Under the pieces are notes generated by a model. The model had not been told where the DNA came from, ran no database searches, and saw only the letters and a program-made list of their open reading frames with translations. DNA of 64,000 nucleotides from Desulfosudaceae bacterium (GTDB lineage Bacteria; Desulfobacterota; Desulfobacteria; Desulfobacterales; Desulfosudaceae). Both the position numbers and the translations under genes were made by a program. Positions 1 through 64,000 of the stretch are shown piece by piece (within the stretch, counting starts at the first letter, position 1; each line of letters begins with the position of its first letter). The stretch spans positions 1,440,001 through 1,504,000 of the forward strand of contig CAXXDV010000003.1 in the NCBI GenBank assembly GCA_963674745.2, in the 5' to 3' direction.

Positions 1-1
1 T

Positions 2-3000
2 GAAGTACTTGCATCTGAACTTGAAAAAATCGACCGGCTGCTGGCAGACCAGCCCGGCAGCCTGACGCTGTTGATAAAAAAAGGCCGGATTCTTTATGAT
101 CTGGACGTCGTCGATGAGGCGCAAACGATATTTAAGCAGATGCTCAAGAAGAAGGCCATGAGCTTCCAGGCACTGGAAGGATTGGGATGGTGTTCTCTTA
201 GACAGGACATGCCCGAACAGGCCATCGCGTATTTCAAGCGGATGTCCACTCCGACCGAGTTGTCGATAATCGGTCTGTCCCTGGCATACCAGCGCCTGTC
301 AAAAACAGAACAGGCACAAAAGATCCTTTTTCAGGCGCTTGACAGAAAACCCATTCGGTCTCACGCACTTATCCTTGCCAGGGCCGCTGAAACAATGCTC
401 ATGTCCGGCAACCCGGGAAAAGCCCTCGATCTTATACATGAGTCCCTCGCGGAACAGGAAAATGCCCTGGCTTATCGACTGCTGTCAACCATTATGATCG
501 TACAGAATAAAAATGATGCGGCCCTGTCAGCCGCTCAAAAAGCCGTTGCCCTGAGCCCCTGCTCCAGTGCGGCCCATGTCGACCTGGCCTGGGTCTATCA
601 GGCCCTGTTTCAACTTGACCGGGCACTGGCGGAAACATCCCGGGCGCTCGCCCTTGACCCGGATAACATCAGGGCGCTGCTGACATACAGCCGGCTGCAA
701 TTCGGTTTCGGATACCTGGAAATAGCCGAAGACCATGTTGACAGGGTGCTGGCCCGGTCTTCACAAGAACCGGAAGCCTGTACATTAAAAGGCTTTCTCT
801 GCCTGGCCAGGCGGCAGACGGATAAAGCCATGAACTGGTTCAACAAGGCCCGTGATCTTGACAGCGGGCAGTCCCGTCCTCACCTTGGCCTGGGAATCGC
901 CTTAATCCGTCAGGGGGAAACCCCTGAGGGTATACAGGAAATGCTCATTGCCGCCCTGCTCTCTCCCAATGAGTCGCTTAATTTCAGTTATCTGGGCAAG
1001 GCCCTGTATCAAAACGGCGATTTCAAAGGCGCTGAAAAAACCCTGATCCGGGCCAAACAGCTTGATCCCAATGACCCGTCACCATACCTTTATGCCGGGA
1101 TCATGAAGACCGATTTAAACCAGGTGGCTGACGGCATCCGTGAACTGGAAAAAGCCGTGGCGCTGAACGACAACCGGGCCGTATACCGGTCCCGCTTTCT
1201 TCTGGACCAGGATCGGGCGGTTAAAAATGTAGACCTGGCAAGGACTTACGCCTCCCTGGGTTTGTCCGCCATGGCCCGGAACCGGGCCCTTCTGTCTTTA
1301 AAAGACGATCCCAACAACAGCGCCGGCCACCTGTTTATGGCCCGGTCCCTGATCTTTGAGAACGATCGCGGTGAAGCCGGTGCCAGCGAACTGCTGAAAT
1401 TTTATCTGCTGCAGCCGGTCAACAAAAACTCGTTTAACACGTTCAACGATTACACCTCTTTTTTCGAGAAACCAGATCTGAACATCGGTCTGGATATATT
1501 CGGCGGTAATCACGGCACCGGAGATTATATGGCGGATTTTACCGGCAGTCGGCATAATATCGCCGGCCGTCAGCTTTTTCAGTATTACACCACTGATGGC
1601 TACCGGGACGATAATTTTAACCGCTACGCGTTAAGTCACACGGTTTTGAAATTTCAGCTCGGCCTGAATCATGATTTTCTCTTACTGGCCGAGACTTCCG
1701 ATGGTAAAAACGGCGACCGCTTCGATGATGCCATGGCCGATGCCGTGATGGATCCGGACTACACCGGCGAAAACACCATCTCCAGGATGACGCTGGGTTA
1801 TCATGCCCGACTGTCGCCGGGGTCCGACGTCATGGTCGTGGCCCAGAAACACTCCAAAAAGAGCGACACTTTCGACGGCCCGGAAAACGAAAACTGGTCA
1901 TTGGATTTTTTGGGTGATGAGTTCTGGCTGGTTGAACCGGCCGGCACTGATGGCGACTGGGAGGATCATGTATGGCAGTTGTCGGCAGTGCATCAGCTTT
2001 CCCTGGGCAGCCACAAAATCGCCTATGGCGCGGAATATTTTAACAGCCGCAGTAAATATTCATCGTTATCGATAAAAAATTATTCTCTGCTGTATTACCC
2101 GGAACTTAGCTATATAGCCGTTGAAGAGCCGTACCGGGGACGCATCAAGCCTGAATACTACGCCTTTTTTTTACATGACACCTGGCACATCCTCCCGCAA
2201 TTAATGCTGGACGCCGGTCTTTTTTACGAGGATGCCAAAACCGGTCTGGTACCGCCGATACTTTCTTCAAACACGTTTGACAGCGACCACCTCAGTCCCC
2301 GCATCGGCTTGATTTACAGTCCCGCAAGGCGCCATACCTTCCGTCTGGGATATTATCAATATCTGCAGAACATCTCGATTGCCCTGGAGAGGCTGCAACC
2401 CACCGATGTGGCCGGGTTTACGATCGGCCATAACGCCCTGCCCGGATCCATGCACAAAGAAGTAGCGGTTGCCTGGGATGTGCAGATCAGCGACCGGTCA
2501 CATTTCAGCACCCGTGTTTTTAATCGTAAGCGACAGGAAAAGATGGATACCCTGTTTACCGATGAATTTGTCACCAAGACCCGTCGTTTCTATGGCGTGG
2601 AAGCCGAATGGAACCGGATGTTCCTTTCCTTCTTCGGCCTTAATCTGTCCTGCGCTTACATCCAAAACCGGGAGGAGGCATTCGATATCGGTTACCTTGT
2701 CAACCCCAAAAGACGAAGAGACGATTATCTGGTCCGACTGGCCTTTTACTTTCATCACCCCACCGGCTGGAAGGCAAGCCTCGAACTGTCACATATAAAC
2801 CAGGAGCTCAAAGACGCGGATGAATATGAAGTTGAAGAGCCCTCTTCCTTTGAGTTGGTAAATCTCAGCGTCAGCAAAGAGCTTTTAAACAAGCGGATGT
2901 CCCTCGGGATGGACGTCAACAACCTGTTTGACAAGGAATTTAACCTGATCACCGATTACCTTCAAACGGATTCACCCATTCCGGCAAGAGAGATCCTGTT

Positions 3001-3022
3001 TAAATTGAGTTGTATTTTTTAA
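2..3022 (+). CDS. TPR-repeat protein fused to a C-terminal TonB-dependent-receptor-like outer-membrane beta-barrel (5'-partial)
   Basis: Frame is open from base 2 (EVLASELEKID...), so the start lies upstream of the window. About 450 aa of TPR-like helices are followed by amphipathic beta-strands (FFLHDTWH, SPRIGLIY, DVNNLFD) and a terminal Phe. Confidence 0.75.
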   Translation, partial: EVLASELEKIDRLLADQPGSLTLLIKKGRILYDLDVVDEAQTIFKQMLKKKAMSFQALEGLGWCSLRQDMPEQAIAYFKRMSTPTELSIIGLSLAYQRLSKTEQAQKILFQALDRKPIRSHALILARAAETMLMSGNPGKALDLIHESLAEQENALAYRLLSTIMIVQNKNDAALSAAQKAVALSPCSSAAHVDLAWVYQALFQLDRALAETSRALALDPDNIRALLTYSRLQFGFGYLEIAEDHVDRVLARSSQEPEACTLKGFLCLARRQTDKAMNWFNKARDLDSGQSRPHLGLGIALIRQGETPEGIQEMLIAALLSPNESLNFSYLGKALYQNGDFKGAEKTLIRAKQLDPNDPSPYLYAGIMKTDLNQVADGIRELEKAVALNDNRAVYRSRFLLDQDRAVKNVDLARTYASLGLSAMARNRALLSLKDDPNNSAGHLFMARSLIFENDRGEAGASELLKFYLLQPVNKNSFNTFNDYTSFFEKPDLNIGLDIFGGNHGTGDYMADFTGSRHNIAGRQLFQYYTTDGYRDDNFNRYALSHTVLKFQLGLNHDFLLLAETSDGKNGDRFDDAMADAVMDPDYTGENTISRMTLGYHARLSPGSDVMVVAQKHSKKSDTFDGPENENWSLDFLGDEFWLVEPAGTDGDWEDHVWQLSAVHQLSLGSHKIAYGAEYFNSRSKYSSLSIKNYSLLYYPELSYIAVEEPYRGRIKPEYYAFFLHDTWHILPQLMLDAGLFYEDAKTGLVPPILSSNTFDSDHLSPRIGLIYSPARRHTFRLGYYQYLQNISIALERLQPTDVAGFTIGHNALPGSMHKEVAVAWDVQISDRSHFSTRVFNRKRQEKMDTLFTDEFVTKTRRFYGVEAEWNRMFLSFFGLNLSCAYIQNREEAFDIGYLVNPKRRRDDYLVRLAFYFHHPTGWKASLELSHINQELKDADEYEVEEPSSFELVNLSVSKELLNKRMSLGMDVNNLFDKEFNLITDYLQTDSPIPAREILFKLSCIF

Positions 3023-3030
3023 CCGGCCGC

Positions 3031-5526
3031 TTAATATTCCCCGGCTGAAATCTTTTTGACAAAAGCTTCGGTTATCTCGTCACGGGCTTTACGATGGGCA
3101 ACATTCTTATGGCTGCCGGTAATCACGATCATCAAAGCCGGCGCCAGGATAAAATCAGCCAGCAAAGCGAACATAATGGCCATGGCGGTAAAAATACCAA
3201 ACCGGATGGTGTGGGACAGGTGAGCGAAAACAGTTACAATAAACCCGAGGCTGAGCACGATGGAGGTTACCATCATGGCCCGCCCCACGCCGGACAGGGT
3301 GATATTCACGGCCGCGTAGGCATTGCCGGTTTTCAGGTAATATTTTCGGAAATTGTAAATAAAATGCACGGTATCATCCACCACCAGCCCCATGGCGATA
3401 CTGGCGATCATCAGCGAAGTCATATCCAGGGGCACATCGATCGCACCCATAATACCCAGTGTCATCAGAATGGGCAGCACATTGGGAATCATGGAAAACA
3501 GGCCGGTTTTCACTTCGCCCACCAGCAGGATCATCATTACGGCAATGATAACAAACGCCAGAAGATAACTCCTGGTCATGCTGCCCAGGGCCGCGGATAT
3601 GGTCCGGGCCAGCAAGGCCGACATACCGGTGATATGGATTTCGGCCCGGTCTTTGAACATAATACCCAGATATTGATTCAGGTAGCCGACAAACTCATTC
3701 ACATAAACCGAATCCACCCAAAGGATTTTAACGGTTACCCGTGTTTTGGAAAACTGCGAATCCACGATGGTTTCCAGGTCGTCCGACCCTGAATTTTCAA
3801 ACAGCAAAAACTCCTGAGCAATGGTGTTGTAATCCTGTGGAACACGGTAAAAATCCGTCTTGTTTTCGTTTAAGGCCTGATGGGTTTCCTTGAGGATATC
3901 GTTAATGCTGCCGACATGACCGATGGTGATATGGGGGAAGTCCAAGCGTTCCAGGTCCACTGTCAATCGTTCGATGCGGTTTAAAATATCCGGGTCATAA
4001 ATGCCGTTTTCCCGGCCGGTATCGATGATAATTTCGATGTTCAAGGCACCGTTCAAGCGGTCGTTTACCACTTCGATATCATGACGTATCCTCATGGATT
4101 TGGGGAAATAACTGAGCACGTAATCGGAATATCGAAGGTCAAAAAGAAAATAAAGACTGATGGCAAAGGCCACAAGACTGACGATGATAATGCGAATGGG
4201 ATAACGGGTGGAAAATCGCGCCGCCCAGTTCAGAAAAATATCCATCACCGTCCGATGGACTTCCGGTTTTACGGTTTTCGGTACCCTGGGCTTGACCGGT
4301 ACCAGGGCGACCATGGCGGGCAGCATGATGACCGTGTACAGCAACGCCATCACCACTCCGGCAGCCGCGAAAAAGCCCAGCTCTCCCATGGCGGTCAGTT
4401 CGGCTGTGGCAAAGGAAAGCAGGGCCGCCGCCGTGGTCAGGGTCGTCAGCACCACGGCCAGGCCGGAATGGCCCATGGCATAGGCAATGGCGTCTTTTTT
4501 ATTGTGTCCCCGGTCTATCTGCTTATAAAAAATAGACAGAATATGAACGGAATCGGCCACGCCAACGGCCAGCAGAAAGGCCGGCAGCACCGTGGTGGTC
4601 ATTTTTACGGAAACACCGGTCCAGCCCATGAGCGACAGGGCTGAAAAAGAGGCCGCATTGACGATTACCTGTGGCAGCAGCACACCGGAAATCCGGCGGA
4701 ACATCAGCGCCAGAAAAATCATGATCACAGCAAAACTGAGTCCAAAGCACAGCTTCAGATCTTTCATGGTATACTGGTTGAAAACCGACATGATGACCGG
4801 CGCGCCGGTAAACGCCAGAGAAAAATCAGGCGCGTCATATTCATCCATTACCGCTTCGATGGTCTTGACCAGCTCTTCGTTCTGCTCTTCGGATAAATAC
4901 CGCTTTTTTTCAGCGGTTTGGGGTTCCGCAGAAAAGTCGGTATCATCAAAACCGTCCAGCACATCAAGGGTGTCCATAGTTTTGGTATGATAAACTTCAG
5001 GCTTTATCACCACGGCGGTGGTATGACCATCAGAGGAGATGATCTGGTTGCGGTAAAACGGGTTTTCAAGGACCAGTTTTTTCAACGCCGCAAAATCGAC
5101 CTGCCGCTCTTCCGGCCAGCCTTCCATAAGGTCCTCGACAATCAGGCGGTCTTCACTGCCAAGGGTGTGGCGGACATTAATCAGGCTGGTAATTTCATCA
5201 ATATAGGGAACTTTTTCTTCCAGTTCATTGTGAAACGCTTTTAATTTACGAAAAAACGTTTCGGAAAACAGATTATCGCTGGAAATAGCGATGACAACCA
5301 TACGGTCCTGGCCGAACTGTTCGCGGAACTGGTTATAAACCTGCTTATACGGGTCGCTGTCCCGCAACAACTCTTCGGTATTGGTATCTACAACCAGATT
5401 CGGAAGGCCGTAAAAAATCAAACCGATCAGAGAGAACAACAGCACCAGGGTTTTAATCCGGTGGGTATAAAGTGTCCTGGCCAGATTTTCGAAAAACAAC
5501 TCAATGCGATCTTTGATAGGTGACAT
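3031..5526 (-). CDS. MMPL/RND-superfamily transporter permease
   Basis: 831 aa with two TM-rich halves and large periplasmic loops; GVADSVH and GLVVDDTVH acidic TM motifs. Confidence 0.88.
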   Translation of the reverse strand: MSPIKDRIELFFENLARTLYTHRIKTLVLLFSLIGLIFYGLPNLVVDTNTEELLRDSDPYKQVYNQFREQFGQDRMVVIAISSDNLFSETFFRKLKAFHNELEEKVPYIDEITSLINVRHTLGSEDRLIVEDLMEGWPEERQVDFAALKKLVLENPFYRNQIISSDGHTTAVVIKPEVYHTKTMDTLDVLDGFDDTDFSAEPQTAEKKRYLSEEQNEELVKTIEAVMDEYDAPDFSLAFTGAPVIMSVFNQYTMKDLKLCFGLSFAVIMIFLALMFRRISGVLLPQVIVNAASFSALSLMGWTGVSVKMTTTVLPAFLLAVGVADSVHILSIFYKQIDRGHNKKDAIAYAMGHSGLAVVLTTLTTAAALLSFATAELTAMGELGFFAAAGVVMALLYTVIMLPAMVALVPVKPRVPKTVKPEVHRTVMDIFLNWAARFSTRYPIRIIIVSLVAFAISLYFLFDLRYSDYVLSYFPKSMRIRHDIEVVNDRLNGALNIEIIIDTGRENGIYDPDILNRIERLTVDLERLDFPHITIGHVGSINDILKETHQALNENKTDFYRVPQDYNTIAQEFLLFENSGSDDLETIVDSQFSKTRVTVKILWVDSVYVNEFVGYLNQYLGIMFKDRAEIHITGMSALLARTISAALGSMTRSYLLAFVIIAVMMILLVGEVKTGLFSMIPNVLPILMTLGIMGAIDVPLDMTSLMIASIAMGLVVDDTVHFIYNFRKYYLKTGNAYAAVNITLSGVGRAMMVTSIVLSLGFIVTVFAHLSHTIRFGIFTAMAIMFALLADFILAPALMIVITGSHKNVAHRKARDEITEAFVKKISAGEY

Positions 5527-5610
5527 CTTTGCCCGTAACCCTCTTTATTTAGTACGTCTTCTACATCCGTAAAAATGTAGATATAGACGATGGGGTCGAA
5601 AAAGGCAAGG

Positions 5611-5660
5611 GAGATTATGTGGTTATGTGTTTAAGTGATTATGTGTTTATGTGGTTAAGT
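5611..5660. repeat. Octamer tandem array (GTGRTTAW-like x6)
   Basis: GAGATTAT GTGGTTAT GTGTTTAA GTGATTAT GTGTTTAT GTGGTTAA; same unit as at 11249-11424. Confidence 0.85.
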
Positions 5661-5711
5661 TGCAGCAGGCTTGGAGTTGGGGTGATGGGCCGCTGCCTAA
5701 ATAGCACCCAT

Positions 5712-5775
5712 GTGAGGGGCGACCGGCGGGTCGCCCCCTAAAACCCCAAACTTCGAACCCTGAACTTCAAACCTC
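5712..5775. repeat. Degenerate REP-like palindrome followed by a heptamer array
   Basis: ggggcgacc-ggcg-ggtcgcccc, then AAACCCC AAACTTC GAACCCT GAACTTC AAACCTC. Confidence 0.65.
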
Positions 5776-5780
5776 TATTC

Positions 5781-5816
5781 TTGCTATTTTGACATATTTT
5801 CTGATATAATTATAAA
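5781..5816 (+). promoter_or_regulatory. Putative sigma70 promoter of the GRE operon
   Basis: TTGCTA-18nt-TATAAT, or TTGACA-16nt-TATAAA, upstream of a GGAGG RBS. Confidence 0.55.
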
Positions 5817-5846
5817 AATTTACGTTTTCCAATCTCCGGAGGCGCT

Positions 5847-6662
5847 ATGACAACAGAAGGGATCCTGCTGGAAAGAAAAGGCCATATTGCGGTGGTCACG
5901 GTCAACCGGCCGTCACGGCTCAACGCCTTTAACCGCTTAATGCTTGAGGAACTAGAGCGGGTGACCGCTGAACTGAAAAAGCGACTGCCCCGGGTCATTA
6001 TCATTACCGGGGCCGGTGACAAGGCCTTCAGTGCCGGATTTGATGTCAACCCCGACAACCCGCTGTTAATGGAGCTGTACGATGCCATGGGCAAAAGCGA
6101 CCGGCCGGCAATCGTCAGCGGTATGAAGTTTGTGATTGATACGGTTGGTAACTTCGTCTCCCTGCCGGTTCCTATTATCGCCGCCATCAACGGCCTGGCT
6201 TATGGCGGCGGTGCCGAACTGTCCATACGGTGTGACATGCGCGTGATGAACAAAAGCGCCGTAATCTGTATGTCCGAAGTAAAGCTGGGGCTGATGCCCG
6301 ACTGGGGTGGCGGTGCCACCCTGGCCCACCTGATCGGCCCGGCCAGGGCCGCCGACCTGAGTCTTTCGGCCCGGAAAGTTTCGGCCGATGAAGCCCTGTT
6401 GCTCGGTCTGGCCAACCGGGTCTGCGCCGATGACCGCTGCCTGGACGAAGCCTTTGCCCTGGCGGAAACGATTTCCAAAAACGGCCCCAGGGCCGTTCGT
6501 CACGCCCTGTCTGTCATCCGGCAGAGCCGGAACCTGTCTTTAGACAAAACCCTGGAACTGGAGCTGGAAGAAGCAGCAACCCTGGTGGAATCCGGGGAGA
6601 GTGTGCACGGCGTAACAGCCTTTCTGGAAAAAAGGGAAGCGGATTTCCCTGATATTGAGTAA
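5847..6662 (+). CDS. Enoyl-CoA hydratase/isomerase (crotonase family)
   Basis: AFSAGFD and GGGAE oxyanion motifs; both catalytic-type Glu present (GAELS, MSEVKLG); MPDWGG. Confidence 0.92.
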   Translation: MTTEGILLERKGHIAVVTVNRPSRLNAFNRLMLEELERVTAELKKRLPRVIIITGAGDKAFSAGFDVNPDNPLLMELYDAMGKSDRPAIVSGMKFVIDTVGNFVSLPVPIIAAINGLAYGGGAELSIRCDMRVMNKSAVICMSEVKLGLMPDWGGGATLAHLIGPARAADLSLSARKVSADEALLLGLANRVCADDRCLDEAFALAETISKNGPRAVRHALSVIRQSRNLSLDKTLELELEEAATLVESGESVHGVTAFLEKREADFPDIE

Positions 6663-6738
6663 GACCGTCCTGTCCACATGTCATTTTCAGCAAGGACCAT
6701 AAGATTTAGTTCGGGTGACAACCTGAGGAGGTAATAAC

Positions 6739-9255
6739 ATGGGAGCAACCGCCGCAAAACAGTTTGAAAAACCTTTAAAACAGCCTGCCCGGTTGTCCGA
6801 CAGGATCACCTGGCTGAGGGATTACTATTTCAAAGGTACGGACAGGGCCTGGAACAACGAGTTCACGGCCTGGTCGACCGGCACCCCCTGGGATAACCAG
6901 TTCAATGAAATGACGTTCTATATTGTTCCCGAGACCTATCCCCTGCTCCGCACCATGGGCGGGTCTTTCCGCCAGGCTGCGCGTACGGTTCCCCTGCCGG
7001 AAAATTTCTGGTCCTGGAGCCTGCCGGAAAGAAGGGCCTGGTTTGTACGGGAAGTGATGGTCAACCAGCTTCCCAAAGAGATCCTTCCCGGTGACCTGAT
7101 CGCCGGTGGACGGTTCAACCTTCAGACATCCATGTGCCTGACAAAAGAAGAGCAGGCCGAATACAACCGGCTGATCAACGGTAAAAACGGCGCCCGGGCC
7201 GCCATGAAGTGGTTTCATGATCATGGCTACGGCAATGCCGGGGCCACCTCGGGCCACCTGGTCCCCGATCATGAACGTATTCTGAAAGTCGGCTGGCAGG
7301 GTGTGGTCGGTGAACTGGGCGCGATATATACCGGCCTGCCCGAAAACGAAAAAAACGGCCCCAGGGGCGAGCAGTTAAGCGCCATGATCACGGCCGCCAA
7401 AATGCCAAAGGAACTGGCCGTCCGATACGCCCGCCTGTGCCGGACCCTGGCGGACGGGGAAAAAGATCCCGACCGGCAACAGGAACTGGAGCAGATGTCC
7501 AGAAACCTGGATAATGTCTCCTGGTACCCCCCGGCCACCTTCTGGGAAGCGGTCCAGGCCCTGTGGCTGAACCACATGCTGGTCATGAGTGATGAAAATT
7601 ATCCAGGACCGGGTGTCTCCTTCGGCCGCATCGACCAGTTCCTTCTGCCCTACTGGCAGAGTTCTCTTGAAAACGGCATGTCCCGGGAATTCGGTAAAGA
7701 AATATTAAAATGCTTCTGGATTCACTGCAACACCGCCTATGATGCCATGATCCGCAACGGGTACCAGGGCATCACCTCGGGTTTCGGGCAGTTGATCACC
7801 CTTTCCGGTCTGGGCAAAGACGGCCAGGACATGACCAACGATCTGACCTTTGCCATTCTGGAGGTCATCGATGAAATGTCCCCCATCCTGGAACCCAAAC
7901 CCAACATCCGGCTTCACCGCAATTCTCCTGAAGAATTGCTGAACAAGGTGGTGGACATGATCGGTTCCAGCCAGGGCGCCCCGTTCCTGCTCAATTTTGA
8001 TGAGCGTTCCATGGCCGGCATGATGCGTGAGGCCCGCCTGGCCGGCCTGGAGCACCTGATCAATGAAAACAACGTGCATGATTACGCGCCTGTGGGCTGC
8101 CTGGAAAACACCATGGTCGGGAATGACCGTTCCGGAACAGTCGACAACAACCTCAACCTGCTCAAGGCCGTGGAGCTGGCCCTGACCGGCGGTAAAGACA
8201 TGCTGGAATTTACCGACCCCATGACCGGCAAAACCGAAAAAATCGCCCAGGACGGCCCCTATACCGGGGATGCCACCAGGTTTGAGACCTGGCAGGATTT
8301 CTGGAATGCCTACCGGGAACAGACCGCCTATATTATTCAACGTTGTGTGGACCTGTATGAGACCACTGAATCCATCCGGGCGCGTTTTTTCCCGACGCCC
8401 TATCTTTCCTGTCTGGTCAGGGGGTGCGCCGAAAAGGGGCTGGATATCACCCGCGGCGGTGCCGAAATCAACTTCACCACCATCGAGGCGGTCACTTTTG
8501 CCACCACGGTGGATTCGCTGCTGGCTGTCAGGTACCTGGTGTTTGAGGCGGAAAAATGCACCATGGCCGAGCTGATCCGGGCCCTTCAGGCCAACTGGAA
8601 AGGCCACGAAGTCCTGCAGGCACTGGCCAAAAACAGGGCGCCCAAATACGGCCGGGATGACGAGCAGGCCGATGCCATGGCGGAAAAGGTCATGAACCTG
8701 TGGTGTGACGAAACCTGGAAGCATAAAACCCGCGCCACCGGCCGTCAGTTCCGGCCGGGCATGCTCAGCTGGAATTACTGGGCCGGAGACGGCTTTATCA
8801 TGGCGGCCAGTGCCGACGGACGCGAAAAAGGGCAATTTCTGTCCAACGCCATCTGTCCGGTCAACGGTGCCGACATCCACGGCCCCACATCCAACACCAA
8901 CTCGGTGGGCAAGGCGTTGGGCGGCATGAGTGCCGTTGAAGACGGCGACCTGGACGGATATGTCAACCTGCTGCCCAACGGTGCCAGCCACACCATCTCT
9001 TTTCACCCGGCCATCGTCGCCAGCCCCGGTCACCGGGATAAATTCAAGGCCTTTCTACGGGCTTACGCGCAAAACGGCGGGACCGCCCTGCAGATCAACA
9101 TGGTCGATCCGGAAATGCTCCGTGACGCCCAGAAGCATCCTGAAAATTACAAGCACCTCCTGGTCCGGGTCACCGGTTACAACGCTTATTTTACGGCCGT
9201 GGGCCGGGAACTGCAGAATGAAATCATCGAACGGTTAAGCCATGAACGTTTTTGA
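6739..9255 (+). CDS. Glycyl radical enzyme, non-PFL, substrate unknown
   Basis: 838 aa; C-terminal LLVRVTGY (Gly813); single-Cys finger loop VGCLEN (Cys454/Glu456); SFGRIDQ motif. Confidence 0.92.
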   Translation: MGATAAKQFEKPLKQPARLSDRITWLRDYYFKGTDRAWNNEFTAWSTGTPWDNQFNEMTFYIVPETYPLLRTMGGSFRQAARTVPLPENFWSWSLPERRAWFVREVMVNQLPKEILPGDLIAGGRFNLQTSMCLTKEEQAEYNRLINGKNGARAAMKWFHDHGYGNAGATSGHLVPDHERILKVGWQGVVGELGAIYTGLPENEKNGPRGEQLSAMITAAKMPKELAVRYARLCRTLADGEKDPDRQQELEQMSRNLDNVSWYPPATFWEAVQALWLNHMLVMSDENYPGPGVSFGRIDQFLLPYWQSSLENGMSREFGKEILKCFWIHCNTAYDAMIRNGYQGITSGFGQLITLSGLGKDGQDMTNDLTFAILEVIDEMSPILEPKPNIRLHRNSPEELLNKVVDMIGSSQGAPFLLNFDERSMAGMMREARLAGLEHLINENNVHDYAPVGCLENTMVGNDRSGTVDNNLNLLKAVELALTGGKDMLEFTDPMTGKTEKIAQDGPYTGDATRFETWQDFWNAYREQTAYIIQRCVDLYETTESIRARFFPTPYLSCLVRGCAEKGLDITRGGAEINFTTIEAVTFATTVDSLLAVRYLVFEAEKCTMAELIRALQANWKGHEVLQALAKNRAPKYGRDDEQADAMAEKVMNLWCDETWKHKTRATGRQFRPGMLSWNYWAGDGFIMAASADGREKGQFLSNAICPVNGADIHGPTSNTNSVGKALGGMSAVEDGDLDGYVNLLPNGASHTISFHPAIVASPGHRDKFKAFLRAYAQNGGTALQINMVDPEMLRDAQKHPENYKHLLVRVTGYNAYFTAVGRELQNEIIERLSHERF

Positions 9256-10204
9256 GATTCAGCGGTTTTCCACCGAAGACGGGCCCGGCATCCGGACGAC
9301 TGTTTTCTTAAAAGGCTGCCCCCTGCACTGCGAGTGGTGCCATAACCCGGAAAGCATTTCACCCCATCCGGAAGTCGTCTGGTTTGCGACCCGCTGCATC
9401 GGCTGCCGCACCTGCATTGACGTTTGTCCGGAAAAAGCGCTTTTGCTGACCGAACAGGGTATGATCATCGACCGTGACAAATGCAGCCGTTGCGGTAAAT
9501 GCGCCGAAGAATGCCCTTCCACAGCGCTGGAACAGATCGGCACCCGCCGGGATATCAACGCCCTGGTCGAGGAAGTATTAAAAGACAAAACCTATTATGA
9601 AACCTCTGACGGCGGCGTGACCGTATCCGGCGGTGAACCCCTGATGCAGGCCCCTGCCCTGGCCCCCTTTCTGGCAAGACTTAGAGAGCATGGGCTTCAT
9701 ACCGCCCTGGACACCTGCGGGTTGTATCCCCGGGAAAAGCTGGACAGCGTTCTGCCTTATGTCGCCCTGGTTCTGTTTGACATCAAGCTATTCGATGCTG
9801 AGTCACACAGAAAATTCACCGGCAGCGACAATCGCCTCATCCTGGAAAATTTTGCCTATATTGCAGACTATACAGCCGACCACCTCTATCCGACCGGCAT
9901 CTGGGTCAGGACACCGATCATACCCGGCGCCACGGATACTGACAATAATATTACCGCCATCGGACGGCATATCGCCGCCGTCGGTGGTAAAGCGGTTGTC
10001 CGCTGGGAGCTGTGCGCCTTCAACAACCTTTGCGCGGACAAATACCAGCGCCTGGGGCTGGACTGGGCCTATGAAGGACGTGGATGTCTGCCGGTTGAAG
10101 GGATGGAACGCCTGGCCGAAACCGCCCGCAAATCCGGTGTCAATCCGGAAATTGTTGTCTGGAGTGGGGCGACGGATAAGGGAAAGGACATTAATGCAGG
10201 TTAA
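9242..10204 (+). CDS. Glycyl-radical activating enzyme (radical SAM with 2x[4Fe-4S] ferredoxin insert)
   Basis: DGPGIRTTVFLKGCPLHCEWCHNPES; CIGCRTCIDVC and CSRCGKCAEEC; GVTVSGGEP; overlaps the GRE stop codon. Confidence 0.95.
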   Translation: MNVFEIQRFSTEDGPGIRTTVFLKGCPLHCEWCHNPESISPHPEVVWFATRCIGCRTCIDVCPEKALLLTEQGMIIDRDKCSRCGKCAEECPSTALEQIGTRRDINALVEEVLKDKTYYETSDGGVTVSGGEPLMQAPALAPFLARLREHGLHTALDTCGLYPREKLDSVLPYVALVLFDIKLFDAESHRKFTGSDNRLILENFAYIADYTADHLYPTGIWVRTPIIPGATDTDNNITAIGRHIAAVGGKAVVRWELCAFNNLCADKYQRLGLDWAYEGRGCLPVEGMERLAETARKSGVNPEIVVWSGATDKGKDINAG

Positions 10205-10251
10205 CATATTGATTTATTTTCTGATTAGCTATAACGCTTAATGGCCATATT

Positions 10252-10344
10252 AGGGTTCAGGGATTCGAGGGGTCAAGGAGTCAAGTGAAGGAGCAGTGCC
10301 TTGGCCCCTTGACCCCTCGAATCCTTGAACCCTTGAACCCTTTT
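10252..10344. repeat. Long hairpin built from octamer units (GGGTTCAG/GGATTCGA/GGGGTCAA), possible terminator
   Basis: Left arm agggttcagggattcgaggggtcaaggagtcaag pairs with cttggccccttgacccctcgaatccttgaaccct; followed by tttt. Confidence 0.8.
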
Positions 10345-10401
10345 CTGACATTAAATAGGGGCTAAAACAATTAAATAATGAAGTACTAAGGAGAATTACT
10401 A

Positions 10402-11244
10402 ATGGCAAATGCCTTTACGCAAGACGATATAGACGCTTTCAAGCCGGCTGAAAAAATCGGCCTGGTGGCCACTATCAATCCTGAAGGGCTGCCCCATATT
10501 ACGCTGATCACGTCCATTATGGCCTCCGGTCCCGGTCAGGTAACGCTGGGCGAATTTTCCAAAGGTAAAAGCAAAGAATACCTGCAGCTCAACCCCGACA
10601 TGGCCTTTCTGGTTCTGACCATGGACAGGAAAATATGGCGCGGCCGGGCGACCTGGACCCATTTGAAGAAAGAAGGTCCGGAATACGAGGTTTACAACGA
10701 CATCCCCATGTTCCGTTATAACGCCTATTTCGGCATCAATACCGTTCACTACCTGGATTTAAAAGAAACAAGCGGTCGCAAAAGCCTTCCCCTGGCCAGG
10801 ATTATTCTATCGACGTTGTTGACCAGGATGATCAAAGGGAAGTTCAAAACCGGAAAAACCGCTCAAGTGTTAAAGCCTTTTGCCGAACGCGGCATTTTCA
10901 ATAACCTGAGCGCCCTCAAGTTCATCTCCTGGATCGGAGAGGACGGCTTGCCCAGGCTGATTCCGGTTGTTCAATGTCAGGCGGCTGATTCCGGCCGACT
11001 GGTCTTTTTCTGTTTTCCTTTTGGCAAGGAACTGGCCGCCATCCCGGACGGTACACCGGTGGCTGTATTCGCCCTGACCATGGTTATGGAGAACGTGCTG
11101 ATCCGGGGAAAATTTATCCGAAAGAAAAAGATTTTGGGACTGCCCATGGCTGCCGTTGATATCGACTGGGTCTATAACTCCATGCCCCCCTGCCACGGCC
11201 AGATTTATCCGGAAATACCGCTCGAACCGGTAACGGCTTTTTAA
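10402..11244 (+). CDS. Tandem pyridoxamine-5'-phosphate-oxidase-like (split-barrel) protein
   Basis: Two similar halves: KIGLVATINPEGLPHIT and LKFISWIGEDGLPRLIP; AAGGAG RBS. Confidence 0.7.
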   Translation: MANAFTQDDIDAFKPAEKIGLVATINPEGLPHITLITSIMASGPGQVTLGEFSKGKSKEYLQLNPDMAFLVLTMDRKIWRGRATWTHLKKEGPEYEVYNDIPMFRYNAYFGINTVHYLDLKETSGRKSLPLARIILSTLLTRMIKGKFKTGKTAQVLKPFAERGIFNNLSALKFISWIGEDGLPRLIPVVQCQAADSGRLVFFCFPFGKELAAIPDGTPVAVFALTMVMENVLIRGKFIRKKKILGLPMAAVDIDWVYNSMPPCHGQIYPEIPLEPVTAF

Positions 11245-11248
11245 AAAT

Positions 11249-11757
11249 GTGGTTAAGTGGTTAAGTGATTATGTGGTTATGTGTTCTGGAGATGGGAGAT
11301 TGAGGCTTTAAAGGTTTTGGGGTTTTAAGGTTTTAGAGTTTTAAGTGGTTATGTGATTAAGTGATTATGTGGTTATGTGTTCTGGGGATGGGAAGTTGAA
11401 GCTTTAAAGGTTTTGGGGTTTTAAAGTGTCAGGGTTTTAGGTTCGAGGTTTATGGCTTGTGCTCATGTAGGGGCACCCCCCTGTGGGTGCCCATTTACCG
11501 GGCGGCCACAGGGGGCCGCCCCTACAATTCCGAAAAATTTAGCGGCCAGTTTTCATAACATAAACAACATTTTTGGGGTTTAAATGGTTAGGTTTTTGTA
11601 AATACAACTTGCATTTCCTCGTTGCACTCGGACAAGCCCGCACCATCAGCTAACCATCTAAAACATAAAACTTTAAAACCTAAAACCTTTGATGCCTATA
11701 CATCTCAATTTGCTATTCACATAATCACTTAATCACCTAAACACATAATCACTTAAA
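11249..11757. repeat. Composite palindromic intergenic element: 2x96-bp octamer higher-order repeat, REP doublet, inverted octamer array
   Basis: Units at 11249-11344 and 11345-~11424 are near-identical; a reverse-complement diverged copy lies at ~11650-11757. Confidence 0.85.
11467..11525. repeat. GTAG-family REP doublet (REPIN-like)
   Basis: GTAGgggcacccccctgtgggtgccc...gggcggccacagggggccgcccCTAC; related copies at 48975 and 52009. Confidence 0.85.
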
Positions 11758-13426
11758 CCTTAAACTTCCCCATAAGCTGATACAACTGCTCCGCCAGGCC
11801 GGCCAGGTTTTCAGCGCTCTTTTTTAACTGGTCGCTGTTTCCCGCCACATCAATCGCACTCTGATTGACATTGAGAATGTCTTCCGCCACCTGGCTGGTG
11901 GACTGGGAACTCTGGGAAACGCTTTCAGTCACATCCCCGATGGCCTTGGAGATTTCAGATACATTGCTTGCGATTTCTCTGGTAGTAGCCGATTGTTCCT
12001 CTACCGAAGATGCAATAATCATGACCGTTTCGTTTACCTTATCAATAATATCGGCAATCCCCTGGATATCTTCGACCGTTCCAAAAGTTGTTTCCTGGAT
12101 ACTGTTAATTTTCCCCTTGATATCAAGCGTGGCCTCAGCAGTCTGCTTGGCCAGTACCTTGATCTCCTCTGCAACTACCGCAAAACCCTTTCCGGCATCC
12201 CCTGCCCTGGCCGCCTCGATGGTCGCATTCAATGCCAGCAGGTTGGTCTGTTCGGAAATATCATTGATGGTCTCGGTTACCTTTCCGATTTCGTCGGCTG
12301 CGGCACCCAGCGCGCCTACCCGGTTCGAGGCATGATCGGATTTTTCAACGGCTTCTCTGGTTATTTTCGAAGCATTATGTGAGTTCTGCGCGATTTCATT
12401 AATGGTGGAACTCATCTGTTCCGCCGAACTGGCCACTAAATCCGTGTTGGCCGTGGCTTCTTCCATGGCCACCGCAATATTACGGATACTGGCATCCATC
12501 TGTTCCATGGCGGAAGAAACGGAGTTGGTCTTGTCAACCATTTGCCCGGAAGACCGGTTCATCACACCGGAAAGATCGGTCAGGCTGTTAGAAGAACCTT
12601 TTAACGTCCCGGCATCGGATATAATCGACCGGGTCATGTTCTGCATATTTTCCATGAACATGTTAAACCACCTGGAAAGTTCACCTACTTCATCCTGGTA
12701 TTTAATGTCCAGCCGTCGCGTCAGGTCGCCTTCGCCCTTGGCAATGTTTTTAACCATATCCACGGCGTTTTGTATCGGCAGAATAATCGAGCGCCGCAAA
12801 ATAATGGTGACCAGAATTGTCGAGATCGCCACAATAAGGCAAAAAACCCATAAATTCCAATAGCGTTGGGCCTTGCTGAAAGAAACGACATCAGACAGCT
12901 CCGCCGTCAGGCGTTTTTTGTAATCAGATTTCAAGTTTTCAAGATCGTCTTGTATGGCCTTTATTTCTTTTGCCATACCAGAGACCTTTTTCCGCAATTT
13001 AGCATCTTCAAACATATTTGAATTTGAAACCAGGGAAAGATAAGTCGCTCTGGCGGCTTGAGAAAATTGTGCCGTTCTGGTGATCAATTGATCGATCTGG
13101 CTGGAATCCTTTTCCTGCTGCTTTGCCATCCGGCTGATATCCTGAAGCGTTTCTTGAACCATCGCAGCTTTTGAATCAGCTTTTTCAATCAGGCTCTGAT
13201 CACCGGTCATAAAAACATCTTTATAAAGTTCAACCTGATTATTGAAGGCTTCCAGCGCGGCCTGACTCTGGTGGGAAGCAGGGGAAAAAAACAGATGAAC
13301 GGATTGAATCCGTTCTTCCGTGTCAATTCCTTTTAAAAACCCTAACAGCATGGAGAAAAAATATCCTGCCAGCAGGATACCGAGGCTAAGATAGATTTTT
13401 TTAGAAATACCCAAAGATCGCAACAT
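11753..13426 (-). CDS. Methyl-accepting chemotaxis protein (TM-periplasmic-TM-HAMP-MA)
   Basis: [29 protein letters not shown] signature; [12 protein letters not shown]...DEVGEL. Confidence 0.96.
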
Positions 13427-13598
13427 AAAGACGACTCCTTAAAACGAATTTCAAAACATCGAATATCGACATTTTTTTTAAACTACATAATTTATATAGA
13501 ATACGGTATTTAAACACGCATATCCAGAAATATCCGGTATCAGATGGATATTTTTTATTTTCAGTTGATCGGGATGACGTTACTGCCCTTTGTATTGA

Positions 13599-13627
13599 TT
13601 GACTGGAATGTCGATTAGATGTATAAT
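13599..13627 (+). promoter_or_regulatory. Sigma70 promoter of the fdh operon
   Basis: TTGACT-17nt-TATAAT. Confidence 0.7.
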
Positions 13628-13767
13628 ATTCTTCATAAAGTAAGTACGCCTCTCTTTTTTAGTGTGGTTCTTTTTTTCGACTACGGTTAATCCGGATATT
13701 TCATGCCCCACCTTTTTCCGGCTTTTGACAAAACATAAATAATTTCAAGTAATAGTCAGGTAAATTG

Positions 13768-16700
13768 ATGAAAATTTCCCGAAGGTCCTTTCTAAAAATC
13801 ACCGGCCTCGGTGCTTTTGGTATCGGTGCGCCTGAAAAAAAAGCAGGTGCCAAAAGCCAAACCAAACCATCAAAACCGGGATCTGATTACACCACTTCCA
13901 TCTGCCCTTTCTGCGCCGTGGGCTGCGGGCTCCTGGTCTTTCGGGAAAAAGGCCGGATCACCGACATCTGCGGCGACCCGGAGCACCCCATCAACCAGGG
14001 CGCCCTGTGCGCCAAAGGGCAGGCCCTGATCCAGATGGTCAACAACCCCCGGCGCCTGGATAAGGTCCTGTACCGCCCGCCGGGCGGAACCGCTTTTGAA
14101 GAAAAACCCTGGTCCTGGGCCATCGAACAGATCGCCAAAAGAATAAAACAGACCCGGGATGACGACTTTATCCACAAGGAAGGCGAAAATCGCGTCAATC
14201 GAACCGACTCCATTGCCTGTCTCGGCGGCGCGGCCCTGGATAATGAAGAGTGCTATCTTTACGTCAAACTGGCCCGGGCCCTCGGCATCACCCGCATCGA
14301 ACACCAGGCCCGTATCTGACACAGCACCACGGTCGCCAGTCTGGCGGCCAGTTTCGGCCGGGGCGCCATGACCAACCACTGGATAGACATGGCCAATGCC
14401 GATGCCGTTATGGTCATGGGCTCCAATGTCGTGGAAAACCATCCGGTGGCTGCCCGTTGGCTGGAAGCAGCCAGAAGTAAAGGCGCCGTTATTCTTTCGG
14501 TTGATCCCCGTTTTACCCGGACCTCAGCTTTTGCCGACCATTACTGTAAATTAAGAAGCGGCACCGACATCGCCTTTGTCGGTGGTATGATAAACTATGC
14601 TATAAGAAATCAACGCATTAACAGGCAATACCTCATTGACAACACGAATGCTTCATTTATTGTGGGCAAGGATTTTGGCTTTCATGACGGCCTGTTTTCC
14701 GGGTTTGATCCCGCAACTTTCAGGTATGACAAATCCAAATGGGCCTTTGAAATGGACGCCTCCGGCCTGCCCCGAAAAGACGAAACCCTCGCACACGAAC
14801 GTTGCGTGTTTCAACTTTTGAAAAAACATTTCAGTCGCTATGACGCTCAGACCGTGTGTGATATCACCGGCGCGCCAAAAGAACAGTACGAAAAAATCTG
14901 TGACCTTTTCACCCGCTCCTGGCAAAATGACAAGGCCGGCACCTGGCTTTACGCCATGGGCGCCACCCAGAGCAGTCACGGCGCGCAGAACATCCGTTCC
15001 TACTGCATTTTGCAGCTTCTGTTAGGTAACATCGGCATCGCCGGCGGCGGCATCAATGCCCTGCGTGGAGAATCAAATGTTCAGGGCTCCACCGACATGG
15101 CCCTTTTATACCACCTGCTGCCCGGATATTTAAAATCCCCGGCTTCAAAAGACATCACCCTGGCAGCTTACTTAAACGCTTACACGCCCGCCTCCCCTGA
15201 CCCGAAATCCGCCAATTGGTGGCAGCACACGCCCAAATATACGGTTTCGCTTCTGAAAGCCTGGTACGGGGCGCATGCCACAGCCCAAAACGATTTCTGC
15301 TATGATTATCTGCCCAAAAGAAGCGGCAATTACTCTTACATGTCCCTGTTCAAGGATATAGAACAAAGAATCGTCAAGGGCCTGATACTGTTTGGCCAGA
15401 ACCCGGTGGTCAGCGGCCCCAATTCCGGAAAGGAAAGTAAAACCCTGGCCAAACTGGACTGGATAGTGGCCGTTGATCTTTTTGAAACCGAGACCGCCTG
15501 CTTCTGGCAGGAAGACATGGCCGGGGCAAAAAACATCAACACCGAAGTGTTTCTGCTGCCGGCCGCCTTCTTCTGCGAAAAAGAAGGCAGCATCACCAAC
15601 AGCGGCCGCTGGGCCCAGTGGCGTTATGAGGCCGCCCCGCCCCCGGGGCAGGCCAGAGCCGACCTGTGGATTATAGATGCCCTGTACAAAGCCATTAAAA
15701 AAAAATACGGCCACAACGGCGTTTGTCCCGATCCGATATTGAGTTTAAAATGGGACTATGACGCGCCTGAGGGGCACGTCAGTCCCGACCCTCACCTGGT
15801 GGCGAAAGAGGTCAACGGTTATTTCACAGAAGATGCCGTGGTCAAAGGCCGGACTTTTAACCGGGGCGACCAGGTGCCCTCATTCGCCTTTCTGAAAGAT
15901 GACGGTGCCACTGCCTGCGGCAACTGGCTCTACTCGGGCTCCTATCCGGGCAAACAAATCGCCGACAACAAAATGGCCAGACGAAAGAAAACCGAGGCTG
16001 TCAACCACATCGGTCTGTTCCCCGAGTGGTCCTGGTGCTGGCCGGTCAATCGCAGGATCCTGTACAACCGGGCTTCGGTAGACAGAAACGGTCAACCCCG
16101 TAACCCGGATAAATGGGTCATCAAATGGGATGAAGAAAAAAAATGGCTGGGTGACGTACCCGATGGTGGTTGGGCCCCGGGGGATAAACTGCCCTTTATC
16201 ATGAAGCCTGCCGGATACGCCGAAGTTTTTGCTCCTTCTTTAAATGACGGGCCTTTTCCGGAACATTACGAACCATTTGAAAGTCCCGTGGCCAATTGTA
16301 TTTCCACAACCCGGAATAATCCGGCCGTCAACCCCCTGGCGTTTACGCTTGAAACAGCCCCTGACCGCAACGCCGGCAGCTTTGATCAATTTCCGGTTGT
16401 GGCCACGACCTATCGCATGAGCGAACACTGGCAGTCCGGGGCCATCACCCGCAACACCCCCTGGCTGACCGAGCTGGTGCCCGATTCATTTGCTGAAATC
16501 AGCCGCGAACTGGCCCGGGAGCTGTCCGTCAAAACCGGTGATATGGTCATGGTCGAATCCGCCCGGGGCGCTGTCAAATTAAAAGCCCTGGTGACCGGCC
16601 GATTTACCCCGTTCACGCTGCAGGAAAAAACCGTTCACCAGATCGGACTGTTATGGCACTTCGGGTTCAAAGGATTGGCCACGGGTGCGACCGCCAACAT

Positions 16701-16779
16701 GCTGACACCGGATATCGGCGACCCGAATACCATGATACCTGAATATAAGGCATTTTTATGTCGCGTAACCAAAGCATAA
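13768..16779 (+). CDS. fdnG: Formate dehydrogenase alpha subunit, selenocysteine-containing, Tat-exported (Mo/W-bisPGD)
   Basis: SRRSFLK Tat motif; CPFCAVGC...C cluster motif; in-frame TGA at 14317-14319 in HQARI-U-HSTTVASL joins ORFs 13765..14319 and 14368..16779 (same frame); C-terminal IPEYKAFL. Confidence 0.95.
14331..14349 (+). promoter_or_regulatory. Bacterial SECIS hairpin
   Basis: GGUCGCC-AGUCU-GGCGGCC stem-loop beginning after an 11-nt spacer following the UGA. Confidence 0.8.
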
Positions 16780-16790
16780 GGAGATACATT

Positions 16791-17591
16791 ATGAAAGGTC
16801 TACTGATCGATACAACAAAATGCATCTCCTGCCGTGCCTGCCAGGTCGCCTGCAAGCGGCAGCATCACCTGGAAGCCGAAAAGACCAGCTTCTTTCTGAC
16901 AACCGGATATCAGAACCCGGTTCATCGCTCAAGCAAGACCTGGAACCTGATCACTTTCAACGAATCCACCGGTCCTGAAGGTTTCAGGTGGGAGTTCGGC
17001 CGCAGGCAGTGCTTTCATTGCGTGGAGCCCGCCTGCGTCACTGCCTGCCCGGTTGGCGCGTTGTATAAAAACAACTCCGGCGCGGTCTGTTATGACGAAT
17101 CCCGCTGCCTGGGATGCCGGTACTGCCAGATTGCCTGCCCCTTTAACGCCCCGCGTTTTGAGTGGGACAAGGCCATGCCGGAAATCAAAAAATGCGATCT
17201 GTGTGATGACCTGATCCAGTTTGGCGAACAGCCGGCCTGCAGCGCCACCTGCCCCACCGGGGCCATCATGTTCGGTGACCGGCAGGCGCTGCTGCGCGAG
17301 GCCAAAAACCGGATTGCCGAAGCCCCGGATCGTTATGTCAACCACGTCTATGGCGAAAAGGAGGTGGGCGGCACCTGCGTCCTGCATCTGGCCGCTGTTC
17401 CCTTTGAAAAGATGGGTTATGTCAGCGGCCTTCCGGAAAAGCCCCTGGCTCGTCAGATCGAAAAACCCATGCAGGCCATTCCCTTTGCCATGACCTCGAT
17501 GACCGCCATCCTGGGCGGTCTTTTCTGGATTATTAAGAGACGCGATGAAGTAAGTGAAGAAGAAAAAAATATGGACTCAGATAATGAATAA
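16791..17591 (+). CDS. FDH iron-sulfur beta subunit (HybA/FdnH-like, 4x[4Fe-4S], C-terminal TM)
   Basis: CISCRACQVAC, CFHCVEPACVTACP, CLGCRYCQIACP, KCDLC...PACSATCP; AAGGAG RBS before ATG 16791. Confidence 0.92.
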   Translation: MKGLLIDTTKCISCRACQVACKRQHHLEAEKTSFFLTTGYQNPVHRSSKTWNLITFNESTGPEGFRWEFGRRQCFHCVEPACVTACPVGALYKNNSGAVCYDESRCLGCRYCQIACPFNAPRFEWDKAMPEIKKCDLCDDLIQFGEQPACSATCPTGAIMFGDRQALLREAKNRIAEAPDRYVNHVYGEKEVGGTCVLHLAAVPFEKMGYVSGLPEKPLARQIEKPMQAIPFAMTSMTAILGGLFWIIKRRDEVSEEEKNMDSDNE

Positions 17592-18849
17592 GCCGCAAAA
17601 CAGAAGATTTTCAGTCCTGATGGTGGTGCTGGTCGCGCTGGCCATAACCGGATTTGTACTGGCGGTTTACCGTTTCATGAACGGCATTGGCTCGGTCAGC
17701 AACCTCTCGGACGGTTACCCCTGGGGGCTGTGGGTGGCTGTGGACATCATGGCCGGCGTCGCCCTGGCCTCGGGCGGCTTTGTCGTCCTCGGTACCGTGC
17801 ACCTTTTCGGCGGCAAGCGTTTTGCCCCCATGGCCCGGCCGGCCGTGCTGACAGCCTTTCTGGGATACATTCTGTTTACCGTCGGCCTGATCATTGACAT
17901 GGGACGGCCCTGGCACATGCTTTACATCATGGTCGGCAACCGTCATTCACCGCTTTACGAAATCGGCTGGTGCGCCTCGTTTTATACGTTTGTGCTTTTC
18001 CTCGAAATCATGCCCGCCGTGTTCGATAAATTCCGATGGTACGGCTTCCTGGCGTTCTGGAAAAAAATCGTGCCTTTTCTGGTGATCGCCCTGCTGACCC
18101 TGTTTACCTGGGCCATGACGTTTTCCGTGGTATGGACCCTTGTTGTGGCCGCCATCCTGGTTGCCTGGGAAACGGCCATGCTCAAAGGGCTGTTAAAAAA
18201 AGACGACGAAGTCCCTATCCTGCTTATCGCCGCCGGTGTGATATTCTCTTTTTTACACCAGTCGTCCCTGGGCACCCTGTATATCCTGGCCGGGCAGAAG
18301 CTCAACCCCCTGTGGCACTCTCCCCTTTTGCCGGTGCTGTTCCTGATGTCGGCCATTGCCGCTGGTGTGGCCATGGTGGCCATGGAAGCCATTTTGACCG
18401 ACTGGCTACTCGATCACAAATCCGACCGGAATCTGTTGACGGGTTTTGTCAGCAAAATGCCGTTTATTCTCTGCCTGTATCTTCTTTTAAAGGCAAGCGA
18501 TATCCTGTCCCGTAATATCGGCCGGGAAGCGTTTGATTCAGGCATGCCGGCCCTGTTCTGGGCATTAGAAGTTTTTTTTGGTATCGTTATTCCATTGATA
18601 TTATTTGCCATTCCCAAAATCATTCGCACCAAAACCGGTATTTTTACAGCCTCTTTTCTGGTTGTGGCCGGCGTCGTCTTAAACCGGATCAATGTTGCCA
18701 TCATCGGTATTGACATTCCCCGATGGGAGCACTACTACCCATCTATCGGTGAGATATTCATCACCCTGGGCATCGTATCCGCCGGCATAATCGCTTTCAC
18801 CTGGATCAGCGGTAGTTTTCCCATCCACCCCAAAAAGGCCCGAGCCTGA
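17584..18849 (+). CDS. NrfD/HybB-family membrane anchor subunit
   Basis: YPWGLW, DMGRPW, SPLYE, LHQSSLG motifs; many TM helices. Confidence 0.9.
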   Translation: MNKPQNRRFSVLMVVLVALAITGFVLAVYRFMNGIGSVSNLSDGYPWGLWVAVDIMAGVALASGGFVVLGTVHLFGGKRFAPMARPAVLTAFLGYILFTVGLIIDMGRPWHMLYIMVGNRHSPLYEIGWCASFYTFVLFLEIMPAVFDKFRWYGFLAFWKKIVPFLVIALLTLFTWAMTFSVVWTLVVAAILVAWETAMLKGLLKKDDEVPILLIAAGVIFSFLHQSSLGTLYILAGQKLNPLWHSPLLPVLFLMSAIAAGVAMVAMEAILTDWLLDHKSDRNLLTGFVSKMPFILCLYLLLKASDILSRNIGREAFDSGMPALFWALEVFFGIVIPLILFAIPKIIRTKTGIFTASFLVVAGVVLNRINVAIIGIDIPRWEHYYPSIGEIFITLGIVSAGIIAFTWISGSFPIHPKKARA

Positions 18850-18982
18850 ACAGATTTCTTCAGTTTCCGGCCCGATCAAAGCCGCTATAAGCTGCCCTCA
18901 TCCTGGCGGTGGTGCTAAGCGAAGTCTGGATGGGAGCCGGCATAAACTTTTCTCTTCTACACCGCATTGTACCCAGAAAAGA

Positions 18983-19012
18983 ATTGACGCATACTACCGT
19001 CAATGCTATAAG
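18983..19012 (+). promoter_or_regulatory. Sigma70 promoter overlapped by an inverted-repeat operator
   Basis: TTGACG-17nt-TATAAG; ATTGACG-N8-CGTCAAT dyad. Confidence 0.6.
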
Positions 19013-19115
19013 AAAAAATCCAGCCCAAAAATATATCCTTATCATCAAAAGGAGGTGATGGCCGACTTCCGATCCTCATAGAGGGCTAAACTATCAAAAT
19101 AAGGGGAGGCATTAT

Positions 19116-19544
19116 ATGAAAAAAATCTTATGTGCCGTGTCTGTTCTTTTCCTGTTGGGGACAATATCCGCCTACGCGGAAATAGTAATTATTGCCAACA
19201 GTGGCGCTAACGTGACCGCCATCGATCAAAGTGTAATAAAAGATATTTATACAGGTAAAAAAACGGTCTGGGACGATGGCTCCAGGATCGCCTTTTTTAC
19301 CATGGAAGAGGGGCAAACCCAGCAAGCGTTTCTGCAACAATTTGTGAAGAAAAGCCAGCTTCAATACAATAATTTCTGGAGAAGAGAGCTTTTTCTGGGA
19401 AAAGCGGCCGGCATGCCCCCGTCCTGCAAAACAACGGAAGAAATGATTCAGAACGTCTCTTCAACGCCGAACAGCATCGGCTTCATCTCTTCCGATAAAG
19501 ACCTGTCCGACGCAAACGTCAAGAAAATCCAAATTATCAAATAA
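19116..19544 (+). CDS. Small exported PBP2/PstS-like binding protein
   Basis: Signal peptide; IKDIYTGKKTVWDDG and VSSTPNSIGFI resemble the short 'phosphate ABC SBP-like' family. Confidence 0.7.
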   Translation: MKKILCAVSVLFLLGTISAYAEIVIIANSGANVTAIDQSVIKDIYTGKKTVWDDGSRIAFFTMEEGQTQQAFLQQFVKKSQLQYNNFWRRELFLGKAAGMPPSCKTTEEMIQNVSSTPNSIGFISSDKDLSDANVKKIQIIK

Positions 19545-19554
19545 GGAGGTAAAC

Positions 19555-20748
19555 ATGAGAAAAGGTATTTTAATGGTTATGCTTCTTGTGGCGAGCCTCC
19601 TGTCCGGAAGTGCTTTTGCCGAAGATATTAACATACACGGCAGTATTTCGCAGGGCTTTCTCAAGACAACCAACTTTAACTATTTAACCGATGATTCAAA
19701 AGAAGGCATTTATCAGTTCAATGAAATGAATGCCAATTTTTCATCCCGCATAAGTGAAAAATTTCATATCGGGTTTGGCCTCAGCTCCCGGAACCTGGGC
19801 GAATTCGGCGGTACGGAAGTGGAATTAAACTGGGCTTATGGCGATTATCGTTTCAAGGATTATCTCGGTATGCGGGTCGGAAGGCTTAAAATGCCCATCG
19901 GTCTGTACAACGAAACCCGGGAAATGGACATGTTCCGGACGTGTATCATTTTACCGCCTGTTTATCCCGAGGCATACAGGGATTTCTGGTCACATATTGA
20001 TGGTGCCGGTATTTACGGTAACATCCAGGCGGGCCCCCTGGGTACATTTTCATACCAGGTGAACATCGGCACAGAGAAGGTGCCAGCAGACGGCGGAACC
20101 GCTTTGTATTACAATGAGCGCTTGAGTGCACTGAACGCGAACATTTCCCGCATCCATGTGGTTGATACGGTGTCTGCCTTCAGTTTAAAGTGGGAAACGC
20201 CGTTACCCGGCCTGGAGCTGAGTCAGACGTATATGGATCTTGGCACGCCGGAATTGACGTCATCGTTTTTCCATCCCCTTCTGGGTGACCTGAACGGTAT
20301 CATTTATGGCAAAGATATGTTCATCACCTTCTCCTCAATGAAGTATGACTATAATAATTTTGGTTTTGCCGCCGAATTTTTTAACTTTGAATTCGACAGC
20401 ATGATCATTACCGACGACGGCTTCAAACTGCTTGACTCAAAAGAGACGAAAATCATGGGCTGGTACGTAAACCCCACCTACCGCTTTACGGACTGGTTAG
20501 AAACAGGTATTTACTACTCGGAGTTTTATCCGACCAAAGGTCAAAGAGACGAGGAATATCTGGAGGATACCTGCCTGTCGCTCCGATTTGACCTGAATTA
20601 CAACTGGATCGTTAAGCTGGAAGCGCACCGGTTGAAAGGCATCGGTTATGTCGTGCAAAGTCACAATTCCGCCAAGGATTTCAGTTCCGGTGATTTTAAT
20701 GACGAAACGTGGTCCTTGTATGCATTAAAAATGACTTATAACTTCTAA
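19555..20748 (+). CDS. Putative outer-membrane porin (beta-barrel)
   Basis: Signal peptide; LNWAYGDYRF, RVGRLKMPIGLYNE; terminal YNF. Confidence 0.75.
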   Translation: MRKGILMVMLLVASLLSGSAFAEDINIHGSISQGFLKTTNFNYLTDDSKEGIYQFNEMNANFSSRISEKFHIGFGLSSRNLGEFGGTEVELNWAYGDYRFKDYLGMRVGRLKMPIGLYNETREMDMFRTCIILPPVYPEAYRDFWSHIDGAGIYGNIQAGPLGTFSYQVNIGTEKVPADGGTALYYNERLSALNANISRIHVVDTVSAFSLKWETPLPGLELSQTYMDLGTPELTSSFFHPLLGDLNGIIYGKDMFITFSSMKYDYNNFGFAAEFFNFEFDSMIITDDGFKLLDSKETKIMGWYVNPTYRFTDWLETGIYYSEFYPTKGQRDEEYLEDTCLSLRFDLNYNWIVKLEAHRLKGIGYVVQSHNSAKDFSSGDFNDETWSLYALKMTYNF

Positions 20749-20771
20749 TATAACCGGCTATTTCTCTGTCA

Positions 20772-20814
20772 AGGAGAGACGGCACCCGTAATGGGTTGCC
20801 GTCTCTCCTGTTTT
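20772..20814 (+). terminator. Intrinsic terminator
   Basis: aggagagacggca...tgccgtctctcct stem followed by gtttt. Confidence 0.75.
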
Positions 20815-20897
20815 CAGGCAGATCTCTTTGTTGCTCCCGACCCGAAGCACCGAATTTCATATTTATAACTTGAATTAACGATATTAATAAGGAAACC

Positions 20898-21350
20898 GTG
20901 ATGAAAAAAACAGGACTAAAAACACTGATTGGCGTTTCCCTTCTTCTGCTCTTTACCGTAAACGTTTACGCCCATTGTGAAATTCCATGCGGAATTTATG
21001 ACGATGAAATGAGAGTAACAATGATCATGGAACATATTACCACCATTGAAAAGTCCATGAACCAGATCAATGCCCTTTCAAAAGACAAATCGGTAAACTA
21101 CAATCAGCTTGTCCGCTGGGTTACCAACAAGGAACAACATGCCGATGAAGCCCAGCATATCATCACCCAGTATTTTATGACCCAGCGCATCAAGCCCGAC
21201 ATGGACAAATATACCGATAACCTCGTATTACTCCACAAAATGCTGATTTACTGCATGAAGTGCAAACAGGAGACAGAGCTGGATCATGTCGAGAAATTAA
21301 GGGTGCTGACAAAAGCGTTCCACGACCTGTATTTTCACAAACACAAATAA
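20898..21350 (+). CDS. sodN: Nickel superoxide dismutase with Sec-type signal peptide
   Basis: Ni-hook HCEIPCGIYD directly after the VYA cleavage-type site; NQLVRWV..KEQHA helix motif. Confidence 0.9.
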   Translation: MMKKTGLKTLIGVSLLLLFTVNVYAHCEIPCGIYDDEMRVTMIMEHITTIEKSMNQINALSKDKSVNYNQLVRWVTNKEQHADEAQHIITQYFMTQRIKPDMDKYTDNLVLLHKMLIYCMKCKQETELDHVEKLRVLTKAFHDLYFHKHK

Positions 21351-21381
21351 ATCCGTCCACAAACCCGTTAAAGGGAGGACC

Positions 21382-22188
21382 ATGAAGCGACTGTTCTGCA
21401 AATCAATACTGATAGGTGCTTTGATACTGGTGGCTTCCGTTGCCTGGTCGTTTTACGGGAATTCCCCGTGGACAATCTCCATCGGGTCGGACCGCGTTAT
21501 CGAATTTCAATCCGAAAAAAGAATATCTTACTGCAACCGGCGTTATGCCTTTGTCGTCGCCGGACAACCGGACCGAATATTTCTGTCCCCTGAGGATGAA
21601 CGCAGCATAAAAGCCTTACGCCAGGGACTGGAACAAATGGGTTATTCTCCGGATATCTTTATCCTGGACGAAAATACCGCGACAGTTGAGGCGATACCTT
21701 TTGAACAATTTCTCAAGCTGGACATTGTTTTTGAGGATCTGCCGGTGGGCGGGCCGGAGAAATACCCGGATATTGACTGTGCCGGGGACCCTGAGGGGCA
21801 TTCGTTTAACGCGCCGATCCGAAAAAAAGGCAGAGAATTCGTCGCCGTTTTATCGTCCGACAGGAAAACCTTCCACAAATATTCATGCTGCATTCCGGGT
21901 ATTATTCCGTTTTTCGGTCGCTCGCAATGGATTCAAAAAGAGCCTTATCACAGCGGCACCCTGTTTCTGGAAATTTTTGACACGGAACATCCGGAAAGGC
22001 CCGTAGCGCGCCTGGAAAAAACATTTAAAGACGTCTGGCTGCTGCCTTCAATTTTCGACATGGCCTGCTGGGTGCAGGGAACTGAAGCGCCCATGCTGGT
22101 AGTGGCTGACAATGAAAGCACTTTGAAGAATATACCCGGCCGGGTGCTGCTGATCCGCCCTGCTTTTGATACAGTGAACACGCCATGA
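21382..22188 (+). CDS. Hypothetical exported protein
   Basis: GGGAGG RBS, signal-like N-terminus, overlaps the next gene (ATGA). Confidence 0.6.
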   Translation: MKRLFCKSILIGALILVASVAWSFYGNSPWTISIGSDRVIEFQSEKRISYCNRRYAFVVAGQPDRIFLSPEDERSIKALRQGLEQMGYSPDIFILDENTATVEAIPFEQFLKLDIVFEDLPVGGPEKYPDIDCAGDPEGHSFNAPIRKKGREFVAVLSSDRKTFHKYSCCIPGIIPFFGRSQWIQKEPYHSGTLFLEIFDTEHPERPVARLEKTFKDVWLLPSIFDMACWVQGTEAPMLVVADNESTLKNIPGRVLLIRPAFDTVNTP

Positions 22189-23246
22189 CCAGAACCAGGA
22201 AAATCATTTTTCTCATACTGTTGTTTCCGGCAGCAGTTGTCGCCGGTATTTTGTTTTATATCATCACCTGGGAATATGGAGGACACTTCAAAAAAATCGC
22301 TTTCAGCCGAAACGGCGACGCCCTTCTGGCCATTGAAAACGGTACGGAAATATTCCTCTGGGATGTGTCAACCGGTCATGATGTGCGCGTGATGCGAAAG
22401 CCTTATTTTAAGGGTGGCGCCGATTATATCGCATTCAGTCCTGACGGACGCACTGCCGTTTCCGGTGGAACGGACGGCATCGTTCTCTGGGATATTATAG
22501 AAGGCAGAATGCTTCATGTTTTTGAAGACTCCCGCCCTCTCCCGACAAAAACTTCCGGCCCCTGTGTAGCATTCAGCCCGGGCGGAAGATTCATTCTTTC
22601 GGGTGATTCGGAAGAAAGCCTTGTTTTATGGAACGTCGAAGACTATTCAAGAGAACGAATATTTGTGAATGATCACTGCGAACAAAGCAACGGATCAGAA
22701 ACAAATATCTGCTGCATTTCGTTTAGCAGGGACGGCCGATTGGCCTTAACGGCCGGAAAACGTCTTGTGGTATGGGATGTCGAAACAGGAAGCAAAAACC
22801 GTATTTTTACCGGACATAAAAAAGAGATAATCAACGCTTCCATTACCGATGACCAACAACATGTCGTATCCGGCGGTTTTGATCAGACCCTAAAAAAATG
22901 GTCTCTGGACACCGGTAAAGAAATTTCTTCTTTACGCGTTGATCAATACCCGACAAGCATTTCCTTCAGCCCGGACGGCCGATACGGCCTGACGGGAGAA
23001 ACCCGAGGAGAGCTTAAAGTGTGGGACATGAAAAAAGGTGTTTTCCTTTTTGCGCTGAATGCTCGGCGAGACAAAGGCGTATTATCAATCGCCGTAAGCC
23101 CTGATGGTAATAAAGTCGCGGCGGGATTAAACGGAAAAATGAAACTGTGGGACCTTCATACCGGTAAAGAACTCCTGACGTTCAGAAGAAAACCGACGAT
23201 TCCGCTGATCCTGAACGATCTTGTCTGGTCATATGTTAAGATATGA
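22185..23246 (+). CDS. Membrane-anchored WD40-repeat protein
   Basis: N-terminal TM; repeated FSPDG...LWD units. Confidence 0.88.
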   Translation: MTRTRKIIFLILLFPAAVVAGILFYIITWEYGGHFKKIAFSRNGDALLAIENGTEIFLWDVSTGHDVRVMRKPYFKGGADYIAFSPDGRTAVSGGTDGIVLWDIIEGRMLHVFEDSRPLPTKTSGPCVAFSPGGRFILSGDSEESLVLWNVEDYSRERIFVNDHCEQSNGSETNICCISFSRDGRLALTAGKRLVVWDVETGSKNRIFTGHKKEIINASITDDQQHVVSGGFDQTLKKWSLDTGKEISSLRVDQYPTSISFSPDGRYGLTGETRGELKVWDMKKGVFLFALNARRDKGVLSIAVSPDGNKVAAGLNGKMKLWDLHTGKELLTFRRKPTIPLILNDLVWSYVKI

Positions 23247-23281
23247 CACCGTGAAAACCGGTAAATAAAACGCCAGGGGGG

Positions 23282-24304
23282 ATGATGAAAATCCGAAGCA
23301 TTATTTTGACCTTAAGTATCGGCCTGGTTATTTTTTCCGTGTCCACGCTCATCAGCAGACCTGTCTTTGGGACCTCCAACATCGGCGTGTTTTGCGAATT
23401 CATGAAAAACATCTCGCCGATACTGATGGGGGTTTCATGTCTTTTCATCCTGCTCGCCACGACTAAATTGAGGATAGTCAGCATCATCGGCGTGGTCCTG
23501 ATAGCCGGCTCACTGGTGATCACCTGGTTCCTTGCCGAGCGTACCGGATATTCCATGGGAACATCCGGCTGGGTCAGCGGTTTTGTGGGGATTGTCGTTA
23601 TTATCCCGGCAGGACTTCTGCTATGCGGCCTGAGCGGTTTTATTTCATTGATCGATATAATGGAAAAAGACAATGCCGTTCAAAAACCGGTGATCATATC
23701 CGCCGCCTTTATCATCGTTCTCGGCATCGCGTATCATGTGTCCGCCAACTGGAAACCGGATATTTACAGCCTGGTTGAAACCATTAAAAACAGTGAAGAT
23801 GAATACGAACGTTTTTCAACAGCTGTAAGACTTACGGAGGTCAAAGACCACCGGCTCACACCGCTTCTTATCACACTCTTTGAAAACGACAATCCCCGCG
23901 TACGGGAAGCGGCTTTTGTGGCCGTGCGGGGAGAATCCAGGACCGCCGCGGCCGTCCGGCCGCTGCTGGCTGCGCTTAAAAAGGAGGCTGACGAAAAAAA
24001 CAGAGAGTGGATCATCCAGGCGCTGGGCATCATCGCCCCCCTTGCGGAGCCTTTCGATCAAACTGAAATTATTGAAACCCTGATTCACATTCTTAAAAAT
24101 GGAAATGGTGGCATAAAAGAGAAAGCCGCCGAGAGCCTCGGCTATATCAAGGACAAACGGGCCATACAGCCCCTTATTGACGCGCTGAGCGATAAAAACG
24201 CCGCTTTTGGCGCCCATAATTCCCTGATCACAATCACCGGCATGCGGTTCGAAGGTGACCCCGAGGTGTGGAAGCAATGGCTGGCCACGCAGAACAAGAA
24301 ATGA
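23282..24304 (+). CDS. Membrane protein with C-terminal HEAT/PBS-lyase repeats
   Basis: About 5 TM helices, then VREAA, AAESLGYIKDKRAIQPLIDAL. Confidence 0.8.
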   Translation: MMKIRSIILTLSIGLVIFSVSTLISRPVFGTSNIGVFCEFMKNISPILMGVSCLFILLATTKLRIVSIIGVVLIAGSLVITWFLAERTGYSMGTSGWVSGFVGIVVIIPAGLLLCGLSGFISLIDIMEKDNAVQKPVIISAAFIIVLGIAYHVSANWKPDIYSLVETIKNSEDEYERFSTAVRLTEVKDHRLTPLLITLFENDNPRVREAAFVAVRGESRTAAAVRPLLAALKKEADEKNREWIIQALGIIAPLAEPFDQTEIIETLIHILKNGNGGIKEKAAESLGYIKDKRAIQPLIDALSDKNAAFGAHNSLITITGMRFEGDPEVWKQWLATQNKK

Positions 24305-24309
24305 TACCG

Positions 24310-24840
24310 CTATTTCTTTCCTATTTCCACCGTTTCCAGATAGATTCTCACCGTGTTGAGGGTATTGACAAACACCTGCTTGCCGGCATCGGCAATGGCC
24401 TGTGACTCGACATTGCCGCACAATTGTGCAAAAAGGGTCCCCACCACGATGGCGGGGTCGGCTTCGTCCATGTTGGTGTTCATAGCATCGATATAGCATT
24501 GAATCCGATCCCGGATGGCGGCAAAATAATCAACCGTCTTACCATCCGTGCCGACTGAAGCCATGGTGGAGATCTGGCCGGCAAACTTGTGTATGGAAAG
24601 CCAGAAGGCCTCGGCCAGTTCGTTTTTTAAGGGATGGTCGTTCATGAAGTATGCCACTGCCCATCCGGTAAAAACAATCCGCATTAATTGAAGTTCATAT
24701 TCAACGGTGGTTTTGTTGATACCCGGATCGTCATCGGGCAGCCTGGCGAGTTCCTTCTTGATCGTCTCCCGGCTGGTGGCCACCCCGGTCAGCACCTCAA
24801 CGGCCCGGTCAATCGTGTGGTCTGCCTTATCTTCAGTCAT
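24310..24840 (-). CDS. Hypothetical protein
   Basis: 176 aa ORF with GAGG RBS, convergent with the HEAT gene. Confidence 0.65.
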   Translation of the reverse strand: MTEDKADHTIDRAVEVLTGVATSRETIKKELARLPDDDPGINKTTVEYELQLMRIVFTGWAVAYFMNDHPLKNELAEAFWLSIHKFAGQISTMASVGTDGKTVDYFAAIRDRIQCYIDAMNTNMDEADPAIVVGTLFAQLCGNVESQAIADAGKQVFVNTLNTVRIYLETVEIGKK

Positions 24841-25005
24841 GTCAACCTCATGTAAAAAATGGATGTTTATTTAACTCTTTTTGTCTTTTCATACTGAACC
24901 TGATTTGTAAAGAGATGACGTTTCCATTATTTGCCTTTTAAACAATATAGGTATATTAAAAGATCAATCTGACAAACGGTTCATAAAAGACTCGGGGGGG
25001 AACAA

Positions 25006-25488
25006 ATGAAAACGATCGGAACGATTCTTCTGATTTTTTGTATTATCGCCGGACAGAGCTTATGTTTTGCTGATATGGAAAACACTCAGAACGCAGGAGA
25101 AGTGACAATCGTCCTAAGGGGCATGGATAAGCCGCCGCCGACAAGTCTTGTAAAATTCGTTTTCAGCGGGGACGGATCAGATACGATTCAATTCAGCATC
25201 GCGGACACGGAAATTTCAACCAAGACTGAATTGTCTGGAGATGATGTTGAGAATACCCGGTTGAATGTGAAATTGTTGGATGAAGACATGCGTCCCGTTA
25301 CAATTATTTCAAAATCAATGGGGCCGGCTCATACTTACAATAATCTGTCTTTGAAAGAAGGCACATACACCCTCGATATTTCCCAAAGCGGTCCTGGAGA
25401 CTGGGAAATAGCCTTGATTGTCCCTGATATGATTTATTTTTTGAGTTCCGATTATGAATCTAAAACACTCTTTTATGAGCCTGAGTGA
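25006..25488 (+). CDS. Hypothetical exported beta-sandwich protein
   Basis: Signal peptide; LKEGTYTLDI motif. Confidence 0.6.
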   Translation: MKTIGTILLIFCIIAGQSLCFADMENTQNAGEVTIVLRGMDKPPPTSLVKFVFSGDGSDTIQFSIADTEISTKTELSGDDVENTRLNVKLLDEDMRPVTIISKSMGPAHTYNNLSLKEGTYTLDISQSGPGDWEIALIVPDMIYFLSSDYESKTLFYEPE

Positions 25489-25746
25489 TCTGCAAACGGT
25501 TTCAACAGGCGATCCATCACCTTTCTGATTGTCGGCGAGCTTGACCCGGAATTAAAAATCCCGCAATTGTCGTTTTTTAGTGGTATAAAGACAATTATAC
25601 TGGTAAAATATTTATTTAAAATTCAGGCTAGGTTTGTCATAGACCGCGTCCGAACCGGGTCTGTTTAATCGACAATCATTTCAACAACCGTTTGGTCTTT
25701 TACCGGATTTCGGTGATAAGGACCGGATGCTGCCAAGGAGGAAACT

Positions 25747-26754
25747 ATGAAAAAAACATCCCGTAAGGTATTGGTCCTGGCCGTTTTAACATTGATCCTG
25801 GTTGTGGCTTTTCCGCTCGCATCCATGGCCGGAACGTATCGCACCATCATTGCTTTCGGCGACAGCCTGTCCGATCATTTTGGTCTTGCCAGCTATATCG
25901 GGCTTTACGATCCCTTGAGAAACCCTAACGGCGCACTCGACTCCTGGACCAATGGGGACGTCTGGGTGGAGTACCTGGCCGACGACCTTAACGCCGAACT
26001 GGACAACAACGCCATTGCCGGGGCCATGACACTGGGCCATGAGAATCCCGCCATTCAGGCCCAGACGGATACCGGAAACCTGCCGCCTCTGGGTCTGGTG
26101 GGTCAGGTCAACCGGTTTGTAGGTGAAGGCACCATGTTCGATCCGAACACCACCTTATTCACCATCTGGATCGGCGGCAATGACCTTTTAAAGTTCGGCC
26201 GGGGAGAATCCGCTTTTACCGATCCCCAGGCATTGATAGCCAGTGCCGTGGATAATATCATTAATTCCATGAGCGCCCTGGCCAGCGTTGGTGCCCAGAA
26301 CATTCTGGTCATTAACCTGCCCGACCTGGGCAAGGCCCCGGCCTATAACAGCAAATCGGCTCAGGAGATCCAAGCCGCAACCGGCCTGGCAATGGCTTTT
26401 AATGCCGCCCTGGCCCAGGGGATTAACGCTTTCAGCGCGATTTTTCCCGATGTGACGGTGATCTCTTTTGATATATTCACCAATTTGAATGAAATCATCA
26501 ACAGCGGCATCTTTGCAAATGTCACCGGCACTTACATGGTGCTCGATGCAAACGGAGACCGTACCGGGGCGACCAACGAACCGGCCGGAGATTACCTCTT
26601 CTGGGACGCCATTCATCCTACTACTAAAGCCCATGAAAATGTGGCGACTGAAATCGGTGATGTTCTGGCCGCCATGGGCATCGTACCTGCCAGTGACGGT
26701 CATGGCAGCTCCACCTGTTTTATCGATACGCTCGGCCTGGTGTCGAACTGGTAA
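25747..26754 (+). CDS. Exported SGNH/GDSL hydrolase with C-terminal CFIxT tail
   Basis: FGDSLSD, WIGGND, FWDAIHPT; ends GHGSSTCFIDTLGLVSNW. Confidence 0.9.
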   Translation: MKKTSRKVLVLAVLTLILVVAFPLASMAGTYRTIIAFGDSLSDHFGLASYIGLYDPLRNPNGALDSWTNGDVWVEYLADDLNAELDNNAIAGAMTLGHENPAIQAQTDTGNLPPLGLVGQVNRFVGEGTMFDPNTTLFTIWIGGNDLLKFGRGESAFTDPQALIASAVDNIINSMSALASVGAQNILVINLPDLGKAPAYNSKSAQEIQAATGLAMAFNAALAQGINAFSAIFPDVTVISFDIFTNLNEIINSGIFANVTGTYMVLDANGDRTGATNEPAGDYLFWDAIHPTTKAHENVATEIGDVLAAMGIVPASDGHGSSTCFIDTLGLVSNW

Positions 26755-26770
26755 ATCGCGACCTTTATAA

Positions 26771-26805
26771 TGTTCCGGGTCGCCAATTGAAGGCGACCCG
26801 GAACA
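26771..26805. terminator. Hairpin after the GDSL gene
   Basis: tgttccgggtcgcc-aattgaa-ggcgacccggaaca; no strong U-tract. Confidence 0.6.
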
Positions 26806-26972
26806 ACTCTATCAAAAAACTTTCAGACCTATTGTTCTCTTGTCATCCTGCCTCTTCTTCGCTTTTCTTTTCATCCCGGCCATCGATTAATGTTGTGTTA
26901 AAATTATAATAACGCTATTTATGGTAGCAATTTTTATTAAATCAAACCGTTAACTGATTCCGGCCCCAAACA

Positions 26973-28466
26973 ATGAAAGACGAACACAAAACAAAAAAGC
27001 AGCTCGTAGAAGAATTAGCTGAATTACGAAGGCTGATCAATAAAACAGATTCGGCTGTACGGGTGTCTGATAAAGACCGACTGGTTTTAAATGCCGCCGG
27101 CGAAGGAATTATCGTTCTTGATACCCAGGGAAAACATTCTTTTGTCAATCCATCCGCGGCCAGAATGCTGGGTTACCCGGTTTCTGAACTGACGGGGGTG
27201 GAGAGCCATTCTCTCTGGCACTATAACAAATCCGACGGCAGTACTTATCCTGAAGAAGAATGCCCCATCTATGCCGCCTACAAGGACGGCAAAGTCCATA
27301 GCGGTGATGACGAGATTTTCTGGAGAAAGGACGGCACCTATTTTCCTGTTCAATACACAAGTACCCCCATCATTGAGGTTGGAGAAATTTTAGGCGCTGT
27401 CGTTACGTTCATGGATATAACGAAACGCAAGCGCATGGAAAAATCACTTAAGCTGGATGAAGAACGCCTTGAATCCCTCCTGAAGCTGACACGCATGGAT
27501 GTCACCTCTGAAAAAGAAATCACGGATTTTGCCCTGGAAGAAGCCGTTCGCCTCACGAGAAGCAAAGGCGGATATCTGCATTTTTTTGATGAAGACAAAC
27601 AAACCATTCATCTTTTTTCATGGTCAAAAGACGTACTGGAAACATGTACAGCGGAACAGGATCATCATTATCCCCTGACATCCGCCGGCATATGGGCAGA
27701 CAGCGTTCGATTCAAAAAAGTGGTTATTCATAACGATTATCAATCGCTGGCCCATAAAAGAGGCCTCCCGGAAGGTCATTTTCATTTAATCCGTCATCTG
27801 GGTGTCCCGATCTTTGATGGAAACCGTATTGTGGGCGTTACCGGGGTGGGCAATAAGGAAGACCCTTATGATACATCCGATGCCCGTCAGATAACGCTGT
27901 TCATGCACAATATGTGGCGGATAATGCAACAGAAACGCCTGGAACAGGAAAGGGAAAAGCTGGTCATCGAACTTAAAGAGCTGTCATTAAAAGACGAGCT
28001 CACAGGCCTTTATAATCGTCGCGGATTCTTATCGATAATGACACAGCAATGCGCGGTCGTTAAGCGGGTTCAAAAAAATGCCATGTTGATTTTTATCGAC
28101 CTGGATGGGTTGAAACTGATCAATGATCGATACGGGCACGCAGAGGGTGATCAGGCTTTAATCCGTACAGCCGATATTTTAAAAAACACGTTCAGGGAAA
28201 CAGATATCATCGGAAGGATCGGCGGGGATGAATTTGCTGTTTTCGGCATGATTATGGATGATAAAAATTTCGATACCGTCACTTCCAGAATAAAAGAAAA
28301 ATTTGAAAAACGGATCAACGAATATAACGCCCAGACCGAAAAACCATATCGCATTTCTTTGAGCTACGGCATATCCTTTGCCGAGTACCAAAATGAATTC
28401 TCCTGTGATTCAATGTTGTCCGAGGCGGATGAGAAAATGTATTTTCAAAAACAGAAGAAACGTTGA
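26973..28466 (+). CDS. PAS-GAF-GGDEF diguanylate cyclase
   Basis: DELTGLYNRR, RETD I-site, RIGGDEF. Confidence 0.93.
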   Translation: MKDEHKTKKQLVEELAELRRLINKTDSAVRVSDKDRLVLNAAGEGIIVLDTQGKHSFVNPSAARMLGYPVSELTGVESHSLWHYNKSDGSTYPEEECPIYAAYKDGKVHSGDDEIFWRKDGTYFPVQYTSTPIIEVGEILGAVVTFMDITKRKRMEKSLKLDEERLESLLKLTRMDVTSEKEITDFALEEAVRLTRSKGGYLHFFDEDKQTIHLFSWSKDVLETCTAEQDHHYPLTSAGIWADSVRFKKVVIHNDYQSLAHKRGLPEGHFHLIRHLGVPIFDGNRIVGVTGVGNKEDPYDTSDARQITLFMHNMWRIMQQKRLEQEREKLVIELKELSLKDELTGLYNRRGFLSIMTQQCAVVKRVQKNAMLIFIDLDGLKLINDRYGHAEGDQALIRTADILKNTFRETDIIGRIGGDEFAVFGMIMDDKNFDTVTSRIKEKFEKRINEYNAQTEKPYRISLSYGISFAEYQNEFSCDSMLSEADEKMYFQKQKKR

Positions 28467-28494
28467 AGGATGAATTCCGGGCAATGGAATCAAA

Positions 28495-28540
28495 AACAAA
28501 AAAGCGGGAGCAGATTGATCTGCTCCCGCTTTATTGTTTT
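28495..28540. terminator. Bidirectional intrinsic terminator
   Basis: aaaaaagcgggagcagat-tg-atctgctcccgcttt between convergent genes. Confidence 0.8.
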
Positions 28541-28567
28541 ATTCATCCTTTTAGAATGGAATACGAC

Positions 28568-31500
28568 TTACCACAATCCGCCTGCGGTTGAAATAAAACA
28601 ACTGCCGCCGCCACCGCCGCCGGAAGATTGCGTGTTGGTATTATCGATATTATCGGCCGGGGTATTGTCTATCACGGACCGTTCGGTGACCCCGAGGCCG
28701 GAAGGATCGACGATCACACCGTTGGCCACACCGTCGGCATCGCCGGCGCCACCGTCAACCAGGGTCAGTGTGACGCCTGGCGGATCATGGCTGAACCAGG
28801 CCTGGCTGGAAAAATCCTGCCAGCCGTTGACATTGTCATACTTGTACCAGACGGCGCCGTCCGACAGCGGTTCTGAAAAAAACATCGTGACCTCGGCCGT
28901 GTCACCGACATTTTCAACCATCAGGCGGAAGCTGATGACACCGAAGGGGAATTCAACCCCCGCCGGTCTTCCTTCCTGGGGTAGTCCGTCCGGGTCCACA
29001 ACCTCGACAAAATCAATGGTCTGATTTTCTGCGCCGGTCGTCAGGCCGATCTGCCCGTTACCATCGGCCGATACCACGCGGGTCATGCGTTCATCGCCAT
29101 CCGGGGTACCATTACCGTTAAGGTCGGTATTTCCGTTTATCTGCTGATCATCCGGGATGTTATTGCCGTCGGCGTCGGTAAAAGTCGCCGACGCTGTTAT
29201 AAATGAGGACGGTCCAGACCATTTCCAGTCCCAACCGTCGGAATCCACGAACTGTGTCCGCCAGAAATAAACGGTATTGGCGGCCAGCAAGGCACCTGGA
29301 AGTGTGAGATCAAGCAGCGCCGTGCCGGAAGCGGTTTCAAAAACCATACGCGTAAATGCTTCATCAGCGGCCACCTGCCACACCGAATCGCGGTGGAATT
29401 CACCACCGAAGCCTTCCCGGTAATCCACGACCAGGTCGGGCGTCAGCGATGCGAGTTCTTCCCCGCCCACGGGAGACAATGCCAGCGGAATACCCGGTCC
29501 GGGGGTCACGGCGTTGGGGTTGGTACCCTTTTTATATTCATACCAGTTGATCAAGCCGTCGCCATCCAGGTCCTGATCTGCGTCAGCAACCAGAGGATTC
29601 AGGCCGTTGTTCTTCTCCCAGCCGTCTTCCATGCCGTCCCCGTCGCTGTCCTTGTTAACCGGGCTGGTGCCCTGCTCGTATTCCTGACCGTTGGTAAGGC
29701 CGTCACCGTCCGGGTCCTGGTCGGCGTCTGCGACCAGGGGGTTCAAGCCGTTGTCGACCTCCCAGCCGTCGGGCAGACCGTCGTTATCGGTATCGTCGTC
29801 AATTGGATTGGTGCCCCTGGCGTGCTCCTGGCCGTTGGTCAGGCCGTCGCTGTCATTGTCCAGGTAGGCGTCATTAACCAACGGGTTCAAGCCGTAGCTC
29901 AACTCCCAGTTGTCTGCCATGCCGTCGCCGTCGGTATCACTGTTATTCGGTTTTGTACCCAGCACGTACTCTTGGGCATTGGTCAACCCGTCATTGTCGG
30001 GATCGTCATCGGGATCATCGGGGTTCAGGGGATCCAGCCCGTTCTCCACCTCCCATCCGTCCGGCAGGCCGTCGTTGTCAAGATCCGTTCCGAAATCCCC
30101 CTGACCGTTGATCTTGACGAAGAAGCTCGAGGAACTGACATTCCAGGTGCCGTAAGCCCAGCCGTCATCTCCCACCTTGCCGTTCATCGTAAATGTCACC
30201 CCGAAAAAAGACATCCTGAAGTAGAGGGTGTTGTCACAATAGAACTGTCCTTCCCCGGGGAGGCTGGTGGGGACCAAAGCAGTCAAATCGCCAAGAAGGG
30301 CGTCTATGGAAGGCGCGGAAAAAGACATGGGTGCGTAACCGGTCCGCAGATCTTCGATCTTACCTGTTCCCTGAACATCGCCGATAATCGGAAAGTTATG
30401 CATGATAATGTCGAGCTGTCCATCTGCCCCCACGTCAAATTCCCAGGTACCATCAATGCTTTCCAGTTGCTGGGCGCTGCCGAGGATGGCGTACCTGATA
30501 TCTCCGGCCATGGTGCCGGCATATATACCGGGAATGCCGTCCCACATGGCGTCCGACCCGAAACGTACTTCCAGCGTATGGTCTGCCACAACGCCTTCAA
30601 ATGTGTATTCGGTCACCGGCCCCAGGGAAACCCCGTCTACCACCACGTCGAGAATTTCACAACCTCCGATGGCAGCAAAGGAAAACGCTTCGGTATCCCC
30701 TCTTTCTACTTTCACATCCTTTATCGCGTTTTTAATGTTATAGGGGCTTACGCTTCCGGCACCGATGGCGTTAACTTCAATGGCGTGCGCCAGGGTGTAT
30801 TTTCTGCTGTCAGACAGACTGCCGCTGGCGTACATCTTTATAAACGAAAACGACGTATCAAAGGCCCAGGTGCCGGTAATGCTTTTGTCTGGCTGAACCA
30901 GCCCGTTCATGGAATATCCCACCCCCGGAACTTCAAAGGAAAATCCGCCGTCGCAATCGAACTGTGCACTTCCCGGAATGGTCCCGAGGAGAGATACACC
31001 AAAGTCAATGTCGGCATGACCGGTCAGCGGGTCTACCGTTCCCTCACCCAGTATGGTACCGAAACCATATGGAATTGACGGGCTGTAGATCCGGACGGAA
31101 ATACTGTTATCCGCCTCATCAATCGTAAACAACCATTCCCCGTCAACGGGAAAAAGCAGCGGATCTGATGCCTCTCCCTGGAAGTTTCCTTTGTAGGTTC
31201 CGGGTACAATCCCCCACATTCCAGGGGAACCGAAACGCACCTCAAGGTCGTGGTTTTCGGTAACATTGGTAAACGTATAACTGGTCATGGGGCCGAAAGA
31301 GACATCGTCCACCAGGACATCCAGAACCTGGCAGGAACCGCCGGGCGTAAAGACAAATGTCTTGGAACCACCGTTTTCAACGAGCACATAACCTTCGGGC
31401 GAGACAGCACCCGGCCCCGTTACGCTGGTTATAATCAAGTGGTCGCCCGTACCGACGACCTTCTGGTCTCCGGTAAAAGCCCCACCGGCGGAAAAACCGA

Positions 31501-32806
31501 CAAAAAACAGCGAAGAATCAAAGGCCCAGGTCCCGGATACACTGCCGTCCCCGTTCAGGGTGCCGTTCATGGTATAACCCAGGTCCGGAATGGTAAAAGA
31601 AAAGTGCCTGTCACAGGTAAACAGCCCGGTTCCGTTAAACGTGCCAAAGGTCGGTACGGTAAACACCATTTCAGCCGCTCCGGTCAGGGTGTTGACGGTG
31701 CCAACGCCGATAATATCACCGATAATCGGGTCATCCCCCGGAGTCATGGAAAACGGCATACCGCCGCTGATCATGATGTTCAGGTTGCCGTCCGGGTAAA
31801 CGAAAAATTCCCAGGCCCCCTTGAGCGCCGGTGCCCAGGGAATTTCAACATCATTCATCATAAACCGCCCGGGAATTGTCAAGTCACCCTGCAGGTCGCC
31901 GGCATACAGGCCCGGAATACCGTCCCAGAGGGCGGCGGAACCGAACAGCACTTCAAGGGTATGATTTTCCGTCACATTGGTAAAGGTATAGCCTGGCATT
32001 GCGCCGACTGAAATACCATCCACCAGGACATCCAGAATCTCGCAACCGTCCTGGGGTGTAAAAACAAAGGGCTTATCATTGCCCTCATCCACCTCTACGG
32101 TTCCATCAGGAGAGACAACACCCGATCCCTGGGAAGAGACTTCAATAATCGGTGAAGCATACACCGGCACAGTGTCCTTTTCGCCGGAAAAAGTTCCTGC
32201 GGCTAAAAGATCAACCGTCATCGAAAGGCCGGGGTCGGCGCCAGGGTCTATCATGGTAGCGTCAAGGACCGCGTTAAAATCGAAGCCCCATGTTCCGGAA
32301 GCGGCGCCGCCGTCTCCAAGAGAGCCGTCCAGTGTGAATCCCACATCCGGAATTGAAAAGGAAAAACTTTGATCGCAGTCGAACTGTCCGGTGCCTGAAA
32401 AACCAAGCGCCGGCGCGGCGTCGCCCAATAACGCTTCAAGCAGGGGAATGGTAAAGAGCATATCGACGCTGCCGGATGCCATGTCCACCTCGCCCACGCC
32501 CATTAACAGGGGAAGATTATAATTCAGGCCGCCTCCCAGGTAAATCAGCAGGTTGCCATCGGCCTGGACATCGAAATACCAGAGGCCGTCGATCACCAGG
32601 TCCTCGGCGGAAACACCGTTGCCGTCACTTTGGGCGCCGGCCGAGGCGGTTCCGGTCAGTTCGCCTATGTACACGCCAGCTAATTCACCCCAGCACTCGG
32701 CCACGCTCGCTGCCCGGACACTGCCGCTTAAAAGGAAAAAACAGAGAAATAACAGGCTGCAGATAAGACAAGGGTTCTTCCTTCCGAACAATGATCGACG
32801 CCTCAT
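28568..32806 (-). CDS. Large repetitive surface protein: 4 beta-rich modules, 3 InlB-B-repeat-like spacers, DxDxDG Ca-binding repeats, choice-of-anchor-like domain, CFIxT tail
   Basis: Signal peptide; repeats YTFTNVTENH.LEV.FG; about 8 DxDxDG(L/M)(P/T) units; ends GGGGGGSCFISTAGGLW; ATG 32806 follows GGGAGG. Confidence 0.85.
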   Translation of the reverse strand: MRRRSLFGRKNPCLICSLLFLCFFLLSGSVRAASVAECWGELAGVYIGELTGTASAGAQSDGNGVSAEDLVIDGLWYFDVQADGNLLIYLGGGLNYNLPLLMGVGEVDMASGSVDMLFTIPLLEALLGDAAPALGFSGTGQFDCDQSFSFSIPDVGFTLDGSLGDGGAASGTWGFDFNAVLDATMIDPGADPGLSMTVDLLAAGTFSGEKDTVPVYASPIIEVSSQGSGVVSPDGTVEVDEGNDKPFVFTPQDGCEILDVLVDGISVGAMPGYTFTNVTENHTLEVLFGSAALWDGIPGLYAGDLQGDLTIPGRFMMNDVEIPWAPALKGAWEFFVYPDGNLNIMISGGMPFSMTPGDDPIIGDIIGVGTVNTLTGAAEMVFTVPTFGTFNGTGLFTCDRHFSFTIPDLGYTMNGTLNGDGSVSGTWAFDSSLFFVGFSAGGAFTGDQKVVGTGDHLIITSVTGPGAVSPEGYVLVENGGSKTFVFTPGGSCQVLDVLVDDVSFGPMTSYTFTNVTENHDLEVRFGSPGMWGIVPGTYKGNFQGEASDPLLFPVDGEWLFTIDEADNSISVRIYSPSIPYGFGTILGEGTVDPLTGHADIDFGVSLLGTIPGSAQFDCDGGFSFEVPGVGYSMNGLVQPDKSITGTWAFDTSFSFIKMYASGSLSDSRKYTLAHAIEVNAIGAGSVSPYNIKNAIKDVKVERGDTEAFSFAAIGGCEILDVVVDGVSLGPVTEYTFEGVVADHTLEVRFGSDAMWDGIPGIYAGTMAGDIRYAILGSAQQLESIDGTWEFDVGADGQLDIIMHNFPIIGDVQGTGKIEDLRTGYAPMSFSAPSIDALLGDLTALVPTSLPGEGQFYCDNTLYFRMSFFGVTFTMNGKVGDDGWAYGTWNVSSSSFFVKINGQGDFGTDLDNDGLPDGWEVENGLDPLNPDDPDDDPDNDGLTNAQEYVLGTKPNNSDTDGDGMADNWELSYGLNPLVNDAYLDNDSDGLTNGQEHARGTNPIDDDTDNDGLPDGWEVDNGLNPLVADADQDPDGDGLTNGQEYEQGTSPVNKDSDGDGMEDGWEKNNGLNPLVADADQDLDGDGLINWYEYKKGTNPNAVTPGPGIPLALSPVGGEELASLTPDLVVDYREGFGGEFHRDSVWQVAADEAFTRMVFETASGTALLDLTLPGALLAANTVYFWRTQFVDSDGWDWKWSGPSSFITASATFTDADGNNIPDDQQINGNTDLNGNGTPDGDERMTRVVSADGNGQIGLTTGAENQTIDFVEVVDPDGLPQEGRPAGVEFPFGVISFRLMVENVGDTAEVTMFFSEPLSDGAVWYKYDNVNGWQDFSSQAWFSHDPPGVTLTLVDGGAGDADGVANGVIVDPSGLGVTERSVIDNTPADNIDNTNTQSSGGGGGGSCFISTAGGLW

Positions 32807-33096
32807 AATGCCCTCCCACATTTGGCTGTTGCTTGATTATATATATTATATGCCGATTCCGGTTTTTTGTCACCTCGCATTTCTAAAGGTATTCGTGCAA
32901 GGCAGCTGAAACGAAAACATTCATAAAATCAATTTATTAAAATCAAATTGACAATTCCGATATGCCGCTGCACCGGCACGTTCCTCAGGTTTTCCGGGAG
33001 GTAGAATACCGGTCAAAAAACTTGCCATAAAACCGAAAACCAACTATTTTCAAGTTGTAACCCGTTGTTGTTCAAATATTTGCCTTCGAATATCCC

Positions 33097-33771
33097 ATGA
33101 AAGGAACCAGGATGAAAAACAGGAAGAAACTAATCGGATTGATCATCATGGCAATCATCACCACGGCGTCATGGACAGCAGCCGCCGACCTGAACGACAT
33201 TATCCTGCCCTCACCCCGTATGGAAGGCGGCATGCCGCTCATGCAGGCGTTGAAACAGCGGCATACCAGCCGTGATTTCAGCACGACCCCCCTTCCGCCC
33301 CAGGTAATGTCAGACCTTCTCTGGGCGGCCTGCGGCATCAACCGGGCCGATTCCGGTAAACGCACGGCACCCTCGGCCCGCAACTGGCAGGAGGTGGATG
33401 TTTACGCGGTCACAAAAGACGGCGCATATCGTTACGATGCCAAAGCCAACAGCCTCCGAATGGTCGCCAAAGGTGATTTACGCGAACTGACCGGGAAGCA
33501 GGCCTTTGCAGCCACAGCCCCGCTCAACCTGGTCTACGTGGCCGACCTGGAACGGATGAAAGGCGCCTCCCCCGAGGCTCAATCGCGGTATTCGGGGACG
33601 GATGTCGGTTTTATCAGCCAGAACGTCTACCTTTTCTGCACTTCCGAAGGGCTGGCCACGGTGGTCAGGGGATATGTGGATCGGGATCCGCTGGCCAAAG
33701 CCCTGAACCTGCCTGAGCACCAGAAGATCATCTTATGCCAGACGGTAGGATATCCGGGAACAGGAGAATAA
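33097..33771 (+). CDS. SagB/ThcOx-family nitroreductase with signal peptide
   Basis: ALKQRHTSRDF, RTAPSARNWQE, QNVYLFC; the true start may be a downstream ATG. Confidence 0.88.
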   Translation: MKGTRMKNRKKLIGLIIMAIITTASWTAAADLNDIILPSPRMEGGMPLMQALKQRHTSRDFSTTPLPPQVMSDLLWAACGINRADSGKRTAPSARNWQEVDVYAVTKDGAYRYDAKANSLRMVAKGDLRELTGKQAFAATAPLNLVYVADLERMKGASPEAQSRYSGTDVGFISQNVYLFCTSEGLATVVRGYVDRDPLAKALNLPEHQKIILCQTVGYPGTGE

Positions 33772-33826
33772 CGGAAAATCGGGTGCCGTGGGCGAAGTGA
33801 AGCTTGCCCCTGACCCGTGCCCGGAT

Positions 33827-35239
33827 TCACACAGGAAACAGCGGCCACGGCCGTGCCTGCTCCAGTTCAAAGGCCAGTTCCAGCAATACGTTATCCTGAC
33901 CCAGCGGGGCCGCGAATTGGACACCAATCGGCAAACCGTCTTTGCTCATTCCCAGTGGTAAAGAAATGGCCGGTTCCCCGGTGATGTTCTGCAGCGCGGT
34001 AAAGGGCGCGTAGTCGCGGATGCCTTTAAAAACAGTTTCAAACGGCGCTTCGGAATCAAGCAACGTCCCGTTCTTAACGGTTGTCGAAGCCAGTACCGGG
34101 CAAAGGACCACGTCATATTGTTCATAAAAAGATTTCGTTACGTTTATGGCTTTTTTTAATCGCCTGGTGGCAAACGGAAATGAAAAAACATGCCTGGTAA
34201 AATGTCTGCTCATTCCCAGGGTCAGGCTTTCCAGCCGGGATGAATCAAAATCACGGGAAATCAGCATTTTGCCGAACCGGTGGAGCATGAAAAACAGAAA
34301 GCCATAATACAATGTAAAATCATCACCGATCTGATCGGTAAAAGGAAGCGGGAGTTCATCTACATGATGACCGAGCTGTTCGCACAATCCGGCAGTGGAT
34401 CGGACAACCTCAACCACCTCATCTTCGACAATGATATCGCCGATGGCATCGGTAACAACAGCGATTCGCAGCCGTTTTTTTCCGGGACTGTCAACCATCC
34501 CCAGCGCCGGCAAGCGGGTGTTGGCATAATATTTTTCCGCTTCAGCCATGAACAGGGCCGTATCTCTCACCGTTCTGGTGACAACACCTTCGAACACGAC
34601 ATTGATGGGCAGCCGTTTGAATTCAGGCGCGCTTACCAGGCGATCACGGGTCGGTTTTAGTCCAACCAGACCGCAACAAGCTGCCGGAATACGAATGGAC
34701 CCGCCGCCGTCATTTCCATGGGCCATGGGCACGACCCCTGCAGCCACCATGGCGGCGGACCCGCCCGACGAACCGCCCGTGGAATAATTGGTATTCCAGG
34801 GGTTGGCCGTTGCGCCATGAAGCAACGACTCGGTTGTCGGCGGAATACCAAACTCAGGCAAAGCGGTTTTACCCAGGCTGATCATGCCCAGGGACTTAAA
34901 CTGCTTGATAAAGGCCTGGTCTTTCTTCGCCGGACGTTTCGGTAGGCCGCGTGTGCCGAACAGCGTGGGAGCGCCCTGCACGTCAACATTATCTTTTATA
35001 AATGTGGGAACACCGCCGAGTTTTCCTTTCAGCGGCGATTTTGCCTGCTCTAATGCCTGATCAAAAGTGTCTGTGATAATGGCATTCAGAACAGGATTTA
35101 CCTGCTCTGCCCTTTTGATGGCCGCCTCCACCAGTTCAGTCGGCGTGACTTCGCCTTTTTCAAGACGTTCGGCCAGCGCCAAGGCATCGGAATCGCCCAG
35201 GGCATCATCACAAACCGTATTAATTCTGACTTCATTCAT
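33827..35239 (-). CDS. Amidase (amidase-signature family)
   Basis: IKD, GGSSGGS, DGGGSIRIPA Lys-Ser-Ser triad motifs. Confidence 0.95.
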   Translation of the reverse strand: MNEVRINTVCDDALGDSDALALAERLEKGEVTPTELVEAAIKRAEQVNPVLNAIITDTFDQALEQAKSPLKGKLGGVPTFIKDNVDVQGAPTLFGTRGLPKRPAKKDQAFIKQFKSLGMISLGKTALPEFGIPPTTESLLHGATANPWNTNYSTGGSSGGSAAMVAAGVVPMAHGNDGGGSIRIPAACCGLVGLKPTRDRLVSAPEFKRLPINVVFEGVVTRTVRDTALFMAEAEKYYANTRLPALGMVDSPGKKRLRIAVVTDAIGDIIVEDEVVEVVRSTAGLCEQLGHHVDELPLPFTDQIGDDFTLYYGFLFFMLHRFGKMLISRDFDSSRLESLTLGMSRHFTRHVFSFPFATRRLKKAINVTKSFYEQYDVVLCPVLASTTVKNGTLLDSEAPFETVFKGIRDYAPFTALQNITGEPAISLPLGMSKDGLPIGVQFAAPLGQDNVLLELAFELEQARPWPLFPV

Positions 35240-35406
35240 AAAACGCTCCTTGATGCGTCAACGTAACGGTTGTTTCTTTCCCGAAATTATATATTAATTA
35301 TATATATTGCCCGTAAACGCACGAAAAAGAAAGACGGAATAGAATACCGACGACAACATCAGCCATTTTGCCAGTGCCCGCAGTTCCATGGACATAATAA
35401 AATAAA

Positions 35407-35435
35407 TTGACATTTTTCAGCACTTTAACCATACT
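35407..35435 (+). promoter_or_regulatory. Putative sigma70 promoter
   Basis: TTGACA-17nt-CATACT. Confidence 0.5.
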
Positions 35436-35510
35436 ATAAGAGCATCCAGGCAAAAAAATCAGGTCAATTCATAAGGCTGTAAATCCGAAACCGGACCGGG
35501 AATTATCGGA

Positions 35511-37886
35511 ATGCCGAATCCACAAGATACGATTCTCCGCCTGCAAGCAGAAAACAACCGTCTGCAATCTGAATTGTCTGCCCTGAGACAGATATTGGCT
35601 TCGGATCTGAACCACCTCAAATCCTCTGCTGACGTCTTTGACAAGGATAGCCTGCGCAGCATTTTAGAAGCCCTTCCCGTTGCCACTACCTGGGCCAATG
35701 CAGACGGCATTATCGAGTTCACCAATTATAAATTCATTGAGTTGTTCGGATACAATATAACCGATATACCAACGGTTGAGGACTGGTTTAACACGGCTTA
35801 TCCTGACCCGGCATATCGGGATAGAATTGTTCCCAGGTGGCTGAATTCCATGGAAACCGTCCGGCAGCAGGGAGGTGAAGTCGAAAGCATAGAGGCCAAT
35901 GTCACATGTAAAGACGGCCGGGTGCGGCATGTGGTCGCTAAAACAGCCCTTATTGCCGATCGTGTCCTTGTTATTTTCGATGATTTGACCGAGCCTGAAG
36001 AAATTCAGCGGGCCTTGCTGGAATCACAACTGCGTTTCCAGAGCATTTTCAACAGCGTCAATGACGGTATCGCCGTCGCAGACAGTGAAACCGGCAATTT
36101 TATCATGGCCAACACATCCTTTATGGCCATGCTGGGTTATACTGAAGATGAAATTTTAAGCCTCGGTGTGGCCGATATCCATCCCCGTTCGGCCCTGGAA
36201 AAGGTTTTCGATTATTTTGAACGACTGGCCCGGGACGAAGAAATTTTTATTGCTCCAGACCTGCCGGTTCAACGAAAAAATGGTGATGTTTTCTATGTCG
36301 ATATCAGTTCCGGTGTCATGACTTTTAATAATCGCAAATGTCTCATCGGGATTTTCCGTGATATTTCAGAAAGAAAAAAATACGAAGAAGCCATCCTGCA
36401 GGAAAGGGATTTTTCCGATGCCGCCCTCAACAGTTTACCCGGTATTTTTTACATGTTTGATCAAGACGGACGGTTTTTAAGATGGAACAAAAATTTCGAA
36501 ACGGTTTCCCAATATTCGTCGGAAGAAATGGAACAGACTTCTCCGCTTGATTTTTTTGAGGGTGAAGATAAAAAACATATTCAGGAAAGAATCCGGGAAA
36601 CTTTTGAAAAAGGGGAATCCGATGCGGAAGCCGGTTTCATCTCCAAAGACGGGACCAGGAGGCCCTATTATTTTTCCGGTTTATTGGCACATATCGGCGG
36701 GAAACCGTGCCTGATCGGCATGGGGCTGGATATCTCCCGTCGCAAACAGGCGGAAAAGATGCAAGCCCTTGGTCAGTTGGCCGGCGGTATTGCCCACGAC
36801 TTCAACAACCATCTTTCAGCGATCATGGGATTCGCGGAAATACTGGTAGAACAGGTTGAAGAAGATGGGCTGCGAAGCTACGCGGAAATGATCGCCCTTG
36901 CGGCAACCCGTTCCGCCGACCTGACCCGGCAATTGCTGGCCTTTGCCCGCAAAGGGAAATACATGGCCGAACCCGTGGATGTCCACTCGATTATCGCGGA
37001 AGTGGTCACCTTTCTGGGCCGCAGCATCGACAAACGGATCACCATCAAACAAGTCCTTTCTGCTGATCCGCCCTCTATTCTGGGTGATGCCAGCCAGATT
37101 CAAAATGCCCTTCTGAATCTGGCCATCAACAGCCGGGACGCCATGCCGGGAGGCGGTGAACTGACTTTTTCAACATCATCCGAGTCGCTTGATGAAACCC
37201 GGTGCAAAGGGTTAAACCTGGATATTATCCCCGGCCGATACATTAAAATAAGTATCACAGACACGGGCAAAGGAATCGATCAAAATAATCTGCCGCACCT
37301 GTTTGAGCCCTTTTTTACGACAAAGGAAGTGGGAGAAGGAACAGGAATGGGCCTGGCGGCGGTTTACGGTACTGTCAGAAGCCATAAAGGCGGCATCACC
37401 GTATCCAGCAGACCGGGGCAAGGCAGCACGTTCGACATATACTTTCCGGTCAACGAAGAAACAGACAACACCATCACCACACCGGCATTAACCAGTGAAA
37501 CCACCAGCAATACGGGCCGAATACTTGTGGTTGATGATGAAAAATTAATCCTGGAACTGGCCGGCAGCATTCTGAAAGCCCGGGGGCATGAAGCCATCCT
37601 TTGTGCCGATGGGTATACGGCTATTGATTTATATCAAAAAGAGTCGGAACAAATCGATCTGGTGATTCTTGACATGATGATGCCCAATATAAACGGCGTT
37701 GAGACATTCGCCGCCTTACGCGCCATCAATCCATCGGCCAGGATACTGTTGTCATCCGGCTACAGCAAAGACGGTCAAGCCCAATCCCTGCTGGATGCAG
37801 GAGCGGTGGATTTTATACAAAAACCGTTTACCATCAGCCAGCTGACCCAAAAAGTATCCCAGGCGTTGAACCACCCTGTCACCTGA
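35511..37886 (+). CDS. Multi-PAS hybrid histidine kinase (HisKA-HATPase-REC)
   Basis: AHDFNN H-box, FEPFFTTK, GTGMGL, receiver VILDMMMP. Confidence 0.94.
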   Translation: MPNPQDTILRLQAENNRLQSELSALRQILASDLNHLKSSADVFDKDSLRSILEALPVATTWANADGIIEFTNYKFIELFGYNITDIPTVEDWFNTAYPDPAYRDRIVPRWLNSMETVRQQGGEVESIEANVTCKDGRVRHVVAKTALIADRVLVIFDDLTEPEEIQRALLESQLRFQSIFNSVNDGIAVADSETGNFIMANTSFMAMLGYTEDEILSLGVADIHPRSALEKVFDYFERLARDEEIFIAPDLPVQRKNGDVFYVDISSGVMTFNNRKCLIGIFRDISERKKYEEAILQERDFSDAALNSLPGIFYMFDQDGRFLRWNKNFETVSQYSSEEMEQTSPLDFFEGEDKKHIQERIRETFEKGESDAEAGFISKDGTRRPYYFSGLLAHIGGKPCLIGMGLDISRRKQAEKMQALGQLAGGIAHDFNNHLSAIMGFAEILVEQVEEDGLRSYAEMIALAATRSADLTRQLLAFARKGKYMAEPVDVHSIIAEVVTFLGRSIDKRITIKQVLSADPPSILGDASQIQNALLNLAINSRDAMPGGGELTFSTSSESLDETRCKGLNLDIIPGRYIKISITDTGKGIDQNNLPHLFEPFFTTKEVGEGTGMGLAAVYGTVRSHKGGITVSSRPGQGSTFDIYFPVNEETDNTITTPALTSETTSNTGRILVVDDEKLILELAGSILKARGHEAILCADGYTAIDLYQKESEQIDLVILDMMMPNINGVETFAALRAINPSARILLSSGYSKDGQAQSLLDAGAVDFIQKPFTISQLTQKVSQALNHPVT

Positions 37887-38045
37887 ACACCACCGGTCGT
37901 CCATGAACGTCAGGAAGCCGATCAAACCATGATAGTCGGGCCAGGACAGAAAAACACCATTTCCCCAAAAACCATTGACACGGAATTACCACCTTGCTAA
38001 AGATATGCTCCCAACAGCAATCTCTTATTCTCAGATTGAAAAACA

Positions 38046-40163
38046 ATGGCTGATAAACCGGCATCAGACAGCAGGCTAGACCAGAAAAAAGACTCCCCGC
38101 GGGATGATTTATCCCATCTCGCAAAAGCCATTATTTCCAATGTCGGCGTCGGCATCTATATTGTTCAGAACGGCAACTTTGTATATGTAAGCCAATTATA
38201 CCAAAAGCTTATCGGCTACACGGAAGCAGAGCTCATAGGCATGAACTCCCTTGCCCATATTTACCCCGATGATAGAGAGATGGTCAGGGAAGAAGCCATA
38301 AAATGCTTAAAGGGGGAACGCTTCGAACCCTATGAATACCGGTTTATCAGGAAGAACAATGACGTCATATGGGTTCTGGAGACGATCACTTCAATCGTTT
38401 ATAAAAATGAACGCGCCACGCTGGGCAGTTTTATGGATATCACCGAGCTCAAACACATGGAGACAGCGCTCCGCAAGAGCGAGGAAAAATACCGCACCAT
38501 TCTTGAAAGCATCCGGGAAGGCTATTTTGAAGTCGATCTTGGCGGCAACCTGAACTTCTTCAATGACTCCATGTGCCGGATCGCCGGTTGCACCAAGAAA
38601 GAACTTACGGGCGTGAATTATCAGCAGTTTACAGATACCAATACCGCCCAAAAAGTTCATCGCACGTTTAACCGGGTCTACAAAACAGGGCAACCGGTTG
38701 AAAATTTCGATTGGCAGATTATGGGTAAAAACGGAACTGAACGACATGTCGAAGCGTCCATATCGTTACAAAAAGATGCTTCCGGCAATCCAACCGGATT
38801 TACGGGGATTATGCGCGACATCACGGAACGTAAGCGGATGGAACAGAAACTCAACCATATGGCCACACATGACGCCCTGACCGGGCTGCCCAACCGCTTG
38901 ATGTTCAGTGAGATTCTCAATCACGCCATTAACACCGCCCAGCATCATAACCGACAGTTAGCCGTTTTTTTTATCGATCTTGATCGTTTCAAGTCCATCA
39001 ATGACTCCCTGGGACATGAAGCAGGAGATCTGCTGCTGATAGAAATGGCCAAAAGGTTTAAACAATCGCTGCGTACAAGAGATGTTGTCGGTCGCCTGGG
39101 GGGAGATGAATTCATTATACTGATCGAGGATATCGAAGCGTTAAATCACGTCATCGCCTTTGCGAAGAAGCTTCTCCGTACGGTAAAAAAACCGATGGCG
39201 ATTCTGGATGAGGAATGCCGCGTAACCGCCAGTATCGGCATCAGCCTTTACCCCAAAGACGGGGAGGACGAACAAGCCCTGATGAAGAATGCCGACATGG
39301 CCATGTATCTGGCCAAAGAAGAAGGCAAAAACAACTACCAGTTTTACGCCGAGGATATTCAGATACAGGCTTTTGAACGTTTTGCCATCGAGACAAACCT
39401 GCGTCGCGCATTGGAGCGTAATGAACTGTACCTGGAATATCAGGCCAAGCTGGATTTCAAGACAGACGAGATTACCGGTGTGGAAGCGCTGCTGCGCTGG
39501 GAGAACCCGTACCTTGGTTCAGTCCCCCCGGCGCAGTTCATTCCGTCGGCCGAAGAGATCGGGCTGATCGTGCCCATCGGCAGATGGGTATTGAATACCG
39601 CCTGCGACCAGAATGTCGCCTGGCAACGCCAGGGTTTACCGCCGGTTATAATGAGCGTAAACCTGTCACTCAGGCAGCTCATGGACGATAACCTGTTAGA
39701 AGATATCCATGCCGCACTGGCAAAATCCGGAATGCAGCCGGATTTGCTGGAACTTGAAATCACCGAAAGCATGGCGTTGCACAACCCCGCTCGCCAGCTG
39801 GACCTGATGACCAGATTAAAGGAAATGGGCGTTCGGATCGCCATCGACGATTTTGGTACCGGCTACTCCGCCCTCGCCCAGATCAAACATTTCCCCATCG
39901 ATACGCTCAAGGTGGACCGGTCATTTATTCGGAATATCCCTCAGGATTCTGAGAACAAAGCGATTACCGAAGCCATCATCGCCATGGGCAAAACCCTGTC
40001 GCTTACCGTTGTCGCCGAAGGTGTGGAAACGCTCGAGCAGAATGAATTCCTGAAAGAACGCATCTGCGATGAAATGCAGGGCTTTTATTTCAGCAAACCG
40101 ATCACCCCTGATCAGTTTGCCGACCTGTTGCGCGAGCATACCCCCGCTTCAAAGAAAAAATAA
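38046..40163 (+). CDS. PAS-PAS-GGDEF-EAL protein
   Basis: RLGGDEF, VEALLRW, DDFGTGYS. Confidence 0.95.
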   Translation: MADKPASDSRLDQKKDSPRDDLSHLAKAIISNVGVGIYIVQNGNFVYVSQLYQKLIGYTEAELIGMNSLAHIYPDDREMVREEAIKCLKGERFEPYEYRFIRKNNDVIWVLETITSIVYKNERATLGSFMDITELKHMETALRKSEEKYRTILESIREGYFEVDLGGNLNFFNDSMCRIAGCTKKELTGVNYQQFTDTNTAQKVHRTFNRVYKTGQPVENFDWQIMGKNGTERHVEASISLQKDASGNPTGFTGIMRDITERKRMEQKLNHMATHDALTGLPNRLMFSEILNHAINTAQHHNRQLAVFFIDLDRFKSINDSLGHEAGDLLLIEMAKRFKQSLRTRDVVGRLGGDEFIILIEDIEALNHVIAFAKKLLRTVKKPMAILDEECRVTASIGISLYPKDGEDEQALMKNADMAMYLAKEEGKNNYQFYAEDIQIQAFERFAIETNLRRALERNELYLEYQAKLDFKTDEITGVEALLRWENPYLGSVPPAQFIPSAEEIGLIVPIGRWVLNTACDQNVAWQRQGLPPVIMSVNLSLRQLMDDNLLEDIHAALAKSGMQPDLLELEITESMALHNPARQLDLMTRLKEMGVRIAIDDFGTGYSALAQIKHFPIDTLKVDRSFIRNIPQDSENKAITEAIIAMGKTLSLTVVAEGVETLEQNEFLKERICDEMQGFYFSKPITPDQFADLLREHTPASKKK

Positions 40164-40173
40164 AAGACGCCCA

Positions 40174-42588
40174 TTATCGTTCGACCGCTTCCCGGATTTT
40201 TTCTACCAGAGACCGGTTGGTAAAAGGCTTCTGCAGGAACGGTACATTACCATTCAGCACATCATGATGGGCGATTACATCGTCTGTGTATCCGGACATG
40301 TAAACCGCTTTCAGGCCCGGGTGCTTCCGGACGGCCTGGTGGTACAATTCAACCCCATTCATCCCGGGCATGATAATATCGGTCAGCAAGAGATCAATCG
40401 ATCCGTCATTCTGACCCAGTAAGGACAATGCTTCCCAACCGTTTTTTGCTGTCAGAATGTTGTATCCCTGTCGGGCCAGCATAATTTCAGCCATTTTCCT
40501 CATTGGTTCGTTGTCTTCCACCACCAGAATTGTTTCAGATCCGCCGGCAACATGGACGGGCGGTTCTGTCGGGTCATACCGGGTGTCAACCGCTACAGGT
40601 TCTGTTAATACCGGCAGATAAACCCTGAAACTTGTTCCCTGGCCGGGTCTACTGTCTACCTGGATATTCCCGCCATGCTGCTTGATCACACCATATACAG
40701 TTGCCAGACCCAGACCGGTTCCCTGGTTGACGTCCTTGGTGGTAAAAAAGGGTTCAAAGAGATGCTCCAGGATCTTTTCATCCATACCGACGCCCGTGTC
40801 TTTAATGGACATTACCACATAATCTCCGGGAACCAATTTTCCGAATACGCCATCCGGCGATTCAGCCAGTTCAACCCGTTTTGTATGGATTGTTAAATGT
40901 CCGCCGCCGGGCATGGCATCCTGAGCGTTGATCACCAGGTTCATGACCACCTGTTCCACGTGGCCGGCATCTCCTTTGATAAGCGGCAGAGACGGCTCCA
41001 GTTCAATATGAATAGTGATATCTTCCCGAATGGTGCGGCAAAGCAGTGTTTCAAAGTCTGTCAACAAATCGTTGAGGTTAAGGGGGTTGAAAACCAGTGG
41101 TTGTTTGCGGCTGAAAGCCAGAAGCTGGCCCACCAGGTCCCGCGCCCGCCGGGCCGCTTTGAGAACATCTTCAAGCAATTCCCGCCGGGGATCATCAGGG
41201 GCCGTATCATTCAGCACCATTTCAGAAAAACCGAGAATCGGCGAAAGCAGGTTGTTCAAATCATGGGCCGCACCACCGGCCAGGCGGCTGACAGACTCCA
41301 GTTTCTGGGCCTGATGGAACTGCTCTTCAAGGCTCAGTTTTTCCGCTTCAAATCGTTTTTTATCGGTTATGTCGGGAAAGGCCACAATACCGGCCAGCAG
41401 TTTTCCGTCCTTATCCTTCAGGGGCGCTGCACTGGCCGATATCCAGCGTTCGTCATTCCCCGGGCGAACAATCATTTCAACGTTACGGACCTCTTCACCC
41501 TGCTGAACAGCACGTACCAGCGGCAGATCTTCAACCCGGCAAGGGGTTCCGTCCGGATAAAAGGTGGGGCAGTACTCCTGAAAATCTTTCAACGAGACCC
41601 CCTTCAAATTTTCCGGTTTTTTTGTCATCAGGTCCAGAGCAGCCTGGTTGAAATTCGTAATCGTAACATCCGGCGCCATGGCAATAATAATGGGAATCGG
41701 GATCTGTTCGACGGCAAACTCGAGAAAGTTCAGCGTCTTCCGGGCCTCTTCCTGAGCCCGTCTGCGTTCGGTGATATCAGTGGCGATACCGCACAGGGCA
41801 ATCGGATGGCCGGCATCATTCCGTATCATCTGGGTGCGGCAGTCCACCGTCAAAGGCGTATTATCGGGGCGGAAATTGATGACTTCTCCGCGCCAGGAAC
41901 CGTCACGCAAGGTTTTCTGAAGTATCTCCATTTGAGAAGCGCCTTTTTCCGGATCATCACCGAGTGCGGTAACGTGTTGACCGATCAGGGCTTCTTTTGA
42001 TGTGCCGATAGTGCGGGTATGGATTGCATTGACGTATGTGATGTATCCGTCAAGATCAGTGACAATCACCCGATCTGAGATCTGGTCAAGGACCAGCGAC
42101 TGCAACTTACCAAGTTCATCGGCCGTTTTTTTTTCAGTGATGTCCTGTATAAAGCCAAACAGGCGTTCGGCCGTGCCGTTGGGGCCCATCTCGGCAAAAC
42201 CCCGGGCCAGGCACGTTCTGAGGTTTCCGTCTTTGCGAAAGGCCCGGATTTCGATTTCATAAGGAGCGCCGGTGGTGACGGCTGCTTCCACGGCTTTCAT
42301 CAGGATTTCCCGGTCGTCCGGGTGACAATGGCCGGGATGTTCAATCCAGCCCGGTGCGGGGTTGCCGGGGTCATACTGAAAAATTCGATACAATCCCCTT
42401 GACCAGGTGACCGTGTCGGTGGCGATTTCCCATTCCCAGCTGCCGACGTTGGCAACCTCTTCGGTTCGCTCGAGCATTTTCTGGCTCCGACGCAGAGCCG
42501 CTTCTGATTCCTGGTATTGGGATTCCTTTTTTTGTAACGTTTTAACCTGTTGTTTCAGCGCCTCAAAAGCAGACTGTTGCTTATCCAA
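40174..42588 (-). CDS. Multi-PAS hybrid histidine kinase
   Basis: AHDLNN, FEPFFTTK, GTGLGL, LLTDIIMP; TTG start. Confidence 0.93.
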   Translation of the reverse strand: MDKQQSAFEALKQQVKTLQKKESQYQESEAALRRSQKMLERTEEVANVGSWEWEIATDTVTWSRGLYRIFQYDPGNPAPGWIEHPGHCHPDDREILMKAVEAAVTTGAPYEIEIRAFRKDGNLRTCLARGFAEMGPNGTAERLFGFIQDITEKKTADELGKLQSLVLDQISDRVIVTDLDGYITYVNAIHTRTIGTSKEALIGQHVTALGDDPEKGASQMEILQKTLRDGSWRGEVINFRPDNTPLTVDCRTQMIRNDAGHPIALCGIATDITERRRAQEEARKTLNFLEFAVEQIPIPIIIAMAPDVTITNFNQAALDLMTKKPENLKGVSLKDFQEYCPTFYPDGTPCRVEDLPLVRAVQQGEEVRNVEMIVRPGNDERWISASAAPLKDKDGKLLAGIVAFPDITDKKRFEAEKLSLEEQFHQAQKLESVSRLAGGAAHDLNNLLSPILGFSEMVLNDTAPDDPRRELLEDVLKAARRARDLVGQLLAFSRKQPLVFNPLNLNDLLTDFETLLCRTIREDITIHIELEPSLPLIKGDAGHVEQVVMNLVINAQDAMPGGGHLTIHTKRVELAESPDGVFGKLVPGDYVVMSIKDTGVGMDEKILEHLFEPFFTTKDVNQGTGLGLATVYGVIKQHGGNIQVDSRPGQGTSFRVYLPVLTEPVAVDTRYDPTEPPVHVAGGSETILVVEDNEPMRKMAEIMLARQGYNILTAKNGWEALSLLGQNDGSIDLLLTDIIMPGMNGVELYHQAVRKHPGLKAVYMSGYTDDVIAHHDVLNGNVPFLQKPFTNRSLVEKIREAVER

Positions 42589-42939
42589 GTAAAATCCCTC
42601 CCCCAGACCGAACAGTTTTCGAACAATCGTTTAACAGGTGCTTATTGATGAAAAAAGCCGTATTTTAAAAATTATTACAAAATCAGTATTTTTTGTCAAT
42701 TCTCGTGTCACTTGGACAGGTATAATGTTCACGAAACGGATGTCCCCGGGATTAACGACGGGGTTTAAAAGCCGTTTTCCCACAAAATACGCTTTCCTTA
42801 AAAAGCTTGTCTTAGACCCAAAAAACTTCTATTTTCAGAACACAATTTTTCACTACCGGGTACCACGGGCAAAGCCAAACCCGCCCGTGAAGCCAAAACC
42901 GACGAATTCGGTGTTCGAGAAACAAGAGATGGAAAACAT

Positions 42940-44733
42940 ATGGCCTTAATCAGCATGCAGAATGTCCGTTACGGTTTCGGCGGGTCCGACCTCCTGGACG
43001 GCATCAGCTTTAACATTGAAAAAGGCGAACGGGTCGGGCTCCTGGGCCGCAACGGCGCCGGCAAGTCCACCCTGCTCCGGCTCCTGAACCGTGAGATCCA
43101 GCCGGACAGCGGAGAAATCGTTACCACCCAGGGCATCCGGGTTGCCGCCCTGGAACAGGAGGTGGCTGCTCAAAGCGATGGCACCGTCTATGAAGTGGTG
43201 GCGAGCGGCCTGCAGCACACACGCCACACCGAGGGCGGGTGGGAGCTGCAGCAGCAGGTCGAAAACATTCTGTCGCGCACCGATCTTGATCCTGACAAAC
43301 GTTTTGCCGACATGTCGGCCGGCATGAAACGCCGGGCCCTGTTCGCCCGGTCTATGGTCCTGTCGCCCGACCTGCTGCTTCTGGATGAACCGACCAACCA
43401 TATGGATATCGAAAGTATCATCTGGATGGAATCATTTCTCCTGCGCCATGTCCAGACCCTGCTGTTTATCACCCATGACCGTGTTTTTCTGGACCGGCTG
43501 GCCACCCGGATCATGCTCCTGGACCGCGGTCGACTGTTTTCCTATAACTGCGACTACAAAATCTATCTGCAACGTCGCGAGGCGGAACTGGCGGCTGAAG
43601 CCGAGCAACAGCGCAATTTTGACAAAAAGCTCACCAAAGAAGAGGCCTGGATCCGGCAGGGCATCAAGGCCCGGCGCACCCGCAACGAAGGCCGGGTGCG
43701 CGCTTTAGAAAAAATGCGGAACCAGGTCCGGCAACGCCGCGCGAAAACCGGCCAGGTGCGCCTGGAACTCCAGGAGGCCGAACGCACCGGCAAACTGGTC
43801 ATCGACGCCAAAGACCTGACCTATGCCTACCAAGGGGCACCCCTCGTGCGTGATCTTTCCACTACCATCATGCGCGGCGACAAGGTCGGTATCATCGGCC
43901 CCAACGGCGCGGGCAAAACCACCCTGATCCAGCTCCTGCTGGGCAACCTTAAGCCGGACAGCGGCACCGTCCGCCACGGCACCCACCTGCAGCCGGCCTA
44001 TTTCGATCAGCTCAGGAGTCAACTTGACGAGCAGAAGACCGTCGTGCAGAACATCTCAACCGATAATGATTATATTGTATTCAACGGTCAGAAGCGCCAC
44101 GTCATCGGTTACCTGCAGGATTTTCTGTTTTCCCCGGATCGCTGCCGCACCCCGGTTCACGTACTTTCCGGCGGAGAGCGCAACCGCCTGATGCTGGCCA
44201 GACTCTTTACCCGGCCGGCCAACCTGCTGGTACTCGACGAGCCCACCAACGACCTGGATGCCGAAACCCTGGAACTGCTCGAAGAACTGCTGTTTTCCTT
44301 TGACGGCACCCTGCTGCTGGTCAGCCACGACCGCAGTTTTTTAAACCATATCGTCACCAGCACCCTGGCGTTTGAAGGCAACGGCCGGATCGTCGAATAT
44401 GCCGGCGGATACGATGACTGGCTGGCCCAGCGCCCTGCTCCCCCTGCTTCGGAACCGGCCAGGCCCAAACAGGCGCCCTCCCCCAAACCCAAAACGCCTG
44501 TTAAACCCAAAAAGTTGACCTTTGCCCAGAATCGTGAACTAAAGGAACTGCCCGCCCTGATCGAAGCCCTTGAGACCGAGCAGCGCCAACTCCACGCCGC
44601 CATGGCCGATTCGGCTTTCTACAAGCAGGATCCACAAGAAATCAAGGCCCGGCAACAACGTCTCCAGAAAGTCGGAGACACCATCGACTCCCACTACCGC
44701 CGCTGGGAAGAACTTGAAGGGTTGAGCAGATGA
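42940..44733 (+). CDS. uup: ABC-F ATPase, Uup-like
   Basis: Two NBDs (GRNGAGKS, GPNGAGKT); WIRQGIKARRTRNEGRVRAL linker; C-terminal coiled coil ending RWEELE. Confidence 0.88.
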   Translation: MALISMQNVRYGFGGSDLLDGISFNIEKGERVGLLGRNGAGKSTLLRLLNREIQPDSGEIVTTQGIRVAALEQEVAAQSDGTVYEVVASGLQHTRHTEGGWELQQQVENILSRTDLDPDKRFADMSAGMKRRALFARSMVLSPDLLLLDEPTNHMDIESIIWMESFLLRHVQTLLFITHDRVFLDRLATRIMLLDRGRLFSYNCDYKIYLQRREAELAAEAEQQRNFDKKLTKEEAWIRQGIKARRTRNEGRVRALEKMRNQVRQRRAKTGQVRLELQEAERTGKLVIDAKDLTYAYQGAPLVRDLSTTIMRGDKVGIIGPNGAGKTTLIQLLLGNLKPDSGTVRHGTHLQPAYFDQLRSQLDEQKTVVQNISTDNDYIVFNGQKRHVIGYLQDFLFSPDRCRTPVHVLSGGERNRLMLARLFTRPANLLVLDEPTNDLDAETLELLEELLFSFDGTLLLVSHDRSFLNHIVTSTLAFEGNGRIVEYAGGYDDWLAQRPAPPASEPARPKQAPSPKPKTPVKPKKLTFAQNRELKELPALIEALETEQRQLHAAMADSAFYKQDPQEIKARQQRLQKVGDTIDSHYRRWEELEGLSR

Positions 44734-45929
44734 TTCCAAAAAGCAAGAAACAGGAACCGTTTCAATGGGGAGGGGTTCTTTTAATTTCGTTTTGCCATTT
44801 TATCCATGACATTTTTTCAAGTTTCTTTTCGCCGCTTTTACCCCTGCTGGTGGAAAAACTGTCGATAAGCCTTACCGCCGCCGGCTTTCTGGGAACGATT
44901 ACGCAACTTCCGGCCCTGCTGAATCCGCTAATCGGCAGATGGGCCGACCGGGGCAACACCATTCGATGGTTTATTGTTCTTGCACCGACACTCACCTCGA
45001 TCCCCATGAGCCTCCTGGGCCTGGCCCCTTCATACGGTGTGGTGGCCATACTGCTGCTGGTGGTGGGTATCAGCACAGCGCTTTTTCACGTGCCGGCCCC
45101 TGTCATGGTGGCGCAGCTTTCCGGAGACCACAAAGGCCGGGGAATGAGTTTTTTCATGGTCGGCGGAGAATTTTCACGAACCATCGGCCCTGTCGCCGCC
45201 GTGGGCGCCGTATCGCTCTGGGGACTTGAAGGTTATTACCCGGTCATGCTGATCGGCATTTTATCCTCTGTACTGATTTATTTCCGTTTCAAAGATCTGA
45301 ATCTTACCTTTAAAAAAGAAGCCCCCGTGCCATTAAAAAAATCGTGGGGGGAAATCAAAAGGGTCATGAAACCGTTGACCGCCATCCTGGTTGCCAGGGG
45401 ATTCATGCATGGTTCCCTGTCCACCTTTCTGCCCCTTTTCATCAGGCAGGAAACCGGCAGCTTATGGCTGGCCGGCGCCGGGCTTGCCCTGTATGAAGCC
45501 TCAGGCGTCCTGGGCATTTTTTCCGCCGGTCCCTTGAGCGACAGGCTGGGCCGACGACGCGTTTTGGGGATTACCCTCGCTTTGGCGCCCTTCTTCCTGT
45601 TTCTTTTTGTGGTCCTTCCCGGTTCATATAAAGTGCCGGCACTGATCTGCACGGGATTTACGCTTTTATCCACCACCCCGGTAATGCTGGCCATGATTCA
45701 GGAACATGCCAGAAACAGCCCTTCCGCCGCCAATGGCTTCTTCATGATGGCTTCATTTCTTGCCCGTTCGGCCGTTATCGTTCTGGTGGGTTTTTGCGGA
45801 GACTTGGTGGGATTGAAAACAACCTACTATATCAGTGCCCTTCTGGGGATTATGGGCATCCCCTTTTTATTTATGATTCCGGTATACTTAACATTGAAAG
45901 AACTAGAGCGTGCCGGTTTCAGAAAATAA
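44730..45929 (+). CDS. MFS transporter (Fsr-like)
   Basis: About 12 TM; HFIHD, FHVPA, GMSFFMVGG, GPLSDRLGRR. Confidence 0.88.
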   Translation: MIPKSKKQEPFQWGGVLLISFCHFIHDIFSSFFSPLLPLLVEKLSISLTAAGFLGTITQLPALLNPLIGRWADRGNTIRWFIVLAPTLTSIPMSLLGLAPSYGVVAILLLVVGISTALFHVPAPVMVAQLSGDHKGRGMSFFMVGGEFSRTIGPVAAVGAVSLWGLEGYYPVMLIGILSSVLIYFRFKDLNLTFKKEAPVPLKKSWGEIKRVMKPLTAILVARGFMHGSLSTFLPLFIRQETGSLWLAGAGLALYEASGVLGIFSAGPLSDRLGRRRVLGITLALAPFFLFLFVVLPGSYKVPALICTGFTLLSTTPVMLAMIQEHARNSPSAANGFFMMASFLARSAVIVLVGFCGDLVGLKTTYYISALLGIMGIPFLFMIPVYLTLKELERAGFRK

Positions 45930-46004
45930 CCATGACATGCCTGACCGAAAAGAAAATAATATTAAACACATGTAGAATTCTTTGAAAAACGGGCCGGACA
46001 AAAG

Positions 46005-46033
46005 TTGACACGCGATTCCGTTTTTGATATAAC
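46005..46033 (+). promoter_or_regulatory. Sigma70 promoter
   Basis: TTGACA-17nt-TATAAC. Confidence 0.65.
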
Positions 46034-46087
46034 TTACAGATATAAAATATAATTTCTTTCTCCCCTCTTACCCTTAACTGTCCGGAG

Positions 46088-48829
46088 ATGCTCATGACAA
46101 AAGTACTGCTCACCAATGCCATTGGTCCCTATGATCTGGGTTGGGGCGAAGACATGACCGACCTTTTCGGCGCCCGTCTGACAAGGGGCCAGGGCCCGTT
46201 TACCTTACGGGGATATTTTTACACCTTTGCCTTTTACCTGATTGCCGAAAACATAAATGTCCCGACAACGATTATCGAGCATCCGGATGAAGCGATTTTC
46301 CGCAAGGAACTTGCCAAAGGGTATGACTACATCGGTCTCCAGGTGGTGACGGTCCATGTGCCGCGAATTGCGAAAATGGTTCGGATCATCAAGGAAGTTT
46401 CGCCGCAGAGCAAGATCGTTCTGGGCGGCTATGGCGTGGCCACCCTGTATCAGTTTCGCCGCAGAGCAAGATCGTTCTGGGCGGCTATGGCGTGGCCACC
46501 CTGTATCATCCACCGCCCCCCGGAAAATAACGCCCAATACATTCTGGACAATGCCGACTATGTCTGCCGGGAAGAAGGCGTCGGCTTTTTCAGGAAGATT
46601 CTGGGGCAGGACCCGGACGAACCCATTACCCAGTTGCATCAGCCGATAGCCCTTTCCACCTTGCGCGGCCTGGACAATCTGGCTGTTATGCCCACCACCT
46701 CCACCCTGGTGGCACTGGGGTGCCCCAATGCCTGTGAATTCTGCAACACCTCGGCTTTTTTCCGGTTCAAAAAAATTCAGGTTTCCACGCCCGAACAGAC
46801 CGTAGAAGCGCTCAAGGCCCAGATGAAAAACTACACCTACGACCGGTTTGTTTACAACATGCTCTGGGACGAAGATTTTCTGCTCGACCGGCCCTACGTC
46901 ATGCGTTTAGCCCATCTTCTCCAGAAGGAAGGGCTTATCGGAAAAGTTCATCTTTCCTCTTTTGCCAGCATTCGCGCCATTTCTCAGTACACGGTCGAGG
47001 AGCTGGTCATGGCCGGTATCGGCGCGCTCTGGATCGGGGTGGAGTCCAAATTCGAAGATGTGGTTACTTCCGTTCATCATTTTCAGAAACGGGCCGGCAA
47101 GGATGTCAAAGCGGTTTTTGATGATCTGCACCGGTACGGCATCCAGATTATCGGCTCCAACATTCTGGGTCTTGATTTTCACACCCCGGATAATATTGAA
47201 GAAGACATCGACTATTTTGTCTCCTTAAAGCCGGATCTGTATCAGGTGGCACCCCTGACGCCCTGCCCGGGAACCATGCTCTATGACCGTATGCAGGAAG
47301 AGGAACGGCTCTACGAAAATTTTTCATTTGAAGATGTACAGATCTGGAGCGACAAGATTTTTAAACACACCAATTTTTCCGACGGTAAGATCAAATACTA
47401 CTTTGATCTGTGCCATAAAAAGCTCTACGAAACCAACGGCCCGACTATTCTCAACATTTCCGACGTGCTGATGCAGGGATACCACACCATGGTGCACTCG
47501 CCCAATCCCCTTCTCCAGGCTGTAGCAGACCGGTGTTATTTTGAGGCCAAGTACATGCAGGGTGACCTGTATTACAGCATAAAAAAACTGGCCCCCACCG
47601 AGACGGTTCGAAAGCGGGCCGAGGCCCTGGAGCAAAAAGCGTTGAAGTATTTCGGCGACTACTCCCGGGAACAAAAGATAACCCAGAAGTTTATATATCG
47701 CCGTTTGCTGGCCGAGTCGAAAAACACAAAACGGGAATCCGACCCGCCCTGGGAGATCATCCGGTTTAACGGTGACAAGTCGGCGCCCGGGACCGTGGCG
47801 CGGCGGAATCCGGGACAACATCTGTATCAACAAACACTCCGGGGCCTGGTAAAAAGGCTGCTCAGGATCGGAGTCGAGCCGGATCGCGCCATACGGCTGG
47901 CGGATATTGACGATTTTCCGGTCGACTTCAAGCAGGTGGAAATTGAGGGCGATCGCATCAGTTACGTGGACGAAGGCCGGGGCGAGACCATTCTCATGAT
48001 CCACGGCAATGCCACCTGGTCCTATCTCTACCGCCACCTGATCGCCGACCTGAAACAGGACTATCGCTGTGTGGCCATAGACCTTCTGGGCTACGGCCTG
48101 TCGGACAAGCCGCCCCATGCAGACTATTCCATGGAGGCTCATATCCGGCGGCTGGGAAAATTTATCGATGCGCTGGGCCTGACAGACATCACCCTGGTCT
48201 GCCAGGACTGGGGCGGCATTATCGGGTTGAGTTACGCTTCGGCCAACAAGGAAAAATTCAAGCGGCTGGTTCCCATGAACACCACCGGTTTCCTGCCGGA
48301 AAAGATTTCCGAAGCAGCCCAGTGCCTGGGCGCCACCGCCTTTCCCTATCTGTGGTCCTACAAAATACCCCTACTGGGAAAATACATGGCCATGAACTGG
48401 AATCTTTTCTTGAGGTCTTCCATGCGACTGGGTATTCACAATAAGGGCCGCCTGCACGAAAAGGCCTTAAACGGATATCTGTATCCCTTTCAACGGACGC
48501 ACGAGCGTACCGCCATCATGAAGTCGGTGCGGCAGATTCCCTTCGGTCCGTTCGGCCCTATTGCCCGGCTGCTGCGGCAGACCGGCAAAAATCTGGACGG
48601 CTGGAACATCCGCACCCGGGTGATCTGGGGCATGAAAGACCCGGTGTTTGTGCCCTGGTTTATCAAAAAATTCGAACAATTGCTGCCGAATCACGCCCCG
48701 TGCGTTAAAATTGCCACGGCCAGCCATTACCTGCAGGATGACGAGCCGGATCTGATCATTGCCGGTATCCGGGAACTGATGCAGGAAGACGCGCAGGATG
48801 ATGCCGTTTCTGCCGCGGCAGCGAGTTAA
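46088..48829 (+). CDS. B12-binding-like/radical SAM protein fused to a haloalkane-dehalogenase/OleB-like alpha/beta hydrolase
   Basis: KIVLGGYG, GCPNACEFC, LTPCPGT; C-terminal SYVDEG, HGNATWSYLYR, QDWGG, ASHYLQDD. Confidence 0.85.
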   Translation: MLMTKVLLTNAIGPYDLGWGEDMTDLFGARLTRGQGPFTLRGYFYTFAFYLIAENINVPTTIIEHPDEAIFRKELAKGYDYIGLQVVTVHVPRIAKMVRIIKEVSPQSKIVLGGYGVATLYQFRRRARSFWAAMAWPPCIIHRPPENNAQYILDNADYVCREEGVGFFRKILGQDPDEPITQLHQPIALSTLRGLDNLAVMPTTSTLVALGCPNACEFCNTSAFFRFKKIQVSTPEQTVEALKAQMKNYTYDRFVYNMLWDEDFLLDRPYVMRLAHLLQKEGLIGKVHLSSFASIRAISQYTVEELVMAGIGALWIGVESKFEDVVTSVHHFQKRAGKDVKAVFDDLHRYGIQIIGSNILGLDFHTPDNIEEDIDYFVSLKPDLYQVAPLTPCPGTMLYDRMQEEERLYENFSFEDVQIWSDKIFKHTNFSDGKIKYYFDLCHKKLYETNGPTILNISDVLMQGYHTMVHSPNPLLQAVADRCYFEAKYMQGDLYYSIKKLAPTETVRKRAEALEQKALKYFGDYSREQKITQKFIYRRLLAESKNTKRESDPPWEIIRFNGDKSAPGTVARRNPGQHLYQQTLRGLVKRLLRIGVEPDRAIRLADIDDFPVDFKQVEIEGDRISYVDEGRGETILMIHGNATWSYLYRHLIADLKQDYRCVAIDLLGYGLSDKPPHADYSMEAHIRRLGKFIDALGLTDITLVCQDWGGIIGLSYASANKEKFKRLVPMNTTGFLPEKISEAAQCLGATAFPYLWSYKIPLLGKYMAMNWNLFLRSSMRLGIHNKGRLHEKALNGYLYPFQRTHERTAIMKSVRQIPFGPFGPIARLLRQTGKNLDGWNIRTRVIWGMKDPVFVPWFIKKFEQLLPNHAPCVKIATASHYLQDDEPDLIIAGIRELMQEDAQDDAVSAAAAS
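46396..46507. repeat. Exact 56-bp tandem duplication inside the CDS
   Basis: 46396-46451 is identical to 46452-46507. Confidence 0.95.
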
Positions 48830-48834
48830 TTAAA

Positions 48835-48871
48835 AGGGTCCAAGGGACCCAGGGGTCAAGGATTCAAGGGA
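48835..48871. repeat. Octamer array half-copy (same family as 10252)
   Basis: gggtccaa gggaccca ggggtcaa ggattcaa gg immediately after the stop codon. Confidence 0.65.
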
Positions 48872-48974
48872 TCAATCTGCCGGTTGAAGGACGGCCGTAA
48901 TTGTAATGACCGGATATTTTTTTTGATCATTTGTAGGTGCAGCACCCTGTGTTTGGCCCTATTATCTAAGGTCT

Positions 48975-49032
48975 GTAGGGGCAGGCCCCCGTGCCTGCCC
49001 GGTGAAAGGCACCCACAGGGGGATGCCCCTAC
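48975..49032. repeat. GTAG-family REP doublet
   Basis: GTAGgggcaggcccccgtgcctgccc...ggcacccacagggggatgcccCTAC. Confidence 0.85.
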
Positions 49033-49064
49033 TTTAATTGCTGATAAGGAGAACGACTCCGCCC

Positions 49065-50078
49065 ATGCCTCCGATTTTCCCCTTTACCGCCATTGTGGGC
49101 CAGGACCAGATGAAACTGGGCATGATATTGAATGCCGTCAACCCCGCTGTCGGCGGCATGCTCATCCGGGGTGAAAAAGGGACCGCCAAGAGCACGGCTG
49201 TCCGTGCCCTGGCCGCCCTTCTCCCGGAACTGACCGTTGTCAAAGACTGCCCTTTTAATTGCGACCCGGGTGATCCGACCCATCTGTGCCAGCAATGCCT
49301 GGCCCGCTCCGGTAATCTGCCATGTGTGTCCCGCCCCGGCCGGGTGGTGGAACTGCCCATCAACGCCACCGAAGACCGGGTGGCCGGCACCCTGGACCTG
49401 ACCCACGCCCTGCAGACCGGCGAAAAACGCTTTGAACCCGGCCTGCTGGCCGCGGCCCACCGGGGTATTTTGTACGTGGACGAGGTCAACCTGCTGGATG
49501 ATCATATTGTTGATATCCTTTTGGACAGTGCCGCCATGGGCGTTAATATTGTCGAGCGCGAAGGCGTCAGCTACTCCCACCCGGCCCGTTTTATCCTGGT
49601 GGGCACCATGAATCCCGAAGAAGGCGATTTACGGCCCCAGCTTCTGGACCGGTTCGGCCTGTGTGCCGCCATCACCGGTATCAAAGATAAAGCCGGCCGC
49701 ATGGAACTGATCCGGCGACGGCATGACTTTGAATATGACCCGGCGGCATTTGCCGAACAATTCGCGGCAAAAGAACAGGCCCTGCAGACAAAAATCGTTC
49801 AGGCCAAAAAGAATCTTCCGGAAGTCGGTATTTCAGACAGCATGTTATCCGTAATTTCCAATATCTCCCTGGAAGTGGGGGTGGATGGACACCGGGCCGA
49901 CCTGGTCATGATGAAGGCGGCCATCACCCACGCCGCCCTGGAAGGCCGGACCGAGGTCATCCTGGAAGATGTGCTGGAAACGGCCTCGCTGGCCCTGTAT
50001 CACCGGGCGCGGCGGCATCCCTTTGACGATACCGGCCTTGACATGGATCTGGTCCGGGCAGCCGCGGAAAAGATGTAA
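49065..50078 (+). CDS. Mg/Co-chelatase subunit I-like AAA+ ATPase (BchI/ChlI family)
   Basis: FPFTAIVGQD, GEKGTAKST, ATEDRVAG, YVDEVNLL, LRPQLLDRFG. Confidence 0.9.
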   Translation: MPPIFPFTAIVGQDQMKLGMILNAVNPAVGGMLIRGEKGTAKSTAVRALAALLPELTVVKDCPFNCDPGDPTHLCQQCLARSGNLPCVSRPGRVVELPINATEDRVAGTLDLTHALQTGEKRFEPGLLAAAHRGILYVDEVNLLDDHIVDILLDSAAMGVNIVEREGVSYSHPARFILVGTMNPEEGDLRPQLLDRFGLCAAITGIKDKAGRMELIRRRHDFEYDPAAFAEQFAAKEQALQTKIVQAKKNLPEVGISDSMLSVISNISLEVGVDGHRADLVMMKAAITHAALEGRTEVILEDVLETASLALYHRARRHPFDDTGLDMDLVRAAAEKM

Positions 50079-52012
50079 TGACCGGCAGACGCCAACACCG
50101 TCGGGTTTTTCCGTTTACCGCCATTGTCGGGCAGGACCACCTCAAGCTGGCCCTGATCATCAACGCCATTGTCCCGGGCGGTTTGGGCGTTCTGATCCGT
50201 GGGGAGAAAGGCACGGCTAAAAGCACCTGTGCCCGGGCCCTGGCCGACCTGCTGCCGGATATTCCTTTTGTTACCCTGCCGGTCAATACGTCTGCAGGCA
50301 ACCTGGTCGGAGGGCTGGATTTTGAGCATGCCTTAAAAACCGGCCAACGGCGCTTTACACCCGGCCTGCTGGCCGCAGCCCACCGGGGCATCCTGTACGT
50401 GGACGAGGTCAACCTGCTGGATGACTATCTGGCGGATCTGGTTACCGATGTGTCTGCTTCCGGAATCAATAAGGTAGAGCGGGAAGGCGTCAGTTTTGCC
50501 CATGAGGCACAATTCTCCCTGGTGGCCACCATGAATCCCGAGGAGGGTGAATTGCGGCCCCAGTTTCTGGACCGTTTCGGGTTGTGCGTATCTGTCTCCG
50601 GTATTGCCAGCCCGGGGTTGCGAATGGAACTGCTGCGGCGAATATACGCCTTTGAGCAGGACCCGCATGCGTTTCTGGCATCTTATGCTCAGGCTCAACA
50701 ACAGGAACAGCAACGGATCAGTGAAGCATTCTCCGTTTATGATTCAGTTACCATTGCGGACCAACAGATCGACTTTATCGTTTCCGCCTGCCTGCAAGCC
50801 AATACCGCCGGGCACCGGGCGGAAATATCAGCCGACAAGGCCGCCCGGGCCCTGGCCGCGTATGAAAGCCGCACAGCCGTGAACGACCGGGATATCATGA
50901 CCGGCCTGGGACTGGCCCTGATCCATCGCATGCGGCCTTCTGACAAAGACCGGAAAGTAGCGGATGCAAATCATGAATATGCCGGCCGCATGGACGGGCC
51001 TCATTCTGCCACCTGCCCCCGTGATCCGGCCGGGCAATCTGCTCCCGAACCGATAGAAGGCGATTTCCTTCAGCCCTTTCTAATTCGTGACGGAGAAGGG
51101 CCGGATGAAGCGGAGCGCTCTCTCCGGCCGGGCCAGGCAAAGGGCGGGACGATATTTGACATTGACGAAAACATGATGGTTTCCGCACGGGAGGTGAGGC
51201 ATAAGGCTGCCTTTGAGCGGCAGAAAAAAGGCCGGCGCCACCGCTCCCGCAGCCAGGACAAGCGGGGCCGGTATATTCGTTTTACGTCACAGCGGACAAA
51301 CAATGATATTGCCCTGGACGCCACCATCCGGGCGGCAGCAGTCAACCAGAAAAACCGTCCCAAAGGTTCCCTGGCCGTTAATATCCAACCCGAAGATATC
51401 CGGGAAAAAATCCGGGAGCATAAATCCCGGGCCGTGCTGATCTTTACGGTCGATGCCTCGGGCTCCATGGGTACCCGTCTGATGAGCGAAACCAAGGGGG
51501 CGATTTTAAGCCTTCTTCTTGAGGCCTATCAGAACCGGGACAAGGTCAGCCTGATCGCATTTAAGGATGACCGGGCCGAGGTCCTGCTGACGCCCACCAG
51601 CAGCATCGAGCTGGCCAGAAAGAAACTCCGGGACCTGCCCGCCGGCGGCAAGACCCCGCTGGCCGCCGGGATGATCCGGGGATATGAACTGGCCCGGTCC
51701 GGCATCCGGCGTGACCGCAAAACCCTGCCCATCCTGATCCTGGTCAGCGACGGCAAGGCCAATGTCGGGGCCAGCACCCGCATATCCTACTCCATGGAAC
51801 GGGCCGGCCGGATATACGATGAGGTGTTTGCCGTGGCCCGGACCATTCACAACGACCAGTTGGTTCAATCCCTGGTGATCAACACCGAACAGGAAACCAT
51901 GGGCGGGTTCGGCATGGCTGAAAGAATCGCCGAACACATGGGCGCCCGCTATATTGCCCCGGAACGGATCAGCGCGGAGACCATCAGCCGGGCGGTCCGT
52001 CAATTGGTGTAG
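50078..52012 (+). CDS. Chelatase subunit D-like protein (AAA+ plus vWA; ChlD family)
   Basis: AAA domain, linker, DASGSM MIDAS, GGKTPLA, SDGKAN. Confidence 0.88.
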   Translation: MTGRRQHRRVFPFTAIVGQDHLKLALIINAIVPGGLGVLIRGEKGTAKSTCARALADLLPDIPFVTLPVNTSAGNLVGGLDFEHALKTGQRRFTPGLLAAAHRGILYVDEVNLLDDYLADLVTDVSASGINKVEREGVSFAHEAQFSLVATMNPEEGELRPQFLDRFGLCVSVSGIASPGLRMELLRRIYAFEQDPHAFLASYAQAQQQEQQRISEAFSVYDSVTIADQQIDFIVSACLQANTAGHRAEISADKAARALAAYESRTAVNDRDIMTGLGLALIHRMRPSDKDRKVADANHEYAGRMDGPHSATCPRDPAGQSAPEPIEGDFLQPFLIRDGEGPDEAERSLRPGQAKGGTIFDIDENMMVSAREVRHKAAFERQKKGRRHRSRSQDKRGRYIRFTSQRTNNDIALDATIRAAAVNQKNRPKGSLAVNIQPEDIREKIREHKSRAVLIFTVDASGSMGTRLMSETKGAILSLLLEAYQNRDKVSLIAFKDDRAEVLLTPTSSIELARKKLRDLPAGGKTPLAAGMIRGYELARSGIRRDRKTLPILILVSDGKANVGASTRISYSMERAGRIYDEVFAVARTIHNDQLVQSLVINTEQETMGGFGMAERIAEHMGARYIAPERISAETISRAVRQLV

Positions 52013-52067
52013 GGGCACCCCCCTGTGGGTGCCCTTTTATCGGGCAGGCACAGGGGCCTGCCCCTAC
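52009..52067. repeat. GTAG-family REP doublet overlapping the stop codon
   Basis: GTAGgggcacccccctgtgggtgccc...gggcaggcacaggggcctgcccCTAC; near reverse complement of 48975-49032. Confidence 0.88.
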
Positions 52068-52222
52068 ATGAACACGTGTCCTGCGCCTTGCAGAACCGTC
52101 CGAATCAACTCGTAAAATATCCGTTTTAATGGTATATATACGGCCGGAGTTGGATCGGACCGAAAACTGATATATATTTAGAAATGCGACTGAAAACCAC
52201 CACAAAATAAGGAAAGATCCGC

Positions 52223-53998
52223 ATGTCCATCTGGATTGTAACGGCCATTCTGATCATCGCGCTCGTCCTTCTGGTTTCGGAAAAAATATCAGTCGACCGG
52301 ACCGCCATCGGCCTTATGGCCGTTCTTGCCATTAGCGGTATCCTGACACCGAAAGAGGCGGTGGAAGGCTTTGCCAACCCTGCCGTGATAACCGTAGGCG
52401 CCATGTTCCTGATCAGCCGTGGCTTGATCCGGACCGGCGCCGTTGGTTTCATCACGGAATATGTTCTTCGTTTTTCCCGGGGAAACAGCACCATTGCGTT
52501 TATAACCGTCCTTCTGACCGTGGGGTGTGCGTCCGCCTTTATTAACAATACACCCGTGGTGGTACTGTTCATACCGATTGTCATGAGCCTGAGCTGCGAG
52601 TATGATCTCAGCCCCTCTAAGCTGCTAATCCCGATTTCCTATATGTCAATTCTGGCGGGAACATGCACGCTGGTAGGGACATCCACCAACATTATCGTCA
52701 GTGACCTGAGCGCGATTTACGGTTATGGAGAACTCGGCATGTTTGAGCTGACAATCCTGGGACTCCCCATTGCGATAGTAGGCCTCATCTTTTTATGGCT
52801 GGCATCAAAACGCCTGATGCCCGGACATGCGGCGCCGGTATGCGAAATCGAAGAGCGGGAAGACAAGCGTTACCTGGCCCAGTTTCTGGTTCCTCCGGAC
52901 AGCCAGTTGATCGGTCAAAGCCTTCCTGAAGTTATTCAGGAAAAGTATCCGTCATTAAAGCTCATCGAAATTGTGAGACAATCCCGCTTTATCAATCCGG
53001 CCGGCGCGTCTACCCTTCTTCTGGAAGGTGATATTTTGCTGGTAAAAGGATCCGCCGATGATCTGGTCGCCATGCTTCAAAGCGAAACGGTCGTGCTGCC
53101 GCACAGCGAGGAAGAGGTCCAATTTTCCTCGGATATGGAAAACAACCTGTTCGTTGAACTGATCGTTCCGCCCCAGTCATCGGTGATCCGGGACAAGCTT
53201 CTTTCCACCCGTCTTCATGGTGACCCGGATATTCAAATCATCGCGGTCAAAAGCCGGCGCCTGCATTATTCGGAGCAGAAAATTCAAAATGTTACCCTGC
53301 GGATCGGCGATATTATCCTGGTCCGTTGTTCCAAGAAAAAACTGGATCAGTTAAGATCCAGCGGCGAGTACATCATCGTTGAGGACGTCCATCACACCCT
53401 CATTGACAAGAGCAAAGCCCGTATGGCTTTTCTGATCTTTGCCGGTATCATTGTAACAGCGACTTCGGGACTCGCTGATATTATGACATGCGCCCTGACC
53501 GGCGTTTTTCTGATGGCCGTTTTGGGATGTTTGAGCCTGCGGGACGCTTATCGGGCACTTGAGCCGGAAGTGCTGCTCCTGATTATCAGCATGATCGCCA
53601 TGGGGAACGCCATTGGGAAAACAGGCGCGACTCAGTTATATGCCGAAAATTTTTTACGCCTGTTTCAGGGCCTGGGACCCGAATTCGTGCTCTTCGGGAT
53701 AATCCTCCTGACCAGCATCAGCACACAGCTTTTGAGCAACAATGCAACTGCCGTGCTTCTCCTGCCCATCGCTATCTCGACCGCCATTACGTTAGGCGTC
53801 AATCCCAAACCCTTTATCATCGGGATCTGTTTCGGCGCAAGCGCCTGCTTTGCCACGCCGCTGGGGTACCAGACCAACCTGCTGGTTTACGGTCCCGGCG
53901 GATATCATTTCAGCGACTACCTTAAAATGGGCATTCCCCTGAACATCCTCGTAATATTGATGGGTTCGTTCTTTATACCCTTAATCTGGGCGTTTTAA
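52223..53998 (+). CDS. SLC13/CitMHS-family permease with TrkA-C domains
   Basis: SAFINNTP, GTSTN, SNNATA, TPLGYQTN, GPGGY. Confidence 0.92.
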   Translation: MSIWIVTAILIIALVLLVSEKISVDRTAIGLMAVLAISGILTPKEAVEGFANPAVITVGAMFLISRGLIRTGAVGFITEYVLRFSRGNSTIAFITVLLTVGCASAFINNTPVVVLFIPIVMSLSCEYDLSPSKLLIPISYMSILAGTCTLVGTSTNIIVSDLSAIYGYGELGMFELTILGLPIAIVGLIFLWLASKRLMPGHAAPVCEIEEREDKRYLAQFLVPPDSQLIGQSLPEVIQEKYPSLKLIEIVRQSRFINPAGASTLLLEGDILLVKGSADDLVAMLQSETVVLPHSEEEVQFSSDMENNLFVELIVPPQSSVIRDKLLSTRLHGDPDIQIIAVKSRRLHYSEQKIQNVTLRIGDIILVRCSKKKLDQLRSSGEYIIVEDVHHTLIDKSKARMAFLIFAGIIVTATSGLADIMTCALTGVFLMAVLGCLSLRDAYRALEPEVLLLIISMIAMGNAIGKTGATQLYAENFLRLFQGLGPEFVLFGIILLTSISTQLLSNNATAVLLLPIAISTAITLGVNPKPFIIGICFGASACFATPLGYQTNLLVYGPGGYHFSDYLKMGIPLNILVILMGSFFIPLIWAF

Positions 53999-54102
53999 AT
54001 TCCGAGTTTTTCTGTAGTCTTTTGGCTTTCAATGAGCAGTGAATTAGGGTATCGTTTTAGAGCGGTTGATCGCACATAACAACAGCTTAAACGGAGTGGG
54101 AT

Positions 54103-55260
54103 ATGAATAAATGCCGTAGAACGCTGCTTCTGTCCGCAACATTTTCAATTCTGTTTTCCTTTTTACCGGCCGGGGTTTTTGCCGTTCCCGTACCCGATAC
54201 CGGGCAGACGGCATGTTATGATGATGCCGGTGATGCCATCACCTGCCCCTCTTCCGGGCAACCGTTTTACGGTCAGGACGGAAATTACACCATCAATCCC
54301 ATGACTTTTACCAAACTGAATGGTGCGGGCAAGGCCCTGCCCGCTGATGCGGACGCCTGGGTCCTGGTGAAGGACAATGTCACCGGCCTGATCTGGGAGG
54401 TCAAACAGGACAAGGATGGGACGGAGGATTACACCAACCCCCATGACGCCGACAACATCTATACCTGGTATGATTCCAACCCGGCCACTAACGGCGGCGA
54501 TGCCGGTTTAGCCGGCGATGGAACCGACACCGAAGATTTCATAAAGGCCTTAAACGCGGCCGATTACGGCGGCTATAATGACTGGCGGCTGCCCACGGCC
54601 AGGGAACTGGAATCCATTATCGATTGCGGCACCGCCTTCCCTGCCCCGTCGGTTAACGCGGCCTATTTCCCGAATACGGCCGAGTCCTGGTACCGGTCGT
54701 CCACGACCGTGGCTGATGACAACACCGTTCCCATAGACGTCTCCTTTTTTTATGGCCTCGGCGTTTATTACTTTTCAAAAGCGTATGCCTATTCGGCGCG
54801 GGCTGTGCGGGGCGGCGGACCGACAAAGCCCCTGGTTGTCAACAAGAATGGCACCGTAACAGATCCGGAATCCGGGTTGATGTGGCAGCAAGCCCCGCCG
54901 ACAGGGAACTTCACCTGGCAGCAGGCCCTGAATTATGCCGAAAACCTTTCGCTGGCAGGACACAAGGACTGGCGTCTGCCGACAATCAAAGAGTTACAGA
55001 CCATAGCCAATCTTGCCGGAGACCCGGCCGTTAACCAGGCGTTTCCGGATATGGCGAACCCGCCGGAGACCCCATTCCTGTCATCAACGTCCTGGACGCC
55101 GGATACAAGTTACGTCTGGGCCGTGTCCTTTGGCCAGGACATCGGCCAGCCTTACGTAAAAAACGATACCGGCAATGTCCTTGCCGTACGCGGGGGAAAG
55201 GCCGGGTCTGATGATGATGACTGCTGCGGATGTTTTATCCAGACGATGTCTGTCAAATAA
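54103..55260 (+). CDS. Exported tandem DUF1566 (Lcl-C-like) protein with CFIxT tail
   Basis: PDTGQT, DNVTGLIWE, DWRLPT twice; ends DDDDCCGCFIQTMSVK. Confidence 0.88.
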   Translation: MNKCRRTLLLSATFSILFSFLPAGVFAVPVPDTGQTACYDDAGDAITCPSSGQPFYGQDGNYTINPMTFTKLNGAGKALPADADAWVLVKDNVTGLIWEVKQDKDGTEDYTNPHDADNIYTWYDSNPATNGGDAGLAGDGTDTEDFIKALNAADYGGYNDWRLPTARELESIIDCGTAFPAPSVNAAYFPNTAESWYRSSTTVADDNTVPIDVSFFYGLGVYYFSKAYAYSARAVRGGGPTKPLVVNKNGTVTDPESGLMWQQAPPTGNFTWQQALNYAENLSLAGHKDWRLPTIKELQTIANLAGDPAVNQAFPDMANPPETPFLSSTSWTPDTSYVWAVSFGQDIGQPYVKNDTGNVLAVRGGKAGSDDDDCCGCFIQTMSVK

Positions 55261-55296
55261 CCCCTTTACCACTATCATCATCAAGGAAAAAAAACT

Positions 55297-55656
55297 ATGA
55301 AGATCGCTTTACCCTCACGTAACAATGAAATTGACGAACACTTCGGGCACTGTGACCACTTCACGGTGTACACAATCGACGACCGGAATAAAATCATATC
55401 TGAGGAAAAGGTGGCCTCACCCGCGGGATGTGGCTGCAAATCGGATATCGCACAGACACTGGCGGAAAAAGGCGTTAAAGTTCTTTTGGCAGGCAACATG
55501 GGCCAGGGCGCGGTTAATGTTTTAAACCGTCAGGGCATTGAGGTTCTGCGCGGCTGTTCGGGTGACGTGAAAGCAGTGGCAGAAAAATGGCTTGCGGGCG
55601 ATCTTAAGGATTCGGGGTTTACCTGCGTCAATCATGAACATGGCTGCCATGAATAA
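55297..55656 (+). CDS. NifB/NifX-family (FeMo-co biosynthesis-like) small protein
   Basis: MKIALP, EHFGHC, GMG-type motif (GNMGQGA), Cys/His-rich tail. Confidence 0.85.
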   Translation: MKIALPSRNNEIDEHFGHCDHFTVYTIDDRNKIISEEKVASPAGCGCKSDIAQTLAEKGVKVLLAGNMGQGAVNVLNRQGIEVLRGCSGDVKAVAEKWLAGDLKDSGFTCVNHEHGCHE

Positions 55657-55696
55657 CCGCGGATGTTGAATCCCGGGAATCCCAATCCCGGGCACA

Positions 55697-56390
55697 GTGC
55701 TTATTCGGTCCACTCCTCCCCTTTTCAGACATGTTGATGATACCGGCCCCGTTGTGAACATGGCGGAACTGGTCGGGCACGCTGCCGTAAGATTTGTCGC
55801 TTCTGATACGCGGCGGGGTAAAATGCCGCCAAAAGAACTTGAAAAATGTCTGGACCTGACCAGACGGTCATTTGATGAGGGGGCGTGTGGATTAAGCTTC
55901 GGGCTCGGGTATGACCCGGGGATGTATTCTCCTCTTGAAGAACTGGAGGCCTTCTGCGCGGTCGCCGCCAAAGCCGGGAAACCGGTTGCCGTTCATATGA
56001 AGGCGCTTTCATGGATGTCCCCGTGTTACCCGCCTGCTACGCTTAAGGCACATAATGTCCTGGCCCTTGAACAGATGCTTGACCTGGCAGGGAAAACAGG
56101 CGTTCGGTTGCAGTTATCTCATTTTATTTTTGTCGGACGGCGAACCTGGCCGACTGCTGACCGGTGTATCCACCGGTTATCCGAATCCTGCCAGCATGGG
56201 AACGTTTCCAAAGATTCTGGGGAAATATGTGCGTGATAAAAAAATGCTTCGCCTTGAAGATGCGGTAAAAAGAATGACATCGGCAAGTGCCCAACGGTTT
56301 GGTTTAACCGGCACCGGTTCTTTAGAACCGGGCAAAGCTTCAGATATTGTGCTTTTTGACCCGGCATGCAGCCGGATAGCGCCAATTTGA
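55697..56390 (+). pseudogene. N-acyl-D-amino-acid deacylase remnant (5'-truncated, internal deletion with frameshift)
   Basis: GHAAVR, GLSFGLGYDPG, QLSH in one frame; PNPASMGTFPKILGKYVRD...DIVLFDP in another; N-terminal metal motif absent. Confidence 0.8.
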
Positions 56391-56455
56391 TCCCTGAAAA
56401 AAACATTTGCTTTCACTGCGGAAAATGATAAGGTCCAGCCTGCTTTTGAACTTTG

Positions 56456-56490
56456 AGCCACAGGATGCGCTCCTGTGGTTTTTTTATTTA
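56456..56490 (+). terminator. Intrinsic terminator / possible attenuator upstream of the ABC-F gene
   Basis: agccacagga-tgcgc-tcctgtggtt followed by a T-run, about 30 nt before ATG 56515. Confidence 0.65.
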
Positions 56491-56514
56491 ACAAAAGATG
56501 GGGACAAAACAACA

Positions 56515-58140
56515 ATGATTTGCGCAACCAACGTGACCCTCGCCTACGGCAAGAGGGTTCTGTTCAAAGACGTCAATATAAAGTTTACACCGGGTAACTG
56601 TTATGGACTCATCGGCGCGAACGGCGCAGGAAAGTCCACATTTCTGCAAATTCTTTCCGGGAATATCGAGCCGGACTCGGGAACTGTCTCAGTTGGATCA
56701 AGGGAGCGAATCGCGGTTTTAAAGCAGGACCACTTTGCCTTTGACGAGGATACGGTTTTAAACACTGTGCTCATGGGCCATGAAAAGCTTTACAAAATTA
56801 TGGCAGAGAGGGAAGCGCTTTATGCCAGGCCCAATTTTTCCGTAGAAGATGGAATCAGGTCAGGTGAGATTGAAGTCGAATTCGAGGAGATGAACGGCTA
56901 TGAGGCAGAGTCTGAAGCGGCGGTCCTCTTAGACAGTCTGGGAGTTGCCGAAGAGATGCACCAAAGAAGGATGAAGGAGCTAGAAGGCGGAGATAAGGTC
57001 CGGGTACTCCTTGCCCAGGCCCTGTTCGGGAACCCGGACGTCCTGCTCCTGGATGAGCCTACCAACAACCTGGACATCAAGTCCATTGCCTGGCTTGAGG
57101 AATTTCTCTACAGGTTCCAGAACACGGTAATCGTGGTATCACATGACCGTCATTTCATGAACCAGGTGTGCACGCACATTGCAGACATTGATTTCGGTAA
57201 GATCGCTGTGTACGTAGGGAACTACGATTTCTGGTACCAGGCCAGCCAGCTGAACCTGAGACAGAAACAGGCGGAAAACAGGAAAATCACGGACCGGGCC
57301 GATGAACTAAAGGCTTTTATCCAGAGGTTCAGTTCCAACGCATCCAAATCGAAGCAGGCCACCTCCCGGAAAAAGCTCTTGGCGAAACTCACCATTGAGG
57401 ACATGCCGGTGTCCTCAAGAAGATACCCGTTTATTCGCTTCAAGCCGGAACGCCCCTGCGGCAACGTGATCCTGGAAGTGGACGGACTCACCAAGACCAT
57501 CGATGGTGAAAAGGTACTGAACAACGTGAGCTTTACTGTGAAAGGCGGGGACAAGATCGCCTTTACGGGCGGGAACAGCCTGGCCAGCACAACCCTCTTC
57601 CAAATCCTGGCAGGCGAGATTGAGCCGGACAGCGGTACTTTCTGCTGGGGACGCACAATTACCCATTCCTATTTCCCCAAGGAACACAGCGTTTATTTCA
57701 ATGGCGACCGGAGCCTTATCGAGTGGTTCCTGCAGTTCGCGCCCCCCACCGAGGGAGAGAGCTTTGCCAGAACCTTCCTGGGACGCATGCTCTTTTCAGG
57801 GGAAGAGGCCATTAAAAAGATCAGTGTGCTATCCGGCGGAGAAAAGGTTCGCTGTATGCTCTCAAGGATGATGCTTTCCGAATCCAATGTCCTGATACTG
57901 GATGAACCCACCAACCACCTGGACCTGGAATCGATCACTGCCCTAAATGATAGCCTGCTCAAATTCCAGGAAGTGATTCTTTTCACCTCCCATGACCATG
58001 AGTTCGTGAATACCGTGGCAAACCGGATCATAGAAATCACCCCAGGCGGCGTCATTGACCGGCTCATGACTTTTGAAGAGTATATTGAAAGTAAGGAAGT
58101 CGCGGATACCCGGGAAGCCATGGCCAGGAAGGCCGCTTAG
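56515..58140 (+). CDS. ABC-F ATPase (YbiT/YkpA-like)
   Basis: GANGAGKST, LLDEPTNNLD, RFSSNASKSKQATSR, LSGGEK. Confidence 0.92.
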   Translation: MICATNVTLAYGKRVLFKDVNIKFTPGNCYGLIGANGAGKSTFLQILSGNIEPDSGTVSVGSRERIAVLKQDHFAFDEDTVLNTVLMGHEKLYKIMAEREALYARPNFSVEDGIRSGEIEVEFEEMNGYEAESEAAVLLDSLGVAEEMHQRRMKELEGGDKVRVLLAQALFGNPDVLLLDEPTNNLDIKSIAWLEEFLYRFQNTVIVVSHDRHFMNQVCTHIADIDFGKIAVYVGNYDFWYQASQLNLRQKQAENRKITDRADELKAFIQRFSSNASKSKQATSRKKLLAKLTIEDMPVSSRRYPFIRFKPERPCGNVILEVDGLTKTIDGEKVLNNVSFTVKGGDKIAFTGGNSLASTTLFQILAGEIEPDSGTFCWGRTITHSYFPKEHSVYFNGDRSLIEWFLQFAPPTEGESFARTFLGRMLFSGEEAIKKISVLSGGEKVRCMLSRMMLSESNVLILDEPTNHLDLESITALNDSLLKFQEVILFTSHDHEFVNTVANRIIEITPGGVIDRLMTFEEYIESKEVADTREAMARKAA

Positions 58141-58147
58141 GGGTTAA

Positions 58148-58906
58148 ATGAAACCGACAATAAAATTATCAACCGCCCGGACCCCGGATGGCAGCGAGAT
58201 GGTGCTTTATCAACATGGCTGTGATTTCTCGATCAAGATCAACAATCAGAACTTGATGAGCAGTCGACAACATGAGTCGGAACTCGAACTTGCACGGCTG
58301 GGCTGTGCGCATCTGGCAGGTCACAAGAGACCCAGCATCCTCATCGGCGGATTGGGTATGGGCTATACCCTGCGCCAGGCGCTTGATTTGCTCGGCCCCA
58401 ACGCGAAAATTGTCGTGGGTGAGCTGATGGATTCAGTCGTTAAATGGAACCGGCAGTTTTTTGGTAAACTCAACGGCCAACCGTTGGAGGACAAACGCGT
58501 TAACTTGAAAACAGGCGATATTGTCGAACTTATCTCACGTTCCAAAAGCAGGTTCGATGCGATCCTGCTTGATATCGATAATGGCCCCAGCGCGATGACC
58601 GATTCAGGCAATCGCCGATTATATGGCCTCGGTGGTATTCAAGCCTGCTGCCACGCGCTGCGCGAAAAAGGATGCCTGGCCGTGTGGTCGGCTGTGCCGA
58701 GTAAGAATTTTGAGCAACGCCTGATAAGCTGCGGTTTTCATGTCAGCCGTTTTCGGGTTCCTGCCTACCAAGGAAGCAAATCAGAGTCCCGTTTTGTATT
58801 TGTCGCCTCAGCAGATAAGCGCATCCTGCCCCCGGGTGGCGGCGAGCCGCGCCTCCCGGTCAAGACTGCGTCAAAAAGAACTCGCAGAAGGTTCCGGAAT
58901 GGTTAA
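58148..58906 (+). CDS. Spermidine-synthase-like SAM-dependent methyltransferase
   Basis: LIGGLGMGYTL, ILLDIDNGP, LAVWS. Confidence 0.85.
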   Translation: MKPTIKLSTARTPDGSEMVLYQHGCDFSIKINNQNLMSSRQHESELELARLGCAHLAGHKRPSILIGGLGMGYTLRQALDLLGPNAKIVVGELMDSVVKWNRQFFGKLNGQPLEDKRVNLKTGDIVELISRSKSRFDAILLDIDNGPSAMTDSGNRRLYGLGGIQACCHALREKGCLAVWSAVPSKNFEQRLISCGFHVSRFRVPAYQGSKSESRFVFVASADKRILPPGGGEPRLPVKTASKRTRRRFRNG

Positions 58907-59233
58907 GATCTTATCAGGCAATAAGAAAGCCTCGGGCACGTTCTCATCCGGGCGCACCGGCATGCTTGACAGGTAAAAACAGGGCACGATTAAAAAGGGC
59001 GCCCCACTCTTCCCCCAAAACCGTTTGACTTTGGCGCGATTTATGTGAAACAACCGTCCTAACCCGGATATTTGAAGAATTTTTCCGACATAATATTGCT
59101 TAATTTCCTTAAAAAAAGTCAATGACTGTTTGTATTTTGAAAAACAGTCCGATATATTAACAACACTCTGTTATATATTGCTTTATTCTCTTTTGTCGGA
59201 AAAGTTCATGAAATATTCGGGCTAAACCACATA

Positions 59234-59584
59234 ATGGAAATGGGGGAAAAGATGGAAACGAAAGACAATCAGCGGGACCGGTTACGTGTACCTTTTGTGA
59301 CGGAGGTGCTTCTCAAATTTGACCAACTTGATACCATTATATCCGCCAAAATGAAAAACATCAGCATGAACGGCATTTATGTGGAAACCGACCGAAAAGT
59401 GCCGGAAAAAACCCCGTGCCAGGTTGAGGTCATCCTCAAAGCGGAGCACAGCCGGCTCACCATGGAAACCGAAGGGTTTGTTTCCCGGCAGGACCCTGAT
59501 GGTCTCGGCATCCGGTTTTCATACGACAATGAATGGTTCTCACTGTTTGCGGTGTTTGAACATTATGGTCGCACGGATAAGTAA
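59234..59584 (+). CDS. PilZ-domain protein
   Basis: QRDRLR (RxxxR) and NISMNG. Confidence 0.85.
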   Translation: MEMGEKMETKDNQRDRLRVPFVTEVLLKFDQLDTIISAKMKNISMNGIYVETDRKVPEKTPCQVEVILKAEHSRLTMETEGFVSRQDPDGLGIRFSYDNEWFSLFAVFEHYGRTDK

Positions 59585-59643
59585 TCCGTCCGAGCACCTG
59601 ACTGCCACCTATAATGAACCCACTTTGAGTGAGCGTTCCAAAC

Positions 59644-60261
59644 ATGCTAATGATCCGGCTTGATGTCTGGCTGACATTACCATCAGGGGAAAGTGTCAAG
59701 GCGGGCAGCCTGGTTGTCGCTGATCCTGACACTGCGAAAGGTGGACGGTTGCAGGGACAGTTCCGCTACACTCCCGGATACCTGGAACACCCCGGGGCTT
59801 TTGCCCTCGATCCCCTCAACCTGCCTTTGTCCGCGGAAAACTTTGATGCCAACCGCCCCCGGGCCGGCGTCCATGGCGTTTTTGAAGACAGCTTGCCGGA
59901 TGACTGGGGTCGGAGGCTCATGATCCGCCGTTACAATCTAAATCGCGATGAAGCGCGTGTCCCCAATCTATTACGGCTGCTGGGCGGCAAGGGGTTGGGA
60001 CCGCCGAATCTTGAAACGCTGCTGACCGAATCAAAGTACTTTGGAATCAAAAGACGGCAGGAAGCACTAAATAAAATTATGGAAATTCATGCAGCCGTCT
60101 TGCAATGGCCCGACATTTTCAGAGAATGCCATGTACCGGCAAGGGATGGTCTTGGACCGACCCCAAAAACTATCTTCTACGGCCTACCATCAAGCTTGTG
60201 GCAAACATATGGTGCTATCCCTCATGGATACTGTTGTGGTATGCTACCCTTAAGTACATGA
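59644..60261 (+). pseudogene. hipA: HipA-family toxin remnant (N-terminal domain joined to C-terminus; kinase core deleted)
   Basis: FRYTPGYL...ALDP..LPL, FEDSLPDDWGRRL, then a jump to a C-terminal-like helix; no kinase motifs; no hipB. Confidence 0.75.
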
Positions 60262-60307
60262 AGCATCTTCAGTGAGAGAGGGCCTTGAGACAATAGGAAT
60301 TATTTTC

Positions 60308-61507
60308 ATGAAGACAAATGATTCAATTTTATTCAGTCCCGGGAAGATCGGCGACATAACGATCAAGAACCGGTTTGTCCGTTCTGCAACATTTGAGAGC
60401 GTCGCCAATGATGACGGCTCGGCAACCGGGGCATATCAGAAAATCTATGAATCGCTGGCGCGGGGTCATACCGGCCTGATCATTACGGGCATGATATACA
60501 CCGCCACAAGCGGTAAAAGCTTTGTCAAACAAATCGGCCTTCACAGCGACAAGACAATTGATCGCCTTTCGGCAGTGACCGAAGCGGTACACCGGCATGG
60601 ATCCGTCATTTTCGCTCAACTGGTCCACGGCGGGCGTCAGACCCAGCTCCAGGGCATGCGCCCCAAGGCACCGTCTGCCGCCAGGCCGGATCTGATTTAT
60701 CAGGTGTATCCGCGTGCCATGAGGTATGAAGAAATTGTCGAAGCGGTGAAGGGGTTCGGGGAGGCGGCAAAAAGGGCCCAAAAAGCAGGGTTTGACGGTA
60801 TTCAGATTCATGGCGCCCATGGTTATCTGGTAAGTGAATTTCTTTCTCCCTTTTTTAATCGGCGAAACGATGAATGGGGCGGCAGCCCGGAAAAGTGGTT
60901 TCTCTTCCTGAAAAGGGTTTACGAGACGATACGGGAGGCTGTCGGGGCGGATTATCCCGTTACCGTGAAGATCAATGCGGACGACCATACGCCAAAGCCG
61001 GGTTTGTCCATTGAAGAGGTTACCGGGCATGTCAAGCGGCTGGTGGAATTGGGCATTGACGCGGTTGAGATTTCCTGCGGAACACTCTCCTTTTCCATGT
61101 TCAAGCAGATCCGCGGCAATGTGCAGGACAAGGCCTTTGCAAAAACAAAACCGTTACTGCTACAACCGTTTGCCGGCTTTTTGCTGAGAAACGTTTTCCC
61201 GGAAAAGCGATTTACCTTTGAAGAGGCCTACAATCTTTGGGCCTGCCGTTACCTTAAAGCGCCCATGGGGAAGGTTCCGCTCATTCTTGTCGGCGGGATG
61301 CGCAATTTTCAGGGAATGGAAAAGATAGTGAAGGAAGGCGAAGCGGATTTTATATCCATGTCCCGTCCATTTATCGCACAGCCCATGCTCGTTAAGCAAT
61401 GGGAGGAAGGCAATGAAAAACCGCCGGTGTGCATCAACTGCAACAATTGCCTGGGCGCCCTGGCATTGCATGAGCCATTACGTTGTGACAGGAACCGGAA
61501 ATTCTAA
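60308..61507 (+). CDS. NADH:flavin oxidoreductase (Old Yellow Enzyme family)
   Basis: KNRFVRSAT, QLVHGG, GFDGIQIHGAHGYL, C-terminal CINCNNC. Confidence 0.92.
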   Translation: MKTNDSILFSPGKIGDITIKNRFVRSATFESVANDDGSATGAYQKIYESLARGHTGLIITGMIYTATSGKSFVKQIGLHSDKTIDRLSAVTEAVHRHGSVIFAQLVHGGRQTQLQGMRPKAPSAARPDLIYQVYPRAMRYEEIVEAVKGFGEAAKRAQKAGFDGIQIHGAHGYLVSEFLSPFFNRRNDEWGGSPEKWFLFLKRVYETIREAVGADYPVTVKINADDHTPKPGLSIEEVTGHVKRLVELGIDAVEISCGTLSFSMFKQIRGNVQDKAFAKTKPLLLQPFAGFLLRNVFPEKRFTFEEAYNLWACRYLKAPMGKVPLILVGGMRNFQGMEKIVKEGEADFISMSRPFIAQPMLVKQWEEGNEKPPVCINCNNCLGALALHEPLRCDRNRKF

Positions 61508-61646
61508 AAGAGTGATTTGCGGGGACATTATATCTGTTTCAATTCTGTTTATCGCGGGAACAAGTATACTACCCCCTGATTCCCACCTTGCCCAAAGGGC
61601 AAGGGTTTCTATAATCGGACTAAAAAAGTTACGGGGCTTATAATAC

Positions 61647-62828
61647 ATGCCAGGATATACAAACGACTTTCTGGTCGAGAACTGTAATCAATGCGGCAAA
61701 TGCCTCTCCGGATGTCACTACGGCGTCTTTACGGCCAAGCAGGCCCGGGAAGTCATGCTGAAAATAACGGCAGCGCCGCAATGGGTTCCGGAACTGGCCG
61801 GCTGCATCCGCTGCGGCAAATGCGATCACCGCTGTCCCGATGATGCCCGGCCCAGCCACCTGATTCGGGAGTGTTGTGCAATGAAACGACGCGCCGATGG
61901 CAAAATCCCCTCTTCCATGGCTTACGCCATCAACGGTATGGGGCCGGAAGGATGGGGGCCGAATTTCTTTACGGATGTATACAAGGGCCTTGGCCCGGCG
62001 GACAAAAAAATCCTGCGCGATTGGGCGGCGCCCAAACAAAGCAAAGACCTCATCTTTGTCGGTTGTACCGACCGCATGATGCCGGCCGCGGTGGAGGGTT
62101 CTTTTGTTCTCCGCAACGCAGCCAAATTCGGTGGCCCGGACGATTGCTGCGGCGTCTGGGCCATCCAGGCCGGGCTGTTTGAGGAAGGCTATCGGATTGC
62201 CGAACGGCTCATCAACCGCCTCAAGGAAAATCGCTTCGACCGCCTTGTCGTCGGCTGCGGCCATTGCCAGAAAGTGCTCACCCGGATCCTGCCCGAAATG
62301 TTCAGCCTTGAACCGTCGTTTCCCATCATCAGCCTTTATGAATACTTTCTTGAATTGATCGAAAAAGGTCTCGCGAGCGTCACCCGCCCCCTGCGCGCTG
62401 AAGCGGCCATATCGGATGCCTGTTTCGGGTATGAGAACGGGACCGCTTACCTGGACGCGCTCCGCCATCTGGCCGCAGCCATCGGCCTGACCGTTTCCGA
62501 ATTGCCACACAACCGGGATGACGCCCTCTGCTGCGGATACGGTGGATTGTTCAATGACGGTAAAATAGCCGGGGTCATGAAAACGGCAATGATCAAGCGC
62601 AAGGACCTTGCGGCAAGCGGAAGGAAGCATGTGATCAGCTATTGCCCGGGGTGCCATCTTATGAACCACTATTTCCAGCCGGGATATAAATCTCATTATC
62701 TTCTGGAAGACGTTCTCACAGCCCTGGGGGACCCGGTCACCGCTCCGTTTTCCATTTTTTACAGGCGCCTGGCCCGGCCACGAATGGCCTGGGACCTCCT
62801 AAAAGTTTCTCCAAGCGCACTTCTGTAA
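61647..62828 (+). CDS. Fe-S oxidoreductase with CCG domains (HdrD/GlpC-like)
   Basis: CNQCGKCLSGC, CIRCGKCDHRCP, CCG twice, CPGC. Confidence 0.88.
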   Translation: MPGYTNDFLVENCNQCGKCLSGCHYGVFTAKQAREVMLKITAAPQWVPELAGCIRCGKCDHRCPDDARPSHLIRECCAMKRRADGKIPSSMAYAINGMGPEGWGPNFFTDVYKGLGPADKKILRDWAAPKQSKDLIFVGCTDRMMPAAVEGSFVLRNAAKFGGPDDCCGVWAIQAGLFEEGYRIAERLINRLKENRFDRLVVGCGHCQKVLTRILPEMFSLEPSFPIISLYEYFLELIEKGLASVTRPLRAEAAISDACFGYENGTAYLDALRHLAAAIGLTVSELPHNRDDALCCGYGGLFNDGKIAGVMKTAMIKRKDLAASGRKHVISYCPGCHLMNHYFQPGYKSHYLLEDVLTALGDPVTAPFSIFYRRLARPRMAWDLLKVSPSALL

Positions 62829-62924
62829 AGTTAGGGGATCCAACTCCCCATCTTCATCCATTTAATCTTAGTTTAACCTGCAGGAAATAAGTATAATGTC
62901 CCCGGATTTCGGCCGGATTTCGGC

Positions 62925-63419
62925 TTGAATCCACCGGGGCATGATGATATAAATTTTTCTGTTGAATTTCTTCCCATTGAGGCGGAATGCCTTAATTTTA
63001 TTAATGCTGATTTAATTTCAAAAGGCTTATCCCCTTTTCAGCCGGACAAAGCAGCTATCGCCTCAGGGAAAATAATGATTCAACAAATCAATGATTGCGT
63101 CCGCCGGGGAGAATCATTCGCGTTTGAAACAACATTCAGCGGCAAGGGATATGCAGAAAAAATCAGAAACTGGAAGTCGTTTGGCTATGAAGTTATCATC
63201 TACTATCTGAAACTGCCGACGGTGGATTTTGCCATCGAACGTGTGCGATTAAGGGTCTCGCAAGGCGGGCATAATGTGCCGGAAGATGTTATCCGGCGTC
63301 GATATGACAGGAGCTGGGAAAACTTTCAAAATATCTATAAACAACTGGCTGATTCATGGACGTTGATCGATACCACCGAAACGCTGCCAGTAATTATTGA
63401 AGAGTCCAGGAGACAATAA
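62925..63419 (+). pseudogene. Zeta-toxin/AAA_33-like ATPase lacking the N-terminal Walker A
   Basis: FINADLI, FAFETT, RVSQGGHNVPE present; the expected GPNGAGK(S/T) is absent. Confidence 0.7.
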
Positions 63420-63613
63420 TGGAAGAATACAGCGATTATTCTCTAATGGCACTAAAAGCGTTGCGCCGGGCTGCAGCCAAAGTGGCTGAAGACGCCATCC
63501 GCAAGAACTATAAAATCCCATACTGGGAAAACGGTAAAATTGTATATAAAACCCCCGAAATCCCCACCGAATTCTCTTCCAACGATTCTGTCGCAGAGCG
63601 TCAGGAATTATAG
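63419..63613 (+). CDS. Small hypothetical protein, likely partner of the zeta-toxin-like gene
   Basis: Start overlaps the upstream stop (TAATG); ALRRAAAKV...IPYWENGKIV. Confidence 0.6.
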   Translation: MEEYSDYSLMALKALRRAAAKVAEDAIRKNYKIPYWENGKIVYKTPEIPTEFSSNDSVAERQEL

Positions 63614-63653
63614 AAACGAATTTGCGCTATCGGGTATCACAGGTTCTCTTTAT

Positions 63654-63768
63654 CGGGTGCCACGGGCCAAGCGACAGCTTGCCCGTGCAAAACAATACCT
63701 TCCCTCGTCATTCCCCGACTTGATCGGGGAATCCAGCCCTGTAGGGTGGATAAGCGACAGCGCATCCA
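63654..63768. repeat. Cluster of three REP-like palindromes
   Basis: cacgggccaagc-gaca-gcttgcccgtg; CGTCattccccga-cttga-tcggggaatccag; GTAGggtggataagcgacagcgcatcca. Confidence 0.7.
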
Positions 63769-63801
63769 GGGCGAACAGGATTTCAAGGAGCTTTTTTTAA
63801 T

Positions 63802-64000
63802 ATGGATACGGATGATTTGTCGGATAAGGCCTATGACCTTATTGTTCAGGCCGCCCGGGTGTCTGATACCCTGAAAGCGGAGCTTGGCGCAATGAGCGCC
63901 AGGAGCCGGGACGAGAAAGAGTGGCTTAACAACGTGAGATCATGTCTTAGAAAAATTGCCGCAGACCCGCAGGATTATGTGGATTACTGGAATCTTGAAG
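63802..64000 (+). CDS. Hypothetical protein (3'-partial)
   Basis: AAGGAG then an open frame MDTDDLSDKAYDLIVQAA... running off the window end. Confidence 0.6.
   Translation, partial: MDTDDLSDKAYDLIVQAARVSDTLKAELGAMSARSRDEKEWLNNVRSCLRKIAADPQDYVDYWNLE

Follow-up and report, generated by a model that had tools for sequence, protein, structure and literature searches.

Organisation of the locus

In the window analysed, a stretch of 64,000 nucleotides from a Desulfosudaceae bacterium, the locus consists of four ORFs on the + strand, arranged as the first-pass annotation had described. They encode an enoyl-CoA hydratase/isomerase (crotonase) family protein (271 aa, 5847..6662; PF00378 (ECH_1), 161.5 bits), a glycyl radical enzyme (GRE; 838 aa, 6739..9255), a GRE-activating radical SAM enzyme (320 aa, 9242..10204) and a tandem split-β-barrel protein of PNPOx/FMN-binding-like, HupZ-like type (280 aa, 10402..11244), the companion of this GRE clade and called the partner below. 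Upstream of the crotonase gene there is a sigma-70-like promoter match (TTGCTA-18-TATAAT with TG; 5781..5810, + strand), a possible operon promoter. It scores 10/12 and is a consensus match only, as the region has 4 such sites versus 4.7 in shuffles. A terminator-like hairpin with a T-run, likewise a consensus match only, lies where the fourth gene ends (11216..11242, + strand). The spacer between the activase and partner genes contains a long near-perfect hairpin with arms of ~33 bp (10252..10335, no strand assigned), which has a folding energy of −74 kcal/mol and a z of −6.1. It came to light via miRNA-precursor-like Rfam matches below the gathering score and is made of a short genome-dispersed, REP-like motif (86 blastn HSPs in the genome).

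The activase gene starts inside the end of the GRE gene, sharing 14 nt with it. The protein matches Radical_SAM and, at residues 45–96, Fer4, and its translation contains CPLHCEWC (CX3CX2C) and two CxxCxxCxxxCP motifs, so that the overlapping activase with a (two-cluster) ferredoxin insert proposed earlier is borne out. It scores 308.7 bits against TIGR02494 (cut-off 174.35) and attains no NCBIfam equivalog cut-off, the BssD-type activase model giving 196.3 against 496.45.

A GRE family with a conserved partner

The GRE matches the PFL-like (406.7 bits) and Gly_radical (73.7 bits) domains. Its translation contains VGCLEN (Cys454, Glu456) and LLVRVTGY (Gly813), and residues 38–55 read WNNEFTAWSTGTPWDNQF; the residues of all three motifs are invariant in 21 family members. 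The single Cys-x-Glu instead of the Cys-Cys of PFL, the RVTGY radical loop and the Trp-rich N-terminus, all pointed out previously, are thus read directly in the translation. The GRE had also been assigned to a class that was not recognised, and this view held. In the profile search it stayed, by wide margins, under the cut-off of every NCBIfam GRE equivalog (score/cut-off: HypD (NF043068) 360.6/1100, HpfG 380.2/1000, HpsG 339.3/1000, CutC 301.6/1050, PFL 75.9/994, HPAD large subunit 189.4/1150), and even the PFL2-3 subfamily model was missed (396.4/678.2). No solved GRE, and none of the nine further GREs in the same genome, comes closer than ~28–31% identity; the best solved relative is HypD (~28%, 279.8 bits).

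This GRE is an oxygen-sensitive enzyme. Hundreds of sediment anaerobes encode members of its family, which is very large and tightly conserved (70–83% identity in 78 loci). Among 3802 matches, the best 120 are 72–93% identical and almost all 835–843 aa long. A relative is encoded in 701 of the 732 genome stretches that carry one of two family peptide motifs, with records from Desulfobacterales, Desulfosudaceae, Syntrophaceae/Smithella and Spirochaetota. Where there was enough DNA to judge, the partner gene was present in every locus (67/67) and the activase gene in 66/67; the neighbourhood conservation that had been suggested as a check on the PNPOx-like gene is therefore found. The conserved unit is GRE, activase and split-barrel protein. 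In three loci (L078, L098 and L099) the GRE adjoins the partner with no activase between them. A GntR/FCD regulator gene precedes the cassette in 40/58 loci, and in most cases the cassette is isolated, with neither pathway nor transporter genes close by. Distant partner homologues mark a sister subfamily: each of the 12 loci fetched for them holds a GRE that is 44–50% identical, and their partner (23–28% identical) is detected by tblastn in nine loci and by profile only in the other three. We found no paper describing a GRE–activase–split-barrel cassette.

Alignments indicate that the active site retains the His/Cys/Glu/Asp set of diol dehydratases. His173 and Cys454/Glu456 correspond to His164 and Cys433/Glu435 of glycerol dehydratase. 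Asp469 is opposite the dehydratase Asp in the alignment to the GRM3 propanediol dehydratase; in the phmmer alignment to glycerol dehydratase it is Val468, not Asp469, that faces Asp447, so the equivalence of this residue is alignment-dependent. His173, YPGPG (288–292), VGCLEN and GTVD are identical across both subfamilies in 15 of 16 rows (L104 differs at 289–291), and this signature is absent from the nine GRE paralogues of the genome. It is important to note that the CxE loop is kept in GRE isomerases too and is therefore no proof of elimination.

The partner has no Pfam match at E ≤ 0.001, PNPOx included, and its L080 homologue is also under the Pfam PNPOx threshold. At the level of fold, the earlier description as tandem PNPOx-like nevertheless holds. 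In the structural model (pLDDT 91) the N half matches HupZ/FMN-binding split barrels (Z 14.9, rmsd 2.9, 119 aligned residues). The C half, when modelled separately (pLDDT 85.6), gives a match to this fold as well (Z 14.0, rmsd 2.0, 108 aligned), and a profile alignment relates the two halves to one another (hhalign E 8.7e-5). Conservation is highest in a flexible RYNxY loop (105–109, pLDDT below 50), and Arg105 is the sole basic residue among the positions common to both subfamilies. The partner is single-copy in the genome, which has 5 activase-like matches and 10 GREs. It is evolving far more rapidly than the GRE, a pattern consistent with a structural subunit and not with a conserved downstream enzyme.

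Proposed reaction and alternative explanations

Aldehyde-handling genes recur around the cassette. AOR genes occur in eight loci and additionally in L013 and L063; with L059, which has a Mo-hydroxylase-type aldehyde oxidoreductase, this makes 11/78 loci. Fe-ADH genes (lactaldehyde-reductase-like, 330 bits) occur in seven. On the GRE tree, the loci with such neighbours are spread over at least three separate clades, most of them belonging to one. A sulfatase gene also recurs in a minority of loci. Based on the diol-dehydratase-type residue set together with the aldehyde oxidoreductases, Fe-ADH and sulfatase recurring in a minority of loci, we consider it probable that the very widespread PFL2-type GRE clade to which this three-gene module belongs is a new clade of aldehyde-forming 1,2-eliminases with a dedicated partner. 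According to this proposal, the activase, as a radical SAM enzyme that has three [4Fe-4S] sites, would place the radical on Gly813. Cys454 would then become a thiyl radical that takes hydrogen from a hydroxyl-bearing carbon, Glu456 would deprotonate the hydroxyl of that carbon, and His173 and Asp469 may assist departure of the adjacent leaving group, as in the B12-independent glycerol and propanediol dehydratases. The product would be an aldehyde or ketone, passed to ordinary aldehyde oxidoreductases or alcohol dehydrogenases. The substrate probably differs from all known GRE substrates, the His-Ser pocket loop of the diol dehydratases being Pro291-Gly292 in the GRE. The partner would be dedicated to the enzyme rather than to the activase; most likely it binds a flavin or tetrapyrrole-type ligand, and its role would be that of an accessory subunit or of a redox/cofactor helper.

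The role of the partner could be conceived in other ways. If it were a downstream flavin-dependent enzyme (e.g. ene-, imine- or aldehyde-reducing) converting the GRE product, as P5C reductase does after HypD, its strict synteny with the GRE would be accounted for. Both halves have the fold of FMN/F420-dependent reductases, including an ene-reductase (8d4w) and F420 reductases, and old-yellow-enzyme-type reductases are encoded near a few loci (L051, L102, L105). For an enzyme acting on the same product, however, better conservation would be expected than the 23–28% identity between two subfamilies that have one and the same GRE active-site signature. Moreover, the most conserved element of the partner is a flexible loop and no recognisable cofactor motif, neither an NAD(P)H-binding domain nor a gene for an electron donor goes with it, and the Pfam PNPOx match is missing, which makes such an enzyme unlikely. 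We find it quite improbable that the partner is a dedicated electron donor, standing in for flavodoxin in the reduction of the activase cluster and thus serving activation instead of catalysis. Its gene lies directly 3′ of the activase gene in nearly all loci, and passages of a 2026 review state that GRE activases require a one-electron donor, flavodoxin in E. coli (PMC13450708). A PNPOx-like protein without an assigned role, LssP, is also encoded in a limonenylsuccinate synthase operon (PMC12583861). On the other hand, the GRE–partner pair without an adjacent activase in three loci speaks against a role in activation, the other activases of the genome have no such partner, and the characterised GRE systems covered by the review are described with general donors (PMC13450708). 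As to the GRE itself, source annotations call members of its family 'formate C-acetyltransferase', 'pyruvate formate lyase family protein' or 'trans-4-hydroxy-L-proline dehydratase', and its His/Cys/Glu/Asp set is that of diol dehydratases. A mislabelled pyruvate formate-lyase, hydroxyproline dehydratase or glycerol/propanediol dehydratase is nonetheless very hard to believe in: every curated cut-off is missed, the Cys-Cys pair is absent, Pro291 is found at the position of HypD Asp278 and glycerol dehydratase His281 and Gly292 at that of Ser282, and no GRE dehydratase is known to have the third gene. Neither P5C reductase nor a BSS/HPAD small subunit was found among the 14 ORFs scanned in 1–20.7 kb of the window, in agreement with the earlier statement.

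The crotonase gene raises the question of whether the GRE acts on, or feeds, an acyl-CoA/enoyl-CoA (β-oxidation-like) pathway for a lipid-derived substrate, by the route aldehyde, acid, CoA ester and then crotonase with acyl-CoA dehydrogenase. The gene lies 76 nt upstream of the GRE gene, co-oriented and with no convincing terminator between them; its product reaches no NCBIfam equivalog cut-off, and the best crotonase paralogue in the genome is just 35% identical. Members of the same orthologue group flank the cassette in L009 (78% identical) and, divergently oriented, in L059 (57%), L052 has an ECH gene and a long acyl-CoA dehydrogenase gene upstream of the regulator, L054 has an ECH gene, and L102 of the sister subfamily has ECH and dienoyl-CoA-reductase-like genes downstream. 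SCP2-like lipid-carrier genes occur in six loci. Three of the 10 GREs in the genome have a crotonase gene within ~2 kb upstream, the two others besides this one being orphan GREs and one of the three a contiguous ECH–ACAD–GRE string; the number expected for 28 crotonase genes in 5.5 Mb is, roughly estimated, ~0.06. The partner is carried by 9/15 genomes with a crotonase orthologue versus 37/301 overall, but most of this overlap comes from three families of related genomes and may reflect lineage alone. Conservation of the crotonase gene next to GRE homologues, which had been named as a check, failed: it is beside the cassette in only 4/78 loci, and elsewhere adjacent and co-oriented solely in L009, a close relative. 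In the 8 sampled genomes beyond G000 with both genes, these are on different contigs or ~550 kb apart. Furthermore, these organisms carry many crotonase genes, the Fe-ADHs encoded nearby are similar to short-chain lactaldehyde reductases, and no CoA ligase or transferase is conserved near the cassette. The acyl-CoA pathway suggested at first is thus not supported as stated, with a weak residue in L059, L052 and the two other GREs, and we regard functional coupling as doubtful. In this genome the crotonase gene takes the place of the usual GntR/FCD regulator gene; it is a local addition outside the conserved system, probably co-transcribed with the cassette.

Comparison with known systems

Glycerol dehydratase DhaB1/DhaB2 of Clostridium butyricum (1r8w) and the GRM3 1,2-propanediol dehydratase (9rco) likewise combine a PFL2-type GRE with a ferredoxin-insert activase. 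They share with our GRE the His/Cys/Glu residues (and the Asp in the 9rco alignment), and some cassette neighbourhoods contain aldehyde-handling genes (Fe-ADH like FucO/DhaT; AOR). Their scores against the GRE are, however, just 268 and 263.5 bits, the loop GHSISP of the diol dehydratases is GPGVSF in the GRE, and CxE is followed by Asn, not Pro. Unlike the diol dehydratases, the GRE has an obligate third gene for the split-barrel protein, in most loci a GntR/FCD regulator gene as well, and no microcompartment; the BMC shell domain PF00936 has 0 matches in the whole genome (completeness 99.96%), which extends the earlier remark on shell proteins. HypD (6vxc) has the CxE loop and a dedicated second enzyme next in its pathway, but its Asp278 aligns with Pro291 and the P5C reductase neighbour is missing here. 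The second-best solved relative, Archaeoglobus fulgidus PFL2 (2f3o; 276.6 bits), is distant and its function is debated; passages of the 2026 review list this orphan of a sulfate reducer as unassigned (PMC13450708).

A constant, fast-evolving extra protein besides the activase is also known from benzylsuccinate synthase (beta/gamma), HPAD (gamma) and MASS (delta). Those subunits are described in the same review as small Fe-S or rubredoxin-like proteins (PMC13450708), whereas the partner, at 280 aa, is a tandem split barrel and has no cysteine motifs. The scores against the BssD-type activase (196.3/496.45) and HPAD large subunit (189.4/1150) models also suggest that the GRE is eliminase-like and not an X-succinate synthase.

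For the partner, the fold common to both halves is that of the HupZ/COG3576/Desulfovibrio FMN-binding protein family, and profile similarity to HupZ is marginal (E 0.015). HupZ, the nearest structural neighbour, binds heme rather than flavin, so that a flavin as ligand of the partner is putative. Members of this family are single-barrel homodimers, whereas the partner is a fused pseudo-dimer with its own RYNxY loop and, unlike them, was seen in the material examined solely beside this GRE clade.

Gene content and conserved neighbourhood

The first-pass annotation described four co-oriented genes, and open reading frames are found at exactly its coordinates, all on the + strand. The crotonase-family gene (5847-6662) carries the ECH_1 domain (PF00378, 161.5 bits) and reaches no NCBIfam equivalog cut-off. 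It is followed by the gene for an 838-aa glycyl radical enzyme (GRE; 6739-9255; PF02901 406.7 bits, PF01228 73.7 bits) and by the activase gene (9242-10204), which encodes Radical_SAM and 4Fe-4S ferredoxin motifs and overlaps the GRE end by 14 nt. The fourth protein (10402-11244, 280 aa) has no Pfam or NCBIfam match. Ahead of the four genes is a promoter-like site (5781-5810) and at their end a terminator-like one (11216-11242), both consensus matches only. As the annotation had also noted, microcompartment shells are missing: there are no shell genes in the whole genome, which is 99.96% complete.

The 197-nt spacer between activase and fourth gene contains, at 10252-10335, a hairpin whose pairing over about 33 bp is almost perfect (-74 kcal/mol, z -6.1). 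Both arms consist of a short motif with 86 blastn HSPs genome-wide, and because of this recurrence the hairpin resembles a REP-like dispersed palindrome. It may account for the spacer being longer than in relatives. A riboswitch search of 5300-11900 returned sub-threshold miRNA-like matches only, which correspond to this hairpin. Further out, a 983-aa protein with TPR repeats fused to a TonB-dependent-receptor-like beta-barrel is encoded at 71-3022 (+), and an HAE3/MMPL-type RND transporter at 3031-5526 (-), divergent from the crotonase and GRE genes; both are absent from the 78 related loci. On the other side, 13765-18849 carries a selenocysteine formate dehydrogenase-N-type alpha subunit with an in-frame TGA at 14317-14319 (within ...ARIUHS...), and 3' of it a HybA/HmcB-like Fe-S subunit (16758-17591) and an NrfD/HybB-like membrane subunit (17554-18849).

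Gene conservation was followed by tblastn of the window proteins against the 78 family loci. The split-barrel gene, i.e. the fourth gene, lies 3' of the GRE in all 67 loci with at least 2.1 kb downstream (47-67% identity), and the activase is 3' of the GRE in 66 of 67. In one family locus, L078, the split-barrel gene comes directly after the GRE gene with no activase between. Clustering of neighbouring ORFs shows that a regulator of the GntR family with an FCD/FadR_C domain usually lies upstream; it occurs in 40 of the 58 loci whose upstream sequence reaches 900 nt or more. These tallies exclude ORFs shorter than 90 aa and those overlapped by more than 40% by a longer ORF; the Pfam scan covered 57 same-strand neighbours of the 306 selected. 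The effector of the regulator cannot be read from sequence, as NanR, FadR, GlcC, PdhR and LldR score alike and all below cut-off; it is probably what the GRE consumes or forms. No orthologue of the regulator is present in the genome of the window, where the best match is 32%.

In the window and in the related locus L009 the place of the regulator is taken by the crotonase. The expectation of conserved neighbours holds for the split-barrel gene (67/67) and fails for the crotonase, which occurs in 4 of 78 loci and is non-adjacent in sampled genomes. It is adjoining, co-oriented and 78% identical in L009, divergent and 57% identical in L059, and 3 kb upstream with about 30% identity in L052 and L054. 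We conclude that the window crotonase is a local addition and not a defining trait of the family.

It is thus unlikely that the GRE is coupled to acyl-CoA metabolism through the crotonase. Besides its rarity at the loci, crotonase orthologues (48-59%) occur in 14 of 300 other sampled genomes, of which 8 (9 with the genome of the window) also have the split-barrel gene, and in those 8 the two genes never lie together: they are on different contigs or some 550 kb apart. Genomes with both are concentrated in three families. Moreover, the window's own genome has about 28 crotonase genes. On the other hand, the crotonases of the window, L009 and L059 form one orthologue group (best in-genome paralogue 35%), and a long acyl-CoA dehydrogenase gene is also near in L052. 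Two other orphan GREs of the same genome have a crotonase close upstream, one of them (L110) as a contiguous string of ECH, long acyl-CoA dehydrogenase and GRE. Crotonases close upstream of three GREs in ten are, on a rough estimate, far more than chance would give for 28 genes in 5.5 Mb, and acyl-CoA coupling therefore stays a live, though less likely, alternative.

There are ten GRE genes in this genome, and the nine others are at most 31% identical to the GRE of the window; examples are G000:C3:666700-669663, G000:C1:1040558-1043062 and G000:C1:1680962-1684291. None of the ten attains any NCBIfam GRE cut-off. Four of the GRE ORFs are 982-1109 aa long, and in one (L095) an activase-like stretch is N-terminal to the GRE in a single reading frame. 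Among their contexts, for which 65 of 106 ORFs were scanned, there are GntR/FCD regulators upstream of two GREs (L108, L116), an aldehyde dehydrogenase gene 3' of another (L113), and a PrpD-like gene and an AAA_5 ATPase near a further one (L111).

Class, active site and probable product of the enzyme

The enzyme is a member of the GRE superfamily, with a PFL-like barrel and a C-terminal glycine radical domain. The motifs listed in the first-pass annotation are all present in the translation, namely VGCLEN (Cys454, Glu456), RVTGY (Gly813) and a Trp-rich stretch at 38-55, and these residues, including Gly813 within RVTGY, are invariant in a 21-member family alignment. The activase, the cognate radical SAM enzyme, has the CX3CX2C motif (CPLHCEWC) and two CxxCxxCxxxCP motifs; its gene overlaps the GRE stop, and it scores 308.7 bits with TIGR02494 (cut-off 174.35). 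A Trp-rich N-terminus forming an extra domain was considered and rejected: residues 98-124 align to the standard N-terminal GRE helices of 9rco, a structure identified in the consulted part of PMC12756279 as GRM3 propanediol dehydratase. The lone catalytic Cys is followed by Leu and Glu (Cys454-Leu-Glu456, invariant), which is the Cys-x-Glu loop set out for GRE 1,2-eliminases in passages of a superfamily review (PMC13450708).

Every NCBIfam GRE model is missed widely, which bears out the view that this is an unrecognised class. The GRE scores 380.2 with HpfG (NF048009, cut-off 1000), 360.6 with HypD (NF043068, 1100), 339.3 with HpsG (NF048011, 1000), 301.6 with CutC (TIGR04394, 1050), 218.4 with indoleacetate decarboxylase (1100) and 189.4 with HPAD (1150). 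Pyruvate formate-lyase was also rejected, as the Cys is single and not a Cys-Cys pair and the PFL model (TIGR01255) gives 75.9 against a cut-off of 994. Among solved structures HypD scores best (280 bits), ahead of A. fulgidus PFL2 (277), glycerol dehydratase (268) and 9rco (263.5).

For the active site we compared H173, Y288-P-G-P-G292, S294, V452-G-C-L-E-N457, G466-T-V-D469, C563 and R-V/I-T-G-Y. They are the same as in the window in 7/7 rows of the window's own family and in 7/8 GREs of the sister subfamily, whose member L104 departs from the signature at 289-291. The nine paralogues of the genome lack YPGPG, VGCLEN and GTVD, and most read GCVEP. In the alignment with glycerol dehydratase His173 corresponds to His164, and Cys454/Glu456 to Cys433/Glu435. 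His164 is the proposed general acid of that enzyme in the relevant passages of the review (PMC13450708). Asp469 aligns to a conserved Asp of 9rco and is one residue off (Asp447) in the alignment with glycerol dehydratase (1r8w).

The substrate loop is different: the GHSISP of both dehydratases is GPGVSF in our enzyme (Pro291-Gly292), and Pro291 occupies the same position as HypD Asp278 after a 20-residue tag offset, the loop residues being counted by eye. His281 and Ser282 of glycerol dehydratase, both in this substrate loop, stand opposite Pro291 and Gly292. This loop difference, together with a PFL2-3 subfamily score (TIGR01774) of 396.4 against a cut-off of 678.2, places the enzyme outside the diol-dehydratase class. 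The aligned His173, Cys454 and Glu456, and tentatively Asp469, suggest the catalytic machinery of a 1,2-eliminase that cleaves C-O bonds. The pocket for the substrate appears, from sequence comparison, to be unlike every known one.

Some hints about the product come from the neighbours. Aldehyde:ferredoxin oxidoreductase (AOR) genes are found 3' of the split-barrel gene in 8 loci and just upstream in L013 and L063, and L059 has a Mo-hydroxylase-type aldehyde oxidoreductase downstream, so that aldehyde oxidoreductase genes are near the cassette in 11 of 78 loci. A lactaldehyde-reductase-like Fe-ADH occurs in 7 loci and an SCP2-like protein in 6. Six loci have a Tat-signal sulfatase (arylsulfatase-/choline-sulfatase-like, scoring under the cut-offs) and six a polytopic membrane protein of 184 aa; together the two cover 7 loci, in three distinct arrangements from Desulfobacterales, Syntrophaceae and Leptospiraceae. 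In a GRE tree of 71 rows (quick method, SH-aLRT only) the AOR/ADH set falls in one 11-row Desulfobacterales clade, L084 and a Syntrophaceae clade, and the sulfatase set in three clades. The majority of cassettes, though, have no genes for a pathway or a transporter around them.

Although limited to a minority of loci and to genomes that are related, these associations suggest that the product is an aldehyde, and the substrate is possibly freed from a sulfate ester. In three Spirochaetota loci (L074, L077, L080; ~10551-11106) a 176-aa polytopic membrane protein is encoded between GRE and activase; either this protein or the sulfatase-associated 184-aa one may be a substrate channel. We consider it the most likely reading that the family is a new clade of GRE 1,2-eliminases that form aldehydes and have a dedicated split-barrel partner. 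The idea of a PEG or ether lyase found no support in print and was set aside as speculation.

The split-barrel partner

The AlphaFold2 model of the partner, built from 46 homologues, has pLDDT 91 and pTM 0.90. Its N-terminal half (4-131) matches HupZ, FMN-binding proteins of Syntrophomonas and Desulfovibrio and F420 reductases (VIA Z 14.9, rmsd 2.9 Å, 119 aligned; Foldseek E 1.1e-7). A separate model of the C-terminal half (pLDDT 85.6) gives the same set of matches (Z 14.0, rmsd 2.0 Å, 108 aligned). Aligned to one another, the halves give an hhalign E of 8.7e-5 and a probability of 60%. Both halves are thus predicted to be split beta-barrels, and the description of the protein as tandem PNPOx-like holds at the level of fold. 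By sequence, the likeness to split barrels of solved structure is marginal, with E 0.015 for HupZ. The PF01243 gathering score is not reached: the partner of the window has no match at E<=0.001 and the homologue in L080 scores 18.6 vs 28.1 bits. Many members of the partner family have a precomputed PF01243 match.

A partner profile run on 301 sampled genomes of the phylum finds close orthologues in 20 and weaker full-length matches in 17 more. Twelve of the weaker-match places were fetched, and all of them have a GRE alongside that is 44-50% identical to that of the window. In this sister subfamily tblastn detects the partner in 9 of 12 places, with 23-28% identity, and in the remaining loci (L102, L105, L107) it is detected by the profile only. 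The activase lies between GRE and partner in 10 of 12 places, the exceptions being L098 and L099. Few partner positions are common to both subfamilies; the block R105-Y106-N107-x-Y109 stands out and is also the sole low-confidence loop of the model (105-109, pLDDT <50). Neighbours in the sister subfamily were scanned for 54 of 92 ORFs. At its locus L104 a TetR regulator is directly beside the GRE-activase-partner unit, and a second, unrelated PFL-like GRE (12247-14691, -; 814 aa, with 29% identity across its tblastn match) adjoins the cassette.

The split-barrel gene is a true partner of the GRE and a third component without precedent for a GRE clade. The GRE pocket is frozen, the partner drifts in sequence, and it tracks the GRE even where no activase is interposed. 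Such behaviour is more in keeping with an accessory subunit or a helper of the enzyme than with a downstream enzyme or a reductant of the activase. We consider it a long shot that the partner is an obligate cofactor-bearing subunit that gives the clade a capability of no known GRE. Such a subunit may supply or accept an electron or proton relay in turnover, leading to C-O cleavage, perhaps of an ether- or ester-type bond, and the substrate may be a lipid-derived or desulfated hydroxy compound. If this is true, it would be a new two-component GRE class common to Desulfobacterota and Spirochaetota.

Distribution and relation to known systems

A search of 5.8 billion proteins, in which 8000 candidates were scored, gave 3802 matches to the GRE. 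Identity is 72-93% throughout the best 120 of the 3802, and nearly all of these are 835-843 aa long. Family members carry the source labels 'pyruvate formate lyase family protein', 'formate C-acetyltransferase' and 'trans-4-hydroxy-L-proline dehydratase', and look-ups of family cluster members returned no experimental labels. In species-representative genomes, 732 stretches contain the family peptide MLSWNYW or HDHGYGN[AST], and 701 of these stretches encode a relative. According to the record titles, the 78 loci kept belong to Desulfobacterales, Desulfosudaceae, Desulfococcus, Desulfosarcina, Syntrophaceae/Smithella and Spirochaetota/Leptospiraceae. The cassette is also present in a record of Desulfosudis oleivorans (L060). 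With about 700 species-level genomes bearing the motifs and thousands of 90% metagenome clusters, the clade is among the largest.

The earlier interpretation stands for the GRE class and for the split-barrel gene as its partner, and falls for the crotonase. GREs carry out difficult anaerobic chemistry, including formation of TMA, H2S, p-cresol and toluene and activation of hydrocarbons. The clade described here is extremely conserved, yet its members mostly carry the wrong label of PFL or HypD; no other clade seen in this analysis has a conserved third protein of the split-barrel type. If its substrate were known, the carbon cycling of anoxic sediments would gain a widespread reaction, and metabolic reconstructions in which the clade passes for pyruvate formate-lyase could be corrected. 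For annotation, VGCLEN, YPGPG and GTVD in the GRE and the RYNxY loop in its partner make a simple diagnostic. Should the partner act in catalysis or radical maintenance, the superfamily would gain a new principle.

In the sections consulted, the superfamily review of 2026 has six eliminases that cleave C-O bonds, one that cleaves C-N and the C-S-cleaving sulfolyases, spans isomerases, decarboxylases, X-succinate synthases and formate lyases as well, and states that whole GRE clades remain unannotated (PMC13450708). The words 'PNPOx', 'FMN' and 'ether' are absent from its outline, sections 5.6 and 7 and term passages. We found no publication on a GRE-activase-split-barrel cassette in a search that covered few subscription journals. 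In the genome paper of Pelobacter carbinolicus an unassigned GRE was merely guessed to be an ethanediol dehydratase. The only echo of a PNPOx-like GRE partner that we found in print is LssP, which, in the part of the report consulted, is an expressed PNPOx-like protein without an assigned role, encoded by a Syntrophobacteraceae MAG in its operon for limonenylsuccinate synthase (PMC12583861). PNPOx-like proteins may recur with GREs of several classes.
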